NCBI GenBank assembly: GCA_040767085.1
Contig: JAXGPF010000003.1
Coordinates: 512,001-576,000 of the forward strand
Source of the DNA: Kiritimatiellia bacterium
GTDB lineage: Bacteria; Verrucomicrobiota; Kiritimatiellia; JAAZAB01
DNA length: 64,000 bases
Direction: 5' to 3'
Part shown: piece by piece, positions 1 to 64,000 of the stretch
Layout of the letters: the number at the start of each line of letters is the position of its first letter
How positions within the stretch are numbered: position 1 is the first letter of the stretch
Program-made: the position numbers and the translations under genes
The notes under the pieces: model-generated
Seen by the model: the letters and a program-made list of their open reading frames with translations, nothing else
Told to the model about the DNA's origin: nothing
Database searches by the model: none

Positions 1-640
1 TTTCCCAGTAATCCGGCGCGCGGTTGCCGTTGGCATCCACATACTCGTCGGCGCCAATATCGGCGGCCGCGTCCATCGGCCGCGGCTCGCCGTCATAATC
101 CAGGGCCAGCGCCGGAAAATCCCCGATCAACCGGCCGCCGCCCTGGCCGATGGCGGGCGAAAACTCCGTCAGGTGATAATCGCCACGCAAGCCGATCGGA
201 TGCATTTTCACCGAGATACTGTTGCCGCCTTCGTCCAGGACGGTGGCCGACTGCAAGGAATTGACAAAGCCGGCCGCGAAGCGCGGCGCGGCGGACAGGT
301 TGGAGGCGTCATAGCCCGCGGTATCGGTCAGCAGGCAATCGCGCGGATGCAATACCCATCCCGGGCCGTCGGCCACGTGCAAATCCCAATAAGGCTGCGC
401 GGGATTGGTGGCCAGGCCGCCGGCGCCGCCATGCATGGATGCGTCGTTGTAGAACGACCGGTTGCGCCAGATAATATTATCCTCCAGCACCGGGTCGGCA
501 TGGAATTGGCCGGCGGCATTGGTCAACGCCGGGCTGTGCGCATGGGCCACCAGCCCGGCGCCCTGCGGGACCGAGTTCAACGCGCCCGGCGGAAAGGCCA
601 GTTCCGCGGTGGCGGTGCTGTCATTATTGGCGATGGTATT
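1..640 (-). pseudogene. 3' part of the IS-interrupted giant secreted protein (beta-helix end plus choice-of-anchor-Q-like domain); runs off the window edge
   Basis: Removing IS 649-2182 and one GTTGATAA copy joins ...AARCYIIN to NTIANNDSTATAELAFPP...GDYHLTEFSPAIGQG...DYDGEPRPMDAAADIGADEY..., open to position 1. Not in the ORF track because it lacks a start. Confidence 0.9.
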
Positions 641-648
641 GTTGATAA

Positions 649-2182
649 GGCTCCTAACCAGAATTTGTGGGTAAAAAACAGGTTTTAAAGTTTAAGAAGT
701 TCTCCAAGCAATGGCGCCAAAAGATGGTGGAGTTATTAACAGCCTGCCGCTTTGGGCGTTTGGCGGCCCCGCAGCAGCCTGATTAATAACTCCTGATTGG
801 CGCGATGGCGGAACGGAGATAAAGCGGCGGCAAAAAAATAGGCTGGCCTTTCCGTAATCCATTGCGTATGCAATGGGTGAACACAAAAAAAGGAGGACCA
901 GCCCAAGGTGAAACTTAAAACAATTTTGAATCGTTTGCAACCTTTGAAACGTTTTATTTATCAGGAAACTTGTATGGTTTTGGATCGTCGCGGCCAATGG
1001 AAAGTGGATATAAGCATTCGTCCGCATCGCCAACGCGCGGCATGCTGCTCGCGTTGCGGGCGACCGCTGGCGACATACGACACTCTGCCTGAACGGATAT
1101 GGGCGTTTGTGCCCATTTTGAATGTGCCGGCTTTTTTGCATTATAGTCCGCGCCGGGTAAATTGCCCCGAACATGGCGTGGTGGTGGAAGCGCTGCCTTG
1201 GAGCGATGGCAAACGACCCTACAGCAAGGCGCTGATGCTTTTTTTGGGGAACTGGGCGCGGAGGTTGTCCTGGAAAGAGACGGCGCTGATTTTCAAAGTC
1301 AGTTGGCAGGCGGTTTATCGGTCGGTCGAGTGGATGGTGGAATGGGGCTTGGCGCACCGGGAATTGGCCAATATAACGGCGATTGGTGTTGATGAACTCC
1401 ACGTAGGCAACGGTAAAAAGAGCAAGAACTATCTGACCTTGATCTATCAGATTGATGCGCAATGCCGCCGATTGCTCTGGGTCGGCCAAACCCGCCGGGC
1501 GGCCGCGCTGCGTAAAGGGTTGCAATCTTTGGGAAAACCCGTGCTGGCCGGCATTCGACATATATGTAGCGATATGTGGCGACCTTATCTGAAAGTCATT
1601 GCTGCGAGCCTCAGCCACGGTTGCCACATGATTGACCGCTTCCATGTCGTGCAAACCTTGAATGCCGCCGTGGACGAGGTCCGGCGCCGGGATATGGCGG
1701 CGATGACAGCGCGTCCGGCGGCCAAGCAAAAACTCAAGAAAATGCGCTGGACCTTGCTGCGCCGCAAAACCCGCGTGCGCGGCAAAGCTCGCGAAATGCT
1801 TGATCGGATATTGGGCACAAGACTGCAAACCGGCCGCGCCTATTTGTTCAAGGAAAGCTTTCAGCATTTTTGGAGCTATCACAGCCCAACCTGGGCGCGT
1901 AATTATCTCCAGGCATGGGTCAAGCGCGCCTGTCGTAGCCGCATTGCGCCAATCATTAAGGCGGCTAAAACCATTGCTAAACACGAGGAGCTGCTTTTGA
2001 ACTGGATCAGAGCCAGAAACGAGGTTTTTACTGGCGCAACCGAGGGCTTGAACAATAAAGCTCGAGTGGTTACCAAACGATCTTATGGCTTCAGAACTTT
2101 TCATGGCGCGGAAATGGCGCTATATCATACCCTTGGGCAATTGCCCGAACCGGTAATCACCCACAAATTCTGGTGAGGAAAC
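649..2182 (+). mobile_element. ISL3-family insertion sequence, copy A (1534 bp)
   Basis: Imperfect 24-bp terminal IRs (GGCTCCTAACCAGAATTTGTGGGT vs GTTTCCTCACCAGAATTTGTGGGT); 8-bp target duplication GTTGATAA at 641-648 and 2183-2190; single transposase gene. Confidence 0.95.
908..2176 (+). CDS. ISL3-family DDE transposase
   Basis: 422 aa; zinc finger CSRC...CPEH, IGVDE, CSDMW, DRFHVV and EGLNNK motifs typical of ISL3. Confidence 0.95.
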   Translation: MKLKTILNRLQPLKRFIYQETCMVLDRRGQWKVDISIRPHRQRAACCSRCGRPLATYDTLPERIWAFVPILNVPAFLHYSPRRVNCPEHGVVVEALPWSDGKRPYSKALMLFLGNWARRLSWKETALIFKVSWQAVYRSVEWMVEWGLAHRELANITAIGVDELHVGNGKKSKNYLTLIYQIDAQCRRLLWVGQTRRAAALRKGLQSLGKPVLAGIRHICSDMWRPYLKVIAASLSHGCHMIDRFHVVQTLNAAVDEVRRRDMAAMTARPAAKQKLKKMRWTLLRRKTRVRGKAREMLDRILGTRLQTGRAYLFKESFQHFWSYHSPTWARNYLQAWVKRACRSRIAPIIKAAKTIAKHEELLLNWIRARNEVFTGATEGLNNKARVVTKRSYGFRTFHGAEMALYHTLGQLPEPVITHKFW

Positions 2183-5100
2183 GTTGATAATATAGCACCT
2201 CGCCGCATCCTGCAGCGATACGCCGCCGCCGGCATAGCCGGCAACATTATTAACGATGATGTTATTGAAGAGATTCAGGGCATGCCACAGATTGGTCTGG
2301 CCCGGGCTGGCCTGGACATCCTGGCCGTTGAAATGCGCGGCCCGAATGCCGCCGCCATGCTGGCCGCCCGCAAGATTGCCCTGGATCAGGTTGTTCCGCA
2401 CGGTGATGGTTCCGGCGCCGGGAGTAACCAGGCCCACCGGCGGCGCTTCACCCGCCAGGTAGAGGCCGCCGCCCGCGCCGCCAATATTGGCGGCATAAAA
2501 CACTTCGTTGGCCACAATCCGGTTCCCGACAATCAGGCCGTTGGTGCTCAACCCTTCATGGCAGATACCGGCGCCATTGCCGCGCGTCAGGTTGCCGACC
2601 ACCGTGTTGTTGGTGATCGTGTAATTGGCCGAGCCGGCAAACACGGCGATGCCGCCGCCGCCGGTGATGCCGGCGTTTTTCAGCACCATGTTGTCATGGA
2701 TGACAATCCCGTCATTATCCGCGGGCAGGCCGGTATCGGGTATGCCCAGCGCGATGCCGCCGGCGAATTGGCCCTGATTGCCCTGAATCCGGTTATTACC
2801 GATGCGCAGACCGTGAATAGCACCGGGAACATGAATGCCGCCGCCCATCAGCGAGCCGTAAATCGTGAACCCGTCAATGCGCGCTTGGTTGCCGGACGCG
2901 AAAGGATGCCCGGCGACGTCGCCCAGCACCAGCACACCCGGACACTCGCTGGCGGCAAACGGATCGGCGCCCGGCGTGCCGAGCAGTTCCTGCACCTTGG
3001 TATGCCACGCGGGAATGCGGTCGCTCGGAACCGGATTGGCATTGATGATCGTCGAAGGCGCGCCGGCGCCCTGCAGCCGGACAGGTTTCCAGAGGATGAC
3101 GTTTTCGTCATACACGCCGGGGTGCACAAGAATCAGGTCGCCGGCCGCGGCGGCATCCACGGCATCCTGGATCGGATGCGCCGGATAACCGGCCGGATAT
3201 ACATGGCGCACGGCCGCGCCGCTTTCGAACGTCGTTAAAGTTACGCCCATGGGCGAAAGCCGTCCGTTATCCCCGCGCCGGACCAGCAGTTGCCCGCTGG
3301 GGGCGCCCGCCGGAACACGCGCCTCGATCGAACCATCGCTCCACGACAACACCGTCAGCGGAACCTGTCCGACCGTCACTTGCCCGGGCACGCCGCCGAA
3401 TCCATAGTCGCGGGTGATATACGGCGGCAGGTTCGATGTCGTCAGGTAATAGTCGGGGTTGGGAACCATCGAGGGCCCGACGGAGACGATCGTTAATACG
3501 CCGGTGGAACTGGCGGCGAGGGCGCCGCCGGCCGGCCCGGCGACGGAGTGGATGATCGGGGTGCGATCCGGCGCCTCAACATCCAGCTTGCGATACCGGT
3601 CGCCGACGAACGCCGCCAGGGGGACAATCGGCGTATCGAGATAGGTGGTCATCGCCGGATAATATTGGAAGGTCCAGGGAGTCTGGCTGTAATTGGGATC
3701 GTAAAAAGGATCCACGATCCGCATACCAGGATGGTTCGGATCCGGCATGGTGGGCTTGTTGATGACCAGGGTCAACATGCTGGGTGACACCCCGCTGGGC
3801 GAGGGAACGTTAACCGTAATCGTGGATGGGAGCAGCGCATTGTAACCGCCGAACTCGTCCGTATAAACGCGCAAGATTTCGTGGCCGGCATAATCCTCAA
3901 AAGCCACCGGCAGCCAGGCCGGCGCGGCTTTCTCGCCATAAACCGGGCTGGTTGGATCGAATTCCGCGGCAAGATCGTTGTTGACGAAGCCGACGGCGCG
4001 CGCCGCTTTGGGGACCTCGGTAAAAAGAAAGAAATTGACGCCCGGATTCCCACCCTCCGCGAGTTTAACCTGCTTGCGGTCGGGACCCCGCAAGGTCCGG
4101 CCGGCCAGCGGCGCCGGCGTCCCGGGAAACAGGGTGAGTTCCGGCGGCACGACATAAGGATCGCCCACGCAAAGCGGCGTTGCCAATGGCAGGGCAGTCT
4201 TGGCCGGGGTATAGTTATCACCGTAATCCACGTTTTTATCCTGGGATTTGAAATGAAGGTAGCCCGGCGGCGCGGCCGCCTCCACAATATACGCGCCCGG
4301 GGGCAGTCCTTCCACTTCAGACCCGGCAGAATCGGCCATGCCGCCTGGAAAATAAGAAACAAAGGCATAGCCGCCGTTAAACACGCCCGGGCGGACTTGA
4401 TTCCAGGTCCCATAACCGTCGAATCCCGGCACAACCCGTTGCCCATGGATCACCGGCGCATTGGTCATGATGCTGCCCTCCGGCGGGCTGTCATCCCAAC
4501 TGTCCGTCTGCGTAATTTGCAGCGCGTCGCCGGGATCGAAAACCCCGTTGCTATTGCGATCCACGTCCTCCAAACCCTTGGCGCCGCCGGCCTGCCACTC
4601 GAAAGGATAATTATCCACATCGGCCAGGGTGGCCCGGCCATCCTGATCGCAGTCGTCAATGACGCCATCCTCGTCGCCATCGCCGTAAAGCGCCACTTGC
4701 ACACGCGGGATTCCGGGTTCCCACGGTTCCGCCGCCGCCTCCTGGGGATCGTTTTCGGCGCGGGTGGTGTTGTAATGGACAATCCCGGAAATTCCACCGT
4801 TCTCGCCGGCGGCATAGTCCGTCTTGCCCCAGTCAATGATATTGTTCTGGTTAAGAAACAGCATGATGGCCTCGGTCAATACCGGGCCGGTTTCCGTCCG
4901 CGACAGGTTGTTGCCGGTGTTGGGATTGACGATCGGCTGGCCGTAATCGGGGGAATTGGTGTCCATGTTGACCTGGGGTTGCGGAGTGAGTTTGTTGCGG
5001 GAGGGCATCGCCCACCCGTTGTCGGGCAACACCTCGCCGCCATCGTCAATAATGGCGGTCATACCGGTAGCCTTATACCGCGCAAAATCCACCTCCGCGA

Positions 5101-6508
5101 CCAGCCATTTAAAGAAGGGAAACACCTCGCTGAAGCTGTAATTCCCCGCGCCGTCCGTCACCCGGCCCTGGTAAATGCTGCCGTCGCGGAAACGCAGATT
5201 GACCGCCTGGCCGACAATGCCGGCCTCGCCGGGATCGCGGAATCCATCCTGATCGGCATCGTAGAAAACCGATCCTTCCAGCGCGCCGAACCAGCGGAAA
5301 CACAGGACATTGCCCAGATCGACATCCGCTCCGTTGGTGACCGTGAAGGTGTTGAAGCCGAATAACGCATCCAACGGCATGTCCCAGGTTACCAGTTGAT
5401 AGCTGCCCGGCGGCACGTTGGTGATGACGAACATGCTGTCAGCATCGCAAGGAGCGGCATATAGTCCAACCGGGGCCGCGGCCGGACCGTTCAAACCGAT
5501 CCAGCCGTCCGGTACCGGTTCGCCCGGGAAAAACCCCTGGTTTTTAGGCGGCTTGGAAAAATGGTTGTAAACCAGCCGGCCGCGTACCCGCCCGTTGTCC
5601 GCGGCCGCTGGCGGCGGATTAGTAACCCAAGGAAGGCGCGCGCGATCCACGAACCCGAAGGCCACGTGTTTAAAGCCGCCGCCCCATCCCTCGATAAACA
5701 CCGCCGGCTCGTTGGCCTTAACCCAGGCGTCAATCACCATGGTGCCTTCGATGGTGGAAGTTTGGACCCACCCCGTCCCATCCGGCGGGATGACCGTTAC
5801 GCCATATTTACCCGGCGCCAGAAAACGCACGCGCGCGTCGCCGTTGGCGTCAGTTTGAATCACGCCGCTGCCCATCATATCCACGATATAATTGCCGTCG
5901 GCGTCCATCTCGTACTGGCCGCTGGCGTCCTGCCGGTAGGTGGTGCCCAGCGGATTGCCGAACGCGTCGGCCATCAGCGGCCCGCCCAGATCCGCCAGCA
6001 TGACTTTAAAGTTCGCCAGCCCCGGCTCGCCATTGTCATAAACATTATTGATCGGGTTGTGGTCCTGGAATACCAGGATCGAAATCTGCGCCGTGGGCAC
6101 CGGGTGCCGGTTGACGACAATCGTCGCGCCGGTTTGCCCGTTGGTAATCAGCGCCGAACCCAAGGTGTGCCCGGCATCGGGCAGAACCGAGACCAGGTAG
6201 CGGCCGGCGGACGGGACGGCGATATTGGCGGCCGCGCCGGCCGTATGCCCGGTGCTGACCAAGGGCGCATAGCTTTTATGGATAGCCAGCGAAATGCTGT
6301 CCGCCACCTGGGCGCCCGGAACGGTCACCGTTGTCGTATCCTCCTCCACCAGCCAGCGGAAACCGCTGACGGCGGCGCCGTTTTCGTCCACCACCTGCAA
6401 GGAAAACGCCGCGGATGACAGGGGGATTGCCGCGGAGACCGCCATGCCTAGTATCCAGGCCAGCACCGGCCATGGGCCCGGCATTCGAACAAGCCGATTA
6501 GCATACAT
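2183..6508 (-). pseudogene. 5' part of giant secreted protein (SdrD-B/CnaB-like repeats, IPT/TIG-like segment, right-handed beta-helix), truncated by IS
   Basis: Signal peptide; GSVFYDADQDGFRDPGE-type SdrD-B motifs; IQDAVDAAAAGDLILVHPGVY beta-helix start; the last 20 aa of the 1462-aa ORF are read from the IS end; RBS AAGGAG. Confidence 0.85.
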
Positions 6509-6538
6509 ATTTAATTCTCCTTAAAAACCGCCGTGACT

Positions 6539-6566
6539 GCGCCGGCCCAAAGGCCGGGGCCGGCGC
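6539..6566. other. GC-rich intergenic hairpin (RNA stability or attenuation element)
   Basis: GCGCCGGCCC-N8-GGGCCGGCGC, no clear U tract. Confidence 0.35.
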
Positions 6567-6586
6567 CATAGTTCAACAAGGACGGA

Positions 6587-7903
6587 TTACCGCCCCGTGC
6601 CGGCCGGCTTGTAACCAGGGCCGCCCAGCATCACTCCCACTTCGGAGGCGTAATCCTGAGTGGACAGCAAGGCGCGCCAGGCGCCGGTGGTTTCCTGGTA
6701 AAGGGCCGGGTCCGCCAGACCATCCCCGTCGTAATCCGCCGGCGCCGGAATGAAGCCGGGACCGCCAAAGGCCAGGTCGGTGATGATTATGTCATCCAGG
6801 CTGGACAACAAGATCATCCAGGCGCCGGCGCTTTCCTGGTAAAGGGCCGGGTCCGCCAGACCATCCCCGTCGTAATCCGCCGGCACCGGGGTGAACCCGG
6901 GGCCGCCGAATGTGCCGGTGACCTCCTGATAATCATCGGCGGAAAGCATCCCGGCCCAAAGCCCGGTTGCTTCCTGATACAGGGCAGGATCTGTAATGCC
7001 GTCGCCATCGTAATCGGCGGCGACGGCCTTGTAACCGGGGCCGCCGAAGAACTGGGACACTTCCGCATACTGGTCATCCGACAGGCGCGCAGCCCACTGT
7101 CCGGTGAGTTCCTGGTAAACCGCCGGATCGGTCTTGCCGTCGCCGTCGTAATCGCCCTGGGCCGGGAGATAGCCCGGGCCGCCGACTTGGATGTAGCCGA
7201 CCGCCAATATCTGACTGCTCCACAGACCCGTGGATTTCTGGTACACCGCCAGGTCCGTAATCCGGTCGCCATTGTAATCGCCGGGAACCGGCAGATAGTC
7301 CGGGCCGCCAAACAGGCCGCCGGTTTGTTGGTAGCCGCTGCCTGAGAGCAGTAAATACCAGAATCCGGCGCTTTCATTGTAAACCACCAGGTCCATCAGG
7401 CCGTCGCCGTCATAATCGCCGAACGCACTGTCGCCCGCCGCGAAATTGCGCTGATATTCCATGGCCATCAATGTGCGCGGGGAAATATCCACCGTCACCG
7501 GCGTGGTAGCGCCGGGCAGGGGCGAAACCGACATGTCGCCGTAGCGGCTGATAATGGCCGCATCGCACGGGCCGGGGTCGGCGCAATTGTAGACCTTGAT
7601 ATAGAGATAGCCGCCTTCGTATTGGGTTCCGCTCCCGAATGTGCGCGGGCCAAAATTAAAACACCCCTCCAGCGTGGTGTAATCGCGCGCCAGCAGCACG
7701 GGATTCGCATAATTCGTCGCGGGCGTGTAATATAATTCCACCAGCGAGCCGCGCGGCAGATTGGCGTTAGCGCCCGGCGTGGCAGGATCGTTGAGGCCAT
7801 TGGAAGCCCGCCATTGCACGTTGATCCTGGCGGACGCCGCTAACGTCATCATTGCGTAAATCGCCGCGCAAGTGGCGGCGGCCGTTAAGGTTTTACTTTG
7901 CAT
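6587..7903 (-). CDS. Secreted protein with C-terminal FG-GAP/VCBS-like repeats
   Basis: Start MQSKTLT with AGGAG RBS; signal peptide; six D[YF][DN]GDGxxDxxxY repeats. Confidence 0.85.
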   Translation of the reverse strand: MQSKTLTAAATCAAIYAMMTLAASARINVQWRASNGLNDPATPGANANLPRGSLVELYYTPATNYANPVLLARDYTTLEGCFNFGPRTFGSGTQYEGGYLYIKVYNCADPGPCDAAIISRYGDMSVSPLPGATTPVTVDISPRTLMAMEYQRNFAAGDSAFGDYDGDGLMDLVVYNESAGFWYLLLSGSGYQQTGGLFGGPDYLPVPGDYNGDRITDLAVYQKSTGLWSSQILAVGYIQVGGPGYLPAQGDYDGDGKTDPAVYQELTGQWAARLSDDQYAEVSQFFGGPGYKAVAADYDGDGITDPALYQEATGLWAGMLSADDYQEVTGTFGGPGFTPVPADYDGDGLADPALYQESAGAWMILLSSLDDIIITDLAFGGPGFIPAPADYDGDGLADPALYQETTGAWRALLSTQDYASEVGVMLGGPGYKPAGTGR

Positions 7904-7955
7904 TGTTATTCTCCTGATGGGGTTGAATGATTGACGGCGAGTTGACTTAAAAGCG

Positions 7956-8669
7956 TTAAGGATATGCATATGGTTTAACCTCCGTCCAATTGGTTGCGCC
8001 GCGCGCATTCAGCCAGAATCCCTGGCCGGGCGGCAGCACTAGGTCCCGGCTCCACCTGCCGTTGTGTTTGGCGGAGGTCCGAAAGGCCCCGGCGGTGGAA
8101 TCGAAGACAATGATGGCGCTCCCCTCGGCCGCCGCCGCGGCAAACGCCGTGTTGGTCCAGCGCATCTCCACGGGATAGGCATAGCCGACAAGATTGACTG
8201 CCTCCGGGCCGCAGGCATCCAGGGGCACATCCGCCACCGGGAGCGACCTGGAATCCGGCGCTTCACCAGTCAGATATATTTCGAAGGCGGAATGAACGCT
8301 ATCGCCCACCTGCAGCCAGAACGTTTTGCCCACCAGGTTGTTCGTCCCGGGCCGCCAGGCGCCGAGTAATTTGACTTCCGCGGCATCGCCCGCCGAATAA
8401 TTTTGGATCACGGCATCCCAAAACACGATGGCGGAACCGTTCGGCAGATGCGCCATGATGTCATTCACCGTGACCACCTGCCGATCCAGTGGCATCAGCG
8501 GATAGTGCATCTGGTAGAGCCCGCGCCGGGCTACGGTGAATTTGACATACGCCGCCACATTCCGGCTGGCTACCGCCGGGGGCGTCTGGGCGGAAAGATT
8601 TGTTCCCAGCAACCAGGCCCCGCTGATGGCAAACACCGCCGCGACCCGCAACTCCATCAAACTTTTCAT
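7956..8669 (-). CDS. Hypothetical exported protein
   Basis: 237 aa, AAGGAG RBS, signal peptide, two internal repeats ending GKTFWL / GQGFWL. Confidence 0.75.
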   Translation of the reverse strand: MKSLMELRVAAVFAISGAWLLGTNLSAQTPPAVASRNVAAYVKFTVARRGLYQMHYPLMPLDRQVVTVNDIMAHLPNGSAIVFWDAVIQNYSAGDAAEVKLLGAWRPGTNNLVGKTFWLQVGDSVHSAFEIYLTGEAPDSRSLPVADVPLDACGPEAVNLVGYAYPVEMRWTNTAFAAAAAEGSAIIVFDSTAGAFRTSAKHNGRWSRDLVLPPGQGFWLNARGATNWTEVKPYAYP

Positions 8670-8747
8670 AACCGCTCCTTTCCGTCCAGGCGTAACGCCA
8701 GGTTTTTTAATACGCGCTCATCCTATCAAGATGTTATTTCCTGTGAA

Positions 8748-9194
8748 TCAGGGGCAACCTGAGATCGCCCTGCGCTTTTCCCGATGTTCCGCCGGCCCGA
8801 TTTGATCGGACGGACGGCCGGCGACATACTGTTTTCCGGCGCCGACGCTCCGGATTGCCGGAATCAATTCTTCCAAAGCGCGGGGCTTGCAGACAAAGCC
8901 AAGCGCGCCGGCCTCCAGCACCGCCTGGATCAGAATCGGCGCGGAGTAATTTGAAAACACGATGACCTGCGTTCCCGGGCATTCCCCCATGATTGCCCAG
9001 GTGGCGTCGATGCCGTTCATCCGCGGCAGCATAATATCCATCACCACGACATCGGGACGGAGCTGCCGGACCAGCGCCAGCGCTGTTTCCGCCGACCCGA
9101 CATCCGCCACGACATCCAAATCCTTTTCCTGGCCGATCAGGCTTTTCACTTGTTTCCGCATTGGGATATGATCGTCCACCAGTAACACTTTCAT
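8748..9194 (-). CDS. Response regulator, NarL-type receiver domain without DNA-binding HTH
   Basis: MKVLLVDDH, VVVMDIMLP (phospho-Asp), S and K conserved; ends about 25 aa after the receiver. Confidence 0.85.
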   Translation of the reverse strand: MKVLLVDDHIPMRKQVKSLIGQEKDLDVVADVGSAETALALVRQLRPDVVVMDIMLPRMNGIDATWAIMGECPGTQVIVFSNYSAPILIQAVLEAGALGFVCKPRALEELIPAIRSVGAGKQYVAGRPSDQIGPAEHREKRRAISGCP

Positions 9195-9542
9195 GTTTTT
9201 CAATTGCCCCTGGATGCCATGCATATCCGCGGCGGCGGCCGTCTGACCAATGCGCCGCAACTGTTCCGGCGGAAACGGATTCCCGCCTTTCTGATTATGA
9301 TTGTGCCGTAAACCGCGGCCGGGGCCAATCGGGGAAAGCCTGATGCTCCCCGGCGTAAAACCCTATTCAAAGCGCCGGCAAAATCCGCAATCATACTTGC
9401 CTTCGCCGGCATTTCGGCGTATAAAACCAAGCGGCCCGACAATGCCCCCGGAAAGCATGGCCGAGGCGCGCTGGCCGCGCAGGCTTGACAGCGGCGGGGC
9501 ATTGGCAAATTGCGCCTGACATTCTTGGGAAAGCAATGGAAG

Positions 9543-12500
9543 ATGCATCCAGATAAATCCGGCGGCATCCAGCAAAATACCCCCCGCACACCCGCCGCAA
9601 GCGACCAGCTCCGTCCTGCGGTCGCCCCGGACAGCGCTGCCACGGAAAATTGGCTGTCCGCAGTCCTGGCAGCCCTCCCGGTGGGCGTGGCCATCACGGA
9701 CGACCGGGGCGTACGCATTCGGGCAAACGCCGAATTCGAACGCATCTGGAAAGGCCTGCAGCCGATCGTACGGGATGCCGCCGGCCCGACCGTTTATCAA
9801 GCTTGGTGGGCGGATTCCGGCAAACCGGTCCAGCCCGATGAATGGGCTTCCGCCCAGGCCGTGAACAAAGGCGAGACCGTGACCGGCCAGGTTCTGGAAA
9901 TCCAGCGACCCGACGGCACCCGCGGGTATATCGTCAACAGCGCCGCCCCGTTCCGGGACGACGCCGGCCGTATTGCCGGCAGCGCCGTGGCGATCCAAGA
10001 CATTACCGAACTGCGCCAGACCCAGTCGGAGATTGCGCACCTGGCTTCCTTCCCCATGCTGAACCCGCAGCCGGTGGTCGAGGCGGACATGGAAGGACAA
10101 GTGCTTTTCATGAATCCGTCAGCCCGGCAATTATTCCCGGATTTGAAACAGCTCGGGCCCAAGCATCCCTGGCTGGCGGGTTGGAACAGGGTGGCGCAGG
10201 CCTGCCGCCAAAGCGGCGGCGTCATCAGCGGATCCCGTGAAGTCACGCTTGGCGACAGTTCTTACCTGCAATCAATCTGCTATACCCCGCACCGCAACTG
10301 TGTGCGCATATACGGCATCGACATCACCGCGCGCAAACGCGCCCAGGAAGCCTTGCAGCAACTCAACGCCGAATTGGAACGCCGCGTGGCCCGGCAAACC
10401 GCCGAAATCCGCGAGAAAAGCGCTTACAACCGCCGCCTGATCGAAACCAGCCCGGACCCGCTGGTGACGATCGGACCGGACGGTAAGATCACGGACGTCA
10501 ACACGGCGACGGAAAAAGTGACGGGGCGGTCCCGGACGGAGCTGATCGGCACCGATTTCCTGGATTACTTCACGGAGCCGGAACGGGCGCGTGCGGGGTA
10601 CCAGCAGGTCTTCAAGGAAGGCCGGATCGGCGATTACCCGCTGGAAATCCGGCACCGGGACGGGCATGTCACGTCCGTCATTTACAACGCCTCGGTCTAC
10701 CGCGACGCGCAGGGGAAAGTCGCGGGGGTTTTCGCCGCCGCCCGCGACATCACCCAGCGCAAGCGCGCCGAGGAGCTGGTGCTGGCTGAGCGCCAGCGTC
10801 TTTATGACGTGCTGGAGACGCTGCCGGTTTACGTGGTGCTGCTGGCGCATGATCACCGCATGCCCTTTGCCAACCGGTTTTTCCGGGAGCGATTCGGCGT
10901 TGCCGGCGGCAAGCGCTGTTTTGAGCACCTTTTTAACCGGACCGAAGCCTGTAAAGACTGCGAGTCCTACAAGGCGCTGGAAACGAACGCGCCGCACCAT
11001 TGGGAGTGGACCGGGCCGGACGGACGCAACTACCAGATCCACGACTTCCCTTTCACGGACAGCGACGGGTCGCCCATGATCATGGAAATGGGCCTTGATA
11101 TCACGGATACCAGGCAGGCGCAGGCGGCGCTCCAGCAAGTCAACGAGACGCTGGAACAGCGTGTGGCTGACCGCACGGCGCAGTTGGCCGCCAGCGAGCA
11201 GCGCCTCAGGCAAGCGGAAGAGATCGCGCATCTCGGCAGTTGGGAGTTGGACATCGCGGGAGGCCGGCTGGCATGGTCGGATGAAGTCTTCCGCATCTTC
11301 GGCCTGGCGCCGCAGGAGTTCATGCCGACCTACGCGGCTTTCCTGGAGCGCGTGCATCCCGACGATCGGGCGATCGTGGATGAAGCTTATCAGAGTTCGG
11401 TGCGTGAAAACCGCGACACCTATGAAGTCGAACACCGGATCATCCGCAAGGACAACGGCGCCGTCCGCACGGTTCACGAGAAATGCGAACATTTCCTGGA
11501 TGCCGGCGGCCGGATTATCCGTTCGGTCGGCATGGTGCACGACATCACGGAACGTAAATGGGCGGATGAAGTGCTGCGGCGTTCGCACGACGAACTGGAA
11601 CAAATGGTCAAGGAACGCACCGCGGCCCTGGCGGATAGCGAACGGAAATACCGCGAACTGGTGGAGAATGCCAACAGCGTCATCATGCGCATCACCCCCG
11701 ACCATACCATCACGTTCTTCAACGAGTATGCGCAGCGCCTCTTTGGTTATACGCCGGCGGAACTGCTGGGCCGGAATGCGGTCGGCACTATCATCCCGTC
11801 CGTGGATTCGGCGGGACTCGATCTGCGAGCCATGATACAGGCAATCACGGCGGACCCCGACGGATACACGATCAACGAAAACGAGAATATCTGCAAGAAC
11901 GGCAAACGGGTCTGGGTGCATTGGTCCAACCGCGCCGTGCGCGACGAAAAGGGCCGGCTGGTCGAGATTCTATGCGTGGGGACGGACGTGACCGCACGCA
12001 AGCACTCGGAAGAACGCGCCAAGGTGACCGGCGCCATGCTTGCGCTCTTTGCCCGGAAAACCACCCGCCGCGATTATCTGGAAGCCGTGACGGATTTGCT
12101 CCAGCAAGTTTTCGGATGCCGCTGCATCGGCATCCGGATCCGCAACGATGATGGGGAGATCCCCTACGAGGCCAGCAAGGGATTCACACCGGAGTTTCTG
12201 GCATCCGAATCGCGCCTGCACCCCGACCGGCACGCGTGCGTCTGCCCGCGCATCATGAAGGCGCATCCGTTGCCGTGCGATCGCGCGGCGCTGAGTCCGG
12301 GCGGTTCCTTTTTCTGCAACGACACCGCGGTTTTCTTCAACACCATGCAGAAGGCGGATCGGCGGTTGTTCCGGGGCGTTTGCGCCAAATACGGATTTGC
12401 CTCCCTCGCCGTCCTACCGATCCGCTACCAGGGCCGGATGTTAGGCGCAGTCCACCTAGCCGATGAACGACCGGACAGGTTTCCCCCGGAGGTAGTCGAA

Positions 12501-13628
12501 TTCATTGAGACCATCATTCCGCTGGTCGGCGAGGCGTTGCACCGGTTCGACATGGAGGCGAAGTTGCGGAAGAGTGAAGAGCGCTACCGTTCGCTGGTGA
12601 TCGCCACGGCGCAAATCGTCTGGACCACTAACGCGGCGGGCGAGGCGACGGACGACCTGCCGGGCTGGCGGAAATTCACCGGCCAGAGCCGGGAGGAAAT
12701 CCGCGGGCAAGGCTGGATCGGCGCCGTGCACCCGGACGACCGCCAGCGGACGGCCGCCGTGTGGGAGCAAGCGGTCGCCACACGAACCTTGTATAACACG
12801 GAATATCGCCTGCGGCGCTTCGACGGCTGCTACCGCGACTTCGCTGTCCGCGGCGTACCCGTGATCGCAACGGACGGATCCGTGCGGGAATGGGTGGGAA
12901 CTTGCACCGATATTTCCCAGCAGAAGGCCATGGAGTCGGAAACCGCCCGTTACCAGGAACGCCTGCGCGGCCTGGCGGAGCGGCTGGCGGCCAGCGAAGA
13001 GCAGGAGCGTTGGCAAATCTCCCGCTACGTCCACGACACCATCATTCAGAATCTTTCGCTGGCCAGCATCAAGATTGGCGCCGCACAGAAAATCCTGCCC
13101 GCGGCCAGGCGCAAAAAGGATGGCGCCGAACTGCAAACGACCCGGACGCTGGTGGATGATGCCATCGCCGAATGCCGCACGGTGATGTCCGACCTGACGC
13201 CTTCCCTGCTCTACGACCTCGGGCTGGTGCCCGCGTTGCGGGAACTGGCGGACAAGATTCAGCAACAGCATGGCGTCCAGGTATGCGTCGCTGAAGAAGG
13301 CGCAGCTATCGCCATGGCCATTCCGCTCCGCGGCCTGATCTTCCAGTCCGCGCGTGAACTCATCATGAATGCCTTGAAACACGCCGGGCCGCGGGTGGTG
13401 CGCGTGACTGTCGCCGGCCGCAAAGGCGAAATCCTGATTCGTGTTCAAGACGATGGCGCGGGATTTGACCCGGACAAACTGGAGCGGCGCGACCCGCGTC
13501 AGGGCGGATTCGGCCTGTTCGGCATCCGCCTGCGCATCGAGAGCCTGAAAGGCTGGCTGGCGATCGAATCGGCGCCGGGAAAAGGCACCACGGCGGTAAT
13601 TACGCTGCCGGTTGCGGATGCGGGATGA
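9543..13628 (+). CDS. Cytoplasmic multi-PAS/PAC + GAF sensor histidine kinase (HisKA_3/NarX-like)
   Basis: Several PAS/PAC repeats ending DIT; GAF; EEQERWQISRYVHD H-box; NALKHA, DDGAGF, GFGL and GKGT boxes; no TM segments; start could be 9510. Confidence 0.92.
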   Translation: MHPDKSGGIQQNTPRTPAASDQLRPAVAPDSAATENWLSAVLAALPVGVAITDDRGVRIRANAEFERIWKGLQPIVRDAAGPTVYQAWWADSGKPVQPDEWASAQAVNKGETVTGQVLEIQRPDGTRGYIVNSAAPFRDDAGRIAGSAVAIQDITELRQTQSEIAHLASFPMLNPQPVVEADMEGQVLFMNPSARQLFPDLKQLGPKHPWLAGWNRVAQACRQSGGVISGSREVTLGDSSYLQSICYTPHRNCVRIYGIDITARKRAQEALQQLNAELERRVARQTAEIREKSAYNRRLIETSPDPLVTIGPDGKITDVNTATEKVTGRSRTELIGTDFLDYFTEPERARAGYQQVFKEGRIGDYPLEIRHRDGHVTSVIYNASVYRDAQGKVAGVFAAARDITQRKRAEELVLAERQRLYDVLETLPVYVVLLAHDHRMPFANRFFRERFGVAGGKRCFEHLFNRTEACKDCESYKALETNAPHHWEWTGPDGRNYQIHDFPFTDSDGSPMIMEMGLDITDTRQAQAALQQVNETLEQRVADRTAQLAASEQRLRQAEEIAHLGSWELDIAGGRLAWSDEVFRIFGLAPQEFMPTYAAFLERVHPDDRAIVDEAYQSSVRENRDTYEVEHRIIRKDNGAVRTVHEKCEHFLDAGGRIIRSVGMVHDITERKWADEVLRRSHDELEQMVKERTAALADSERKYRELVENANSVIMRITPDHTITFFNEYAQRLFGYTPAELLGRNAVGTIIPSVDSAGLDLRAMIQAITADPDGYTINENENICKNGKRVWVHWSNRAVRDEKGRLVEILCVGTDVTARKHSEERAKVTGAMLALFARKTTRRDYLEAVTDLLQQVFGCRCIGIRIRNDDGEIPYEASKGFTPEFLASESRLHPDRHACVCPRIMKAHPLPCDRAALSPGGSFFCNDTAVFFNTMQKADRRLFRGVCAKYGFASLAVLPIRYQGRMLGAVHLADERPDRFPPEVVEFIETIIPLVGEALHRFDMEAKLRKSEERYRSLVIATAQIVWTTNAAGEATDDLPGWRKFTGQSREEIRGQGWIGAVHPDDRQRTAAVWEQAVATRTLYNTEYRLRRFDGCYRDFAVRGVPVIATDGSVREWVGTCTDISQQKAMESETARYQERLRGLAERLAASEEQERWQISRYVHDTIIQNLSLASIKIGAAQKILPAARRKKDGAELQTTRTLVDDAIAECRTVMSDLTPSLLYDLGLVPALRELADKIQQQHGVQVCVAEEGAAIAMAIPLRGLIFQSARELIMNALKHAGPRVVRVTVAGRKGEILIRVQDDGAGFDPDKLERRDPRQGGFGLFGIRLRIESLKGWLAIESAPGKGTTAVITLPVADAG

Positions 13629-13663
13629 ACCATGCAGCCTGGCGCATCCTGCCCGCACCGGCA

Positions 13664-14122
13664 TCAGCCGAAAAGAAACTCCGCCGCGGCTTCCGGCTCG
13701 ATCCGGAAGGCCGAGCCCCGGCCCTCGAAAAACCCGTGCGCCTCGATCAGATGGACATTCAAATCCGTCCAAGCTAGTGTCGCGCCCGTCTTCGGCCGCT
13801 CGGCAGTCGTCACCCGCTTGGCATAACGCCCCGGATGCCCCCAGGGACAGACCAGCCAGCCCTTGCATTCCTCGCAACTCACCAGCAAATCCCCGCCGCC
13901 GGCGTCCACCTGCGTCCCCAATCCCGTCTGGGCCAGCGCCGTCAACTCGCGCATCCGCCGCGCCAGCAGCGCGGCGGTCACGCCGCATTTTGCCAGCGCG
14001 GCGGCATCGGCTTGAATGATCTCCGCGGCACTGCGCCGGTCATGCCCCATAAAGCCGTCCGCCACCAGCGCCGACGACCGCAGCAATTCATCCAACTTCC
14101 GGTCCCGGGGCGATGTCTTCAT
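13664..14122 (-). CDS. Hypothetical Cys/His-rich protein, last gene of the Rnf/Nqr-like operon
   Basis: GAGGAG RBS overlapping the upstream stop; 152 aa with CPWGH and HLIEAHGFFEGxGSxFR motifs. Confidence 0.8.
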   Translation of the reverse strand: MKTSPRDRKLDELLRSSALVADGFMGHDRRSAAEIIQADAAALAKCGVTAALLARRMRELTALAQTGLGTQVDAGGGDLLVSCEECKGWLVCPWGHPGRYAKRVTTAERPKTGATLAWTDLNVHLIEAHGFFEGRGSAFRIEPEAAAEFLFG

Positions 14123-14133
14123 AACCGCGCTCC

Positions 14134-15234
14134 TCATGCAAATTTATCATAGAAAATCCGGCCGGGCGGCATCCCCAGCGAAGTCAGCACTTGCTGCGCC
14201 GCATCTATCAGCCCCGGGCTGCCGCAGAGATATCCCTCGTGCCCGCTGAGATCGGCATGCCGCCGGCGGACCGCCTCCGTCACCAATCCCGTCTCACCCT
14301 GCCAGCCGCTGGAGGCTTCCGGCCGCGAAACCACGGGCACGAAGGTAAAATCCGGCAAAGCCCGGGAGAATTCCGCCATCTGATCCAGCAGGCACAAGTC
14401 GCGCGTCGAGTTGCCGCCGAAAAAATAGATCGTCTTGCGCCGGTCATGCGCCTGGCGCATGGCGTGCAGGATCGCGACAAACGGCGCCATGCCGCTGCCG
14501 CCCGCCAGAAACACCATCGGCGCGGCGGCGGCGCTGAGGCGGAAATCGCCGTAGGGGCCGTTAAACTTCACCGCATCGCCGGTTTTCAAGACATCAAAGC
14601 ACCAGGTCGTGCAAATCCCCCCCGGCACGCGCCGGATGATCAATTCCACGGCGCCGGCGTCGCCCGGATCGGACGCTATCGAATAAGCCCGATAAACCTC
14701 CTCCCGGTTGCCCCGATACCGCGGGCACAAAAGCTGCACATACTGCCCGGCCACAAACTCCAGCGCCGGCGGGTCAACCAACTCGAACCGGAAGCGCTTC
14801 ATGTCATACGTCAAATCCTCGATTTTCGTACAGCGCGCCGCGTATTCGCGGATGTTGAACAACTCCTCCGGAATTTCGATCGCCAGGTCATTCCGCACCT
14901 TCACCTGGCAGGACAGCCGCAGATTGTCCGCGATTTCGCCGGGCGTCAAAAAAGGCTGCTCGGTCGGCAAAAGCGCGCCGCCCCCGGCCAGCACCCGCAC
15001 CTTGCAGGCGCCGCAGGTGCCCCGGCCGCCGCAGGCGCTGGGGATGAAGATCCGGGAATCCGTCAGGGCCGACAGCAGCGGCTTGCCGCCCTGGACGGTG
15101 AGTTCCCGCTTGCCGTTGAGCGTGATCTTGCACTCGCCGTAATTGGCGATCAGGCGCTCGGCCACAACCACCATCAGCGCCAGCCCGGCGGCCAGGCCGC
15201 TGACGATCAATACCGCGGTGAAAATTCCTGTCAA
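14134..15234 (-). CDS. NqrF-like membrane-anchored [2Fe-2S]/FAD/NAD(P)H oxidoreductase
   Basis: N-terminal TM helix; SACGGRGTCGAC...RLSCQ 2Fe-2S motif; RAYSIAS, GGSGMAPF, YLCGSP and FYDKF FNR-family motifs; TTG start with GAGGA RBS. Confidence 0.9.
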   Translation of the reverse strand: MTGIFTAVLIVSGLAAGLALMVVVAERLIANYGECKITLNGKRELTVQGGKPLLSALTDSRIFIPSACGGRGTCGACKVRVLAGGGALLPTEQPFLTPGEIADNLRLSCQVKVRNDLAIEIPEELFNIREYAARCTKIEDLTYDMKRFRFELVDPPALEFVAGQYVQLLCPRYRGNREEVYRAYSIASDPGDAGAVELIIRRVPGGICTTWCFDVLKTGDAVKFNGPYGDFRLSAAAAPMVFLAGGSGMAPFVAILHAMRQAHDRRKTIYFFGGNSTRDLCLLDQMAEFSRALPDFTFVPVVSRPEASSGWQGETGLVTEAVRRRHADLSGHEGYLCGSPGLIDAAQQVLTSLGMPPGRIFYDKFA

Positions 15235-15244
15235 TGCAAGATCC

Positions 15245-15844
15245 TCAGTTCAGCACGCCCGTAAACCCGACAAATGCCAGGGCCATCAACCCGGCGATGA
15301 TCAGCGTGATCCCCGGCCCCTGCAAACCCCGGGGCACGCGGGCTTCGTTCAGGCGCTGCCGGATGCCCGCCATCGCCAGGATCGCCATCAGCCACCCGAC
15401 CCCGCTGCCGAAGCCGTAGCCGATGGTCACGATGAACGAGTAGCCGCGGATCACCATGAACAGCGATGCGCCCAGGATAGCGCAATTAACGGTAATCAGC
15501 GGCAGGAATATTCCCAGCGCCTGGTACAGCCGGGGCGAATACCGGTCAATCGCCATCTCCACCAACTGCACAAACGCGGCAATGATGATGATAAACAGGA
15601 TGAACCGGAAAAACTCCAGTTGCAGCGGCACTAAAACGTAATAATAGGCCAGCCAGTTCAGCGCCGCGGTCGCCGTCATCACAAACACCACCGCGCCGCC
15701 CAAGCCGGCCGCGGTTTTGACCTCGCGCGACACGCTGGTGAACGGGCACATCCCCAGGAAAGTCGTCAGGAGGATGTTTTGCGTAAAAATCGCGGCAAAA
15801 GCCGTGACCATCGCCAGCCAGATTTCCTGTCCCGCGCCGTTCAT
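15245..15844 (-). CDS. RnfA/NqrE-family membrane subunit
   Basis: FLGMCPF and FLPLITVNCAILG motifs, about 6 TM helices, ATGA overlap with upstream gene. Confidence 0.92.
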   Translation of the reverse strand: MNGAGQEIWLAMVTAFAAIFTQNILLTTFLGMCPFTSVSREVKTAAGLGGAVVFVMTATAALNWLAYYYVLVPLQLEFFRFILFIIIIAAFVQLVEMAIDRYSPRLYQALGIFLPLITVNCAILGASLFMVIRGYSFIVTIGYGFGSGVGWLMAILAMAGIRQRLNEARVPRGLQGPGITLIIAGLMALAFVGFTGVLN

Positions 15845-16464
15845 TTCTTGGCCCTCCCGGTTTCGATTGAGCGGCAGACCCACAGGACCGTGGCCAGCAT
15901 AAAAAACGCCCCCGGCGGCATCACCATGATGATCCACTTGTCCCAGTGCATGGTTGAAAAATACGGCATCGGCACGCCCAGAATCGTGCCCATGCCGAAC
16001 AATTCCCGCGGCACGGCAATCGCCAGCAGCACCCACGAATACCCCAGTCCGTTGAAGAGCCCGTCAAGCAGGGCCGGGCGCGGCGGATTCGACCCGGCAA
16101 ACGCTTCGCACCGGCCCATCAGGATGCAATTGGTGATGATCAGCCCCACAAACGGCCCGAGGTTGCGGCTCATCTCCGGCCAGTAAGCCTTCAGCGCCAG
16201 GTCAACAATGATCACGTAAAACGCCATGATCAGGGTCTGGACCATCATGCGGATATTCCGCGGCGTCCAATCCCGCAGGAGCGACACCGTCAGGCAACTC
16301 ATCATGGTCACCAGCGTCAGCGATATGCACATCACCGCCGTATTCAGCACCGCGTTGGTCACGGCCAGCGTGCTGCAAATCCCCAGAATCTGGCGGAAGA
16401 CCGGGTTGTCGCGCCACAGCCCGTCCAGCATGATCGCGCGCGGTTTCTTGGAAGCTCCGTTCAT
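15841..16464 (-). CDS. RnfE/NqrD-family membrane subunit
   Basis: NPVFRQILGICSTLAVT, GLIITNCILMGRCE and PPGAF motifs; ATGA overlap. Confidence 0.92.
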   Translation of the reverse strand: MNGASKKPRAIMLDGLWRDNPVFRQILGICSTLAVTNAVLNTAVMCISLTLVTMMSCLTVSLLRDWTPRNIRMMVQTLIMAFYVIIVDLALKAYWPEMSRNLGPFVGLIITNCILMGRCEAFAGSNPPRPALLDGLFNGLGYSWVLLAIAVPRELFGMGTILGVPMPYFSTMHWDKWIIMVMPPGAFFMLATVLWVCRSIETGRAKK

Positions 16465-17075
16465 GGCCCGCCTCCCCCGGCCCGCATCGCCTGCAGCCAC
16501 ACCGCGAGCCGCTCATTGATCAACTGCTCCAGCCGGCGGCAGGTCTGCGTTGCGCCGGTAATGCCATGCACCTCGTGCTCGCCCGGCGTTACCGCCGCCG
16601 GCCGGATGCCGATGGGGCGGTCTGGCGGCCCGAGCGTCAAGCCCGCAAACTGCCCGCGAAAATCCTTTTCCGTAATGCGGGCGCCCAGCCCCGGGGTCTC
16701 GCTCTGGTCATAAAATGCCAGGCCGGTAATCGCCGCGAGGTCGTGGGACACCCCCACCACCCCGCGGATCGGCGCCCAAAATCCCTGGCCGGCCACCGGC
16801 ACCGCGTAACCGGCGGTCCGGCCGTCCTTGCGGTAGACATACGCCCCGGCCGCGTCCGCGGATTTTTCGAAAAGCCGGTTGAACAACGCATGCACCCGCG
16901 GCGACGGCGGCACGGCAATCTCGGGGAACGCCTCCAGCACGGCGCGCTCGAACATCAACTGCTCGTTCGCCCTCACGCGCACCTGGGTCAGCCGCGAGAA
17001 TCCGATCAGCACCGCGCTCACGCAGGCGGTGGCCAGAAACATATACGCCACCGGAAACCAGGACCGGTTTTTCAT
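16461..17075 (-). CDS. RnfG/NqrC-family FMN-binding subunit
   Basis: N-terminal TM; GFW, ETPGLGA and flavinylation motif ITGATQT; ATGA overlap. Confidence 0.9.
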   Translation of the reverse strand: MKNRSWFPVAYMFLATACVSAVLIGFSRLTQVRVRANEQLMFERAVLEAFPEIAVPPSPRVHALFNRLFEKSADAAGAYVYRKDGRTAGYAVPVAGQGFWAPIRGVVGVSHDLAAITGLAFYDQSETPGLGARITEKDFRGQFAGLTLGPPDRPIGIRPAAVTPGEHEVHGITGATQTCRRLEQLINERLAVWLQAMRAGGGGP

Positions 17076-18172
17076 GGCCGCGCCTCCCCCCCATTCCGGG
17101 GCTGAACCGGCCGGCGGCCTTGCCAGGACTGCGCGCCGTAATCGATGATCGGCGCGAACATGTTGCCCAGTAAAATGGCGAACATCAGGCCGCCGTTGAA
17201 AATCGAGAAATTACGGATCACCAGGGTGGCCACGGCGATCAGGATGCCGTAATAGAGGCGTCCCAGCTCCGTCCGGGGCGAGCTGACCGGATCGGTTGCC
17301 ATAAAGAACGCTCCCAGCAGAAATCCCCCGCCGAACACCGCCGGCCAGGCCCCCGGCACGGGCTTGACGCCCAGCCAGAAGAGGCCCTGGTTCAACGCCG
17401 CATAGGTTAGAATCACCGCCAGGATCGTCGTGCGGCTGGCGGTTTTCGTCCAGAACAGATAAACGCCGCCAAGTAAAATCAGCAGCGCGCTGGTCGCCCC
17501 CATCGTGCCGCTGATGTTGCCGAAAAGCTGCGCCTTCAGCAGCGCGCCGGGGCGGACGGCCACCTGCTCGCGGTCGCCGACCGCCGGCGGTATCGCGGCG
17601 GCCGCCCCCACCGCCGATGACAGCGCCAGTTGCCCCGATTTTAAATAGGCCATCGGCGTCGCGCTGGTCGTCGCATCGGCGCCGTCCGCCCGCACCGCGG
17701 TGGTCCAGCGATCCAGGGCGCCGGGCGGCCCGGCGGCCGCCGGAGCCCACACCCCGGTCATGGCCACCGGAAAACAAATATAGACAAAGCACCGTCCGGC
17801 GACCGCCGGATTGAAGATGTTGCGCCCGAATCCGCCGAAAACCTCCTTGGAGAAAATCACCGCGAACCCCATGCCCACTGCCAGCACATGCCAGCCCACC
17901 CCCGGCGGCATGATCAGGCCAAACAGCGCCGCCGTCACAAACACCGCCTCGCTGACCGGCTCGCCGCGCAGCCGGCAAAACAACCACTCCAGCAAAAAGC
18001 CCCACGCGCAGCAAAACGCGATCATCGCCAGCGAGCGCCAGCCGAAATAATACACGCTGCCGGCCATACAGGGGATCAAGGCCAGCAGCACCCGGCGCAT
18101 CGCCGGCTGCCGGCGCAACCAGCCCGCCCGCGCAGGATTCCTGATGATCTGCCAAAGCATACCGGGCTTCAT
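17072..18172 (-). CDS. RnfD/NqrB-family membrane subunit
   Basis: KEVFGGFGRNIFNPA, DATTSATP flavinylation site, FMATDPVSSP; start set at 18172 because the upstream in-frame extension is MITE sequence. Confidence 0.92.
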   Translation of the reverse strand: MKPGMLWQIIRNPARAGWLRRQPAMRRVLLALIPCMAGSVYYFGWRSLAMIAFCCAWGFLLEWLFCRLRGEPVSEAVFVTAALFGLIMPPGVGWHVLAVGMGFAVIFSKEVFGGFGRNIFNPAVAGRCFVYICFPVAMTGVWAPAAAGPPGALDRWTTAVRADGADATTSATPMAYLKSGQLALSSAVGAAAAIPPAVGDREQVAVRPGALLKAQLFGNISGTMGATSALLILLGGVYLFWTKTASRTTILAVILTYAALNQGLFWLGVKPVPGAWPAVFGGGFLLGAFFMATDPVSSPRTELGRLYYGILIAVATLVIRNFSIFNGGLMFAILLGNMFAPIIDYGAQSWQGRRPVQPRNGGEARP

Positions 18173-18176
18173 GTTA

Positions 18177-18340
18177 TTAATATTCTCATAATAGACTGGA
18201 CGATTATTGATGGATTGGTAGGGCGGGCAGTCCCTTGCCCGCCTTGGCGCCCAAGGCGCGGGCCGCGCTGGCGGCACTGGGGCGCCCTACCGATGCAAGA
18301 TTGCGCTCAATTAATGTCTATATTATTTTGAGAACCTTAA
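18177..18340. mobile_element. MITE-like element carrying an inverted GTAG-REP pair, copy 1
   Basis: Near-exact reverse complement of 31187-31349 (1-bp indel); TTAA at both ends; internal GGTAGGGCG...CGCCCTACC. Confidence 0.8.
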
Positions 18341-18359
18341 TATGTGCAACTTTCGTCTG

Positions 18360-18410
18360 CTGTAGCCGCGCCCGGCGGCCGCGGACCGCGGTCACCGCCC
18401 GCGGCTACAG
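18360..18410. repeat. GTAG-type REP doublet
   Basis: CTGTAGCCGCG...CGCGGCTACAG inverted arms; right half recurs at 45373-45397. Confidence 0.7.
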
Positions 18411-18512
18411 TTGTGCGGGCATAATCCCGCATTCGGATTGGCGTTCCGGGACCATCAATATAACCGGTTCAATTTAATTGTCCAGCATATGCTGCCGGCC
18501 GCCGCAAAAATA

Positions 18513-19349
18513 TTATCCGTATTTTTTGTCCGCCGACGGCATAACCTGCCGGCCGCCGCATTGAATCGCGGCGCGGTATTGCCGGGGCGACAGGCCGATT
18601 TGCTTTTTAAAAAGCTTGGTGAATTGCGCGGGGTCGGCATAACCGGCGCGGTCGGCGGCCTCTTTTACCGGCAAAACTTCCTCCTCCAGCCATGCGGCGG
18701 CTTGCAGCATCCGGCAGTGCAGCAGGTAATCGTAAAAACTCCGGCCGCAATGCCGGCGGAACAGGCGCCGGAAATGACCGACACAGACATGCATTTCCAG
18801 CGCCAGCGCCGGGGCCTGGTATGCGGCGAAGGGCGCCAGCCGCATGCGTTCAGTCCAGGCCCGGATTTTTTGCTCATAAACATCCACGGCTCCGGCTGGC
18901 GAAGCCAAGGCCGCCATTTGCAGAAGACGCTCCAACAGGATCACGCTTTCCGCCGCCATGCCCGGCCCTCGCTCTTTGAGTATGGCCAGCAACCGTGAAA
19001 ATATTTCGCGTACGGCCCCGGGCTGCGCGGCAAACACGAACCCATCCCCTGACAACCCGGTAAAACCGTCCTGAACCAGCCGCCGGGCGCGCGGTCCTCG
19101 AAGGATGAGGTAATAATGATCCCAGCCAGCCGCGTCCGCCGGCCCATACTCATAAATTTTACCAGGCATATGCCAGAAGAGCGCCGGCCGCTCCAGGATG
19201 TGGCGCAGGCCGCCATCCACGCGCCAATACATCCGGCCGGCATGCATGTATTCCACGGTATAAAAATCGGGGAACGCGCTTTTTACATGCACCCGGCACC
19301 CGGGTATATGCCGGCCCATGATCACCTTCAAATCGTCAAAATAAGCCAT
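18513..19349 (-). CDS. AraC-family transcriptional regulator
   Basis: N-terminal cupin-like domain; C-terminal HFRRLFRR...AGYADPAQFTKLFKKQIGLSPRQYR. Confidence 0.92.
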   Translation of the reverse strand: MAYFDDLKVIMGRHIPGCRVHVKSAFPDFYTVEYMHAGRMYWRVDGGLRHILERPALFWHMPGKIYEYGPADAAGWDHYYLILRGPRARRLVQDGFTGLSGDGFVFAAQPGAVREIFSRLLAILKERGPGMAAESVILLERLLQMAALASPAGAVDVYEQKIRAWTERMRLAPFAAYQAPALALEMHVCVGHFRRLFRRHCGRSFYDYLLHCRMLQAAAWLEEEVLPVKEAADRAGYADPAQFTKLFKKQIGLSPRQYRAAIQCGGRQVMPSADKKYG

Positions 19350-19471
19350 ATCCGTATATTCATATATGACAACTACTGGCGCATATTTGCCATTTACTTT
19401 TAGATATTCAATAGAATACGATAATTCCAGCTTGGAAATCAATGTTTGTTTGCGACAAACACAGGAGTAAC

Positions 19472-20530
19472 ATGCAAGGCAAAATCAAACGCAACCAGGA
19501 TTTCATGCGCCGGCTGTTTACCGGCCGGCCGGAGCGGCACGGGCTGGCGGTTTCCGTGACCCGGCCGCCCATTCCGGAGGAATTGGGCGATTATGCCATA
19601 TCCAGCCGGCCGGTGCGCGACTGGATTCCATGGTTCCGCGAGCATTATGCCGCGCAATGCGCATGGTTAAAGGCGTTTGACGACGATTCCGTCCCGTTCA
19701 TCAACCTTTTCACCAATACCGGCGTCTTTGCGGCGGCCTTCGGCTGCCCGCTGGAGAAAGTTCCCGGCAGCAGCGCCTGCGCCCGCCCGATCGTGCATTC
19801 CGCCGCCGAGGCCGCGCGCTTGCCGGAACCGGACTACCGCTCCGCCCCCATCCTGGCGCGGCTTTTTGAAATGGCGGATGCCTTGCGCGCGGAATTCGGG
19901 CCGGACGTGCCGTTGAGTCCGCCGGATATCCAGAGCCCGCTGGACATTGCCGCACTGATCTGGGACAAGTCGGAGTTTTTTGTCGCCATGCACGAGGAGC
20001 CGGCAGCGGTAGCGGAACTGGTGGACAAATGCACGCGCCTGCTTTGCGCATTCATTCCCGCCTACATCCGCCATGTCGGGGCAATCAATACCTTGTGTTA
20101 TGCCCGCTGGTATGCCCCGGGCGACCTGGGTTGTTACGTGGCGGAGGACGAATGCGGAAGCATCAACCCGGAGATGTTCGAACGGTTCGGCATGCCGGGC
20201 TTAAGGGCGTTAAGCCAGGCGGCCAACGGGCTGTTCATGCATTCCTGCGCCAACGCCGACCATCAATATCCCCTCTTGCGCACGCTCCCGAATTTGCGCG
20301 GATTCAACCGCGTTTTTACCAAAGCCCAGAACTTTTCCATGCCGCAGCGCATGTTGGATTCCTTTGCCGACCGCTCCGTGCTGATGCTCGGCGGCCCGGT
20401 GCAGAAAGGGCTGGACATGCTGGCCGCGGCGCCGGCCGGGACGCGGTTCCTGTTTGCCATGGGATTCAAGGAAATCAACGACGACGCCCGGCGGGCTTAC
20501 GATGAAATGCGCCGGCGCTGCGAAAGATAA
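19472..20530 (+). CDS. Uroporphyrinogen decarboxylase / MtaA-CmuA fold protein
   Basis: AGGAG RBS; DIQSPLDIAALIW, EDE...INPEMFERF and HSC motifs. Confidence 0.75.
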   Translation: MQGKIKRNQDFMRRLFTGRPERHGLAVSVTRPPIPEELGDYAISSRPVRDWIPWFREHYAAQCAWLKAFDDDSVPFINLFTNTGVFAAAFGCPLEKVPGSSACARPIVHSAAEAARLPEPDYRSAPILARLFEMADALRAEFGPDVPLSPPDIQSPLDIAALIWDKSEFFVAMHEEPAAVAELVDKCTRLLCAFIPAYIRHVGAINTLCYARWYAPGDLGCYVAEDECGSINPEMFERFGMPGLRALSQAANGLFMHSCANADHQYPLLRTLPNLRGFNRVFTKAQNFSMPQRMLDSFADRSVLMLGGPVQKGLDMLAAAPAGTRFLFAMGFKEINDDARRAYDEMRRRCER

Positions 20531-20556
20531 TCCAGCGTGGTCTTTACATACGGAGC

Positions 20557-20585
20557 AAAGCGGCGTCAAGCCGCCGCACTCCATA
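20557..20585 (-). repeat. REP-like palindrome between convergent genes
   Basis: Minus strand TATGGAGTGCGGCGGCTTGACGCCGCTTT: GGAG head plus GCGGCG/CGCCGC stem; may also act as a terminator. Confidence 0.55.
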
Positions 20586-20590
20586 TAAAA

Positions 20591-23011
20591 TCACGGCAAC
20601 GCGGCATCCAATCGCGGGAGCGGCCGGAGACGCGCGCGGGCTGGCGCCTTCGGCGCATCCTGCTGCCGGAGACGCGCCCGGATTCCCGTGGCCCGGCCCC
20701 CATGGGCGTCCAGGGCAATGCACAGCGCGTGCGCGCCCGGACTCAAATCCAGCGGCACTACCGCTTTGTCCGTCCCAACCGGGGCGCAGCCGCCCGGATC
20801 GCACCAAATTGGCTGGCAATCCAACCACACCTTGACCGGGCCGTCATAGCCCAGCTCCAGCGCCAGCCGCATACCCGTCCGGCAGATCATCCGGACATGG
20901 TAATATACAACTTTTTGTCCGGTTTTCCCGCCATCCGCCAACTCCGGCACTTCGCACAAGGTCAAAGGAAAATCGCGCACCGTGCCCGGCCCCGGGACTG
21001 CCGGGTAAGACAGCGCGCTAATCTTGCCGGAATAAGACTGCAGGCTGCTGACAAAATACCTGGTGATATACCCGGGCGGCAGGCGCGTCTTGAACTCAAA
21101 GATATCAGCCTTCCCCGTCAGACAACGGCCGGCCTGGCGGGCGCGCCGCTGAAGGTTGCGCCAGGCGGAGGGACGGCTGTCGGCCAGCCATAACTGGCGG
21201 TGGCGGCGCATCAGGCCGGTTAATTCACCAGCCAACCGCCGCCGGGCGCGCATCGTATGTTTGCCGCCGGATCCCAGGATCGCCAGTTTGCGCGCCGCAT
21301 GGCGGAGGGTATCCACGGCGAAAATCCAGGCTGGAAATATTTTATCAGGATCAACGCCATGCACCGCGGATGCACGGTTAATATCGGCGCGGCGAGCATC
21401 CAGGCGTTCCAGCACCGCCGCCCCCAACGGGGCATCCACCAGCAGGCTGCGGCGTTGCCATTGCCCGCCACTGAAAACCCGGTCAATCCGCGGATACGCC
21501 GGCACACGGCGGTCGGCGTCCGCGAAAAACATTTTGGGCCAGAAGCCATGGCCGCCGACCTGGGTGATTTCGCCCAGTTCATTTAAAACGCCCGGCAGCC
21601 GCCGGTCAAAACTGTTTAAAAACAACCGGCAAAACCGTGTGTGGTAATCCGCCGCGTCCGCCGCCGGATTCCAGGATTGTTCGGCGCCGAAAAGCAACCC
21701 ATGCCATTCGCAAGCCGGCAGATGGAAATGGCCGCCATCGCCCCAAACCGTGTTGAGCAATCCAGCCGCGCCCTGCCGGGCCGCCGTCCGGGCCGCCGCC
21801 GTAATATTGGCCATGGCCACGGGCAGCCGCGGAAACAAACCACCGTATGAATGGGTGCTGGGACAGGCATACACCGGCCGGCCCTGTCGCGCATTGTCCC
21901 CGACGCCGGGGAACGCATACTCCGGATGATACCCCCAATCCAGGATGGTGATATCCTTGGGCAACCCGGCCGCCAATTCCGGATAATGCCGGAGAATATC
22001 GCCCCAGCACATCATCCGCTTGCCGTGTTTTTCGCATAGGGCATGCAGTCTCAAAAGATGGTCAACATAGACCCGGCCTTTCCCTTTCTGCCGGCACAAT
22101 TCGTAACTTTGCCCATATCCCAAATCCACCGTCTCATCGCAGCAGACATTGAAATTAACCGAACTGAACAGCGGCAGCAATTCCCCATACAACGAATCCA
22201 GAAACTTGTAACCGGCGGGATTAGCCGGCGAGAGCGTAAAGCCTTTGAATTTTTGACTGCGGAACCATTCGGCCAGCCACTCCCGCGCCTTGGGGTCCGG
22301 CGTGACATAACCTTTCAAGCCCAGGCCAAAGTCTTCTGCCAGCCGGCGGTAAGGCGGAAGTTTTAATACCGTTTCCATATGCCCGAACGACGCCAGCGAC
22401 GGCACCAACTCGATGAAATTTTCCCGGCAATATGCGTCCAAATCCAGAATATCCGCCGCCGTTATGGGCGAAGCGCCGCGCCCGATCTCCGGGTGCGCGC
22501 GGAACCGGAAGGTATGCTGCATGTAGAGGGAAAGCTGGTTGATCTTGTAGCGCGCCAGGATATCCGCCATGCGCTTCAAGGCCGTGAGGGTCGGCACCCG
22601 GCCGCGGGCAATGTCCAGGTAAACGCCGCGCGCCGGTATCGCCGGCCAATCGTCTATCGTCAGGCATGGGATTATTTTATTATCCGCCTGCGCCAGAATC
22701 TGCCGGAGCGTCTGCCAGCCGTAAAAAGCGGCGCGGACGGAGCTGGCATGGATTTGCATTCCCTTGAGGTGAATCCGCAATTGATACGCATCCGGTTTCA
22801 TCCGATCCGCCAAATTCAGCGTAATCGCATCGCGGATGGCGGGATTGGCAATATTTATCCCGACCGCACCGACCGATTGACTTATTCGACGGGCCAGCGG
22901 ATATAAGCGTGCGTCCGAAATCCCCAGCGTCGGTTTGGCCGGCATGCTGAAACGGCCGGCATCAAGGCACAGGCGTTGGGGAATCGGGAGTAAAACAAGC
23001 TTTGTTTGCAT
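20591..23011 (-). CDS. GH20-family beta-N-acetylhexosaminidase
   Basis: GH20b N-domain (IDDWP..RGVYLDIARGRVP), SFGH, catalytic CCDET, WGD. Confidence 0.88.
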   Translation of the reverse strand: MQTKLVLLPIPQRLCLDAGRFSMPAKPTLGISDARLYPLARRISQSVGAVGINIANPAIRDAITLNLADRMKPDAYQLRIHLKGMQIHASSVRAAFYGWQTLRQILAQADNKIIPCLTIDDWPAIPARGVYLDIARGRVPTLTALKRMADILARYKINQLSLYMQHTFRFRAHPEIGRGASPITAADILDLDAYCRENFIELVPSLASFGHMETVLKLPPYRRLAEDFGLGLKGYVTPDPKAREWLAEWFRSQKFKGFTLSPANPAGYKFLDSLYGELLPLFSSVNFNVCCDETVDLGYGQSYELCRQKGKGRVYVDHLLRLHALCEKHGKRMMCWGDILRHYPELAAGLPKDITILDWGYHPEYAFPGVGDNARQGRPVYACPSTHSYGGLFPRLPVAMANITAAARTAARQGAAGLLNTVWGDGGHFHLPACEWHGLLFGAEQSWNPAADAADYHTRFCRLFLNSFDRRLPGVLNELGEITQVGGHGFWPKMFFADADRRVPAYPRIDRVFSGGQWQRRSLLVDAPLGAAVLERLDARRADINRASAVHGVDPDKIFPAWIFAVDTLRHAARKLAILGSGGKHTMRARRRLAGELTGLMRRHRQLWLADSRPSAWRNLQRRARQAGRCLTGKADIFEFKTRLPPGYITRYFVSSLQSYSGKISALSYPAVPGPGTVRDFPLTLCEVPELADGGKTGQKVVYYHVRMICRTGMRLALELGYDGPVKVWLDCQPIWCDPGGCAPVGTDKAVVPLDLSPGAHALCIALDAHGGRATGIRARLRQQDAPKAPARARLRPLPRLDAALP

Positions 23012-23014
23012 ATT

Positions 23015-24667
23015 TTATACCGTCAGTCCATCCCCGCGTTTGAATTCATAGCCGCCATCCACCGGGCTGACGCCCGTGAAGGGAATTTCGCCGAAGAGCG
23101 CCCGGCCCAAGGCGGCCTGGGTGGCTTCGCTGTTGCAATAAGCGTTGACATAGGTGTCGGCGGAAGCCACATCATGCAAGAAGTAGGGGGTGCCGAATGA
23201 GATGCAGATTTTTCGCTTGAACAGATGGGCCATGAACGGCCAGATGGGCCCCAGCGCGCGGATGCAGCCATTGGCGTTCATGGTGGTCACATGCTCCATC
23301 AGCACCACCGCCGCATATTGCTCCAAGTGCTCCCGATGTTGGCCAAAGTTCTCGAATTTATCCACCGTAATTTCCACGCCGCGCGCTGTAAAGGCCTTGA
23401 AGAACACCGCAAACCGCTCGGTCTTCATCCGATCGGGCATATGCTCGGACTTCAAAAACAGCACCTTGTCGCCAGGCTTGAGTTGTAACGGAATCAGATT
23501 ATTGCGATTGCGCAGCAAGGTGATGGATTTTTCGCCAATTCGGGCAGCCGCGGCGCGGTAGCGCGCCACGGTGTCCGCGGATACCGGCGGCGGGATGCGG
23601 TTCTCATCCACGCCCAGGTGCGCCTTGAACTCCAGCACCCGCCGGGCCGATTCCTCCAGGCGTTCCATCGAAGCGCGCCCATCCGCCAACGCCTTCAATA
23701 TCAAATCGAAAAACCGGGGCGCGTCCGGCCACAGGAAGATGTCCGCGCCGCCGTTAAAACAATCGAGCATGCGCTGCTCATAATCGGCAAAGCTGCAGAA
23801 TCCGCACATGGTCAGGGCATCGGTGACAATGATCCCCTCGAATCCCAGTTCGCCCCGGAGCAAATCCGTCATCAGCCGGCGGCTGGCGGTGGCGGGACGG
23901 AACATCCCGCGCGCGTCCGCCGGCTCATACGCGGGGAAGCCGATATGGCCGATCATGATCGAAAGCACGCCATCGTCAATCAATTCCTTAAAGACGCGGC
24001 CGTGCAATTTGCGCCAATCCGGCAGGGAAAGCGTATTGAGCGAGGTCACGTTATGCTGGTTGCGGTCATCCGTGCCATCGCCGGGAAAATGCTTGGCGCA
24101 GGCGGCGAAATCATGATCCTGCATGCCGCGGATATAGGCCTTCAGGAGCGGCAGGACATGGTCGGGGTCATCGCCGAAGGCGCGATGGTTGGTCGGTTGG
24201 TTGTTGATGTTAAGATTTAAATCCGCCACCGGCGCGAAGGCCCAGCGCACTCCCAGGCCGCCGGCTTCCACGGCGATCGCCTCGCCCTCGGCATATGCCA
24301 ATGCCGGGTCGTTGGCCGCACCCAGGGCCATGGGATTCGGGAAACGGGTCAGACTGCCGATCACACAGCCCTCGCCATGTTCGAAGTCGCCGCAAAGCAG
24401 CAGCGATTGTTCCGGGCGCGTTATGGCGCGCAGTTTTGCGCACTTCTCCCGGACATCCTCAATGCTGTCGCTGGTCTGGTCAATGATTTCCGCGCCGACA
24501 AAGGCGCTGCCGATGGGATATTTGGCCATGTAATCCGGCGAAGCGCCGCCATCAAACAACGTCTTGGCGCGTTCACAGACCATCTGCCCGACTTTTTCCG
24601 CCACGCTCATTTTTGACAGGGAGTCATCCACCCATTTCCGCTTCGCCGCATTCAATCTGAACAACAT
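23015..24667 (-). CDS. GH3 beta-N-acetylglucosaminidase / beta-glycoside phosphorylase-like
   Basis: DFEHG, APVADL, KHFPGDG..D.NQH, IVTDAL nucleophile, GH3_C domain. Confidence 0.88.
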   Translation of the reverse strand: MLFRLNAAKRKWVDDSLSKMSVAEKVGQMVCERAKTLFDGGASPDYMAKYPIGSAFVGAEIIDQTSDSIEDVREKCAKLRAITRPEQSLLLCGDFEHGEGCVIGSLTRFPNPMALGAANDPALAYAEGEAIAVEAGGLGVRWAFAPVADLNLNINNQPTNHRAFGDDPDHVLPLLKAYIRGMQDHDFAACAKHFPGDGTDDRNQHNVTSLNTLSLPDWRKLHGRVFKELIDDGVLSIMIGHIGFPAYEPADARGMFRPATASRRLMTDLLRGELGFEGIIVTDALTMCGFCSFADYEQRMLDCFNGGADIFLWPDAPRFFDLILKALADGRASMERLEESARRVLEFKAHLGVDENRIPPPVSADTVARYRAAAARIGEKSITLLRNRNNLIPLQLKPGDKVLFLKSEHMPDRMKTERFAVFFKAFTARGVEITVDKFENFGQHREHLEQYAAVVLMEHVTTMNANGCIRALGPIWPFMAHLFKRKICISFGTPYFLHDVASADTYVNAYCNSEATQAALGRALFGEIPFTGVSPVDGGYEFKRGDGLTV

Positions 24668-24756
24668 GTTATCCCCTGATGATTGTCGATTTCTTTCGTC
24701 TGATTTTCCGTTTTCCTGCCAGGAAAAGCACGTGGACATCTGAACTTGCGCATCAT

Positions 24757-24833
24757 CCCTCACCCACACACTCACATACCCACACTCACAAGCACATACT
24801 TCTGCTAGTGGGAGAGGCGTTACACGCCGCGAT
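24757..24833. repeat. CA-rich 8-bp tandem tract plus GTGGGAG...CGCCGCGAT REP-like unit
   Basis: CCACACAC/TCACATAC units followed by GTGGGAGAGGCGTTACACGCCGCGAT; same components at 45011-45227. Confidence 0.6.
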
Positions 24834-25180
24834 CGTCCGGTTCGCCGGGCGTCTCGTCCGCCGGTACAATCAATAAATTAATCCTGCCCCCCTGCCAAGC
24901 CAATTTTTTCATTGACTTCAATTTCTTTTTGGGTCAGCATTTTCCGGAAGGTGGCGCATTGCCCTGGACGCCGCTTAGAGGGTTCCGCTTCGACATGCGA
25001 TCCCGTTGCACGGGACAGGTATTTTTGCGTAGCTGAGCCGGACAAGGTGATCTCGCAAAGACCGGATGCGCACAGATGAGCGGGAAGGATTAAATGGGGT
25101 TGCGGGCTTCCAGCCGTCCCGGGAAATAGTTGAAAACAAGCCGAGATGTATCCCGGCATCAAGGAGGTATTTTGGTTCAT

Positions 25181-28100
25181 ATGAACTTCAAAACATTGCT
25201 GTCGCTGTCATGTCTGGCTTGGGGCGCGGCCGTTGCGCCAGCCGCGGACTATTACGTCAGCCCGGACGGTGATGACGCTCACGACGGCTTGTCGCTGACT
25301 GCGGCCAAAAAGACCATCCAGGCCGCCGTCAATGCCGCCGCGGACGGCGATGCCGTCCATGTGAATGACGGCACGTATGTGCTGGCCGCCGCCGTCAACC
25401 TTGCCAAGCCCCTGACTTTGGCCGGGATCAACGGACGGGACGCGGTTTTCATTGACGGCAACAATGACGTGCGCTGCATGAATGTCACTCATCCGGGAGC
25501 GGTCGTGGAAGGCTTGACCATCTGCCATGGCCAGGATGCTGCGTTCCTTTCAGGTATCGGCGGGGTGAATAATCAGGGCATCATCCGCAATTGCGCTATC
25601 ATCAGCAATTACGCGGCCTGGGGCATCGGGGGGATCGCAAATGCCGGCCGGATGACCGGCTGCCTGGTTTATACCAACACCGGATTGCTGATCGGCGGGG
25701 CGGCCAACAATGCCGGAGGCGTTATCGCCGATTGCGTGGTATCCGGAAATTACGCCGGGGTGGCCGCGGGATTGTCCAATGACGGTCTGGTCAGTAATTG
25801 CGTGGTCATGGCCAACCATAGCGTTTCCTCCGGCGGCGGGGTGATGAACAATGCCTCGGGGCTGGTATGCGACAGCGCCATCGCCGGCAATACCGCGGCG
25901 GCCAGCGCCGGCGGAGTTTACAATATCGGCGGCAGCTTGTCCGGATGCAATATCCATGACAATGCGGCGCCGGAAGGCGCCGGCCTGGTAAACACCAACG
26001 GAGGGATCATTGAATCCTGCACCATCGCCTATAACGCTGCTCTTACCAATGGCGGCGGCGCGTTAAACTCAGGAATCATCTCCAATTGCACCGTGACCGG
26101 CAATACAGCCCAGGAATATGGCGGCGGCATTCATAATTTGTCCGAAGGCTGGATTTACGATTGCACGGTGATTTCCAATACCGCCACAATGGAAGAAATG
26201 GGTTTTACCGGCGGCGGCGGCATATTCAACGAGGCCGGCGAAGTCTGGAATTGCCGGGCGACTTATAACGAAGCGACTCTGGGCGCGGGCATCTATAATT
26301 ATGATGGATTGGCTAATTACTGCCTCGCGGAATATAATTCCGCCGGGTGCGGCGGCGGTATATACAGCGAGGGCGACAAGGCCCGCGTCTGGAATTGCGT
26401 GCTGCGTTATAACCGGGCGATACAGATAGAAGGGATCGGCGGGGGCGCATATTGCGACGAAAACACCGACATGCGCAATTGCCTCGTAGCGGGCAACGAA
26501 GCCATCGGGGGCGGCGGCCTGGTCAATTGGGGCATTGTGTATAATTGCATGGTTATGGGCAACAAGGCCATCTCCCTGGGAGGGGGCATGGTCAATTTAA
26601 ATCTGGCCTGGAATTGCATTGTGCGGGGCAATACCGCGCCGATGGAGGCGGATTATTATGATGATGGCGAAGGGTTGATCGCTTATTCCTGCCTGCCGCA
26701 GCCGGTTGCCGGCGACGGCAATATCACCGCTGATCCCGGCTTGATCAATCCGGGAAGCGGGTTCGGCCTGGAGCATGTTTACGGCGATTATCGCCTCGCC
26801 GCCGGATCGCCCTGCATTGACGCCGGCCAGATGGCCGGCTGGATGCTTGATCCCGCGGCAACCGACCTGGACGGCAATCCACGCATTATCTACGATGAAC
26901 CGGATATTGGCCCATTCGAGTATTTTGCGCCGCCGACGGTCGTGACGGCTTCGGACGGACTTTATGCCGGTTATGTGCGGATAAGCTGGAATACGTCCGA
27001 TCCCGCGCCGGCATATTATGAAGTCTGGCGCGCAGGGACCAACGACCCCAACCAGTCCGCCCGGCTGGCTTCCGCGGCCGGCTTGAGTTATGATGACACA
27101 TCGGCGCAGCCCGGCGCGTTGTATTATTACTGGGTGCGTCCGGTGATGGCCGGGCTGGGACCGTTCAGCGTTTCCGATTCCGGGTGGCGCATTATCCAGG
27201 CGCCGGACGCCCTGGCCGCTTCCGATGGATTATTTACCGATTCCGTGGGGTTATCATGGACGGAGGCGCCGGGCGCCGAAGGCTACAAGGTTTACCGGGG
27301 CACCACCCCGGAATTTACCCAGGCGGCGGAGATCGCAGCGCCAGCCCTGGCCGCATATGCGGATGTTTCCGCTGCGCCCGGCGTGCCTTACCATTACTGG
27401 GTTTGCGCCGTGGGTTTGTTCGCCACGAGCACACCCAGCGCGCCGGACACCGGCTGGCGGCGCAGCATGGCGTCCACGCAGAATGCCTGGGGCGATTTCG
27501 ACGGCGATGGCCTGATGGATCTGGCGATTTACAATGCTCAAACCGGTTTCTGGCAGATTCTGCTTTCCGGCAGCAATTATGCCGCCACCAGCATGCAGTT
27601 GGGCGGGCCGGGGAGCGTTCCGGTGACCGGCGACTTTAACAGCGACGGCCGCACCGATCCGGCGGTTTATCGCGAGGCTGACGGCGAATGGGCGGTCTTC
27701 ATGTCCAACGGATCGTTATGGCATCTCGTCACGTGCATATTTGGCGGCCCGGACTGGCAGGCCGCACCGTCGGATTTTGAAGGCGACGGCAAGACCGATC
27801 CGGTGATTTACTCGCGCAATTCCGGCCAATGGCGCGCCATGTTGTCCGGCGCCGGTTATGCCATCGCCGAGACGGTTCTGGGCGGCGCGGGCTGGCAGGC
27901 CGTTCCGGCGGATTTTGACGGCGACGGCAAAGCCGATCCGGCGGTTTACCGGGAGGCCGATGGCGCCTGGTCGGCCATGCTTTCCGGCGCCGGTTACACG
28001 CCGGCCGCCGCGGCTTTCGGCGGCACGGGGTGGCGGGCGGTCCCGGCGGATTATGACGGCGATTACAAGGCGGACCCGGGCATTTACAACATTCATTCCG

Positions 28101-28324
28101 GCGCCTGGCAGGCCCTCCTTTCCGGCACCGGGTATGCATCGGCCGGCACGGTGTTTGGCGGTGAGAACTGGCTGCCATTGCCGGCGGATTATGACGGGGA
28201 TGGCAAGGCGGATCTGGTCGTGTTCTATGCCGGCACCGGCCAATGGCGCGCCCTGCTGTCAAATTCCGGCTACGCCGAAACGGATGCCCTGTTCGGCGCC
28301 CCGGGCTGGCAACCCTTGCGTTGA
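25181..28324 (+). CDS. Secreted beta-helix / choice-of-anchor-Q / 2x FN3 / FG-GAP repeat surface protein
   Basis: AAGGAGGT RBS; signal peptide; YYVSPDG...IQAAV; GGG[IV]xN repeats; DYRLAAGSPCIDAG...DLDGNPR...DIGPFE; two ASDG..YYYWV repeats; six DFDGDG-type repeats. Confidence 0.88.
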   Translation: MNFKTLLSLSCLAWGAAVAPAADYYVSPDGDDAHDGLSLTAAKKTIQAAVNAAADGDAVHVNDGTYVLAAAVNLAKPLTLAGINGRDAVFIDGNNDVRCMNVTHPGAVVEGLTICHGQDAAFLSGIGGVNNQGIIRNCAIISNYAAWGIGGIANAGRMTGCLVYTNTGLLIGGAANNAGGVIADCVVSGNYAGVAAGLSNDGLVSNCVVMANHSVSSGGGVMNNASGLVCDSAIAGNTAAASAGGVYNIGGSLSGCNIHDNAAPEGAGLVNTNGGIIESCTIAYNAALTNGGGALNSGIISNCTVTGNTAQEYGGGIHNLSEGWIYDCTVISNTATMEEMGFTGGGGIFNEAGEVWNCRATYNEATLGAGIYNYDGLANYCLAEYNSAGCGGGIYSEGDKARVWNCVLRYNRAIQIEGIGGGAYCDENTDMRNCLVAGNEAIGGGGLVNWGIVYNCMVMGNKAISLGGGMVNLNLAWNCIVRGNTAPMEADYYDDGEGLIAYSCLPQPVAGDGNITADPGLINPGSGFGLEHVYGDYRLAAGSPCIDAGQMAGWMLDPAATDLDGNPRIIYDEPDIGPFEYFAPPTVVTASDGLYAGYVRISWNTSDPAPAYYEVWRAGTNDPNQSARLASAAGLSYDDTSAQPGALYYYWVRPVMAGLGPFSVSDSGWRIIQAPDALAASDGLFTDSVGLSWTEAPGAEGYKVYRGTTPEFTQAAEIAAPALAAYADVSAAPGVPYHYWVCAVGLFATSTPSAPDTGWRRSMASTQNAWGDFDGDGLMDLAIYNAQTGFWQILLSGSNYAATSMQLGGPGSVPVTGDFNSDGRTDPAVYREADGEWAVFMSNGSLWHLVTCIFGGPDWQAAPSDFEGDGKTDPVIYSRNSGQWRAMLSGAGYAIAETVLGGAGWQAVPADFDGDGKADPAVYREADGAWSAMLSGAGYTPAAAAFGGTGWRAVPADYDGDYKADPGIYNIHSGAWQALLSGTGYASAGTVFGGENWLPLPADYDGDGKADLVVFYAGTGQWRALLSNSGYAETDALFGAPGWQPLR

Positions 28325-28579
28325 TAACTGCAGACTTCCTGTTATGCCGAGTTCAACATGACAGGAAAGGTTTATCCATGCAGCCCGGTTGGCTTACACA
28401 CGCACTTCCAAATATCCACAACGCTTGTCATAGCCGGGATCACCGGAAGGCGCCACTGGAAATTTGCGCCCTTCCGGATAATTTTCGCGGAAGAACGAAA
28501 GCGCCGCGGCATTAAATGCCGCCGGATTTCATTTACACTCGACCGCGTCAACTTCATCACGCCGTCTTGGAATGATAAA

Positions 28580-31162
28580 TCAGGGATCAAACACCATCCG
28601 CTCCGGAATTTTCAGATCGGACCGGGCGCGGATATCGGCGGAAGACGCGCCGGCTTCCCACACCAGACGCCCCGGATTCAGCGCAAACTGCCCGGCGTCC
28701 CCGTCATAATACGCCAGGTCGCGCAATGGAATTCCGGCCGCAATCCGCCGCGTGGCGCCCGCCGGAATCCGCACGCGTTTAAATGCCTTGAGCATCCGGC
28801 GCGCGCGCGGCGCGGGCGCCGCCGGCGTCTGCGCGTAAAACTGCACCACCTCATCGCCGGCGCGCCGGCCTGTATTTTGAACATCAACTTGCACTGTCAA
28901 CGCATCGCCTGCCAGCCGCGCGCGCAAGTTTGAATATCGGAACGAAGTATAACTCAGGCCGTGGCCGAACGGGAACAGCGGTTTTTGGCGCAGGTACATG
29001 TACGTCCGGCCATGGGACACTTCATAATCGTCAAAGGGCGGCAACTGGCGGGACGAGCGGTAAAATGTCAGCGGCAGCCGGCCGGCCGGATTATGCCGGC
29101 CAAAGAGCACGTCGGCCAGGGCGCGGCCGCCGCTCTCCCCCGGATACCAGGCCGCCATGATCGCCGGAACGCGCGCGGCCAGCGCGCGGATATCCAGCGC
29201 GCTGCCGGTTTCCAGGACCGCCACCGTGCGGGGATTGACCCGCAGCACCCGGCGCAGCATTTCAACTTGTTCGGGGGGCAAGCGGATATCCGGACGGTCC
29301 AGCCCTTCGCTTTCGTAACGCGTGCTGATTCCCACCACCGCCACTACCGCGTCGCACGCGCGCGCGGCCTGGACTTCCGGGGCAAACGCCTTGATTGCCG
29401 GCGGCATCGGTTGATTCCACTCCAGCATGACGGACTTGCGCGAGGGGTATTTGTCCGTGGCAAAATGCTCGACCCGGATTCTATATTCCCGTCCGGCCTC
29501 CAGCGGTACGCTGATAATTTTACGGTCCCAGCCGTGAATGATGTCGCGCCAGAGGTCTTCCACCAATCGGTCGTTTATGTAAAACCGCAGCCCTGAACTG
29601 AATCCTTGCTTGAACTTGTATGTGCCGGCGGCTTTTGGGCGCAAAATGGCGGTCCAGCGCGCCGAATAGTTGTCGGTCCGGACAAACGGATCGGACACCC
29701 AAAGCCAGTTGAAATTAATCGCCGGATCAACCCGCGTGCCCACCGGCTTGCCGCGCAAATGAGAATTATCGAAATATTCAGCGTAAAACCCGGGCTGCTT
29801 GCGCTCTCCCGCGCATGGCGTCAAAAGTTCGCCTGCAAACGGCATGAACTCATCGGGGCGGCAGTAACGCCATCGGACGGGATGGATCGCAACGCCCCGG
29901 GGATGATAGTTCAGCATGCCGGCGGCCGGTGAAATCGCCGGGCGGACGGGCGTACCGCTGTAATGCCCGAACAGGCATTCGTGGGCGTTATTGCCAATCA
30001 CGGCGACCGAACGAATGGTTTGGGGATCAAACGGCAGCAGGGGCCGCCCGCGCACTGGCGCATTTTTCATCAGCACGATGGATTCGCGCGCCGCGCGCAA
30101 TGCCAGTTGGGCATGCCGGCGGCACCCTACCCGGCTGGCGGGAATCCTGGCAAATGGAACGCGGGCGGGCGGATCGAACACCCCCAGGCGGATCATCACG
30201 CGCAGTATCCGCGCGCAGGCTTCGTCCAGGCGTTTTAGCGCAACCTTACCATTCTTAACGTTGTCCGCCTGATGCGCGGGGAACAGCATGTCATGGCCAA
30301 CCTCCACATCCAGGCCGGCATTCATGGCTTTGGCCGCGGCCGCCGCATCGGACTTGACATAATGATGGCGATCGAACATGCGCTTGACCCCGCCGGAATC
30401 GGAAACGATGTAACCGTCAAACCCCCATTCTCCGCGCGCGATTTCGATCAGCAGCTTGCGGCTGGCATGGCAGGGCAGATCGTTGATGGCGTTATAGGCG
30501 GCCATGATTGATTTTGCCCCGGCCTCCGCCACGCAGGCGCGGAAGCCCGGCAGGTAATATTCCCGCAAGGCGCGTTCGGAAACGCGCGCGTTGCATTCAA
30601 AGCGGTTGTGCTCTTCGTTGTTCATGGCGAAATGCTTGGGCGTGGCCACCGCCTTGAGGTAACGCGGATCGGCGCCCTGCAGTCCCCGGACGAAGGCCGC
30701 CCCCATCCGGGCGGTCAGGCAGGGATCCTCACCGTAGGTTTCCTGGGTGCGTCCCCAGCGCGGATCGCGCGCCATATTGACCACCGGCGAGAAAAAAGCG
30801 TAGCAATGCCCCAGTTTGTATTTTGTTGCCTGATCCAGGGAATTGACCATGGCGCGCGCCTCATCTGAAATCGCCGTGGCGATTTTCAGCATCAAGGCGT
30901 CATTGAACATGGCGGCCAGGGCGATGGCCTGGGGAAATACCGTGGCCGGGCCGGGGCGCAGAATGCCGTGCAAGGCCTCGTTTTCCATGTGAATCGGCGG
31001 TATGCCCAGCCGGGGCACGCCGGCGGTTCTGACGTTCAAGAAGCCAAGTTTGTCATGCAGCGTCAGCCTCTGCATCAGGTCGGCCAACCGCTGTTCGCGG
31101 GGCAAAGCGTGGTTCTGGAAGGGATATCGGCCGGAAAAGGCCGCTGACTGTCGTTTAGGCAT
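28580..31162 (-). CDS. GH3 beta-xylosidase/beta-glucosidase with PA14 insertion and Fn3-like C-terminus
   Basis: NEALHG, RDPRWGRTQETYGEDP, KHFA, YIVSD, PA14 (YSARW), ESEGLDR, PFGHGLSYT. Confidence 0.92.
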   Translation of the reverse strand: MPKRQSAAFSGRYPFQNHALPREQRLADLMQRLTLHDKLGFLNVRTAGVPRLGIPPIHMENEALHGILRPGPATVFPQAIALAAMFNDALMLKIATAISDEARAMVNSLDQATKYKLGHCYAFFSPVVNMARDPRWGRTQETYGEDPCLTARMGAAFVRGLQGADPRYLKAVATPKHFAMNNEEHNRFECNARVSERALREYYLPGFRACVAEAGAKSIMAAYNAINDLPCHASRKLLIEIARGEWGFDGYIVSDSGGVKRMFDRHHYVKSDAAAAAKAMNAGLDVEVGHDMLFPAHQADNVKNGKVALKRLDEACARILRVMIRLGVFDPPARVPFARIPASRVGCRRHAQLALRAARESIVLMKNAPVRGRPLLPFDPQTIRSVAVIGNNAHECLFGHYSGTPVRPAISPAAGMLNYHPRGVAIHPVRWRYCRPDEFMPFAGELLTPCAGERKQPGFYAEYFDNSHLRGKPVGTRVDPAINFNWLWVSDPFVRTDNYSARWTAILRPKAAGTYKFKQGFSSGLRFYINDRLVEDLWRDIIHGWDRKIISVPLEAGREYRIRVEHFATDKYPSRKSVMLEWNQPMPPAIKAFAPEVQAARACDAVVAVVGISTRYESEGLDRPDIRLPPEQVEMLRRVLRVNPRTVAVLETGSALDIRALAARVPAIMAAWYPGESGGRALADVLFGRHNPAGRLPLTFYRSSRQLPPFDDYEVSHGRTYMYLRQKPLFPFGHGLSYTSFRYSNLRARLAGDALTVQVDVQNTGRRAGDEVVQFYAQTPAAPAPRARRMLKAFKRVRIPAGATRRIAAGIPLRDLAYYDGDAGQFALNPGRLVWEAGASSADIRARSDLKIPERMVFDP

Positions 31163-31186
31163 GATTATCCTTGGCATTTACAGGCA

Positions 31187-31349
31187 TTAAGGTTCTCAAA
31201 ATAATATAGACATTAATTGAGCGCAATCTTGCATCGGTAGGGCGCCCAGTGCCGCCAGCGCGGCCCGCGCCTTGGGCGCCAAGGCGGGCAAGGGACTGCC
31301 CGCCCTACCAATCCATCAATAATCGTCCAGTCTATTATGAGAATATTAA
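31187..31349. mobile_element. MITE-like element carrying an inverted GTAG-REP pair, copy 2
   Basis: Reverse complement of 18177-18340, TTAA at both ends. Confidence 0.8.
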
Positions 31350-31418
31350 CACGTGCCGGCAGGCGAAGGCTGGATGACTTCACTACCAACGGAGCCCCCA
31401 CCCGCGTCCTTCTTCAAC

Positions 31419-31481
<63 letters not shown>

Positions 31482-31495
31482 CCATTTCCCGCCAG

Positions 31496-32629
31496 TCAAC
31501 CCCCGCTCCTCCACGGATATTTTATCCGCACCAATTCCCCTCCCTTGCGCGCCGACTCGGCGGCGTAAATCCCGGGCAGGGTCATCCGCAAACCTTCGCG
31601 CAGGCTGATGGGCGACGGCCCCCCCGCGCGGACGGCTTTGATGAACGCATCCCACATGGCATAGTCCAAGCCGCCATGGCCCAGCTTCACCTCTTTGGCA
31701 TATTCCGGACGGGTATAGCCGTCAATCGGCAATTCCATCCAGTTTTTGTAGCCGTAAAGCTCTTTGGAATAAAACAAAGTCCGCTGCTTAGCCGCGTGCT
31801 CGGTGCTTTGGAATGTCGGATAGGCAAGCGTCCGCTCGAAAGCGCCCTTGTCGGTGAAAAACCGGTAATTATGCTGGTAGCCGATTGGCGAATTATGGCA
31901 AAAAGAAGTCAGCAAATGCACCACGACATTGGACCTGGTGCGAAAAGTCGCGGTCATGGCGTCATGCACGCCCGGCTCGCCGGTGACATGGCTGCCGGTA
32001 TCGAAGCAGGACACCCACTCCAGGTCTTCATCAACCAGGCGCAATACCGGACCCAGGGAATGGGTGCAATAGAGGATAGGCTCCATGGTTTTGCGCCAGG
32101 GCGTTTGATCCCAATACTGGCGGCAATCGTGGAGATAGGCCGCCTCGACGTAATATGGCTCGCCGAACAGGCCGCGCCTTTTCAAGTCCAGCGCGGTCTC
32201 TATAAAGCCCTTGAAATTGGCATTGGCGCCGGTCATGTAAAACGCCTTGCTTTTTTGCTGTGCCGCCCATAACGCCTCCCCCTCCGCAACAGTGTTGACG
32301 GTAGGAATATCCGAAAGCACATGAATATCGCGCGCGAGCGCCTTGGAGGCGAATTCCGCGTGCAGATGCGCCGGAGTTTCGATCAACAGCGCGTCCATGG
32401 CGGCATCCTTGAGCATCGTGTCGAAATCATCGAAACACGGGACACCGGGAAATTTTTCACGCGCACAGCCGAGGGCCTGCGGGTCTTTATCACAAATAGC
32501 CGCCGGCTTGACGCCCTCGAAAGCGGTGGTTGCCAGGCGCAGCAAACCCGCGCCGCGCCCGCCGCCCAGATCGTTGTTTGTAACATTCTGCCCGTACCCC
32601 ACCAGTCCCAGTTTTATTTCCTGCGCCAT
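31496..32629 (-). CDS. Gfo/Idh/MocA NAD-dependent oxidoreductase, GH109-like (paralog 1)
   Basis: GLVGYG Rossmann motif, ETP..LH, AYLHD, YCTHSLGP, GHGGLD. Confidence 0.88.
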   Translation of the reverse strand: MAQEIKLGLVGYGQNVTNNDLGGGRGAGLLRLATTAFEGVKPAAICDKDPQALGCAREKFPGVPCFDDFDTMLKDAAMDALLIETPAHLHAEFASKALARDIHVLSDIPTVNTVAEGEALWAAQQKSKAFYMTGANANFKGFIETALDLKRRGLFGEPYYVEAAYLHDCRQYWDQTPWRKTMEPILYCTHSLGPVLRLVDEDLEWVSCFDTGSHVTGEPGVHDAMTATFRTRSNVVVHLLTSFCHNSPIGYQHNYRFFTDKGAFERTLAYPTFQSTEHAAKQRTLFYSKELYGYKNWMELPIDGYTRPEYAKEVKLGHGGLDYAMWDAFIKAVRAGGPSPISLREGLRMTLPGIYAAESARKGGELVRIKYPWRSGG

Positions 32630-32645
32630 ATTTGCATTACCCCCG

Positions 32646-33956
32646 TCATTTAAACCTGAACATGGTCCCGCGCAAAACATGTTCGTAGCACCCGATATCC
32701 ACCCGCCCGGAGAACCGGTCCAGACGCGCCCGGCCGTCCAAATCCAGGCCGCCCGCCATCCAGGCTTCATTCAAGCCCGTGTTGATGCAGGGCGAGCCGT
32801 CCGCCAGGCGGTAATCGCCGCCAGCCGGATCAACAAAGCCGGGATAGTTGGTGATATTGTTGTTGCCTGCCAAGCCCGGCGCGCAGCAATTGGTCATGAA
32901 CGCCTGATCGAGATTGCAGTCCGTGTTGGCATTGGAATATATGATCGTGTTGCAGGCGGTAAAGGAATATGGGATGACCGCCCATTGATGCACCCCGCCG
33001 CCAATGGGGGCGGCATTGCTGGCGAAGGTGCAATTATGGATTTCGCCGAAATGCATGTTCGCAACATTCCCGGCATAAATAATCCCGCCGCCCCGGATAG
33101 CCGCCGCATTGCCGGCGAACAGGCAGTTGTAAACCTTTACGTTCTGATTGGAATTCGGACGGCATATTGAAAGGCCTCCGCCATAGCCGGAAGAATTATT
33201 GAGGATCAAGCAATTTGAAATAACCGGATACAAAGGAGCGGATGGTATGCCTATGCCGCCGGCGTAACTGCTTGAGGAAGCCACATTGCCGGTGATGATG
33301 CAATTAATGATCCGCGGACTGTCGCTCGCGATGTTAATGCCGCCGTAACCATTTGAGCCTGTATTCCCGCTGACCAAGCAATGGTTTAAGACGGCATTCC
33401 CGCGCAAATCACACCCGCCGGCATTATTTTCGCCCAAGTTTGACGCAATCCGGCAATCATGAATCGTTCCGCCATCCGCGCGGACTCCGCCGGCGCCGCG
33501 GATGGACCGGCAATTGATGATATGGCAGTTCGACACCGTGCCGCCCACCATGTAGATTCCCCCGCCATCGCTGCTTGGCGCGGTGAGATATCCGTTAGTG
33601 ACGGTCACATCCGCCAGGAACGCATTCGAATGATTCAAATAAAAACAACGCACGACATGGTTGCCGTCCACGCGGACATCTGCCGGGTCGCCGGTGAATC
33701 TGCGCACGATCCTGTCCCCCACGGTGATCTGCGATGACAACACATAGTTTCCATTGCTGACCAGCACCGTATCGCCGGCGGCCGCGGCATTAACCGCGGC
33801 CTGGATATCGGTTGACGCCGCGGCCCAGCCGTTGGTGAAGGGCGAAACATGGCCGCCATCCGGCGACACATAATGGGTGTCCGCCATGGCCGTCCCCATG
33901 GCAATGCACGCTAATATGGCGGGCATGCCGCTTGTGACGCGAATACATGAAAACAT
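32646..33956 (-). CDS. Secreted right-handed beta-helix / choice-of-anchor-Q protein
   Basis: GAAGGAGG RBS; signal peptide; THYVSP..IQAAV; GGG repeats; DYRLADGSPCINTG...DLDG..R...DIGCYE; ends RGTMFRFK. Confidence 0.85.
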   Translation of the reverse strand: MFSCIRVTSGMPAILACIAMGTAMADTHYVSPDGGHVSPFTNGWAAASTDIQAAVNAAAAGDTVLVSNGNYVLSSQITVGDRIVRRFTGDPADVRVDGNHVVRCFYLNHSNAFLADVTVTNGYLTAPSSDGGGIYMVGGTVSNCHIINCRSIRGAGGVRADGGTIHDCRIASNLGENNAGGCDLRGNAVLNHCLVSGNTGSNGYGGINIASDSPRIINCIITGNVASSSSYAGGIGIPSAPLYPVISNCLILNNSSGYGGGLSICRPNSNQNVKVYNCLFAGNAAAIRGGGIIYAGNVANMHFGEIHNCTFASNAAPIGGGVHQWAVIPYSFTACNTIIYSNANTDCNLDQAFMTNCCAPGLAGNNNITNYPGFVDPAGGDYRLADGSPCINTGLNEAWMAGGLDLDGRARLDRFSGRVDIGCYEHVLRGTMFRFK

Positions 33957-34106
33957 ATTCCCCTCCTTCTGCGGTGATTCGTTCCATTATGAATTAAAGT
34001 CCATCGCCCATCCCGACATCTGATGCGCGCTATTTTGCCTCCGCCGGAACCGGTGCGCGCCGCACCCCGCTTCGCCAAGATCCGGATGCGCCGCGCACTC
34101 ATGAGC

Positions 34107-34253
34107 CAATTTCAAAAGTCCCCCGGCGGGGTTACCCCGCCGGAGACCAAGGTTATGAAAAACGCCACATGTTGTTTAAAAACAACACCTTGTGTTTTTG
34201 CATAACCTTTCGTTCCTGCCACGCAAGGTGGCAGGGGACGACTTTTGAAATTG
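34107..34253. mobile_element. Small TIR-bounded, internally multi-hairpin element (MITE-like)
   Basis: Perfect 14-bp TIR CAATTTCAAAAGTC / GACTTTTGAAATTG enclosing three stem-loops. Confidence 0.6.
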
Positions 34254-34262
34254 AATCTCGTA

Positions 34263-34562
34263 TCATTCTGCATCCCAAATCAACCTTGCCCGGCCCACCA
34301 TGCACCAGCCCCAGTTATATTGGGCAGCCAGGGCCTCCTCCGCCGGGCCGGCTTCGCCGACGGCAACGGTCTTATAGTCACCCATGGTGTTTGCGATTGC
34401 AATGATATTTTCGCCCGGCTGCAAAATCCCGGCCGGCACGGCATACGTTTTCGCGCCCCACTTATTTTTGGGATATTCCACCGGCCCGGCAAATATTTTG
34501 TGGCCGTTAATGGCGATTTCGATTGCGGCGATTTCCGCTTTCTCGTTGTCCAGCCCCTGTAA
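34263..34562 (-). pseudogene. 3' fragment of the IS-interrupted DUF4838-like secreted protein
   Basis: Removing IS copy B joins ...GNVKLE to LQGLDNEKAEI...ARLIWDAE* in frame. Confidence 0.88.
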
Positions 34563-34570
34563 CTCCAGTT

Positions 34571-36104
34571 GTTTCCTCACCAGAATTTGTGGGTGATTAC
34601 CGGTTCGGGCAATTGCCCAAGGGTATGATATAGCGCCATTTCCGCGCCATGAAAAGTTCTGAAGCCATAAGATCGTTTGGTAACCACTCGAGCTTTATTG
34701 TTCAAGCCCTCGGTTGCGCCAGTAAAAACCTCGTTTCTGGCTCTGATCCAGTTCAAAAGCAGCTCCTCGTGTTTAGCAATGGTTTTAGCCGCCTTAATGA
34801 TTGGCGCAATGCGGCTACGACAGGCGCGCTTGACCCATGCCTGGAGATAATTACGCGCCCAGGTTGGGCTGTGATAGCTCCAAAAATGCTGAAAGCTTTC
34901 CTTGAACAAATAGGCGCGGCCGGTTTGCAGTCTTGTGCCCAATATCCGATCAAGCATTTCGCGAGCTTTGCCGCGCACGCGGGTTTTGCGGCGCAGCAAG
35001 GTCCAGCGCATTTTCTTGAGTTTTTGCTTGGCCGCCGGACGCGCTGTCATCGCCGCCATATCCCGGCGCCGGACCTCGTCCACGGCGGCATTCAAGGTTT
35101 GCACGACATGGAAGCGGTCAATCATGTGGCAACCGTGGCTGAGGCTCGCAGCAATGACTTTCAGATAAGGTCGCCACATATCGCTACATATATGTCGAAT
35201 GCCGGCCAGCACGGGTTTTCCCAAAGATTGCAACCCTTTACGCAGCGCGGCCGCCCGGCGGGTTTGGCCGACCCAGAGCAATCGGCGGCATTGCGCATCA
35301 ATCTGATAGATCAAGGTCAGATAGTTCTTGCTCTTTTTACCGTTGCCTACGTGGAGTTCATCAACACCAATCGCCGTTATATTGGCCAATTCCCGGTGCG
35401 CCAAGCCCCATTCCACCATCCACTCGACCGACCGATAAACCGCCTGCCAACTGACTTTGAAAATCAGCGCCGTCTCTTTCCAGGACAACCTCCGCGCCCA
35501 GTTCCCCAAAAAAAGCATCAGCGCCTTGCTGTAGGGTCGTTTGCCATCGCTCCAAGGCAGCGCTTCCACCACCACGCCATGTTCGGGGCAATTTACCCGG
35601 CGCGGACTATAATGCAAAAAAGCCGGCACATTCAAAATGGGCACAAACGCCCATATCCGTTCAGGCAGAGTGTCGTATGTCGCCAGCGGTCGCCCGCAAC
35701 GCGAGCAGCATGCCGCGCGTTGGCGATGCGGACGAATGCTTATATCCACTTTCCATTGGCCGCGACGATCCAAAACCATACAAGTTTCCTGATAAATAAA
35801 ACGTTTCAAAGGTTGCAAACGATTCAAAATTGTTTTAAGTTTCACCTTGGGCTGGTCCTCCTTTTTTTGTGTTCACCCATTGCATACGCAATGGATTACG
35901 GAAAGGCCAGCCTATTTTTTTGCCGCCGCTTTATCTCCGTTCCGCCATCGCGCCAATCAGGAGTTATTAATCAGGCTGCTGCGGGGCCGCCAAACGCCCA
36001 AAGCGGCAGGCTGTTAATAACTCCACCATCTTTTGGCGCCATTGCTTGGAGAACTTCTTAAACTTTAAAACCTGTTTTTTACCCACAAATTCTGGTTAGG
36101 AGCC
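34571..36104 (-). mobile_element. ISL3-family insertion sequence, copy B (inverted copy of 649-2182)
   Basis: Same length, IRs and transposase protein as copy A; own 8-bp duplication CTCCAGTT at 34563-34570 and 36105-36112. Confidence 0.95.
34577..35845 (-). CDS. ISL3-family DDE transposase
   Basis: Protein identical to 908..2176. Confidence 0.95.
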   Translation of the reverse strand: MKLKTILNRLQPLKRFIYQETCMVLDRRGQWKVDISIRPHRQRAACCSRCGRPLATYDTLPERIWAFVPILNVPAFLHYSPRRVNCPEHGVVVEALPWSDGKRPYSKALMLFLGNWARRLSWKETALIFKVSWQAVYRSVEWMVEWGLAHRELANITAIGVDELHVGNGKKSKNYLTLIYQIDAQCRRLLWVGQTRRAAALRKGLQSLGKPVLAGIRHICSDMWRPYLKVIAASLSHGCHMIDRFHVVQTLNAAVDEVRRRDMAAMTARPAAKQKLKKMRWTLLRRKTRVRGKAREMLDRILGTRLQTGRAYLFKESFQHFWSYHSPTWARNYLQAWVKRACRSRIAPIIKAAKTIAKHEELLLNWIRARNEVFTGATEGLNNKARVVTKRSYGFRTFHGAEMALYHTLGQLPEPVITHKFW

Positions 36105-38639
36105 CTCCAGTTTTACATTGCCCAAGGGCTGGCGGTCGAGTTTAAAATAAGCTTTCACCCGCGATTCGGGCGAGCTCCGGCGGCGGAGCACTGCTGCCGG
36201 ATGCCCCTGGTATTGCGCGTAATGCGTCGAGCCCAGCCAGGCCTTGGCCGGCAATTCAAGGCCGCACTCGATGGCTTCCTGCAAATAAACCCGGGTTTTC
36301 AATGCCTTAACCGGATCGGCCAGAAAATCATCTATTTTCCTGTCGTTAAACCAGGTATATGGACCGCGATCGAAATCCAGCGTACCGGTCGTCTGGTACA
36401 GCCACTCGGAAAACGGCACCCGCCAGCCGGCATACGGCTCGCGGCATTTACGCGCCAGCTTGACCAGTTCCGCCAGCTTCAGGGCATAATCCTCGAACAA
36501 ATCGTCCGGGATGGCGGGATGAACGGCGTTAAATTCGTTGATGTAAGTATATAACACCTTGTATTTTTCCGTGTGAATTTTCATCAATGCCAGGTCGTCG
36601 TTCCCGGCGGCGGCTTCCGCCCGCGACAGTAAATCCAGCGCCCGGCCGGCGTATGCCAGCGGTACCCGCCGGAACCGGTGCACATTGGCTTCCCGGTACA
36701 CCCGCCACTTGGATGGATCGGCCACGCATTGCCGGACCAGATCATGGTGCATATCGAAATATTCGCGCATCAATGGCGCCGCGCCGCCGTAGAGCAGCGG
36801 CATGATTTCATCTATCATGGTTTCCAGGTCGGCGTCCGGACTCCAGATCAGCCGGCCGGTGGTGTAAAGCGTCACTTCCGGGAAATCGCCCCGCAGCCCG
36901 CAATGGTGGAATCCGCGAATGCCTTTGGCCGCCGCCAGTTTCAGTTTTGCGGCATTCTCATAAGTGTTTACCGGGTACAGGAAAAGTGTCAGATTGGTTC
37001 CGGTAAACGCATTCCAATCATCCAGCAATCGCATGCCGCGCTGGTTCTGCGGGCAGTCGGCCGCCTCCCACACCGGCCAGGATGAGCCCCAGAAGGCGTA
37101 TTGGATGGCCACATTCGGGTGCAGTTTTTCGCGCAACGGCAAATCTTCGCGGCCTTTACCATAGGCCAGGATGACAAGCTTGCGGTCGGGATGCTTGCGG
37201 CTGGTGATTGCCGCAATGGCATTGGCATAGGCAATCAGCCGGTCGGTCAGGATTTCCTTGTCAGCATCCAGCGCCGTGCATAAGTCGCATTCGCACCAGC
37301 CCGTGCCGTCGCCCTGGCCGATGCCGAAATATTTTGTATGCGGATACATATCCATCAGGCGCCCGATCCGTTCCGCGGCAACTTTTTGGAGATCGGGGTT
37401 CCCCAGGCATAAATTAAGGTAGCCCCAGCTTTGTTCCAACTGCTTGTACGGGCCATCCACGACACGCCGGCCTTTCACCATGGCGTAATACTCGGGATGG
37501 TTCGTCGCATACAAATACGGCGGGGCCAGGAACAGCGGCGGATGTACCCAGCCGACCGCGGCGGCATCGGCCTTTTCACTCGGCGCCACGGTTGAATCGG
37601 GATGGAGATACCCGTATTTCCAGGCCGCAAATGTTTGATTTTGATCAAGCGGGCCGGTGGTCCACTCGAAGGCCGGCTGCCGGGCAAGATCCATGGCCGG
37701 AATTTTCAATTCCCGGTTCTTTTTTACCGTAAAAAACTTCGGCGCGTAAAATTTTACGCCGCACAATTCCGATAAATGCAGCGCGCCGGCCAGCACGCCC
37801 GCGTCGTTCCCGCCGGTCAAATCCAGGTTGCCGCCGCCGCAGACAATGCGGAATCCGTTGGCTTCCGGCGCGCCGCCCGGCGCCGGAAGAACCGGCTGAT
37901 CCGGAATAGTTTTTTGCAGGTTGGCGATGCGCAGCCAGCCCTGGCCGTCCGCGGCCTCACTGCCGGTAAAGACCGGCAAGACCGCTCCCGACGCCAGGTA
38001 GGCATTGACCCGCAATTCATGCGCGGCCAGCGTTTCCGCCCAACCGGGAGCATCCGGCAGCCGAATGCCGCGCGCCGGGATGTATTGGCCTTGATCGCCG
38101 ATCAATATCCGCCCAGCCGCGTCCGGTTGGAGCGCCGCGGCGATTTTAAAGCCGCTGACGGACAGTTTTACGCCCTTGGGAACATGTATTTTGATACAAA
38201 ACCCGTAATGATCCTCCGGCTTTACATCGGCCGAAAGTTCCTCCCACTCGTCCAGTTTCCGGTTGACCAGGCTGGTATCGCGGCTGCCCCCGCTGCTTCT
38301 GTTACGGACGCGCATCGCCACATAGGCGCCTTTGCCGCCCTCGGTTTTCATGCGGCAGGAAAATTTATAAGCCGGGGTGACGTCATCCCACATGTCAAAC
38401 TGCATCAAGTCGGCCGGACCTTCGATCACAATGCCATTTTCCATGAACGCCAAACGCCCCCGGCCGGCCTCCAGAATATTGGTCGCCTGCGCATAATAAT
38501 TCCAATCCGCCGGCGATTGAAATTCGCCGGGCTCAAACCCGGCATTGCGCACCAGGTTGATTTCATATGCCACCGGTTCCGCGCCCAGCGTCCCCGCCAG
38601 GCAAATCATTACCAACAGACAGGCTGTTATTCGTGTCAT
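36105..38639 (-). pseudogene. 5' part of secreted DUF4838-like protein with N-terminal CBM-like domain, truncated by IS
   Basis: AGGAG RBS; signal peptide; NLVRNAGFE; HPEYYAMV.G.R, LCLGNP, WCECDLC, LAY motifs; stops 2 codons into the IS. Confidence 0.78.
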
Positions 38640-38745
38640 TTTCATCTCCTGGTTGAAGTGATCCTGCTTGTGCTTCCACTTTTCTTCTGCTTGTCCTTCG
38701 CGATCTTTGCGGTTAAATATTTTCGGCATCACTCTTTTATGGCGC

Positions 38746-39858
38746 TTACATCTGACTCCAAGGGTAAACAATGCGCATCAGTTCCCCGCCCTTGCGCGCC
38801 GACTCGGCCGCATAAATTCCGGGCAGGGTCATCCGTAAACCTTCCCGGAGGCTGATCGGCGATGGCCCCCCAGCGCGGACAGCCTCGATGAACAGCTTCC
38901 ACATGTAATAATCAATCCCGCCATGGCCCAGGTTCTTCCGGGCGGCAAATTCCGGGCGGGTATCGTCAGTCGGCAATTCCATCCAATTATTGTAGCCGTA
39001 AAGGTCGGTGGAGTAGAAGAGCGTCCGCGGCCCTTCCGCCGGCTCCTTACGGAACGTGCGATAATTCGGCGTACGCTCGAAACACCCCTTGGTGGTGAAA
39101 AACCGGTAACTGTGATGTCCGCCCCGATAGTTGTTGATGAAGGATGTCAGCAACCGTACCACCACGTTTTTTTTGGTCCGGAACAACGCGGCCATGGCGT
39201 CATGCTGGCCCTCCTGCCGATTGACATGGCTGCCGGTGTCGAAACAGGAGACCCATTCCAAGTCTTCATCAATCAGCCGTAACACCGGCCCCAATGAATG
39301 GGTGCAGTAGCGGATGGGTTCCATGTTGGCGCGCCAGGGCGTATCCTTCCACAAGCCGCGGCAGTCATGGATATAGGCCGCCTCGATGTAATAAGCCTCG
39401 CCGAACAAGCCGCGTTTTTTCAAATCCACGGCGGTGTCAATAAATCCCGCCAGGTTGGCATTGGCGCCGGTCATGTAAAACGCCCGGCTCTGCTGCTGCG
39501 CCGCCCAGAGCGCGGCGGCTTCCTCCGCCGTATGCACGCAGGGAATGTCCGAAAGCACGTGAATGTTTTTATTCAACGCCTTGACGGCAAAATCCGCGTG
39601 CAAGTACGATGGGGTTTCGATCAGCAGCGCGTCCATGGGGACTTCCGCGAGCATTCGATCGAAATCGGCAAAGTGCTTGGCATCCGGGAAATCCTTACGC
39701 GCAACTTCCAACGAATGCGGCGTAGTCTCACAGATCGCGGCGGCGGTTACCCCTTCGAAATTTTGCGTGGCCATTTTCAACAGGCAACTGCCGCGCCCGA
39801 TGTTCTTCTCCGGATTCGACCCGTATCCCACCAGTCCCAATTTGATAGCCTTGGTCAT
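38746..39858 (-). CDS. Gfo/Idh/MocA NAD-dependent oxidoreductase, GH109-like (paralog 2)
   Basis: Same motif set as paralog 1 (AYIHD, YCTHSLGP, GHGGID). Confidence 0.88.
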   Translation of the reverse strand: MTKAIKLGLVGYGSNPEKNIGRGSCLLKMATQNFEGVTAAAICETTPHSLEVARKDFPDAKHFADFDRMLAEVPMDALLIETPSYLHADFAVKALNKNIHVLSDIPCVHTAEEAAALWAAQQQSRAFYMTGANANLAGFIDTAVDLKKRGLFGEAYYIEAAYIHDCRGLWKDTPWRANMEPIRYCTHSLGPVLRLIDEDLEWVSCFDTGSHVNRQEGQHDAMAALFRTKKNVVVRLLTSFINNYRGGHHSYRFFTTKGCFERTPNYRTFRKEPAEGPRTLFYSTDLYGYNNWMELPTDDTRPEFAARKNLGHGGIDYYMWKLFIEAVRAGGPSPISLREGLRMTLPGIYAAESARKGGELMRIVYPWSQM

Positions 39859-40073
39859 AATTCACGCCCCTGTATATTTAACCGCTTCCAATGCATCCAG
39901 CATTAATTATCCACGACTCTTCCCTGAATATCCCCGATCCATCCGCCCATCCGGCTCCGTGGTAAAAAATCCGCAAACCGATTCTGCCGTCAATGCGGTC
40001 CTGCCATGTTGCCGGAATAAATCCTGAATTCCTGTTACTATTCTTTTCATCATAGTCACGATAAATTAAATGG

Positions 40074-41434
40074 GCCGCTTCCGGGTTTTGTGTGGGTAGC
40101 CCCCATATGTAGTGGTGTCAGCATGCGAAAAGGCGGATCATTGGAGACGCGGGCGCTTTCGGCATGAGATCGAGTCCTCCACAATGAAAATAAATGGCTT
40201 TTTTATAGTGATCCCGGTTGCGGAAACCGCAGGCCATCCGTTTGACCTTTTCTATCTTGCTATTAAGGCTTTCGCCCATGGCGTTGGTAACGCGGAGTTT
40301 GGCAAAGGTGACGATGTTAGCCATATGTGCCATCAAGGTCTTCGCCGCCTTGACCATAGCAGGCAACCGGGAGTGTGTTGCCCAGTGATACCACCGCTTA
40401 AAGAACTTCCGCGCCCAGGCCACCGAACGATACGACCACAGATGCCGCAGATTCTCCTTGATCGCCCACGCCCGGCAAACCTTCAAATCTTGGGATTTGA
40501 GTTGTTCGAACTCCACACGACGCCAATCGGGAATATTTTCTTCATTCCAAAGCCAAAGATACTTCGTGTGTTTCAAATCCTCTCGGCCCACTTGCATCAA
40601 TTGCCGGTGTTCGATCTTGCGAACCTCGTCGACTGCCTTGGAAACATAGGCTGTCACATGGTATCGATCAAAGACGATCTTCTGGTGGGCAGCGGAAATC
40701 CAAGCGCGTGTCGCCGCGATGTACGGATCCCACATGTCCATGGCCACGGCTTCCACCGCCGCGCGCTCTTCCAGCGTGAACTGTTTGTAATATCCTTCCA
40801 AGCTTCCCTGCTCCCGATTGTCGGCCACATATTCCACCGTCGCTTGCTCCAAATCATAGACCAGCGTCTCGTACTTGTGGCCTTTTGCAAACGATTTCTC
40901 GTCCACCCCGATCCGTGCCGGCAACTTATGTTCCTTGCGATCCCAGCCGCGCGCTACACCACGTTCCACCACCGCCCACGCCTGCTCCCAGCTAATCCCC
41001 GTCAATCGACTAGCTCCACTCAAGCTGCATTCCTCAAGCACTGTAATAATCTGTCGTTCAAAGGCATATGTCATCGGCGAACCATTCTCGCCAAACTCCG
41101 AAAGAATCTGCTTAACCCCGTGCCGAGCGCACTGCGCACGCGGCAGTCGCACATGCACATACGTCGCCATTTCACAACTGTTAAGATGCCGATATTCGCG
41201 TTCCGCCGTGTGGTCGTACACTGGCCCAAATTGCCCACATTCCGGACAGGCCACTTGCACTCCCGGTTCATGCTTAACCCATACGTCCACACGACGGGCA
41301 CTCTCGTTCACCTCAACCCGACTAACCAACCAAGGCCCTCGCAATCCCAACAATTTCGCGTATAATGTATTTGCATTCATTCACCACTATTACCACAACC
41401 TGTAGGGGGTGCCCATTCAAAAGTCTGAAGCCCC
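40074..41434 (-). mobile_element. Second, distinct ISL3-family insertion sequence (1361 bp)
   Basis: 8-bp duplication TTAAATGG at 40066-40073 and 41435-41442; about 43-bp imperfect IRs (GCCGCTTCCGGGTTTTG.. vs GGGGCTTCAGACTTTTG..). Confidence 0.88.
40118..41380 (-). CDS. ISL3-family DDE transposase
   Basis: CPEC...CARH zinc finger, IGVDE, AMDMW, FDRYHV, ESLNSKI motifs. Confidence 0.95.
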   Translation of the reverse strand: MNANTLYAKLLGLRGPWLVSRVEVNESARRVDVWVKHEPGVQVACPECGQFGPVYDHTAEREYRHLNSCEMATYVHVRLPRAQCARHGVKQILSEFGENGSPMTYAFERQIITVLEECSLSGASRLTGISWEQAWAVVERGVARGWDRKEHKLPARIGVDEKSFAKGHKYETLVYDLEQATVEYVADNREQGSLEGYYKQFTLEERAAVEAVAMDMWDPYIAATRAWISAAHQKIVFDRYHVTAYVSKAVDEVRKIEHRQLMQVGREDLKHTKYLWLWNEENIPDWRRVEFEQLKSQDLKVCRAWAIKENLRHLWSYRSVAWARKFFKRWYHWATHSRLPAMVKAAKTLMAHMANIVTFAKLRVTNAMGESLNSKIEKVKRMACGFRNRDHYKKAIYFHCGGLDLMPKAPASPMIRLFAC

Positions 41435-41500
41435 TTAAATGGTTAATAGGCCGGCCAGGTTCTGCGCGCCGTTTGGGAATAATCATTGCGTCCATTTAAT

Positions 41501-41600
41501 CCGGATGCCGAACGCCGTTCGGCCACTACATTTCCGGATGCCGAACGCCGTTCGGCCACTACATTTCCGGTTGTAGTAGCGTCACGGTGTGACGCATCTG
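41501..41600. repeat. REP array (two 33-bp tandem units plus one inverted variant)
   Basis: CCGGATGCCGAACGCCGTTCGGCCACTACATTT x2, then TGTAGTAGCGTCACGGTGTGACGCATC. Confidence 0.8.
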
Positions 41601-41607
41601 TTCCACT

Positions 41608-41686
41608 CCCAAGGCGCGCGCCGCGTGGCGCCCTGCCTCGACAAGATTGACCTCAATCAATGTCTATATTATTTTGAGATCCTTAG
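41608..41686. repeat. Degenerate partial copy of the 18177/31187 MITE
   Basis: CCCAAGGCGCG...GGCGCCCT...CAAGATTG..CTCAAT.AATGTCTATATTATTTTGAGA.CCTTA matches one MITE end. Confidence 0.7.
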
Positions 41687-41738
41687 TAATTTTGTCCACC
41701 CATTCCGCTTTGCATGGCAGGCCCTGACGATCAAGGCG

Positions 41739-42776
41739 TTAAGACGCACCGCCAAAGAGAAACCGGATGGTATTGCGGTTGGTTATCTTGCGCCGGACGG
41801 CGGGAGGAAGCTTGCGTAAGAGCCGGATTTCCTCGTCATACGTGCCCTTGTAATTGAATTCCTGCCAGGTGGTCCGGTTGAGCTTGCGCCGGCAGATGTA
41901 GGCATAGGCGGGCGAGTCCGTGCCCCAGACGATTTTTTCGCCGTAATCGGCGCAGATTTTGGCCAGCACGTCGTGGTGATCGCTGAAATCCGCGTCAATC
42001 AAATCCTGTTTGTTGATGGTTTTCCCGGCCCATATCCGGCAGACATCCACCTGGATTTTGAAGGCGGCGGTATCAACCCAGACGTTGGGCGCCGCCAAGG
42101 CGCGATCCAGCAACGGCTTTGAAAACAAAATGCAATGCGCCAGGCAAAACCGGACATCCGGATGCGCGTCAATCACCTTGAAGGCATTGCCGGCATAGGA
42201 AAAAACATCGGATACCTGCCCGGAAGTATGCAGCAGTATGGGCCAGTCATGTTCCCGCGCCAACGCCATCAGGCAGCGGCCTTCCTTCAGCAATGCGGTC
42301 ACCGGGGCCTGGCAGATCACCGGATTGATCTTGATGCCATATACCGGGTATTTTTTTAACAATTTCTCGATATCGCGAACTTGCGCGCGCGTCTCCCGCA
42401 ACGGGTCCACGCTGATGAACTGCAGGAAGCGCCGGCTCAATTCCGGGCAGTAGTCAAAAACCTCGCGCAATAGCAAAAGATTTTCGACCTGATGCGGCAC
42501 CGGTGAAATCGCCTTGCGCGCCTTGACATGCCGGCCGGCAATGAGGCCGGGAATGTCAAAATACAAATTTGAGTTAAACGGGAAAACGATATTGACGTCC
42601 ACCCCGCCGCTCAATTGCTGGTAATACAAGCCTTCGATTGTCTGGGCGTAGGGATATTCCGCGCGCCCGTAAGAGCCCAGCGCCACGCCCACATGCGAAT
42701 GGGCATCAATTACCTTGCCGGTCAAATCCGCCGGTTTTATGCGAACAATCTGGTTGATCATAAATTGCCTCTTCAC
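41739..42776 (-). CDS. Amidohydrolase superfamily protein (Amidohydro_2-like)
   Basis: IDAHSH, YGIK, LLHT, LAH, VWVDTA and WGTDSP metal-site motifs. Confidence 0.85.
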   Translation of the reverse strand: MKRQFMINQIVRIKPADLTGKVIDAHSHVGVALGSYGRAEYPYAQTIEGLYYQQLSGGVDVNIVFPFNSNLYFDIPGLIAGRHVKARKAISPVPHQVENLLLLREVFDYCPELSRRFLQFISVDPLRETRAQVRDIEKLLKKYPVYGIKINPVICQAPVTALLKEGRCLMALAREHDWPILLHTSGQVSDVFSYAGNAFKVIDAHPDVRFCLAHCILFSKPLLDRALAAPNVWVDTAAFKIQVDVCRIWAGKTINKQDLIDADFSDHHDVLAKICADYGEKIVWGTDSPAYAYICRRKLNRTTWQEFNYKGTYDEEIRLLRKLPPAVRRKITNRNTIRFLFGGAS

Positions 42777-42786
42777 TGATCAATGC

Positions 42787-43929
42787 TTATAACTCCCCAT
42801 TCCATGGATACTTGATCCGCACCAATTCCCCGCCCTTGCGCGCCGACTCGGCCGCGTAAATGCCCGGCAGGGTCATCCGCAATCCCTCGCGCAGGCTGAT
42901 GGGCGACGGCCCATTGGCGCGGACGGCTTTGACGAACACATCCATCATCGCATAGTCCATGCCGCCGTGCCCTAAATCCTTTTTGGCGGCATATTCCGGG
43001 CGCGAGTAGGCGTCAATCGGCAGTTCAATCCAGCTTTTATACCCATAAAGCTCGTTGGAATAAAACAACGTGCGCTGCTGTGCCGCGTGTTCCGTGCTTT
43101 GAAACGTGGTATAACTCGGCGTACGCTCGAAGGCGCCCTTGGTGGTAAAAAAGCTGTAGGTATGCTGGCAGCCGACGGGCAGGTTATTGATGAACGACAC
43201 CAGCAGGCGCACCACCACATTGCTCCTGGTGCGCAGCGTGGCGGTCATGGCGTCATGCTGCCCTGCCTCCCGGTTGATATGGCTCCCGGTATCGAAACAA
43301 GACACCCACTCGAAATCCTCATCAATCAATTTCAGCACCGGGCCCAGCGAATGGGTGCAATACTGGATGGGCAGGCGCGCTTTGGGATCGGGCTTGGGTT
43401 TGCGCCAGGGGGTAACTTCCCATAACGAGCGGCAATCATGCAGGTAGGCCGCCTCGGCATAGTAGGGCTCGCCCAGCAGGCCGCGCTTTTTAAGATCAAG
43501 CGCCGCCTCAATCCAGCCGGCCATGTTGGGATTGGCGCCGGCCATGTAAAACGCCTGGCTTTTCGCTTGCGCCTCCCACAGCCGCCAGGCTTCCCCGGCA
43601 GTATCCACGCAGGGAATGTCCGAAAGCACGTGAATATTTTTTTGCAGCGCCTTGACGGCAAAACCGGTGTGCAGATGCGCGGGGGTTTCGATCATGAGCG
43701 CGTCCATCGGAACTTCCGCGAGCATTTGATCAAAATCGGCATAATGTTTGGCGTTGGGAAAATCCTGGCGCGCAACCTCCAGCGATACCGGGTTGATCTC
43801 GCAAATCCCCGCCGCCGACACCCCGTCAAAATTTTTCGCGGCTAATTTCAACAGGCAGCTTCCGCGCCCAATACCCTTTGCGGGATCAGCGCCATATCCC
43901 ACCAGTCCCAGGCGGATTTCTTTGGACAT
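42787..43929 (-). CDS. Gfo/Idh/MocA NAD-dependent oxidoreductase, GH109-like (paralog 3)
   Basis: AAGGA RBS; AYLHD, YCTHSLGP, GHGGMD. Confidence 0.88.
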   Translation of the reverse strand: MSKEIRLGLVGYGADPAKGIGRGSCLLKLAAKNFDGVSAAGICEINPVSLEVARQDFPNAKHYADFDQMLAEVPMDALMIETPAHLHTGFAVKALQKNIHVLSDIPCVDTAGEAWRLWEAQAKSQAFYMAGANPNMAGWIEAALDLKKRGLLGEPYYAEAAYLHDCRSLWEVTPWRKPKPDPKARLPIQYCTHSLGPVLKLIDEDFEWVSCFDTGSHINREAGQHDAMTATLRTRSNVVVRLLVSFINNLPVGCQHTYSFFTTKGAFERTPSYTTFQSTEHAAQQRTLFYSNELYGYKSWIELPIDAYSRPEYAAKKDLGHGGMDYAMMDVFVKAVRANGPSPISLREGLRMTLPGIYAAESARKGGELVRIKYPWNGEL

Positions 43930-44016
43930 ATCATTCCTTTATGATTGAGCCATTGACCGTTCAACTTTTACGGATGCGGAGCATTGCCGGCTATCCGCCG
44001 GTTTCACGCCATCAAA

Positions 44017-44967
44017 TTACCAGTTAAATTTCGGAAAGGCAAACGGAACGGCGCGGATACCGGAATCAAAGGTAATGTCCGCCGCCACGGCGCCGGACAG
44101 GATCAATTCCGCATTGATGACCTGTAAAATGCTGGCCGGCACCATGGGCGTCACCGGCCCATGCGCCGCCAGACGCGTGATGAAGCGCTGCCACGGCGCC
44201 TTGTTCCAGAAGCTCACCCGCTTGGCGCCGGCCAGATCGCGCGGGCCGATCGTGGCCGCCTTGGGCGGACACCACGACCAGTCGCCGGCGGCGCCGGCAT
44301 CGGGATGCAAGACATTCTGGCAAACCGTGATCGGATGCAAATCCGCAATCCGGGCGCCGGCTTGCAGATAGGCCTGGATATCATCGCCGAATTCCAGGCC
44401 GAGATGCGGCTCGAAGAAGGCGATATGACCGCACCAGCCGATGCCGCCGTAACAGATGTCGGCGCCGCCCAAATCCTCGATCATCCGGCTGTAATGGTTG
44501 ACGTTTTCCGTCAGCGGAAAATGAATTTGCTCCTCCGGCATGCGCAATTTCGGGTCAATGCGGTTGAAAAAATCCTCCCACATATGATATTGGAATCCCC
44601 CGGGCCAGTCGCGCGGCGGGGTCTGGCCGTTTTCATCCGCGAATTCATCCATGTTGAAAGTATGGACATGGCGGCAGGGAAGGCGCAGGCGGTTGATCAT
44701 CTCCGCCACCCAGGCGTAATACGGATTGGTGGCCGGCAAGATCATGACATATGATTTTTTCCCTTCATCCAGGCTGCGCTTGATGCCTGCGACGATGTCC
44801 AGCAGGTAGGCAAAATTCAAGGCCTCATCCTGCTCGATCACCTTGATATGAAAATTTTTGTTCGGATGTTTGCAGATATCCGCGCGCTTGATCGCCCGCA
44901 CCCGCTCACAGACGGCCTTGTCGCGGAACGGCAAAAATTCAGCCATTGCATATTTGAACCGATCCAT
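44017..44967 (-). CDS. NagB/glucosamine-6-phosphate deaminase-fold protein
   Basis: TFNMDE, GGIGWCGHIAFFEP, AATIG, PASILQ; GAGGAG RBS; divergent from canonical NagB. Confidence 0.8.
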   Translation of the reverse strand: MDRFKYAMAEFLPFRDKAVCERVRAIKRADICKHPNKNFHIKVIEQDEALNFAYLLDIVAGIKRSLDEGKKSYVMILPATNPYYAWVAEMINRLRLPCRHVHTFNMDEFADENGQTPPRDWPGGFQYHMWEDFFNRIDPKLRMPEEQIHFPLTENVNHYSRMIEDLGGADICYGGIGWCGHIAFFEPHLGLEFGDDIQAYLQAGARIADLHPITVCQNVLHPDAGAAGDWSWCPPKAATIGPRDLAGAKRVSFWNKAPWQRFITRLAAHGPVTPMVPASILQVINAELILSGAVAADITFDSGIRAVPFAFPKFNW

Positions 44968-45010
44968 TTCCAATCTCCTCTTTTGTAACCGCGTTATACC
45001 AGCCGCTGTC

Positions 45011-45227
45011 TATGTGTATGTGAGTTTGTGAGTATGTGCGTATATGTTTGTAATTAAGAAAGCACACTTAGACAATCATCCTTGTGGGAGCGGCGTTATA
45101 TTTACACCGCTCCGAGAAGGGCGCCGCGATTCCCGCCAAACCCACACACTCCCACACCCACACACTCCCACACCCACACACTCACATACTCCCATACTCC
45201 CACTCCTATACTCCCACACTCACACCC
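45011..45227. repeat. Inverted GT-rich / CA-rich 8-bp tandem tracts flanking a GTGGGAG REP-like unit
   Basis: GTATGTGA-type units at 45011-45050; GTGGGAGCGGCG...CGCCGCGAT at about 45084-45130; TCCCACAC-type units at 45141-45227. Confidence 0.7.
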
Positions 45228-45352
45228 GCATCCTCACGCCAATTCAACCATAAGCCGTCCGAAATTGTCAAATGACCATTTGTGCGATTTGTTGGCATTT
45301 TGTGCGATTTGTTTTGTTGCCATTTCAAGCGATTTAATAATGGCTGGTACCG

Positions 45353-45437
45353 GTGGGCGCGGCATCCCAGAGCCGCGGTCAGCGCCCGCGGCTACAGCGG
45401 AATCCGCTCTTCTGTAGCAGTCCGGCTTTGCCGGACT
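45353..45437. repeat. GTAG-type REP cluster
   Basis: CCGCGGTCAGCGCCCGCGGCTACAG (as at 18386-18410) followed by CTGTAGCAGTCCGGCTTTGCCGGACT. Confidence 0.6.
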
Positions 45438-45493
45438 TTCCGGACCGAATGCGCCACGCCGCGGCGCCTAACCAGAAAAATGACGGCGGAAAA

Positions 45494-45522
45494 TTGATTG
45501 CCTGGCTGCCGAACACTATGTT
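45494..45522 (+). promoter_or_regulatory. Putative sigma70 promoter
   Basis: TTGATT-N17-TATGTT, 12 bp before ATG 45535. Confidence 0.5.
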
Positions 45523-45534
45523 ACCCTGATTTCC

Positions 45535-47142
45535 ATGCCAACTAATCGCCTGCCGCTGCAACCGGTTCTCACCACCGAGGAATACGCCGCGCTGGACCGA
45601 TTCGGCGCGGCCCACCCTGGCGCCGCCAATTTGCCGGCCATCGCCGGATTCCTGCGTGAACTTTTCCATCTAGACCTTTCAACCGACCCGGAAATTATCG
45701 CCGGTTTCGCCGAAGACAGCAGCCACCTGCCGGGCCGGGCCCAGGCTCTGGCGCGGCCGGCCGACGAGCGCGGCTGCGCCGCCGTCCTGCGCATCTGCCG
45801 GGCCGCCGGTATCCCCGTGACGTTTTCCGGCGGCAAATCCAACCTGACCGGCAGCGCCACGCCGCCGGGCGGCGTCGTACTCTCCACCGTCCGCATGCTC
45901 GCGCCCACGGTGCGGGTGAATGCCGCCGGCCGCTGCGCCGCCGCGCCCGTCGGCATGCTGCTGGAAGACATGCGCCGCGAAGTCATGCGGCAAACCGCCG
46001 GCAAATGGCGGTATCCGGTAGATCCCACCAGCCGCGCTGACGCCACGGTCGGCGGTTGCCTGGCCTGCAATGCTTCCGGCTTCACGCCCGGAGAGAGCGG
46101 CGCCACCCGCGCCTGGGTGCAATCGCTGCGCTTCCTGCTCCCTAACGGCATGCTGATCTCCGCTGAACGCAATCAATATGTCTCCTCCGGCGGCTTTTTT
46201 CACCTGGAAGACGGCCGCACGGTCCAGGCCTGGCCCATTCCCGCCTACCCGCGGCCCGCCATTAAAAATGCCGGCGGCCCCTTCAGTTCGCCCGACGGCG
46301 CCATGGATTTCGTGGACCTGGTCATCGGCAGCGAGGGCATCTTTGGGCTGGCAACGGCCTGCACGCTCCGGCTGGCGGAAAATCCGGGAGCATACCTGGA
46401 CCTGTTCATCTCCCTGCCCGACGAGGAAGCCGCCCTGCGCCTGCTGGCGGCAGCGCGGGCGCACTTGAAAAACGACCTGGGCCGCCTGACCGCTTTTGAA
46501 TATTTCGGCGAGCATTGCCGGCAATACATGAAACACGAAGAGCGCTTTTTCCACGACACCGACCAGGTGGGCGTATATATCCAGGAGCCGCTGCGCGACA
46601 AGGAAATGGAGGATGCCGCCGGCGTTTGGCTGGAAATCCTGGCCGCCGCGGAATTGGACGTGCCGGATCAATCCATCCTGATCCTGGACACGGACGCGCA
46701 GCGGGAACTATTCATGGAAGCGCGCCATTCCATGCCGGCCAACTCCCTGGAAGTCGTCCAGCAGCGCGGCACGTTCACCATCATGACCGATACCGTCGTG
46801 CCATTCGATAAATTCCGGGAATTCCTGGAATTCACCCACGCCCAAATCCGCGCCCAAAATCTGGACTACCTCTCCTTCGGCCACCTGGGCGATTGCCACC
46901 TGCATTTTACCATCCTGCCGCACAAGCCGCAGATTGACCAGGCGGTGGCGGTGTATGACGCCATCATCGCCCGCAGCGCCGACCTCGGCGGCGTGTATTC
47001 CGGCGAACACGGCACCGGCAAGCGCAAGCGCCAGGATTTCCTGCGTTGTTACGGTCCGGCTGCCCTGGAAATGGTGCGCCAATCCAAGCAGGCGGTTGAC
47101 CCGCAAATGCTGGTCAACCGCGGCAATGTGATCCCGGAATAG
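45535..47142 (+). CDS. FAD-binding oxidoreductase, GlcD/D-lactate dehydrogenase family
   Basis: YPVDPTS..ATVGG, IGSEGIFG, FGHLGDCHLH, SGEHGTG motifs. Confidence 0.88.
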   Translation: MPTNRLPLQPVLTTEEYAALDRFGAAHPGAANLPAIAGFLRELFHLDLSTDPEIIAGFAEDSSHLPGRAQALARPADERGCAAVLRICRAAGIPVTFSGGKSNLTGSATPPGGVVLSTVRMLAPTVRVNAAGRCAAAPVGMLLEDMRREVMRQTAGKWRYPVDPTSRADATVGGCLACNASGFTPGESGATRAWVQSLRFLLPNGMLISAERNQYVSSGGFFHLEDGRTVQAWPIPAYPRPAIKNAGGPFSSPDGAMDFVDLVIGSEGIFGLATACTLRLAENPGAYLDLFISLPDEEAALRLLAAARAHLKNDLGRLTAFEYFGEHCRQYMKHEERFFHDTDQVGVYIQEPLRDKEMEDAAGVWLEILAAAELDVPDQSILILDTDAQRELFMEARHSMPANSLEVVQQRGTFTIMTDTVVPFDKFREFLEFTHAQIRAQNLDYLSFGHLGDCHLHFTILPHKPQIDQAVAVYDAIIARSADLGGVYSGEHGTGKRKRQDFLRCYGPAALEMVRQSKQAVDPQMLVNRGNVIPE

Positions 47143-47149
47143 CCCCCAT

Positions 47150-48520
47150 ATGCCAAACCTTGCCTGCCACCTGGAATTTGGAAATCAAACACTGCGGCTG
47201 CAACTACCGGGACAAACGGATGTGCTCACCCTGCCCAGCGATCCGGCATTGCCGGACCCGGCCGCCGCCATCCGCCAGGCGCTCGCCCACCCGCTGGGCG
47301 CGCCGCCCCTGGCCGAACTGGCGCGGCGCAAAAAAACTATCCTTCCCGACCCGCGGGCGGTCATCGTGGTCAGCGACAATACCCGCCCGGTGCCTTACAA
47401 AGGGCTTGGCGGCATCCTGCTGCCAATCGTGGCTACGCTGCGCGGCGCCGGCGTGGCCCGGATCGAAATCCTGGTGGCCACCGGCACCCACCGGCCGCTG
47501 ACTGAAGCCGAATTGCGCCTGCTGCTGCCGGACGATGTCTTCGACGGCCAAATCGCCATCACCAACCATGTCTGTACCGATACCGCCCAGCTCCGGCAGA
47601 TCGGATGCACTCCGTGCGGCGCCCGCGTGTCCGTCAACACCCGCTATCTGGACGCCGATATAAAAATCCTGACCGGGCTGGTGGAGCCGCATTTCATGGC
47701 CGGCGCCAGCGGCGGCCCCAAGTCCATTTGCCCCGGCCTGGCGGGCGAAGAGGTCACGCACGTCTTCCATGGCGCCGCGCTGATGGATGACGAACGCTGC
47801 GCCAGCCTGAACTGCAGCGACAACCCCTGCCACGCGGAATCGCTGGCAGTGGCGCAAATGGCCGGGGTGGATTTCATCGTGAATGTAACGCTGAACGGCG
47901 CCAAGCAACTGACGGGGATTTTCGCCGGCGGCATGCTGCCAGCCCACCAAGCCGCCGTGGCGCGGCTGCTGAACACCGGCGCCATCCGGATCGCCCGGGA
48001 ATACGACCTGGTCCTGACCCATGCCGGTTTTGCCGGAATCAACCATTACCAGACCGCCAAGGCCGCCGTGGAGGCCGTCAAGGCTGTCCGGCCGGGCGGA
48101 ACCGTGATCCTGGCCGCCAACCATACGGATGTTGACCCCGTGGGCGGACCCAATTACCGGCGCGTTTTGCCCATGTTGCGGCAATACGGGCCGGCGGAAT
48201 TCGTCCGCCGGCTGCGCAGCCCGGACTGGCAGTTCATCCCGGAACAATGGGAAGTGCAGATGTGGTGCCGGGTGTTCCGTAAACTCGGACACCTTGACCA
48301 TCTGGTCTATTGCGCGCCGCGGCTGGCCGGCGCCTTGTTCCGCCGGCGCGGCATCCCCGGCCGGGATGGCGGCGCGGCGCTGCCGGCCGGCGCGGACGAC
48401 CGGGCCGCGGCGGAAGCCATGGTGCAAAAAGCGGTGGACGCGTATTTCCACGACCACGCCGGGGCCAACGCCGCAGTCCTGCTGGACGGCCCCTATGGCG
48501 TGCCGGCCTTGACCGCCTGA
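47150..48520 (+). CDS. larA: LarA-family nickel-pincer 2-hydroxyacid racemase/epimerase
   Basis: SDNTRP, ATGTHR, EPHFMAGASGGPKSICPG, downstream FH; substrate not determinable. Confidence 0.85.
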   Translation: MPNLACHLEFGNQTLRLQLPGQTDVLTLPSDPALPDPAAAIRQALAHPLGAPPLAELARRKKTILPDPRAVIVVSDNTRPVPYKGLGGILLPIVATLRGAGVARIEILVATGTHRPLTEAELRLLLPDDVFDGQIAITNHVCTDTAQLRQIGCTPCGARVSVNTRYLDADIKILTGLVEPHFMAGASGGPKSICPGLAGEEVTHVFHGAALMDDERCASLNCSDNPCHAESLAVAQMAGVDFIVNVTLNGAKQLTGIFAGGMLPAHQAAVARLLNTGAIRIAREYDLVLTHAGFAGINHYQTAKAAVEAVKAVRPGGTVILAANHTDVDPVGGPNYRRVLPMLRQYGPAEFVRRLRSPDWQFIPEQWEVQMWCRVFRKLGHLDHLVYCAPRLAGALFRRRGIPGRDGGAALPAGADDRAAAEAMVQKAVDAYFHDHAGANAAVLLDGPYGVPALTA

Positions 48521-48547
48521 TCCGCCAAGTAGTCCGTCCGCTAAATA

Positions 48548-48576
48548 TTGATTGCGGACGGAAACAGCATTATGTT
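48548..48576 (+). promoter_or_regulatory. Putative sigma70 promoter overlapping a hairpin
   Basis: TTGATT-N17-TATGTT; overlaps the CCGTCCGC/GCGGACGG stem after the larA stop. Confidence 0.45.
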
Positions 48577-48590
48577 AGCATAATTTGATT

Positions 48591-48728
48591 CTAGCGGCCG
48601 AACGGTGTTCGGCATCCGGTTACTGTAGTGACCGAACGGTGTTCGGCATCCGTTTTACTGTAGCGGCCGAACGGTGTTCGGCATCCGGTTACTGTAGCCC
48701 GGATGCGCAACGCCGTTGCGCCTCCATA
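48591..48728. repeat. REP array (three about 34-bp tandem units plus one inverted variant)
   Basis: TGTAGCGGCCGAACGGTGTTCGGCATCCGGTTAC-like x3, then CCGGATGCGCAACGCCGTTGCGCCTCCATA; same family as 41501-41600. Confidence 0.8.
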
Positions 48729-48746
48729 AGATGTTTTCCCGTAAAA

Positions 48747-49769
48747 ATGAACCGCCAAAGCATTGACGCAGAAAAAGTCCCAGCCGCCGAAACGCCAGCA
48801 CCCGCCCGCGTGTTAATCGTCAAACTCAGTTCATTGGGTGATTTAATCCACGCGCTGCCGGCAGTCCACTGCCTGAAAACCGGTTTGCCGGCGGTGATTG
48901 ACTGGGTGGTCAACACGGAATATGCCGACCTGGTCCGCTGTTTTAACGATGTGCGCCGGGTGATCCCGTTCCCACGCCATGCGCTGAAACAGTTGCCGGC
49001 TTTCCGGCGCGCCTTGCAGCGCGAGGAATACGACCTGGTCGTTGATTTACAGGGCCTGCTCAAAAGCGCGTTGATCACCCGCCTGGCGCGCGCCGCGCGG
49101 CGCATCGGCCCTTCCTTTCAGCGCGAAGGCGCGCGCTGGTTTTACCACGCCCTGGCCGGTCCGCCCGACCGCCGGCGCCATGCCGTGGAACAAAACCTGG
49201 ATGTAGTCCGTTACCTGGACCTGCCGCAGGCAGCGCCGGTCTTTCCCATGCGGTTTACCCGCCCCTCCCTTAACGCGCCGGAGCCCCGCCTGGCGCTGAT
49301 TCCCTGTTCACGCTGGCCCAGCAAAAACTGGCCATTATCCGCCTTTACCCAAACCGCGCGGGAAGTGCACAGCCGCACACATGCGACGATTTACATCCTG
49401 GGCGGCCAGGCCGACGCCGCAACCTGTGCAAAGCTGGCGCGGGAACTGTCAGGCTTCGCCGTCAACCTGGCCGGCCGCCTGACTTTGCCGGAATTGGGCG
49501 GGTATCTGCAGGCCATGCAACTGGTAATTTCGAACGATTCGGGGCCGATGCACATCGCCGCCGCCCTGGACGTGCCGGTGCTGGCGGTGTTCGGACCGAC
49601 CGATCCGGCGCGCACCGGCCCCTATGGCGCGATCCACCAGGTTTTCAACGGCCGGCTGTCCTGCCAACCCTGTTATCGCCGGCGCTGCCGGTACGGCGCC
49701 AACCCCTGCCTGCAGGCGATCCTCCCGGAACAGGTAACGGCAGCGGCCTTGGAAATTTTACATGATTAG
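48747..49769 (+). CDS. GT9 glycosyltransferase (LPS heptosyltransferase WaaC/WaaF-like)
   Basis: IVKLSSLGDLIH, DLQGLLKS, KNWP, NDSGPMHIAAAL, FGPT. Confidence 0.92.
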   Translation: MNRQSIDAEKVPAAETPAPARVLIVKLSSLGDLIHALPAVHCLKTGLPAVIDWVVNTEYADLVRCFNDVRRVIPFPRHALKQLPAFRRALQREEYDLVVDLQGLLKSALITRLARAARRIGPSFQREGARWFYHALAGPPDRRRHAVEQNLDVVRYLDLPQAAPVFPMRFTRPSLNAPEPRLALIPCSRWPSKNWPLSAFTQTAREVHSRTHATIYILGGQADAATCAKLARELSGFAVNLAGRLTLPELGGYLQAMQLVISNDSGPMHIAAALDVPVLAVFGPTDPARTGPYGAIHQVFNGRLSCQPCYRRRCRYGANPCLQAILPEQVTAAALEILHD

Positions 49770-49858
49770 AGCCGATTTTAAAACTCACGTATTGAAAGCA
49801 ACTCTTATTAATCCTGAATTCTATCGGACCGCTGCCATTTGAAAACACAGGAGAAGCA

Positions 49859-51082
49859 ATGAACGATAAAATGCAAACCGCCCGCCAGGCCGCCTTGGAA
49901 ATCCTGCAACCTGATCAACGGACGCTGGAACACGCGCGCGCGCTGCACCGCGACGCCGTGGTGATAGATACGTACGGTTTCGGCCCCAATCCGGGCCGCG
50001 ATACGTCCCTGCTCCAGGCCGCGCTGGACCGCGGCCTGTCCGACGCGGAAATCCAGGACTTGCGCGAAAGCATGCCTATGCTCCGGCAATTGACCGATCC
50101 GGCCGAACTGGCGGAATACAAGGACGCCTGGGATGAATCCGGTGTAACCTGCCTGATGCGCAATGCCGGAGAGGAGTCCCAGGCGCCGCTGGTCCTGCTC
50201 AAGCGCCTGGCGCGGTTCGTGCACGTGACTGACGTCCTGCGCGATTTCGTGCCCAAGGCGGTTAACGCCGACGATATCGCCGCCGCCCACCAGGCCGGCC
50301 GGCACAGCATCTGTCTTTCCGGCAACGGCGTGCCCCTGGCCCAGGAATGGCGTTTCGTGACCGCCGAGCTGGCTTGGCTTAAGGTGTTCCACCAACTCGG
50401 CATCCGCATGATGCACCTGACTTATAACCGGCGCAACATGCTGGGCGACGGCTGCGCCGAGGAATCCAATGCCGGTCTGAGCGACTTCGGCCGGCACACC
50501 ATCGCGGAAATGAACCGGGTGGGCATCATCGTGGATGTCGCCCATTCCGGCTGGCGCACCAGCCTGGAAGCCGCGCAGGCATCCACCCGCCCGATCGTGG
50601 CCAGCCATACCGTCTGCGATGCCGTCAACCACCATTGCCGCGCCAAACCGGATGAAGTCATCCGCGCCATCCTCGACGGCGGCGGCATGCTGGGAATCTG
50701 CTGTATCTCCAGCTTCCTGGGCGGCTCGGGCGATATTGCGGCATTATTGGACCATCTGGACTACATGGTCAGAAAATTCGGCGCCGACTCCGTCGGCATC
50801 GGCACGGACACGGGCTATCAATCCTCCATCCCGCCCCGCCAGGCCCTGCCGCCCCCAAAACAACCGCGCCCGTCGCGTTTTGAGTATTATTGGCCCGCCG
50901 GCACCTTTGCCGATCCGCGCTGGAACCAGCCGCGGCAACTGCTCAGTCTGGACTGGATCAACTGGCCGATGTTCACCGCGGGCCTGGTGCAGCGCGGACA
51001 CAGCGATGACACGATCCGGAAAATTCTGGGCGGCAATTTCCTCCGCGTGTTGCGGGCGAATGCAATAAACGGCGCCCTGTAA
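49859..51082 (+). CDS. Membrane dipeptidase (peptidase M19) family protein
   Basis: LGIRMMHLTYN, GLSDFG, MNRVGIIVDVAH, ASH, GIGTD, KILGGNFLRV. Confidence 0.85.
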   Translation: MNDKMQTARQAALEILQPDQRTLEHARALHRDAVVIDTYGFGPNPGRDTSLLQAALDRGLSDAEIQDLRESMPMLRQLTDPAELAEYKDAWDESGVTCLMRNAGEESQAPLVLLKRLARFVHVTDVLRDFVPKAVNADDIAAAHQAGRHSICLSGNGVPLAQEWRFVTAELAWLKVFHQLGIRMMHLTYNRRNMLGDGCAEESNAGLSDFGRHTIAEMNRVGIIVDVAHSGWRTSLEAAQASTRPIVASHTVCDAVNHHCRAKPDEVIRAILDGGGMLGICCISSFLGGSGDIAALLDHLDYMVRKFGADSVGIGTDTGYQSSIPPRQALPPPKQPRPSRFEYYWPAGTFADPRWNQPRQLLSLDWINWPMFTAGLVQRGHSDDTIRKILGGNFLRVLRANAINGAL

Positions 51083-51194
51083 CGTTATGCCTGGATGAAC
51101 CATGCAATCGGATCAATTCCAGGCAAGGAGGACCAGGACGGCATTGAGAACCAGCAGAGGCGACGGATCAACCCATAGCACAGGAGCGCATATC

Positions 51195-51851
51195 ATGCAA
51201 AAGAAGATTCTATGTCTGGCATTAACCGCGGCCATGCTCGGCACAGGGGCGTGGGCGGAAGAGGCGTGCAAAGCCGGTAAAAGCAAAGCCCATTGGGAAC
51301 AGCAAAAACAGGAGCGCCAGGCGCACCGCAATCAAATGCGCGAGGAAACCAAGGCCTTCCATGAGTCCCTCAAGGGGCTGCCGGAGTCCGAGCGCTTGCA
51401 GGCCATGCAGGAATACGCCGAGGCGCGTTACCAGAAAAACCTCACCTTTAATGCCCAGCAATACCAGGAAAACCTGGCCGGGCTGAAGGAAAACCTGGCG
51501 GCCAACGCCAAGCTGACCGATGCCCAGCGGACGGAAATCATTGCCTGCTTCGAGAAGCAACACCTCGAAAACACGGAATTCAACGCCCAGCGCCATGCGG
51601 CTAACCAGGCCTTCATGCAGTCATTAATGCAGGACACCAGCCTGACCCCCGAACAGCGCCGGCAAAAGATGAAAGAACACCGCCGCGCCGACGCGGCCGA
51701 GCGTAAGGCGCACCGCGAGCAGCAGCAGTCCGCCCGCAAGGCCTGCCGGGAAAAAGCCTGCCCGGCATCAGCGGATTGCCAGGCGGATGCCAAACCGGGG
51801 AAAAAGGGCTGCCCGAAAAACTGCCAGTCGGGCCCGCAGGCTGAAGAGTAA
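51195..51851 (+). CDS. Exported helical protein with LTxxQ motifs (Spy/CpxP-like)
   Basis: AGGAG RBS; signal peptide; charged helical composition; LTDAQ and LTPEQ. Confidence 0.6.
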   Translation: MQKKILCLALTAAMLGTGAWAEEACKAGKSKAHWEQQKQERQAHRNQMREETKAFHESLKGLPESERLQAMQEYAEARYQKNLTFNAQQYQENLAGLKENLAANAKLTDAQRTEIIACFEKQHLENTEFNAQRHAANQAFMQSLMQDTSLTPEQRRQKMKEHRRADAAERKAHREQQQSARKACREKACPASADCQADAKPGKKGCPKNCQSGPQAEE

Positions 51852-51880
51852 CCGCCCTGCCGGCAGATCGGGAACGGCGC

Positions 51881-52906
51881 ATGGCCATGTTTAATCATGT
51901 TCCGATTTTAATGCCGCGGCGGTGGCTGGGGCCGGCCGCCGCCGCGGTCATCGTGCTGGCCGCCGCCGGCCTGCTGGCCGGCCATTACCGGATGCTGCTG
52001 CGCGCGAGCGAAGATGCTTACGCCACCATGCTGTGGCGCCAATCCGCCAAAACCGCCGGCCGCATCGAAAATTATTTCCAGACCCTGCTCGCCAGCATGG
52101 CGGGCATCAGCATGACCGATCCGACGGCCGGTTTGCTGGAAACGGAATATGCGTCCGATATCGCGGCCATGCAGCGGTTGGACGATACGGGCAGCGTTAC
52201 CGGCAACTGGACTCCGCATCCTGAAACAGCGGCCGCCTGGCCCGCGGAGCTGACTCCCGCGCAATGGGACCAACTGCAACAGGGCTTGCCCGTGGTGGCC
52301 AGCCATGCCGCTCCCCGCGATGCGCATTTCATTACCATCCACGCGCCGGTTTTCCAGGGCGCTGCCATCGCCGGCGCTGTCGGCGTCCTGATCGACGCCG
52401 AGACCGTGATCTGGCGCTGTTTCCCGCCCCTGGATGAACCGCTGGTGGCCGGATTCGCCTTGTACGCTGAAAACGGCCAGGCCTTCGCCGAAGCCGCGCG
52501 GCCGGAAGCCGTCGGACACTTGCAGCGCGGCAAGGTGTTGCGGACCGGGCCCTTGTGGGGGGCGCCGGAAAGCGGCATGGCCGGCTACCGGCTGGTGCAG
52601 CATGCCGGCGCGCGTTACCTTGCGGCCACTGCGCCGGCCATGCTGCCCGGCCAGACCACCTGGCTGGCAGCCAGTTCCATCGCCGGCGCCACGGCGGCGA
52701 CTGCTCCGCGCGCCCTGATGAAACGCCTGGCCCGGCGCGGTTTGGGCGGATTGCTGCTGGGGATAGTCCTGTGGGCGGGCGGCGCCTGGGGCTGGCGGCG
52801 CCGGGCGCAATGGACGGGCTGGTGGCGGGAAATGAAACGCAAAATCGGCGCGCGCGCGACGTCCGGCAGCAGCCGGACCGCATCTCGCGAACCGCCCGCT
52901 CCCTGA
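51881..52906 (+). CDS. Membrane protein with Cache-like periplasmic domain, no output domain
   Basis: TM, helical segment, ITIHAPVF..AIAGAVGVLID, TM, short basic tail. Confidence 0.55.
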   Translation: MAMFNHVPILMPRRWLGPAAAAVIVLAAAGLLAGHYRMLLRASEDAYATMLWRQSAKTAGRIENYFQTLLASMAGISMTDPTAGLLETEYASDIAAMQRLDDTGSVTGNWTPHPETAAAWPAELTPAQWDQLQQGLPVVASHAAPRDAHFITIHAPVFQGAAIAGAVGVLIDAETVIWRCFPPLDEPLVAGFALYAENGQAFAEAARPEAVGHLQRGKVLRTGPLWGAPESGMAGYRLVQHAGARYLAATAPAMLPGQTTWLAASSIAGATAATAPRALMKRLARRGLGGLLLGIVLWAGGAWGWRRRAQWTGWWREMKRKIGARATSGSSRTASREPPAP

Positions 52907-54313
52907 TCAACCCGCATCTGCCGGAACGCCGTCTTCCGCGGCCGGCGCCAATTCCCGCGGCAGGCTGTCCACCGTATTCAACGGCGTCAGTTCCTTCCGC
53001 GCATCCGCCGCTTGCAAATCCTGAAAACGCCGGGCGCTGACAAGCACCCGGCGTTCGAAAGTGCCGGCGGTCTGATTATACGCCGCCACGGCCTGGGCCA
53101 ACGCCCGCCCCACCCGGCTGAAATGCCCTTCCAGGTCGGCGATCCGGCCGTAAAGTTCGCGGCCTAAATCGCTGATAGCCTGGGCGTTGGCGGCCAGATT
53201 TTCCTGGCGCCAGCCGTAGGCCACGGCCTTCAACAAGGCAATCAACGTCGTCGGCGTGGCCAGGATCACGCGCTGCTCCACGCCCGTTTCGATCAAGGCG
53301 GGATCTTTTTCCAGCGCGGCGCTGAAAAAACTTTCGCCCGGCAGGAACAAAACTACAAATTCCGGCGCGGGTTGGAACTGCTCCCAATACGATTTGCGGC
53401 TCAAGGCGGCAATATGCTCGCGCACATGCCGGGCATGATCCTGGAGGCGCGCCTGCCGCACCGTTTCGTCCTGCGCCTCAACGGCTTCCAGGTAGGCGGA
53501 AAGCACCGCCTTGGAATCCACCACAATGCGCTTGTCGCCGGGCAGATGCACGATCAAATCCGGCCGCAGGCGCCCGGTTTCGGCGTTCACGCTTTGCTGT
53601 TCCTGGAAATCGCAATGATCCAGCATGCCGGCCATCTCCACCACGCGCTTGAGCTGGATTTCGCCCCAGCGCCCGCGCACGCTCGGGGCGCGCAAGGCCC
53701 GTGACAGGTTGGCCGTTTCGTCCCGCAGGCGCGCCTGCACTTCCAGGAGCCCGCGCACCTGCTGCTGCAAGCCTTCGTAGGCGGCGGCGCGCGCGGTTTC
53801 CAACGCCCGCACCTGCGCATCGAATTTCTCAAGGGTATCCCGCACCGGCTGCACCAGCTGCGCAACGGCCTGCTGACGCCGCTCCAGATCGCCGCGCGCC
53901 GCGGTCTGAAATTGTTCCAGGTTGGCGCGCGCCAGCGCGAGGAAAGCCTGGTTATTGCCGCGCAGCGCCTCGGCGGAAAGCGCCTGAAAGGTTTCCGTCA
54001 GCCGGGTGCGCGCTTCTTCCAGTAAAGCCAGTTTTTCGCGGGCGGATTCGCGTTCCTTGACCAGGGTGGCGTTCAAGGCGGCGCGCTCCGCACAGCCGGC
54101 CGCATGCTCTTCGCGCAATCCGTCCAGCCGCGCGGCCTGCCGCTGCAATTCCTCCTTCAGTTCCCGGGTCCGTTGTTCCGCCGCGGCCAGTTTCTCGCCT
54201 AAAACCGATACCGCGCGCGCCTGGCGTTCCGACAGCCAGAGCCTGGCCAGGCCCCACGCCGCTAAAGCGCCCGTCGCCAGCCCGATGACCAACCAGATCC
54301 AATTCTCGTTCAT
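52907..54313 (-). CDS. rmuC: DNA recombination protein RmuC
   Basis: N-terminal TM and coiled coil; [34 protein letters not shown]. Confidence 0.95.
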
Positions 54314-56364
54314 CGCCTTCCTGCCCCGCGTTTTTCAAACCTGTGAAACACCAGCGCCGTCCGCGCCGGCAGATAAACCGGCAAAACATGGTCCCCGGCG
54401 CCGCGGCCCGGTTGGGTGGCGTAAACCCGGCCATCCTCTACCCGGCCAAAACCGCCGAAATAACGGGCATCCGTATCCAGGAGCAGCCGGTATTCGCCCG
54501 GGCTGGCCGCCACGGTCAAATCCGGATAAGACCGGCTGGGATTAAAATTGAAGACAAACAGCAGGCGGGCGCGTTCAAAGCCCAAAACCTGGCCGGCGCA
54601 GTCTTCCAGCCGCAGCCGGGGATGCGCATCTTCCAGCAAATGCGTCAACCGGGCCAACTCGATCATGGCTCTGTCAAAATCCGCCAGGAAACGATAGACC
54701 AGCGCCGGATCGTCGCGCAGCCCCCATTGCCGGCGCGCATAGTGATACGACCAGTGATTGCCCGCGCGCGGAAAATCGATCCATTCCGGATGGCCGAATT
54801 CATTGCCCATGAAATTCAAATAGCCATGGCCGGCGGCGGCCAGGGTGATCAGCCGGATCATTTTGTGCAGCGCCAGGCCGCGGTCCACTTTCAGGTTCCG
54901 CCGGTCCGCCGCCATGTGGTCGTACATATCGCGCTCGATCAGGCGGAAAATCAAGGTCTGGTCCCCTACCAGCGCCTGGTCGTGCGATTCGGCGTAACTG
55001 ATCGTCCGCTCGTCCGCGCGGCGGTTGGTCAATTCATGCCACAAGCCGCCCATGTGCCATGCTTCATCGGGAGTATGCTTGATCAGTTTGATCCAGTAAT
55101 CCGGAATCCCCATGGCCAACCGGTAATCGAAATCCGCGCCGGCGCGTTCCGCGGGCGCCGCCAGCCCGGGCATACCGCTGACGTCTTCGGCAATCGTGAT
55201 GGCATCCGGGCGGACGGCATGGATCACCCGGTTGGCCAGGGTCAGATAAACCAGCGCCTGCTCGTCAACGCTTTCGTCGAAATAATCCCTGTAATCCGTA
55301 AATGCCTTGTTCATCCCGTGATGGCGGTACGCCATGCTGGTGATGCCGTCGAAGCGATACCCGTCGAAATGATACTCATCCAGCCAGAACCGGCAGTTGG
55401 AAAGCAGGAAATGCAGCACCTCGGGCTTGCCGTAATCGAAGCAGCGGGAATCCCACAAGGCATGCTCGCCGCGCGGTCCAGCGTGGAAATACTGGTATAG
55501 CGTGCCATCAAACCGGCTCAGCCCCTCGACCTCGTTGCGGGCGGCGTGCGAGTGGATTAAATCCATAATGACGGCCAGGCCCGCCCCATGGGCGGCGTCC
55601 ACCAGCGCCTTCAATTCTTCCGGCGGACCGAACCGCGAGGAAGCGGCGAAATAATTGGTGACATGGTAGCCAAAGGAACCGTAATACGGATGTTCCTGCA
55701 CCGCCATCAATTGTATGACATTATAGCCGGCGTCCACGATGCGCGGCAAAACCTGCTCCCGGAATTCCCGGTACGTGCCAACCCGTCCCTCCGGGAGCGC
55801 CATGCCAACGTGCGCCTCGTAAATCAGGGGCGGATCCGGCGGCCGGCGGTAATCCGGATGGCGCCAGACATACGGATGCGGGGGATCCCAGATCTGCGCA
55901 TTGAAACTCCTGGTGTTTTCGTCCTGCACCGCCCGGCGCGTGTAAGCCGGCAGGCGTTCGCCGCCGCCGCCCGGCCATTCCAGACGCAAGCGGTATAAAT
56001 CGCCATGGCACAGGCGCTCCCGCGGCACGCGCAATTCCCAGATGCCGGCCGGCAGGGAGTTGAAAGAAAAATCCGGGTGTTCCCGCCAGCCGGAGAAACC
56101 GCCGATCAGGTGCATGCGGGTGGCATTGGGCGCCCACTCGCGCAAAACCCATTCCCCGCCGCAGCGATGCAGGCCGAAATAGTTATGGCCGGCAGCGAAG
56201 TCCGCCAGCGGCTGCCGGCCGCCGGTCAAGCGCTGTTCCATTTCCCGGACAGCGCCAGCCCGCTGCAGGATCCGCTCGACATGGGGAGCTAAATACGGAT
56301 CTTCCGCATAAAAAGGGCGGCATGCCCGGGGTCGGCGTCTGCGTCCGGGGGATGCATTTTGCAC
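54310..56364 (-). CDS. glgB: 1,4-alpha-glucan branching enzyme (GH13_8, eukaryote-like type)
   Basis: [52 protein letters not shown]; start uncertain (GTG 56364 or TTG 56391). Confidence 0.93.
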
Positions 56365-56401
56365 GCGCGGACAATTTCCTGTCGCCGGCAATTTAATGCA
56401 A

Positions 56402-56701
56402 TTACTCCACCGTGACCACGCTGTTCAAGGTGCCCAGCGAATTGCGCACCCAGTTCTGGCATTCCGGGTCCACCATCCAACTGCCGTTGACCACGAATTT
56501 ATACTCGTATTGGCCCTTGGGCAACACCAGGGTGATGGAGTACTTGCCGCTGTCGCGGGCATCTTTCATCCGGTGCCGCGCAGCATCCCAGTTGTTGAAT
56601 GTGCCGGCGATAAAGACATCGCTCTTGGGATTAGCGGCAAGCTGGAACGTTACCCGACGCGCGGACGGAGCAGGCCTTTTGATTTTCATGCTTTTCTTCA
56701 T
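56402..56701 (-). CDS. Stand-alone CBM48 / AMPK-type glycogen-binding domain protein
   Basis: VFIAGTFNNW, YEYKFVVNGSW..DP, NSVV; GGAGG RBS. Confidence 0.9.
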   Translation of the reverse strand: MKKSMKIKRPAPSARRVTFQLAANPKSDVFIAGTFNNWDAARHRMKDARDSGKYSITLVLPKGQYEYKFVVNGSWMVDPECQNWVRNSLGTLNSVVTVE

Positions 56702-56808
56702 ATTACGCGTCCCTCCCAAAAACCATGGCCAAACCGAACCTCCCATCAACCTTGAACCTTATACCCCCGGAGGCCTGAAAAGATACACTTATTCTTCTCG
56801 CATTTGGG

Positions 56809-56836
56809 ATTATACCAGGCTAGCGGCAATTGACAA
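56809..56836 (-). promoter_or_regulatory. Putative sigma70 promoter for CBM48-glgB-rmuC
   Basis: Minus strand TTGTCA-N16-TATAAT with extended -10 TG. Confidence 0.55.
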
Positions 56837-56872
56837 GTATTTTCCCATGCCGCCCGCCGGCATGCGACGTAT

Positions 56873-58036
56873 TCATTTGTAATACTTTGCAACCCAATGA
56901 TTTACCTGGTCGGAACCGACGTTTAAAATTCCGATTTCACGCTCGGCGTTTGCCGGAGAATCCGAGGCATGCGCGGCGTTTACCATGATATCCCGCCCGA
57001 ACTCGCGGCGCACCGATCCCGTGGGCGCTTTATCCGGATCAGTCGAACCCAGCAAGGTGCGAATTTTTTCCACGGCATTCAGGCCGCTGTATATCAGCGC
57101 CAGACATTTGCTCGGACCGGCTTGACCGCATTCTTCGGGCCGGCAGGACGGCGGGTACCGGCCGGTCATGAACTTGATCAACTGATAAAACTGCTCATCG
57201 CCCAGCAATGGCCCCAGCTGCTCTTCGAGCAATTTCACTGTGGGGCCGGGAATGGCGATGCTTAATTCCTTCTCCAGCATGCCCAGCACACGCGCGGAAA
57301 CCTGGCCCTTCATTTTTTCGCGCAGCACCTGGTGCACCGGCTGGTAAAATTGTTCCGCCTGGGCCACGCTCATCCGGTGCACATTGGCGGCGATGATCCG
57401 CAGGCCGGAGCGTGAAAGCAGATCGATGATGTTGCCGGGGCGGGCGTTGGGGAAACGGAAGTTATCCGGCTTGATCAACACCAGCGTGCGCTGCCAGCCG
57501 GCAGCGCTGCTGTTGCTGTCGGCGGCGTTCTGCACAATGCCGCCGTCGGACTCGGCGTGGCGCCCCCAGATGGCCAGCGCCTGCGCCGTTTCGACGGCGT
57601 TGTTGCCGATCAAAACCGCCGGTTCGAAATACTGCACCGCGCCGTGCGCGTCCACCACGTAATCGCCGAAGGTGTCACGGATGGTTTCCCCGCCGGTGGT
57701 CGCCACGTTGCCGGCGGTTTCCCGTACGCGGCGGATGGCATCTTCGCCTTCCAGCAAAATCAGCATGACGCGCCGGGGCCGGCCGCTGACCGGATCCGGG
57801 CTGTAGGCTGTGGCGACATAATCGGCCAGCAAATCGCGCGCGGCCGGCTCCAGCCCGCTGATATCGCTGCGCACCAGGCCGGCATATTCCTGCGCCAGCC
57901 GGGCGCTGGGCGCATACATGCGGGCCGCCACCAATTCCAGGCCCGTGCGGCTCAAAAACCGGCCGATCACCCCGCCGGTGCGGGACTTGGCGATCGTATA
58001 AGGATTGATCAGGACAAAAGCTAATTCCATGGCCAT
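56873..58036 (-). CDS. ndk: Two-domain nucleoside diphosphate kinase
   Basis: Two NDK folds (FVLINP...TIRDTFG; TLVLIKPD...GSVRREFG..NAAHASDS). Confidence 0.88.
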   Translation of the reverse strand: MAMELAFVLINPYTIAKSRTGGVIGRFLSRTGLELVAARMYAPSARLAQEYAGLVRSDISGLEPAARDLLADYVATAYSPDPVSGRPRRVMLILLEGEDAIRRVRETAGNVATTGGETIRDTFGDYVVDAHGAVQYFEPAVLIGNNAVETAQALAIWGRHAESDGGIVQNAADSNSSAAGWQRTLVLIKPDNFRFPNARPGNIIDLLSRSGLRIIAANVHRMSVAQAEQFYQPVHQVLREKMKGQVSARVLGMLEKELSIAIPGPTVKLLEEQLGPLLGDEQFYQLIKFMTGRYPPSCRPEECGQAGPSKCLALIYSGLNAVEKIRTLLGSTDPDKAPTGSVRREFGRDIMVNAAHASDSPANAEREIGILNVGSDQVNHWVAKYYK

Positions 58037-58095
58037 AAAAACCTCCAAAAGTATTTATGTATCATAATCCTCTTGCCAGAGCAATAAGATTAACC

Positions 58096-59316
58096 TCAGA
58101 AGGCATGCACCAGGAGGCCGGAACGTGGTTTGGGATCGAACCAGGTGCTTTTAGGCGGCATGATCAGACCGCGGTCGGCAATGGCCATCAACTGGCTGAC
58201 AGTCACGGGGAACATGGCAAAGGCCGCGGCGAACTCGCCGGAATTCACGCTTTGCTCCAAAGCCTGGACGCCGCGCGCACCGCCAACGAAATCAATGCGG
58301 CAATCGGTGCGCGGATCGCGAATGCCCAGGATTGGCGCCAATAGATGATCCTGGAGGTAACTGACATCGAGGGCGGCCACCGGATCGCCGGCCGGCGCCG
58401 GCAGACGCCGGCGCAGTCCCAGCCATTTGCCGGCCAGATACATACTCACCCGGCCGACTCCCGCCGGCGCCGGCGGCGCGTTTTCCACGACCTCGAACGC
58501 GCCGGCCAGGGCCTTGACAAAATCCCGCGGGGCCAATCCGTTCAAATCCCGCACCAGCCGGTTATAAGGCAGGACGGTCAACCGGCCGGCGGGAAACAGG
58601 ATGGCCATGAACCAGTTGCTCTCGGCGTCGGGATCGGCCGCGCCGGCGGCACGCCGCTGCGCGGCCACGCGCACGGAGCTGGCCGCGCGATGATGGCCGT
58701 CGGCGATATAGGCGGCCGGCACCCGGGCGAAGCATTGCTGCAGCGCCGGCGTATCCGGCATGCGCCAGACGGTGTGGCTGACGCCATCCGGCGCGGCAAA
58801 ATCATACAAGGGCGGCAGCGTTGCGGCCTGCTCCATCAGCCGGTCAATCGCCGGCACATCCCGATAAGTCAGGAGCACCGGCCCGGTATGGGCGCCCAGC
58901 GCGTCAATATGGCGGGTGCGGTCATCTTCCTTTTCCTGCCGGGTTTTTTCGTGTTTTTTAATGACATCGGCGCGGTAATCGTCCACATGGCAGCAGGCCA
59001 TGACGCCATCCTGGCAATGCGTTCCCTGACGGAGCCGGTAGAGGTAGCAGGCCGGGGCGGTTTCCTGGAGCAGAAGGCCGTTGGCGCGCCATGCGTCAAA
59101 ATTTGCCCGGGCATGAGCGTACACTTCCGGGGCATATGGATTGACGGCGTCCGGCAATTCGATTTCCGCGCGGGAAATGCGCAAAAAACTGCGGGGATTG
59201 CCCGCGGCCTGCGCGGCGGCTTCGCGGCGGTCCACCACGTCGTAAGGCACGCTGGCTACCTGCGCCGCGAATTCCGGCGCCGGCCGCCAGGCTGAAAAAG
59301 GCTTGATGCGCAACAT
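58096..59316 (-). CDS. DUF1015 family protein
   Basis: PYDVV, IKKHEKT, YIADGHHR, MPPKSTWFDPK. Confidence 0.9.
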   Translation of the reverse strand: MLRIKPFSAWRPAPEFAAQVASVPYDVVDRREAAAQAAGNPRSFLRISRAEIELPDAVNPYAPEVYAHARANFDAWRANGLLLQETAPACYLYRLRQGTHCQDGVMACCHVDDYRADVIKKHEKTRQEKEDDRTRHIDALGAHTGPVLLTYRDVPAIDRLMEQAATLPPLYDFAAPDGVSHTVWRMPDTPALQQCFARVPAAYIADGHHRAASSVRVAAQRRAAGAADPDAESNWFMAILFPAGRLTVLPYNRLVRDLNGLAPRDFVKALAGAFEVVENAPPAPAGVGRVSMYLAGKWLGLRRRLPAPAGDPVAALDVSYLQDHLLAPILGIRDPRTDCRIDFVGGARGVQALEQSVNSGEFAAAFAMFPVTVSQLMAIADRGLIMPPKSTWFDPKPRSGLLVHAF

Positions 59317-59323
59317 GTTTTGC

Positions 59324-59881
59324 TCAAAGAGTGTTTTGCCATTCTTCGCGTTCGGCCGCCGCGTTTTCTTCGCTGCTGACAATTTCCGCGATCTTGATCT
59401 TGACCGCGGCAACCTCGGAAATCCCCAGGCTGTCGCGCAGGCTGTCGCGCACGCGCTGCTGCAGCAACTGGGAAAGTTCCTGTATTTTCGTGCCGGCCTT
59501 GACGGTCAGGTCCAACTGAATCTCCACCGCGTCGCGCCCCGAGCCGGCGACATCCGAACGCAGGTTGACAATCCCCGCGAATTCACGGCCGAGCTTGGCC
59601 AGAAACGCGTTGACCGCGCCGACGCTGACGCTGACGGCGCCGCTCTCGTTATCGAACGACAGGTAACGCTCCTTGCGGACGCGCGCCGAAATGGCGGTCA
59701 CCCAGTAAAACGCCACCGCCAACATTAAAAACAAGCCCAGCCCCAGCCGGCCGTAGCGGCCGGTAAAAAGGAATTCACAGAACTTCCAATCCAGGCCGAA
59801 AAAATTTGCGACCAGGAACCAGCCCAGCAACAACAGTGCCGCGGAAAGCGCCAAGCTGACCAGGAAATGTAAAATTTTCAT
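59324..59881 (-). CDS. amaP: AmaP-like alkaline shock response membrane anchor
   Basis: Two TM helices plus an Asp23-like fold (GAVSVS...LQQRVR..LGI); ATGA-coupled to asp23. Confidence 0.7.
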   Translation of the reverse strand: MKILHFLVSLALSAALLLLGWFLVANFFGLDWKFCEFLFTGRYGRLGLGLFLMLAVAFYWVTAISARVRKERYLSFDNESGAVSVSVGAVNAFLAKLGREFAGIVNLRSDVAGSGRDAVEIQLDLTVKAGTKIQELSQLLQQRVRDSLRDSLGISEVAAVKIKIAEIVSSEENAAAEREEWQNTL

Positions 59882-60318
59882 GCTTGTTTCTCCTGTTTTT
59901 CCTCTTTTTGTTGACGAGTCATGATCCGGACCTCCTGCACAATCACATCCACCGCGGCGACGGTTTTCCCGGTCATTTCCGTTACCGCCCGCCGCACGTC
60001 GTTTTGAATCTGCCATGCCACATCCGGGATGCGCACGCCGTATTCCAGCGTGACGTGCAATTCCAGGCGCAGGCTCTGGTCCGGTTCGTTCATTTCCACG
60101 CGCACGCCGCGGTCGGTTTTACCGATGATATTGGCCAGCCCATCGGCAAAGGAACCGCTCATCTCCGCCACTCCCGGCACCTGCAGGGCGGCATGGCGGG
60201 CAATTAACGCGATGACGCCCTGGTGAATGCGGACGGCGCCGAAGTCGCCGGCTGTTTCCGCGGCCGGCGGCGGCGCGCCGGCGTTCGGTTGCGCTGCCTG
60301 GTTTTTGGTCTTAAGCAT
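59878..60318 (-). CDS. Asp23/Gls24 family envelope stress protein
   Basis: GAVRIH..VIALIA..A...VPGV, GVRV, EYGVRIP, EMTG..V..VDV.V. Confidence 0.92.
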   Translation of the reverse strand: MLKTKNQAAQPNAGAPPPAAETAGDFGAVRIHQGVIALIARHAALQVPGVAEMSGSFADGLANIIGKTDRGVRVEMNEPDQSLRLELHVTLEYGVRIPDVAWQIQNDVRRAVTEMTGKTVAAVDVIVQEVRIMTRQQKEEKQEKQA

Positions 60319-60332
60319 GCCTGTCTCTCCCG

Positions 60333-61706
60333 TCATTTCGCCGCCGCCCCCGCAAACGTCGGCTCGGTTTTCAAAAAATTATCCAGAAACGCCGTATGGT
60401 AAACGCCGCGCCGGAACAAGGAATCATGCATGATCGCCTGACCCAGCGGCACGGTAGTCTTGACGCCTTCGATCATGAATTCCCCGAGCGCCCGCGACAT
60501 GCGGCTGACGGCCTCTTCGCGATTATCGCCGGTGACGATGATTTTGGCCAGCATGCTGTCGTAATACGGGCAAATATCGTACCCGGAATAAATGTGCGAA
60601 TCCACCCGCACCCCGGGCCCGCCGGGGAACAGCACCCACTCCACCCGGCCGGGCGACGGCGCAAAGTTTTTAAAGGGATTTTCGGCGTTGACGCGCCACT
60701 CGATCACATGCCCGCGCGGCCGGATATCGCGCTGCTCCCAGGCCAGTTTTTCGCCGGCGGCAATTTTCAACTGCTCCTTGATGATGTCAATGCCGCTGGC
60801 GATTTCCGTGACGGGATGCTCCACCTGTACGCGGGTGTTCATTTCCATGAAATAAAAATTACCCGCGCCGTCCAGCAGGAACTCGATGGTCCCGGCGTTC
60901 CGGTAACCGATGGACTCCGCGGCGCGGACGGCGGCCTTGATCATCTTGCGGCGCTGCCCGGCATCCAGCGCCGGGCAGGGGGTTTCTTCCAGGAGTTTCT
61001 GGTGCCGCCTTTGAATGCTGCAATCACGTTCGCCCAGGGCCAGCACGCGGCCGTAATGATCCGCCAGAATCTGCACTTCCACATGCCGGGCATTGTCGAT
61101 GTATTTTTCAATGTAGACATCGGGCGTGCCGAAAGCCTGCTCGGCTTCGTTGCTGGCCATGATGAAGCCCTGGGCCAGGCTGACGTCGTTATGCGCAATC
61201 CGCATGCCCTTGCCGCCGCCGCCGGCCGACGCCTTGATCAGCACCGGGTATCCGGCCTGCCGCGCGACTTCCAGCGCCTCGTCCTGCGTTTTTACCACGG
61301 TCTTGCTGCCGGGGATGGTCGGCACGCCGATTTTCTGCATCGTGGCGCGCGCCGCAGCCTTGTCGCCCATCCGCTTGATGTTATCGGCGGACGGCCCGAT
61401 GAAGGTGATGTTGCAACTCTCGCAAATCTGGACAAAATGCGCGTTTTCGGCCAGAAACCCATAACCGGGGTGAATGGCGTCCACATCCGCCACTTCCGCG
61501 GCGCTGATGATGTTGGCGATTTTCAGATAACTGTCCTTGGCCGGCGCGGGCCCGATGCAGATGGCCTCGTCGGCCATTTGCACGTGCAGGGAATTGGCAT
61601 CCACATCCGAATAAACCGCAACGGTTTTAACGCCCAATTCGCGGCAGGCGCGGATGATGCGCACGGCGATTTCGCCGCGGTTGGCGATCAGCACTCGGTT
61701 GAACAT
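60333..61706 (-). CDS. accC: Acetyl-CoA carboxylase biotin carboxylase
   Basis: LIANRGEIA, HPGYGFLAEN, GGGGKGMR, EMNTRVQVEH. Confidence 0.97.
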   Translation of the reverse strand: MFNRVLIANRGEIAVRIIRACRELGVKTVAVYSDVDANSLHVQMADEAICIGPAPAKDSYLKIANIISAAEVADVDAIHPGYGFLAENAHFVQICESCNITFIGPSADNIKRMGDKAAARATMQKIGVPTIPGSKTVVKTQDEALEVARQAGYPVLIKASAGGGGKGMRIAHNDVSLAQGFIMASNEAEQAFGTPDVYIEKYIDNARHVEVQILADHYGRVLALGERDCSIQRRHQKLLEETPCPALDAGQRRKMIKAAVRAAESIGYRNAGTIEFLLDGAGNFYFMEMNTRVQVEHPVTEIASGIDIIKEQLKIAAGEKLAWEQRDIRPRGHVIEWRVNAENPFKNFAPSPGRVEWVLFPGGPGVRVDSHIYSGYDICPYYDSMLAKIIVTGDNREEAVSRMSRALGEFMIEGVKTTVPLGQAIMHDSLFRRGVYHTAFLDNFLKTEPTFAGAAAK

Positions 61707-61709
61707 GGG

Positions 61710-62165
61710 CTAAATCTTTTCAATTTTAAACAGCGGCTGCCCGTACTGGACCGGGCGGGCGTTTTCCGCCATGATTTCGCGGACAATGCCGCGCACTTCC
61801 GCCTTGATTTCATTCATGACTTTCATGGCTTCCACGATGCACAAGACGCTGTCGGGATTGACTTCCTGCCCGAGCTTGACATAGGGCGGCGAATCCGGCG
61901 ACGGCGCGGCGTAAAAGGTTCCGACAAACGGCGCTTTGACGATCTCGCAATTTTCCTCTTCCTCCGGCGCGGCGGGGGGCGCCAGCGCGGCGGGCGCCGC
62001 CGCGGAAGGCGCCGGCGCGGAAGGCGCCGGCGGCGGGCAGGGCGCCGCCGGGGGGGGGGCGCCGCGCTTGATGGCGATGCGCCGGCCTTCTTCCTCCAAT
62101 TCGAATTCCACCAGATCGCTGGCCAGCATCAATTCCACGACTTCCTTGATTTCGTCCAGTTTCAT
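61710..62165 (-). CDS. accB: Biotin carboxyl carrier protein
   Basis: Pro/Ala linker, VGTFY, EAMK biotinylation motif. Confidence 0.97.
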   Translation of the reverse strand: MKLDEIKEVVELMLASDLVEFELEEEGRRIAIKRGAPPPAAPCPPPAPSAPAPSAAAPAALAPPAAPEEEENCEIVKAPFVGTFYAAPSPDSPPYVKLGQEVNPDSVLCIVEAMKVMNEIKAEVRGIVREIMAENARPVQYGQPLFKIEKI

Positions 62166-62647
62166 ACATGTCCCTTTTTTTTCACCGCCGCTTTGCCGGC
62201 CAAATGTTCCAACAAACCGTCCAAGGCCAGCCGGTAGCCTGCCGCGCCAAAGCCCATGACCTGGCCCAGGCAGGCGCCGGCCGTCAGGCTGCGGCGGCGA
62301 AAATCATCGCGCGCCGCGGTATTGGACAGGTGCACTTCCACGCATGGCAATTCCGCCGCCTGCAGGGCGTCGCGCAATGCCACGCTGGTATGCGTAAAGC
62401 CCGCCGGGTTCATGATTAACCCGTCATAAACGCCGCGCGCCGCCAGGATGCGCTCCACCAGCGCTCCCTCCAGGTCGCTCTGCGCCGCTTCCACGCGCGC
62501 GCCGCGCGTGCGGCCATACGCGGCCAGGTCCCGCATGATGGCCGGCAGCGTAGCCGATCCGTACACGGACGGCTCGCGCACCCCGAGCAGTCCCAGGTTC
62601 GGCCCGTTCAACACCAATACTCTATACGACTGGCTTGACTTTTGCAT
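62162..62647 (-). CDS. aroQ: Type II 3-dehydroquinate dehydratase
   Basis: LNGPNL..LG.REP..YG, NPAGFTHTS, EVHLSN. Confidence 0.96.
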   Translation of the reverse strand: MQKSSQSYRVLVLNGPNLGLLGVREPSVYGSATLPAIMRDLAAYGRTRGARVEAAQSDLEGALVERILAARGVYDGLIMNPAGFTHTSVALRDALQAAELPCVEVHLSNTAARDDFRRRSLTAGACLGQVMGFGAAGYRLALDGLLEHLAGKAAVKKKGHV

Positions 62648-62696
62648 TTACGCGGGGAGTTTAACAGTTTCCAACGGCCGCTGCCAAGCATTAAAC

Positions 62697-63488
62697 CTAA
62701 AGCGGATGCACGTCCGCCGCATCACATTCCACCAGGCGCTGGTCCGCCAGGCAGATCCGCACCCGGCGGGCCAGCGGCTTGATATCCACCACCCGGCCGG
62801 CGCCCTCGGGACAGGTTACCTGGTCGCTCACCCGCGGCAAGCCATCCCCTTGTTCGACGTAGCAGGCATGTTCGAAGCGCAGGCAGCATTTCAGGCGGCC
62901 GCACATCCCGTTCAGATTGGCGGGATTCAAGGCCAGCCCCTGCTGCTTGGCCATGCGCATCGTGACGTTATCGAATTCCTTCAACCAGGTGGAACAGCAA
63001 AGGCGCCGCCCGCAAGGGGCATAGCCTCCCGTCATCGCCGCCACGCTGCGCGCGCCGATCTGGCGCATTTCGATCCGGGCGCGCAAATCCGCCGCCAGGT
63101 GCTGCACCAACTGGCGGAAATCCACGCGCTCTTCCGCCGCGTACAGCACCTTGATCACCGTGCGATCCAGCGAATACCGCACCTTCAGCAGGCGCATCTC
63201 CAGGTTTAATTCCCGGACTTTCTCCTGGCAGCGCTTCCAGGCCGTGCGCGCGAACAATTCGTTTTCGCTGGCCTGGGACTGGTCCTGCAGGGTCGCGCGC
63301 CGCAGCACCTGGGGGATGTCGCCCGGCGCCGCGACGGGATCGTCCGCCAGCATCAGCACGCGCCCGCATTCCAGCAGTCCATCGCTTTTCAACACGCAGG
63401 TATCGCCGACGGCAATCGCCAGGGCCAGCGGGCAAAAAGCCTTAACCGCATGCGGTTCACTGCAGTCCACATATAGTATTTTAAACAT
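62697..63488 (-). CDS. ricT: PSP1-domain / RicT (YaaT) family Fe-S protein
   Basis: RVDFR.LV, RIEMRQIG, CGRRLCC, GMCGRLKCCL. Confidence 0.9.
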   Translation of the reverse strand: MFKILYVDCSEPHAVKAFCPLALAIAVGDTCVLKSDGLLECGRVLMLADDPVAAPGDIPQVLRRATLQDQSQASENELFARTAWKRCQEKVRELNLEMRLLKVRYSLDRTVIKVLYAAEERVDFRQLVQHLAADLRARIEMRQIGARSVAAMTGGYAPCGRRLCCSTWLKEFDNVTMRMAKQQGLALNPANLNGMCGRLKCCLRFEHACYVEQGDGLPRVSDQVTCPEGAGRVVDIKPLARRVRICLADQRLVECDAADVHPL

Positions 63489-63565
63489 TGCGCCGCCATT
63501 CTGCCGCCCGGCCGCGGGCGGCGTTGTCCGCGCGCCGCCAGCGGCGGCCCGCGCGGGGCATCCCT

Positions 63566-64000
63566 TTATCCGGGGGATAGTTCCGGCTCCGCCAGCCGGA
63601 TGAAGCCATGCTCGAATACCATGGTTTCATGCACATTGCGGTTGAATTGCGTCTGCATGGCTTCCACCGCCCGCACCCGCGCCAGCGCCGCCCGGCAGCC
63701 GAGGCCGCGCGCTTCCCGGCGCAGCGCATCGGCCGCGTCCCGAAAAGCCAGCAGCGTATCGTCCGCGCCGGCGGCGCACAACAGCAAATCGCGCTGCCAG
63801 AGCATCAGCCATTCCAGCACGGTTTCGCGCCGGCGGCGGTAGCGGGCCTCCACGCGGGCTTCCAGCACGGCCTTCATTTTATCGCGCGCGCTTTTATCCA
63901 GGTCTTCCAGGTTGGTCTCCGCCATGACCGTCTCCTCGGCTTCGCTGATTTCCGCCTTGATCGCCTTCAGCCGCTCCAGCAGGAAGCGCGCCCGCTCCAC
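63566..64000 (-). CDS. holB: Probable DNA polymerase III delta' subunit, C-terminal part (5' end outside window)
   Basis: L..W.RDLL...NV motif and the usual holB-PSP1 gene order; only the C-terminus is visible. Confidence 0.65.
   Translation of the reverse strand: MERARFLLERLKAIKAEISEAEETVMAETNLEDLDKSARDKMKAVLEARVEARYRRRRETVLEWLMLWQRDLLLCAAGADDTLLAFRDAADALRREARGLGCRAALARVRAVEAMQTQFNRNVHETMVFEHGFIRLAEPELSPG

Follow-up and report, generated by a model that had tools for sequence, protein, structure and literature searches.

An unnamed protein encoded behind NqrF-type reductases of NqrA-less operons, and its possible link to rubredoxin-dependent oxygen defence

The operon and its last gene

The window – the whole stretch of 64,000 nucleotides analysed here – carries on its minus strand a B-C-D-E-F operon without NqrA, RnfC and RnfB, the last gene of which, referred to as X, encodes a small protein (Table 1). 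Read and translated directly, the X frame begins with the ATG at 14122 and ends with a TGA at 13666–13664, giving 152 aa; with the alternative in-frame start at 14137 (ATG) the product would have 157 aa. The minus-strand text across the F stop and the X start is ATGAGGAGCGCGGTTATG. The stop codon of F (TGA, 14136–14134) has its last base in common with the AGGAG of X (14134–14130), and the ribosome-binding site of X therefore overlaps the stop of the NqrF-like gene, an arrangement that an earlier note on this DNA had described and that direct reading of the coordinates bears out. The three motifs to which that note drew attention, CEEC (C83–C86), CPWGH (C92–H96) and HLIEAHGFFEG (H124–G134), are all present in the translation. 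The nearest relative of X (G101) has an identical layout of stop, ribosome-binding site and start; a TGA flagged within its match to X is a plain stop codon and not selenocysteine.

Table 1. Position of X, its ribosome-binding site and the genes upstream of it, in window coordinates.
Feature	Position	Strand	Description
X	13664..14122	-	152 aa, soluble, member of unnamed family
AGGAG ribosome-binding site of X	14130..14134	-	7 nt 5' of ATG at 14122; sequence read directly
F, NqrF-like subunit	14134..15234	-	366 aa; Pfam Fer2, FAD_binding_6, NAD_binding_1
E/RnfA-like membrane subunit	15245..15844	-	199 aa; Pfam Rnf-Nqr 1.9e-53
D/RnfE-like membrane subunit	15841..16500	-	219 aa; Pfam Rnf-Nqr 8.1e-55
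C/RnfG-like FMN-binding subunit	16461..17075	-	204 aa; Pfam FMN_bind 1.8e-12
B/RnfD-like membrane subunit	17072..18172	-	366 aa; Pfam NQR2_RnfD_RnfE 1.1e-83
AraC-family regulator	18513..19442	-	Pfam HTH_18, AraC_binding; ~340 nt upstream of B, same strand

The window operon and Na+-NQR (NqrABCDEF) share five homologous genes in the common order B-C-D-E-F, yet NqrA is missing and all five subunits score under their NCBIfam equivalog cut-offs. F has the NqrF architecture, an N-terminal membrane helix with a 2Fe-2S ferredoxin domain, a FAD domain and an NAD(P)H domain; it reaches 240.4 bits with nqrF (cut-off 295), and among proteins of solved structure it is closest to V. cholerae NqrF (E 1.1e-52, over two aligned stretches), which at 408 aa is about 40 aa longer. 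Residues C68, C74, C77 and C109, R182-x-Y184-S185 and G245-G-S-G248 are invariant in F. The E subunit scores 220.9 bits with nqrE (cut-off 247.55) and 209.9 bits with rnfA, both under cut-off; D scores 227.1 bits with nqrD (cut-off 244.85); C scores 79.5 bits with nqrC (cut-off 144) and 57 bits with rnfG, again both under cut-off, and contains ITGATQT, which we take to resemble a flavinylation motif. For B the figures are 206.6 bits with rnfD (cut-off 207.05) and 193.4 bits with nqrB (cut-off 349.9). Compared to Rnf (RnfABCDGE) the membrane core is common, with B near the RnfD cut-off and D and E scoring as RnfE and RnfA, whereas RnfC and RnfB are absent and the input subunit is of the NqrF type. 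X is a sixth gene, additional to the Na+-NQR set; genomes of the phylum sample with NqrF-length genes do not have it.

The ATG of the E gene, a start that was checked, overlaps the stop of D. The start of B is uncertain because the longest open reading frame begins at a GTG at 18277, the 366 aa being counted from the ATG at 18172; matches of relatives begin about 4044 nt before X. The AraC-family gene is a possible regulator of the operon. One metatranscriptome contains two perfect 151-nt contigs, one on F and one on E, with no contig on X, evidence too thin to bear on whether X is expressed.

This is a stand-alone version of the operon, with the AraC-type regulator upstream and neither rubredoxin nor genes for defence against reactive oxygen species (ROS) beside it. 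The sole rubredoxin of the genome is on contig C3, accompanied by rubrerythrin and ferritin, while X is present as a single copy on contig C22. The one rnfC match to exceed its cut-off belongs to a canonical Rnf on contig C24, which has no copy of X beside it, and ApbE is encoded at C27:55624-56478. As a further difference from Na+-NQR, quinone biosynthesis was not detected in the host genome (95% complete). No NQRA_N (PF05896) match was found in the genome or the operon, and the genome gave no MenA above cut-off, no MqnA/D and no cytochrome bd; a quinone acceptor is accordingly doubtful.

Family, conserved residues and fold of X

A sequence search returned 132 homologues of X at E<=1e-3; relatives occur in 288 species genomes, and the family comprises 1486 representative clusters at 50% identity (E<=1e-3). 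Judged by these numbers, X is a real gene and not a chance open reading frame. No Pfam or NCBIfam family applies to it, in agreement with the earlier impression, formed by eye, that the protein is unlike ApbE, NqrM, RnfH and RnfB. There is no match to the ApbE profile (PF02424) and none at E<=1 to that of NqrM (PF04400), and the model of X has no membrane helix. The rubredoxin family (PF00301) gives no Pfam match either: X has a single conserved Cys, not two CxxCG / CPxCG knuckles.

The conserved residues of X are G23-F24-x-G26-x-D28-x-R30, D39, G88, C92-P93-W94 and K102, together with H124-x4-H129-G-F-F-E-G-x-G, R140 and P143. Seven of them (D28, R30, D39, K102, H124, H129 and R140) are each kept in 183–200 of 215 sequences, H124 in 199 and H129 in 200, a pattern that would suit a cofactor or an active site. 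The earlier note had seen in the Cys and His residues enough ligands for a metal site, and this idea survives in part. The H-x4-H element is near-invariant; CEEC, in contrast, is not conserved across the homologue alignment, Ser replaces Cys92 in 24 of 215 sequences, four of which are nevertheless encoded behind F, and position 96 of the C-P-x-x-H element is variable (H in 75, D in 74, G in 22, E in 12 and C in 9 sequences). Because Cys92 gives way to Ser, in some cases with the linkage to F intact, and His96 is not conserved, a metal site, if any, cannot be the Cys/His site that had been proposed.

The AF2 model of X has a pLDDT of 95.1 and a pTM of 0.89. With this model Foldseek gave 0 matches at E<=0.001 (best E 0.39), an absence that is no proof of a different fold; a wide VIA-align search over 48,161 chains reached a best Z of 2.9, and a profile search of the PDB returned chance-level matches only and thus no solved relative by sequence. 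By language-model features the nearest named family is DUF7919 (PF25535), to which 23 of 30 hits belong with scores of 0.91–0.95. At the level of profiles (threshold 27 bits), two of 28 distant relatives of X match DUF7919 weakly in the C-terminal half (15.1 and 13.5 bits, E 0.027 and 0.082), whereas X itself has no match at E<=1 and the whole genome none at E<=10. DUF7919 is a family without known function, and the literature searched contained no mention of it. A description of X was likewise not found in the literature searched; the tables of PMC8238504 (supplementary file 1) and PMC5924567 may list the gene. Since so large a family has neither a name nor a recognisable fold, X is a clean target for structural and cofactor work.

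Linkage to F, to rubredoxin and to oxygen-defence genes

The notion that X belongs with Rnf/Nqr-like genes, on which the earlier note had staked its proposal, is strongly upheld by the neighbourhoods of its relatives. Among the best 80 of 288 genome loci, 77 have at least 750 nt of upstream sequence (the other 3 have less); in all 77 the gene immediately upstream of X is F, on the same strand, and in 66 of them the gap between the two genes is at most 21 nt. Because these 80 loci share ancestry, counts drawn from them are not independent events. The metagenome loci represent a second subfamily of X, recovered with a degenerate DNA pattern; among the matches listed, F is directly upstream of X in 39 of the 42 loci with enough upstream DNA, and 16 of the 80 loci listed are without an X-like frame. 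F is upstream of X in metagenome loci L091, L117 and L155. An apparent 454-aa fusion in L131 is an artefact, the real F being upstream. X does not adjoin F in two of the 11 X-bearing genomes of the phylum sample (G178 and G179), nor in L119 and L152. One genome without X (G163) encodes two F-like genes with 40% identity, one of which lies near a rubredoxin. Complex predictions for X with residues 34–366 of F (2Fe-2S and FAD) scored 0.67, 0.78 and 0.69, compared to 0.00 and 0.01 for controls in which X was replaced and 0.50 for a control in which F was replaced; these scores count neither for nor against binding.

Close linkage could also arise if X were a regulator or sensor, for example of redox- or NAD(P)H-gated F activity, or an unrelated small enzyme that is merely co-transcribed. 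Its glycine-rich loops (GGFxGxDxR and HGFFxGxGS), together with the conserved Arg and Lys, could accommodate a ligand such as a nucleotide or phosphate, and a few members of the family are found on their own among housekeeping genes. However, X has no DNA-binding or known sensor domain (Pfam, NCBIfam), and near-universal translational coupling to F, combined with the rubredoxin fusions described below, points to a stoichiometric working partner; we regard the regulatory reading as highly improbable.

The membrane core is not a constant companion of the pair. F and X occur without the B–E genes in L022, L023 and L026, where F has 337–341 aa and, in L023 and L026, no membrane helix; the same holds for the absence of B–E in L049, L121, L125 and L097, and further pairs of X with a soluble F and no B–E are found in G173, G182 and G160. 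The existence of such pairs, with soluble F and without B–E, means that X belongs to F and not to the membrane core, and makes unlikely, as stated, the earlier suggestion that X replaces the missing output subunit there. In its explicit form that suggestion would place X in the structural position of NqrA/RnfC on the cytoplasmic face of B, taking electrons from the riboflavin or FMN of B as the true output subunit. It is helped by an operon that has no NqrA, RnfC or RnfB, by the presence of B in 53 of the 56 loci whose upstream sequence reaches 4.2 kb or more (best 80 of 288), by the failure to find quinone biosynthesis in the genome (95% complete) and by the available text of PMC5924567, in which an NqrA-less NqrBCDEF with a non-quinone acceptor is already in print. 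Against it, X always adjoins F and never B in the 77 genome loci (best 80 of 288), gave no match to NqrA/RnfC in the sequence searches (profiles, PDB profile search) or the fold searches (Foldseek, VIA-align), and forms units with a helix-less F, sometimes including rubredoxin, from which B–E are absent. We consider it very unlikely.

Downstream of X the recurrent neighbour is rubredoxin. Where the sequence extends 300 nt or more beyond X (76 loci, best 80 of 288), the next gene encodes rubredoxin in 35 cases; at these related loci, the window itself not being one of them, an NAD(P)H-binding flavoprotein is encoded with rubredoxin. The two proteins are also joined covalently: 22 clusters of X-rubredoxin fusions match PF00301 and carry a separate canonical rubredoxin domain, 21 of them being 207–213 aa long with 49–78% identity to P0128. 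In L117 a fusion of this kind comes immediately after the C-terminal end of F. An electron-transfer role for X would fit both the adjacency and the fusions. The AF2 model of a fusion (pLDDT 89.7, pTM 0.72, linker block 68) is confident for both domains; their relative orientation is not, and the model consequently cannot be taken as a sign of a fixed interface. With a median isoelectric point of 6.2, X shows no clear charge complementarity to acidic rubredoxin.

Other fusions of X are confined to single clusters, P0216 with a nitroreductase and P0161 with a rubrerythrin ferritin-like domain; each of these clusters has one member, on a short contig, and may reflect misassembly or a frameshift. 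An AhpC/TSA-X fusion (P0131) was not counted because the first ~17 residues of X are missing, nor was P0127, which looks frameshifted.

Roughly half of the relatives carry the operon within a co-linear array in the order Fur/PerR, rubrerythrin, peroxiredoxin, flavodiiron protein, desulfoferrodoxin, ferritin, [BCDEF-X], rubredoxin and glucose-6-phosphate dehydrogenase (G6PDH). Scoring Fur/PerR, rubrerythrin, peroxiredoxin, flavodiiron protein, desulfoferrodoxin, ferritin and a second rubrerythrin, we found at least four of these genes upstream of the operon on the same strand in 24 of the 48 loci whose upstream sequence spans 8 kb or more (best 80 of 288); G6PDH is downstream in 26 of 61 (best 80 of 288). 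About half of the related loci (best 80 of 288) have no adjoining rubredoxin or ROS genes. Some stand-alone operons nonetheless lie beside ROS genes: L001 has AhpC/PrxU upstream, L028 has rubrerythrin, L039 has neelaredoxin immediately following X, and L060 has a Fur/PerR-family gene.

Rubrerythrin, desulfoferrodoxin and flavorubredoxin are enzymes whose catalytic domains receive electrons from rubredoxin-type domains fused to them. By analogy, X could be a terminal enzyme, a small non-heme-metal or thiol-dependent reductase supplied by rubredoxin or by F, with superoxide, peroxide, NO or an oxidised metabolite as substrate. The X-rubredoxin fusions would follow the logic of rubrerythrin-type enzymes; the near-invariant polar set D28, R30, D39, K102, H124, H129 and R140, the Cys/Ser interchange at position 92 (as in nucleophiles or active-site residues), the placement of X among ROS enzymes and the nitroreductase and rubrerythrin-domain fusions all lean the same way. 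Yet the tight, translationally coupled partner of X is F and not rubredoxin, stand-alone BCDEF-X operons, including that of the window, have no adjoining rubredoxin, X matched no known oxidoreductase fold in the Foldseek and VIA-align searches, and the last two fusions may be artefacts. On balance we judge a terminal enzyme to be unlikely.

A third kind of role lies outside the working enzyme. In V. cholerae, according to the available text of PMC12174285, apbE and nqrM stand at the end of the nqr operon, and the terminal position of X is similar; X might thus be an assembly, maturation or repair factor comparable to NqrM or ApbE, which inserts or restores a cofactor, be it the 2Fe-2S or FAD of F, rubredoxin iron or an intramembrane Fe-S centre. 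Its His/Asp-rich conserved set could bind labile iron, ferritin and Fur-family genes are present in the clusters, and an NqrM profile search of the genome, run without a positive control, gave no match. Diversified covalent fusions to rubredoxin would, however, be unusual for a chaperone; ApbE is encoded elsewhere in the genome, X accompanies soluble F without membrane Fe-S subunits, and the canonical Rnf on C24 has no copy of X, which is single-copy on C22. A maturation factor is, in our estimation, decidedly unlikely.

Proposed role and comparison to known chains

In anaerobes such as Clostridium, Desulfovibrio and Pyrococcus, a chain from NADH:rubredoxin oxidoreductase (NROR) to rubredoxin feeds rubrerythrin, flavodiiron protein and superoxide reductase. 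F-X-rubredoxin occurs in a Fur/PerR-type cluster with the same enzymes, at the position of NROR plus rubredoxin. The reductase differs, being an NqrF-type FAD/2Fe-2S protein and not one of the pyridine-nucleotide-disulfide type; in addition, F is usually attached to an Rnf/Nqr membrane core and has X as an extra partner. A second comparison is provided by the oxygenase reductases (BenC, MmoC, P450 reductase 5ogx), with which the whole soluble part of F aligns (E 6e-45 to 1e-28) and which pass electrons from their 2Fe-2S centre to a separate partner protein. No oxygenase is encoded near X; the partner that we propose is X plus rubredoxin.

From these comparisons we suggest, as a reading about evenly poised between right and wrong, that X is a dedicated cytoplasmic partner of F and connects this NAD(P)H reductase of the NqrF type with the detoxification of O2 and ROS that depends on rubredoxin. 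Electrons would pass from NAD(P)H to FAD, to the 2Fe-2S centre of F, to X, to rubredoxin and finally to the detoxifying enzymes, where flavodiiron protein, rubrerythrin and desulfoferrodoxin would reduce O2, H2O2 and superoxide in anaerobes. In many relatives the adjoining glucose-6-phosphate dehydrogenase could supply the NAD(P)H, and in the membrane-bound form electrons may first traverse D/E, C and B. X would be redox-active and would bind F; its putative centre is a mononuclear metal, probably iron, with H124, H129 and the carboxylate of D28 or D39 as ligands and with C92 and H96 of the window subfamily as putative extra or second-sphere residues. The 2Fe-2S domain of F could itself reduce rubredoxin without a relay, and X may therefore not carry electrons.

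NqrA-less NqrBCDEF operons are already known. According to the available text of PMC5924567 they occur in Clostridium ultunense, Pseudothermotoga lettingae and P. thermarum, an acceptor of 'more negative potential than quinone' being proposed for C. ultunense and Pseudothermotoga lettingae. The gene order is that of the window operon and NqrA is absent in both; five genes are given, and a sixth protein, a connection to rubredoxin and one to oxidative stress are all absent from the available text. The available text of a 2025 review of Rnf/Nqr pumps and of a 2014 evolutionary study makes no mention of the NqrA-less form. The X family includes proteins labelled by their sources as Thermotogota and Clostridiaceae. 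What is added here is a conserved sixth gene for the NqrA-less complex, rubredoxin as its candidate acceptor, and a physiological setting in a PerR-type O2/ROS defence cluster with G6PDH as a likely source of NAD(P)H.

If the chain works as proposed, then anaerobes among the Phycisphaerae, Kiritimatiellia and Lentisphaerae, and probably the Thermotogota and Clostridia, would detoxify oxygen by way of an Rnf/Nqr-type machine, perhaps coupled to ion pumping, and the energetic budgeting of 'aerotolerance' would change. A bolder version, to which we give a rather low probability, is that BCDEF, X and rubredoxin together form an ion-pumping NAD(P)H:rubredoxin oxidoreductase in which X, with a new fold and a new metal centre, hands electrons to rubredoxin. 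This would amount to a 'respiratory' chain free of quinones and cytochromes by which strict anaerobes conserve energy as Na+ or H+ motive force during the reduction of O2, H2O2 and superoxide through flavodiiron protein, rubrerythrin and desulfoferrodoxin. One genome without X (G163) encodes two F-like genes with 40% identity, one of which lies near a rubredoxin.

The gene, its operon and its family

The 152-aa gene under study, here X, reads on the minus strand from the ATG at 14122 to the TGA at 13666-13664 (sequence reading and translation). The sequence upstream of its ATG is ATGAGGAGCGCGGTTATG: the last base of the stop codon TGA (14136-14134) of F, the NqrF-like gene, is the first base of AGGAG (14134-14130), which is spaced 7 nt from the ATG. 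The protein carries CEEC at 83-86, CPWGH at 92-96 and HLIEAHGFFEG at 124-134. The open reading frame of the earlier note is real and correctly placed, and the overlap of ribosome-binding site and stop codon and all three motifs are present as it described. X is the last gene of a minus-strand operon of five genes (B to F) plus X. Pfam and NCBIfam searches of the window genes found no NqrA, RnfC or RnfB gene in this operon, and the five subunits B-F (5/5) score slightly below the NCBIfam equivalog cut-offs, Nqr and Rnf alike.

Features of the window and of relative locus L003
Locus	Feature	Coordinates	Strand	Remark
Window	PAS/GAF sensor histidine kinase	9510-13628	+	1372 aa; several PAS, GAF, HisKA_3/HATPase_c
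Window	F, NqrF-like	14134-15234	-	
Window	E	15245-15844	-	
Window	D	15841-16500	-	
Window	C, RnfG/NqrC-like	16461-17075	-	
Window	B, RnfD/NqrB-like	17072-18172	-	longest ORF extends to 18277
Window	AraC-family regulator	18513-19442	-	~340 nt upstream of B, same strand
L003	Fur	234-653		
L003	Rbr	710-1279		
L003	Prx	1512-2024		
L003	FDP	2116-3291		
L003	SOR	3396-3767		
L003	Ftn	3811-4311		
L003	Rbr2	4339-4827		
L003	B to F	4957-8939		
L003	X	9001-9477		
L003	rubredoxin	9548-9706		
L003	G6PDH	9805-11343		

The histidine kinase converges on X, with 35 nt separating the two stop codons, and may be a redox or oxygen sensor for the BCDEF-X operon. Locus L001, the closest relative among the best 80 of 288 genome loci (76% identity), keeps the convergent kinase (1371 aa) next to X; the position of the AraC regulator is taken there by a divergent AhpC/PrxU peroxiredoxin. 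Further out in the window are a URO-D-like protein, a GH20 hexosaminidase-like protein and a GH3 glycosidase (19442-24775), and a 1462-aa SdrD_B-repeat protein and an FG-GAP protein (2120-8008). This is polysaccharide-degrader content, typical of Kiritimatiellia-like bacteria from sludge and digesters, and the stretch occurs in DNA runs that are metagenomes of sludge and anaerobic digesters.

Neither Pfam nor NCBIfam has a family for X (best E-values 0.18-0.26). Of 335 candidates from a word-indexed search, 132 are homologues at E<=1e-3; these have zero Pfam domains, and every named one is 'hypothetical'. At the same cut-off a profile scan against 1.84 billion representatives gave 1486 clusters, 513 of which reach E<=1e-10 and 81 E<=1e-30. 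The AF2 model (pLDDT 95.1, pTM 0.89) is laid out as three helices, a four-stranded sheet and two further helices. With this model Foldseek returned 0 solved structures at E<=0.001 and VIA-align no solved-structure match (best Z 2.9 across 48,161 chains), and a profile search of PDB sequences gave no relative. The named family closest by language-model features, Pfam DUF7919, has no assigned function and no paper in a literature search; its profile is not reached by X, and is touched by just 2 of 28 distant relatives (E 0.027 and 0.082). Within the present scan, X founds a family that has no name and whose fold has no match. Three family proteins, P0130 (885 aa), P0258 (2506 aa) and P0225 (385 aa), contain the X domain two or three times each, in tandem in P0225, where a similar helical segment of ~60 aa precedes each of the two copies. 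None has a Pfam match at the thresholds used, besides a sub-threshold PAH_ZNF598 on P0258 (E 0.0017, 19 bits vs a cut-off of 25).

Genomic linkage of X to the NqrF-like gene

A scan of one genome per species revealed a relative of X in 288 species, and the best 80 of these 288 loci were searched by tblastn with the window subunits, 3 of the 80 being left out of the F linkage for too little upstream DNA. In every one of the 77 loci with at least 750 nt upstream, F is the gene immediately before X on the same strand, at a gap of <=21 nt in 66 of them; B is present in 53 of the 56 loci whose upstream DNA reaches 4.2 kb or more. For a second, more distant subfamily (motif HGF[YF]QG), metagenome contigs were sampled with a DNA pattern. 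An X-like ORF occurs in 64 of the 80 listed loci, and F is upstream in 39 of the 42 listed loci with at least 400 nt upstream, including L131, L091 and L155; F is missing upstream of X in L119 and L152, and L150 holds only a fragment of X. Linkage to the Nqr-like operon type, which the earlier note had put up for checking, is therefore strong, and the counts overstate independence, since the loci are related and were picked as best matches. The F match falls in two pieces in L061 (6677-8953, ~1.2 kb between the pieces) and in L057 (7787-9000, with a 293-nt gap before X), which may reflect insertion into, or decay of, F with X intact.

Of 201 genomes sampled evenly from the window's phylum, 11 contain X, and in 9 of these it adjoins the F orthologue; in G178 and G179 the two are on different contigs with housekeeping surroundings. 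X is missing from 27 of the 38 genomes that match the F profile, 25 of the 27 showing matches in two stretches within ORFs of NqrF length. One genome without X, G163, encodes two F-like genes that are 40% identical.

That X belongs to F rather than to the membrane core is seen where the core is missing. F and X stand without B-E genes in L022, L023 and L026, F lacking the N-terminal helix in L023 (341 aa) and L026 (337 aa); B-E genes are likewise absent directly upstream of F and X in L049, L097, L121 and L125, and in G173, G182 and G160 the F match adjoining X starts at profile positions 30-36. Such units argue against X as a stand-in for NqrA or RnfC on the B subunit. The proposed sixth component is genuine and conserved, and a place in the electron path is plausible; its role as the missing output subunit of the complex is probably not correct.

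Rubredoxin and oxygen-defence genes

In L023 and L026, F and X terminate a defence cluster (Pfam) of a Fur-family regulator, rubrerythrin, peroxiredoxin, flavodiiron protein (ODP/Lactamase_B), desulfoferrodoxin, ferritin and a second rubrerythrin-like protein, and are followed by glucose-6-phosphate dehydrogenase (G6PDH). With these proteins as queries, this co-linear cluster was also found upstream of full B-C-D-E-F-X in many loci. Among the best 80 of 288, 48 loci have 8 kb or more of upstream DNA; 24 of them have at least four of the seven defence genes there, and 22 of the 24 also have B. G6PDH is downstream in 26 of the 61 loci whose downstream DNA reaches 2.5 kb or more, and a 53-aa rubredoxin directly follows X in 35 of the 76 with at least 300 nt. 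The super-cluster (L003:234-11343) is found in Phycisphaerae and Anaerohalosphaeraceae genomes, and recurs in L004, L007, L009, L012, L018, L020, L025, L053, L065, L067, L068, L077 and others.

Stand-alone operons hold hints of the same setting: the AhpC/PrxU gene upstream of B in L001, a rubrerythrin upstream in L028, a neelaredoxin directly after X in L039 and a Fur/PerR-family gene after X in L060. In the window no rubredoxin, defence gene or G6PDH adjoins the operon. The genome's only rubredoxin is at G000:C3:213795-216935 (L086) with rubrerythrin and a ferritin-like gene, a minimal ROS-defence cluster apart from the hybrid operon.

X is also fused to a C-terminal rubredoxin (PF00301) in 22 clusters, 21 of them 207-213 aa long and 49-78% identical to P0128, with the rubredoxin cysteine knuckles invariant; this fusion family is real and diversified. 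One such fusion, in L117, is immediately preceded by the end of F. Fusions to nitroreductase (P0216) and to a rubrerythrin ferritin-like domain (P0161) are leads only, being single instances on short contigs. The X family connects an NqrF-type reductase, usually seated on an Rnf/Nqr membrane core, with rubredoxin and with anaerobes' defence against oxygen.

Conserved residues and a possible electron path

Within the close subfamily (alignments A1, n=28, and A3, n=26) C92-P93-W94, K102, H124, H129, F131-F132-E133-G134, D28, R30 and D39 are invariant, H96 is ~90% conserved and CEEC is unconserved. In a residue count on the window protein together with 64 metagenome ORFs and 150 representatives (215 sequences), position 92 is C in 180 and S in 24, and position 96 is H in 75, D in 74, G in 22, E in 12 and C in 9. 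H124 is kept in 199, H129 in 200, D28 in 183, R30 in 185, D39 in 195, K102 in 196 and R140 in 199; Ser92 variants stand behind F in L092, L097, L115 and L140. Of the ligands suggested earlier, H-x4-H therefore holds family-wide, C-P-x-x-H is a subfamily trait and CEEC is meaningless; the interchange of Cys92 with Ser and the variable position 96 rule out a simple Cys/His site. The original argument for a metal site was wrong. By conservation, the family-wide core is a His2/Asp2/Lys/Arg2 set in and around two glycine-rich loops, which could hold a metal via His and carboxylate or bind an anionic ligand.

From the adjacency of F and X, the adjacency and fusion of X and rubredoxin, and the PerR-type cluster with its NAD(P)H-generating dehydrogenase, we infer a chain in which electrons would pass from NAD(P)H to F (FAD, 2Fe-2S), to X, to rubredoxin, and on to flavodiiron protein, rubrerythrin and desulfoferrodoxin. 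X would be redox-active through a His/carboxylate-bound metal, as its conservation pattern suggests. By position, F, X and rubredoxin correspond to NADH:rubredoxin oxidoreductase and rubredoxin in the known clusters of clostridia and sulfate reducers. When F is part of the membrane complex, the route may lead through D/E, C and B before X and rubredoxin; in that case the drop in potential of roughly 300 mV from NADH to rubredoxin could drive ion pumping, which is the boldest of the readings considered. Alternatively, F might pass electrons to rubredoxin from its own 2Fe-2S domain, without X. Against a relay through X stand the residue changes at positions 92 and 96, the half of loci, window included, with no rubredoxin or defence genes nearby, and the few family members and F orthologues that live apart. 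X plausibly lies in the electron path.

Searches of the window's own genome (95% complete) found neither MenA above cut-off nor MqnA/D, cytochrome bd or NqrA. It carries a separate canonical Rnf at G000:C24:307996-313113 (RnfC at 524 bits, above cut-off), so the organism has a normal Rnf and the NqrA-less hybrid. These absences and the separate Rnf are weakly suggestive of a non-quinone acceptor for the hybrid complex.

X has no description in the literature searched; supplementary tables may list the gene. The part of a 2025 review of Rnf/Nqr pumps compared here leaves the NqrA-less hybrid form unmentioned and gives NqrA no cofactor and no assigned function (PMC12174285). Other partial systems appear in the compared parts of a 2014 evolutionary study (PMC4014512) and a 2021 flavinylation survey (PMC8238504), and the published work, as far as compared, holds no description of an Rnf/Nqr-type membrane complex inside an oxidative-stress cluster. 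NqrBCDEF operons without NqrA are reported from Clostridium ultunense, Pseudothermotoga lettingae and P. thermarum, with an acceptor suggested to be of lower potential than quinone; the part of that paper compared lists five genes, with neither a sixth protein nor a rubredoxin link mentioned (PMC5924567). X-family proteins exist under the source names Thermotogota and Clostridiaceae, so these published operons probably carry X as well.

Follow-up and report, generated by a model that had tools for sequence, protein, structure and literature searches.

Clusters of nqrBCDEF genes that lack nqrA have appeared in genome papers since 2014, and are described from Pseudothermotoga thermarum, P. lettingae, Clostridium ultunense and Ca. 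Izimaplasma ZiA1 (PMC4148951, PMC5924567, PMC6256511). The accessible parts of these papers call the second substrate, or acceptor, unknown. The accessible part of a 2025 review (PMC12174285) describes the NqrA of canonical NQR as cofactor-free and without an assigned function, and places quinone reduction in the membrane. A chain from NADH:rubredoxin oxidoreductase (NROR) through rubredoxin to FDP is described in anaerobes in the accessible part of PMC13253579. The locus considered here lies in a window of 64,000 nt (the whole stretch of DNA that was analysed) of a Kiritimatiellia genome, and was first described, from the sequence alone, as a five-gene Rnf/Na+-NQR hybrid operon of a kind that might already be on record and uncharacterised, as the genome papers above bear out. 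New here are a link to a rubredoxin and detoxification island, fusions of a sixth gene product (X) to rubredoxin, and a reduced form of the system made up of F and X.

The operon and its subunits

The five genes are intact, occupy positions 14134-18172 of the minus strand, and were confirmed by gene calls and Pfam matches (Table 1); the three ATGA overlaps (B/C, C/D and D/E) can be read directly in the DNA. The start codon of F is TTG, with GAGGA 8 nt upstream. The unit does not end with F, as the sequence-only reading had supposed, and X makes it a six-gene operon. The start of X that is consistent with its family gives the product listed in Table 1, and an alternative ATG overlapping the stop codon of F would give 157 aa. 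The order B-C-D-E-F-X is colinear in related loci with room for it, X following F in 76 of 80, and recurs in L271. The family is spread over Planctomycetota, Kiritimatiellia, Lentisphaerota, Thermodesulfobacteriota, Spirochaetota and WOR-3, and no published name was found for the six-gene form.

Table 1. Features of the operon and its upstream flank (positions in the window).
Feature	Position	Strand	Product or description
B (RnfD/NqrB-like)	17072-18172	minus	366 aa; polytopic membrane protein; PF03116 NQR2_RnfD_RnfE, 281.5 bits
C (RnfG/NqrC-like)	16461-17075	minus	204 aa; N-terminal anchor and FMN-binding domain; PF04205 FMN_bind
D (RnfE/NqrD-like)	15841-16464	minus	207 aa; PF02508 Rnf-Nqr, 186 bits
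E (RnfA/NqrE-like)	15245-15844	minus	199 aa; PF02508 Rnf-Nqr, 180.3 bits
F (NqrF-type)	14134-15234	minus	366 aa; TM helix; Pfam Fer2, FAD_binding_6 and NAD_binding_1
X (sixth gene)	13664-14122 (ORF to 14137)	minus	152 aa, probably soluble; directly after F
AraC-family regulator	18513-19442	minus	HTH_18, HTH_AraC, AraC_binding; upstream of B
Repeated element (~165 nt)	18173-18342	n/a	between the AraC gene and B

The upstream neighbour was correctly read as an AraC-family gene. In the closest relative (L015), an AraC-family gene of 84% identity lies directly upstream of B, and in this lineage it is possibly the regulator of the operon. The adjacent element, taken for a MITE, is a real repeat with inverted repeats at 18211-18225 and 18283-18297; it has 48 matches in all (itself included), among them a 99% copy in the same window (G000:C22:543186-543349) and a 90% copy on another contig (C6:18132-18298).

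All five subunits miss the curated Nqr and Rnf cut-offs: B scores 206.6 with rnfD (cut-off 207.05) and 193-198 with nqrB (350-414), C 79.5 with nqrC (144) and 57 with rnfG (102), D 227.1 with nqrD (244.85) and 168.7 with rnfE (213.4), E 219.7 with nqrE (247.55) and 208.6 with rnfA (229.3), and F 240.4 with nqrF (TIGR01941; 295). The hybrid label is therefore a loose one, F being a true NqrF-type protein. The sizes were judged accurately: B is shorter than V. cholerae NqrB (415 aa) and of RnfD size (solved RnfD chains are 310-366 aa), and F is shorter than the NqrF of 11 canonical operons from the same phylum (403-424 aa) and of V. cholerae (408 aa). Aligned to V. cholerae NqrB (7xk3_B), B is shorter by about 32 residues at the N-terminus and has no counterpart of the insertion at 84-137: its residue 25 pairs with 57, and its residue 56 pairs with 138. 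The closest solved match of F, whose TM-2Fe2S-FAD-NAD architecture is borne out by its Pfam domains, is V. cholerae NqrF (182.6 bits, residues 6-365, Cys motif aligned), relative to which it has two deletions, both in the FAD domain; its motifs are CGGRGTCGAC...C, RAYS and GGSGMAP.

The cofactor motifs picked out in the first reading are all present in the translations: DATTSAT in B, ITGAT in C, GICS and TNC in D (the Cys of D being read in the window sequence only), and GMCP and VNC in E. In the family alignment of B, A171 of the first motif is invariant and T169 and P173 are kept in at least 90%; the equivalents of NqrB E144, D346 and D397 (E62, D294 and D344) are invariant among 34 family members. 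GATQT of C is invariant in 17/17 members, and C33, C121 and E96 of E in 28/28 family, NqrE and RnfA sequences. E is 59-86% identical within the family, 49-55% to NqrE and 37-51% to RnfA, and D is 42-50% identical to NqrD of the 11 canonical operons and 35% to the RnfE of its own genome. The conservation of flavinylation, Cys and acidic residues suggests that the membrane route is under selection. Canonical flavinylation sites usually have Asp at position -6 from the Thr; in C this residue is His, as it mostly is across the 17 members, an observation that counts against the main reading given below.

That the unit lacks NqrA, RnfB and RnfC was also read correctly. NqrA (TIGR01936) has no match in the window's genome, which is 95.06% complete, and the sole rnfC (524 bits) and sole rnfB (101.9 bits) lie within a separate, canonical rnfABCDGE operon (contig C24:307879-313146), to which the unit is only 33-43% identical. 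No NqrA/RnfC-type gene occurs among the 53 ORFs analysed upstream of the unit in 43 related loci, and in related loci the unit has neither RnfB nor RnfC as a neighbour. Across 201 genomes of the phylum, NqrA was above cut-off in 26 and X was present in 11, none of the 11 carrying both. With neither an orphan nqrA in the genome nor nqrA or rnfC upstream in close relatives, the proposal of an NAD(P)H-linked, possibly ion-translocating complex stands.

Gene X and its genomic neighbourhood

X matched no Pfam or NCBIfam family. It has homologues in 1704 representative clusters (E <= 0.001), and the copy in the window scores 216.7 bits against the family profile. Its structure is predicted with high confidence (pLDDT 95.6, pTM 0.89), and a search of solved structures with the model gave no match. 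Inspection by eye shows neither a signal peptide nor a TM segment, and there is no recognisable cofactor site or redox cofactor motif. A Cys/His site is visible in close relatives, but a set of 66 diverse members does not retain it: H96 is lost and C92 is present in fewer than 90%.

Homologues of X occur fused to rubredoxin (P0009 and P0008), rubrerythrin (P0044), nitroreductase (P0098) and peroxiredoxin (P0010), and in L084 the DNA sequence shows an X-rubredoxin fusion immediately following the F gene of a B-F operon. Of the 74 loci in which the sequence continues for 400 nt or more beyond X, 31 have a rubredoxin gene within 600 nt. In 21-34 loci the operon forms part of an island on one strand, in the order PerR, rubrerythrin, peroxiredoxin, flavodiiron protein, desulfoferrodoxin, ferritin, rubrerythrin-like protein, [B-X], rubredoxin, G6PD and Rex, the gene directly upstream of B (28-30 loci) coding for a rubrerythrin/ferritin-like protein without a rubredoxin domain. 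The linkage is kept after rearrangement in L020 and is seen again in the diverged members L077, L081, L084 and L089, but these counts are not independent, because it is mainly related Phycisphaerae-type genomes that show the island. In L045 the same slot of the island holds an F of 341 aa without a TM helix (a BenC/MmoC-like Fd-FAD-NAD protein), followed by X, rubredoxin and G6PD, with no B-E; F and X therefore go with rubredoxin even where the membrane part is missing. The only E homologues in the genomes of L045 and L046 are of RnfA type (46% identical), and in L046 the contig ends inside F, so that the N-terminus of F and the upstream genes fall outside the data.

In the window itself, neither a rubredoxin gene nor a detoxification gene lies beside the operon, and the locus belongs to the 43 of 74 where rubredoxin is not nearby; the non-island loci have no neighbours in common. 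The window's genome does encode a cluster of rubredoxin, rubrerythrin and ferritin away from the operon, and elsewhere a flavodiiron protein, desulfoferrodoxin, G6PD and ApbE. Rubredoxin is present in 11/11 genomes carrying X and in 112/190 of the others, a weak test of co-occurrence, given how widespread rubredoxin is among X-negative genomes (59%).

Candidate electron acceptors

The reading we favour, at somewhat better than even chances, is that the operon encodes an NAD(P)H:rubredoxin oxidoreductase, probably an ion-pumping one. The second redox partner, left unknown in the sequence-only reading as in the genome papers, now has a candidate in rubredoxin, from the neighbours and fusions of X. 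The six-subunit RNF/NQR-type membrane complex would oxidise NAD(P)H at F, and electrons would follow the NQR path from F (FAD, 2Fe-2S) through D/E (2Fe-2S) and C (FMN) to B (FMN, riboflavin), leaving on the cytoplasmic side to a rubredoxin docked by X. X would sit roughly at the NqrA/RnfC site and reach both B and F; its binding to B, F or rubredoxin is proposed from gene context and fusions. Rubredoxin would then pass the electrons to flavodiiron protein, desulfoferrodoxin and rubrerythrin, quinone not being the acceptor. The potentials of NAD(P)H and rubredoxin differ by roughly 0.3 V, and this drop would power the export of Na+ or H+. If this is true, the detoxification of O2 and peroxide would conserve energy in these quinone-poor anaerobes. 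The soluble F-X form suggests that X may work with F rather than with B; rubredoxin could then be reduced without any passage of electrons across the membrane, which would leave the pumping step without support.

X might instead be an assembly or maturation factor (NqrM- or ApbE-like) or a regulator, the acceptor of B-F being something else, such as a soluble flavoprotein, a rubrerythrin-like diiron protein that accepts the electrons directly, or O2. A protein with no recognisable redox motif and a fold unmatched among solved structures would fit such a role, as would the many loci where rubredoxin is not nearby and the rubredoxin-domain-less protein encoded directly upstream of B. We nevertheless think it unlikely, as X is fused to four different redox proteins, a pattern that fits a partner in docking or electron transfer and not a maturation factor, and is retained with a TM-less F where B-E have been lost.

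It is less likely again that the complex is a stripped-down NADH:(mena)quinone oxidoreductase without NqrA, which reduces quinone in B as canonical NQR does and has X as an accessory. The earlier view that quinone reduction by NQR depends on NqrA is out of date according to the accessible part of the review cited above (PMC12174285), D, E, C and F score nearer to the Nqr than to the Rnf models, and in the window's genome a divergent MenA-like prenyltransferase adjoins a polyprenyl synthase, so that use of a scavenged naphthoquinone is conceivable. However, a complete quinone pathway was not detected in this 95% complete genome: MenB is absent, MenD, MenG and MenA are well below cut-off, and MqnA/D of the futalosine pathway and cytochrome bd are absent. 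The missing N-terminal extension and insertion of B, and the lack of overlap between X-carrying and NqrA-carrying genomes, also argue against a quinone acceptor.

An Rnf-like reaction, in which NAD(H) exchanges electrons reversibly with ferredoxin or flavodoxin as the low-potential carrier docked by X, at the expense of an ion gradient or while building one, appears slightly more doubtful still. The near-miss of B with the rnfD model, its RnfD size, and hosts that are fermenters carrying Rnf are in keeping with it, but the genome already has a complete rnfABCDGE, the NADH module lies on the D/E side, which in Rnf is the docking side of the low-potential partner, and the neighbours and fusions of X are of rubredoxin rather than ferredoxin type. 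Least probable, and very improbable by our estimate, is an exit of electrons on the outer face of the membrane, where the FMN of C would reduce an acceptor outside the cytoplasm: the NqrA/RnfC-type output module is missing and the C-type FMN domain is extracytoplasmic in both NQR and RNF, but the six-gene form always carries X, in which no signal peptide or TM segment is visible, the linked partners (rubredoxin, flavodiiron protein, rubrerythrin and G6PD) are cytoplasmic, and the riboflavin-side residues of B stay conserved.

Relation to known systems

The published NqrA-less clusters have the same five-gene layout, and the accessible parts of PMC4148951, PMC5924567 and PMC6256511 mention neither a sixth gene nor a link to rubredoxin. 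The likeness to Na+-NQR (NqrABCDEF; Vibrio cholerae, PDB 7XK3 and 8A1T-8A1Y) extends to the gene order B-C-D-E-F, an NqrF-type input subunit with TM helix, Cx5Cx2C...C 2Fe-2S site and FAD and NAD domains, the flavinylation Thr of B and C, the four Cys of D and E, the three acidic residues of NqrB, and D and E that are 42-55% identical to canonical NqrD/E. Unlike Na+-NQR, the system has no NqrA in locus or genome, has the extra subunit X, a B without N-terminal extension and insertion, an F about 40 aa shorter and five subunits below the curated Nqr cut-offs, and occurs in a genome with no complete quinone pathway detected. With Rnf (RnfABCDGE, ferredoxin:NAD+ oxidoreductase; PDB 7ZC6, 8AHX and 9ERK) it shares the membrane core, an RnfD-sized B and anaerobic fermenter hosts, but it is without RnfB and RnfC, stands apart from the genome's separate and complete rnf operon, and its entry point for NADH, an NqrF-type subunit, lies on the side that ferredoxin docks to in Rnf.

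In net reaction and physiological role, the complex as proposed would match soluble NROR, which in anaerobes supplies rubredoxin, flavodiiron protein, superoxide reductase and rubrerythrin. NROR is a sequence-unrelated, single soluble flavoprotein that conserves no energy, whereas the NAD(P)H oxidiser of the island is a membrane complex of RNF/NQR type or, in L045, an Fd-FAD-NAD protein together with X.

The operon and its surroundings

The operon encodes NqrB/RnfD-, NqrC/RnfG-, NqrD/RnfE-, NqrE/RnfA- and NqrF-like subunits (B to F) followed by a sixth protein, X, and its coordinates are collected in the table below. The sequence-only reading had described five genes with ATGA overlaps and an AraC-type regulator gene upstream, and both the translations and the Pfam assignments bear this out, with overlaps at the B/C, C/D and D/E junctions and the motifs DATTSAT, ITGAT, GICS/TNC, GMCP/VNC and a Cx5Cx2C...C cluster all present. 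As an inventory of the operon it was incomplete, however, as X had been overlooked. After the stop codon of F, a GGAG sequence and an ATG at 14122 give X the N-terminus MKTSP, which is common to X relatives.

Features of the operon region in the window, with scores of the subunits against curated Nqr and Rnf models (cut-offs in brackets)
Feature	Position	Strand	Description	Nqr model	Rnf model
B	17072-18172	minus	366 aa; Pfam NQR2_RnfD_RnfE	nqrB 198 (414)	rnfD 206.6 (207.05)
C	16461-17075	minus	204 aa; Pfam FMN_bind	nqrC 79.5 (144)	rnfG 57 (102)
D	15841-16464	minus	207 aa; Pfam Rnf-Nqr	nqrD 227 (245)	rnfE 169 (213)
E	15245-15844	minus	199 aa; Pfam Rnf-Nqr	nqrE 220 (248)	rnfA 209 (229)
F	14134-15234	minus	366 aa; TTG start preceded by GAGGA; Pfam Fer2+FAD_binding_6+NAD_binding_1	nqrF 240 (295)	no Rnf model
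X	13664-14137	minus	no Pfam assignment		
Repeat	18173-18342		about 165 nt, between AraC gene and B		
Repeat copy	~31186-31349		99% identical (contig C22:543186-543349)		
PAS kinase	9510-13628	plus	1372-aa ORF, multi-PAS sensor histidine kinase by eye		
URO-D/MtaA-like gene	19442-20530	plus	adjoins AraC regulator		

The repeat directly upstream of B contains short inverted repeats. Besides the copy 13 kb away, another (90%) lies on a second contig of the genome (C6:18132-18298), and there are 48 matches in total, the element itself counted, with a core of about 45 nt in common. Loss of an nqrA gene at this repeat was rejected, since relatives without the repeat also lack nqrA. The PAS kinase converges on X with a gap of 35 nt, and a counterpart (89% identical) has the same arrangement in a related locus, L013. 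Sensor kinases are found near the six-gene unit in five loci lacking the oxidative-stress gene cluster described below, two of them with LuxR-type response regulators. The URO-D/MtaA-like gene has a 92% identical paralogue (C2:167670-168722) located 1.7 kb from a flavodiiron gene (C2:170415-171593).

Metagenomes of sludge, anaerobic digesters, biofilm and landfill, from six studies, contain nearly identical DNA. Four short contigs from metatranscriptome libraries (two studies) matched B, E and F at 100% identity, with most of the operon uncovered; they give at most a faint hint of transcription, and carry-over of DNA is possible.

Conservation of the six-gene unit and of protein X

A search with F returned 418 relatives, and the best 80 loci were retained. 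These 80 belong to Phycisphaerae, Sedimentisphaerales and Anaerohalosphaeraceae, Kiritimatiellia, Verrucomicrobiota, Lentisphaerota, Thermodesulfobacteriota and WOR-3, and one of them, L033, comes from an Anaerohalosphaeraceae isolate. The order B-C-D-E-F is colinear wherever the contig permits, and X directly follows F in 76 of the 80; in the other four, two contigs stop inside F and two loci (L057 and L091) have space for X but no match to it. Further loci from Spirochaetota, Syntrophobacterales and Thermodesulfobacteriota, found in an RnfA search, encode E proteins 59–67% identical to that of the window; for two of these, L271 and L264, the order of genes was established, and L271 has an X homologue (39% identical).

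Several cofactor-site features are conserved across the family. In B, the motif is invariant in 34/34 members, and so are the residues equivalent to NqrB E144, D346 and D397, which we take to have a role in sodium handling; the GATQT motif of C is invariant in 17/17. Six positions ahead of its flavinylated Thr, C mostly has His (Asp, Asn or Ser in a few members), the usual residue at canonical ApbE target sites being Asp. In E, two Cys and one Glu do not vary among 28 sequences of the family, NqrE and RnfA, and the genome of the window carries an ApbE gene.

X represents a large, unannotated family: its profile recovers 1704 representative clusters at E ≤ 0.001, a number that falls to 738 at 1e-10 and to 102 at 1e-30, and no Pfam or NCBIfam family covers the core in any of 66 diverse members. 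The protein atlas returned only clusters of 'hypothetical protein', one of them with DUF7919 on 13% of its members. With very high confidence (pLDDT 95.6, pTM 0.89), AlphaFold predicts three helices, a three-stranded sheet and two helices, and neither Foldseek (best E 0.16) nor VIA-align (best Z 2.7 over 48,161 chains) matched this fold to a solved structure. Nup54, the top match of the profile against PDB sequences (E 0.045), was judged to be a chance hit. Near-invariant positions among the 66 members are G23, G26, D28, R30, D39, G88, P93, K102, H124, H129, F131, G134, R140 and P143; a Cys/His3 metal site hinted at by 48 close relatives is not kept in the diverse set, and is regarded as speculation.

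Association with rubredoxin and a candidate acceptor

F-X is linked to rubredoxin by three independent lines of evidence: gene neighborhood, protein fusions and a reduced natural form. For the first, all ORFs around the best 80 of the 418 loci were clustered and Pfam was run on representatives. In 21–34 of the 80, the unit is part of an oxidative-stress island whose genes, all on one strand, come in the order FUR/PerR, rubrerythrin, peroxiredoxin, flavodiiron protein, desulfoferrodoxin, ferritin, a rubrerythrin/ferritin-like protein, B-C-D-E-F-X, rubredoxin, glucose-6-phosphate dehydrogenase (G6PD) and Rex. Of the 74 among these best 80 that have sufficient room, 31 carry a rubredoxin gene no more than 600 nt downstream of X and two others have one immediately ahead of B, and the link is kept through rearrangement in L020 and in the diverged loci L077, L081, L084 and L089.

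Fusions of X to rubredoxin are found in two proteins of the family (P0009 and P0008), and in L084 the fusion was read from DNA as a single 210-aa ORF (L084:9161-9790) that comes straight after F; the operon there is complete, and a flavodiiron gene stops 42 nt ahead of B. Other fusion partners of X are rubrerythrin (P0044), nitroreductase (P0098) and peroxiredoxin (P0010), and so varied a set suggests that X acts as an adaptor for docking and not as a catalyst. In the reduced form, the island slot of L045 (4781-6598) encodes an F of 341 aa lacking the transmembrane helix, followed by X, rubredoxin and G6PD; B-E are missing. In the two genomes concerned (G201 and G202), that of L045 and that of L046, whose contig stops inside F, the only E homologue is of RnfA type (46% identical). 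This soluble F-X form strengthens the link to rubredoxin.

Counting against a role for rubredoxin, no detoxification genes adjoin the operon in the window, which is flanked by the AraC gene and the convergent PAS kinase, nor are any present in 43 of the 74 loci. Neighbors common to the non-island loci are likewise missing, beyond the sensor kinases (5 loci) and AhpD-like CMD plus CBS genes (3 loci). In the latter three (L055, L068 and L071, e.g., L071:3909-4715), a peroxide-related AhpD-like carboxymuconolactone-decarboxylase-family gene and a CBS-pair gene lie upstream of B. The genome of the window encodes rubredoxin, rubrerythrin and ferritin on contig C3, and flavodiiron protein, desulfoferrodoxin, PerR and G6PD elsewhere. 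Rubredoxin occurs in 11/11 X-carrying genomes versus 112/190 others in a sample of the phylum, a weak test since rubredoxin is common and related genomes are not independent. No MenB, MqnA/D or cytochrome bd was found in the genome of the window, and matches to MenA, MenD and MenG were far under cut-off. A divergent MenA-like prenyltransferase gene (contig C25:313996-315860, also L093:485-2349; 115 bits against cut-offs of at least 264) adjoins one for polyprenyl diphosphate synthase.

The sequence-only reading had left the second redox partner open; its interpretation is supported in part, and is extended here by X and by rubredoxin as a candidate. On balance we lean towards rubredoxin-type proteins as the electron acceptor, so that the complex would be an NAD(P)H:rubredoxin oxidoreductase of the RNF/NQR type. 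The potential drop from NAD(P)H to rubredoxin is about 0.3 V, and this would move Na+ or H+, although we hold ion coupling of the electron step with less confidence than the acceptor itself. By analogy with solved NQR and RNF structures, as given in the available part of a 2025 review (PMC12174285), electrons would run from F through the D/E cluster to the FMNs of C and B and on to riboflavin in B, exiting at the cytoplasmic face onto rubredoxin that X keeps in place.

Alternatively, electrons may pass directly from F to rubredoxin and bypass the pump, as the soluble form without B-E would allow. This form shows that X is able to work with F alone, and X may therefore touch F rather than B. 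More speculatively, a protein at the NqrA position could touch both, since NqrA may stabilize both NqrF and NqrB (PMC12174285, available part).

Returning to rubredoxin as acceptor of the six-subunit complex, the joint reading is a tentative one that we regard as rather doubtful in its entirety. Strict anaerobes free of quinones and cytochromes would have a short 'rubredoxin respiration', in which G6PD supplies NAD(P)H to a six-subunit Na+ or H+ pump, and electrons continue via X and rubredoxin to flavodiiron protein, superoxide reductase and rubrerythrin, which reduce O2 and its products. X would serve as a modular docking domain for rubredoxin, rubrerythrin, nitroreductase or peroxiredoxin, and with electrons routed through the pump, O2 defense would yield energy rather than just cost reductant. 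The constant sixth gene, the X-rubredoxin fusions and the soluble F-X within the island make the acceptor directly testable. If the membrane form pumps, detoxification of O2 and peroxide would be energy-conserving in abundant anaerobes of digesters, sediments and guts (Kiritimatiellia, Phycisphaerae, Lentisphaerota and Thermodesulfobacteriota).

Comparison with Nqr and Rnf systems

The NqrA-less arrangement is already known, while the sixth subunit and the acceptor hypothesis were not found in print in the literature searched. Clusters of nqrBCDEF without nqrA have been flagged in genome papers since 2014, including Izimaplasma (PMC6256511), with the acceptor left open in the available portions. 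[quoted passage not shown] In the C. ultunense paper, as far as available, rubrerythrin CUESP_0386 lies seven locus tags from nqrBCDEF (CUESP_0375-0379), uncommented. No published link between an Nqr or NqrF-type complex and rubredoxin was found in the full-text literature searched, which excludes subscription journals and supplements.

That the unit lacks NqrA, RnfC and RnfB, as proposed from sequence alone, is upheld at genome level: NqrA has no match in the genome of the window (4.08 Mb, 95.06% complete), and its only RnfC and RnfB belong to a complete rnfABCDGE operon on contig C24. An orphan nqrA, or nqrA/rnfC upstream in relatives, had been named beforehand as contrary evidence, and neither was found; none of the ORFs checked upstream of B encodes an NqrA- or RnfC-type protein, the check taking in 53 ORFs (43 related loci) of the 96 listed (48 loci). 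Across 201 sampled genomes of the phylum, 26 have NqrA above its cut-off and 11 have X, with no overlap.

All five subunits fall under the curated cut-offs of both Nqr and Rnf families. The claim that B and F are short also holds: compared with V. cholerae NQR, B is missing roughly 32 residues at its N-terminus as well as the 84-137 insertion, and F is missing two stretches of the FAD domain, canonical NqrF in the phylum having 403–424 aa against 366. Canonical NQR operons of the phylum share 30–36% (B), 28–36% (C), 42–50% (D), 46–55% (E) and 28–34% (F) identity with the window, while the genome's own Rnf subunits on C24 are 33–43% identical to B-E. The E of the window is 59–86% identical to family members, 49–55% to 11 diverse NqrE and 37–51% to seven RnfA, and the six-gene family therefore looks distinct, and somewhat nearer to Nqr than to Rnf. 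If its membrane form pumps, the RNF/NQR family of pumps would gain a third kind of output chemistry.
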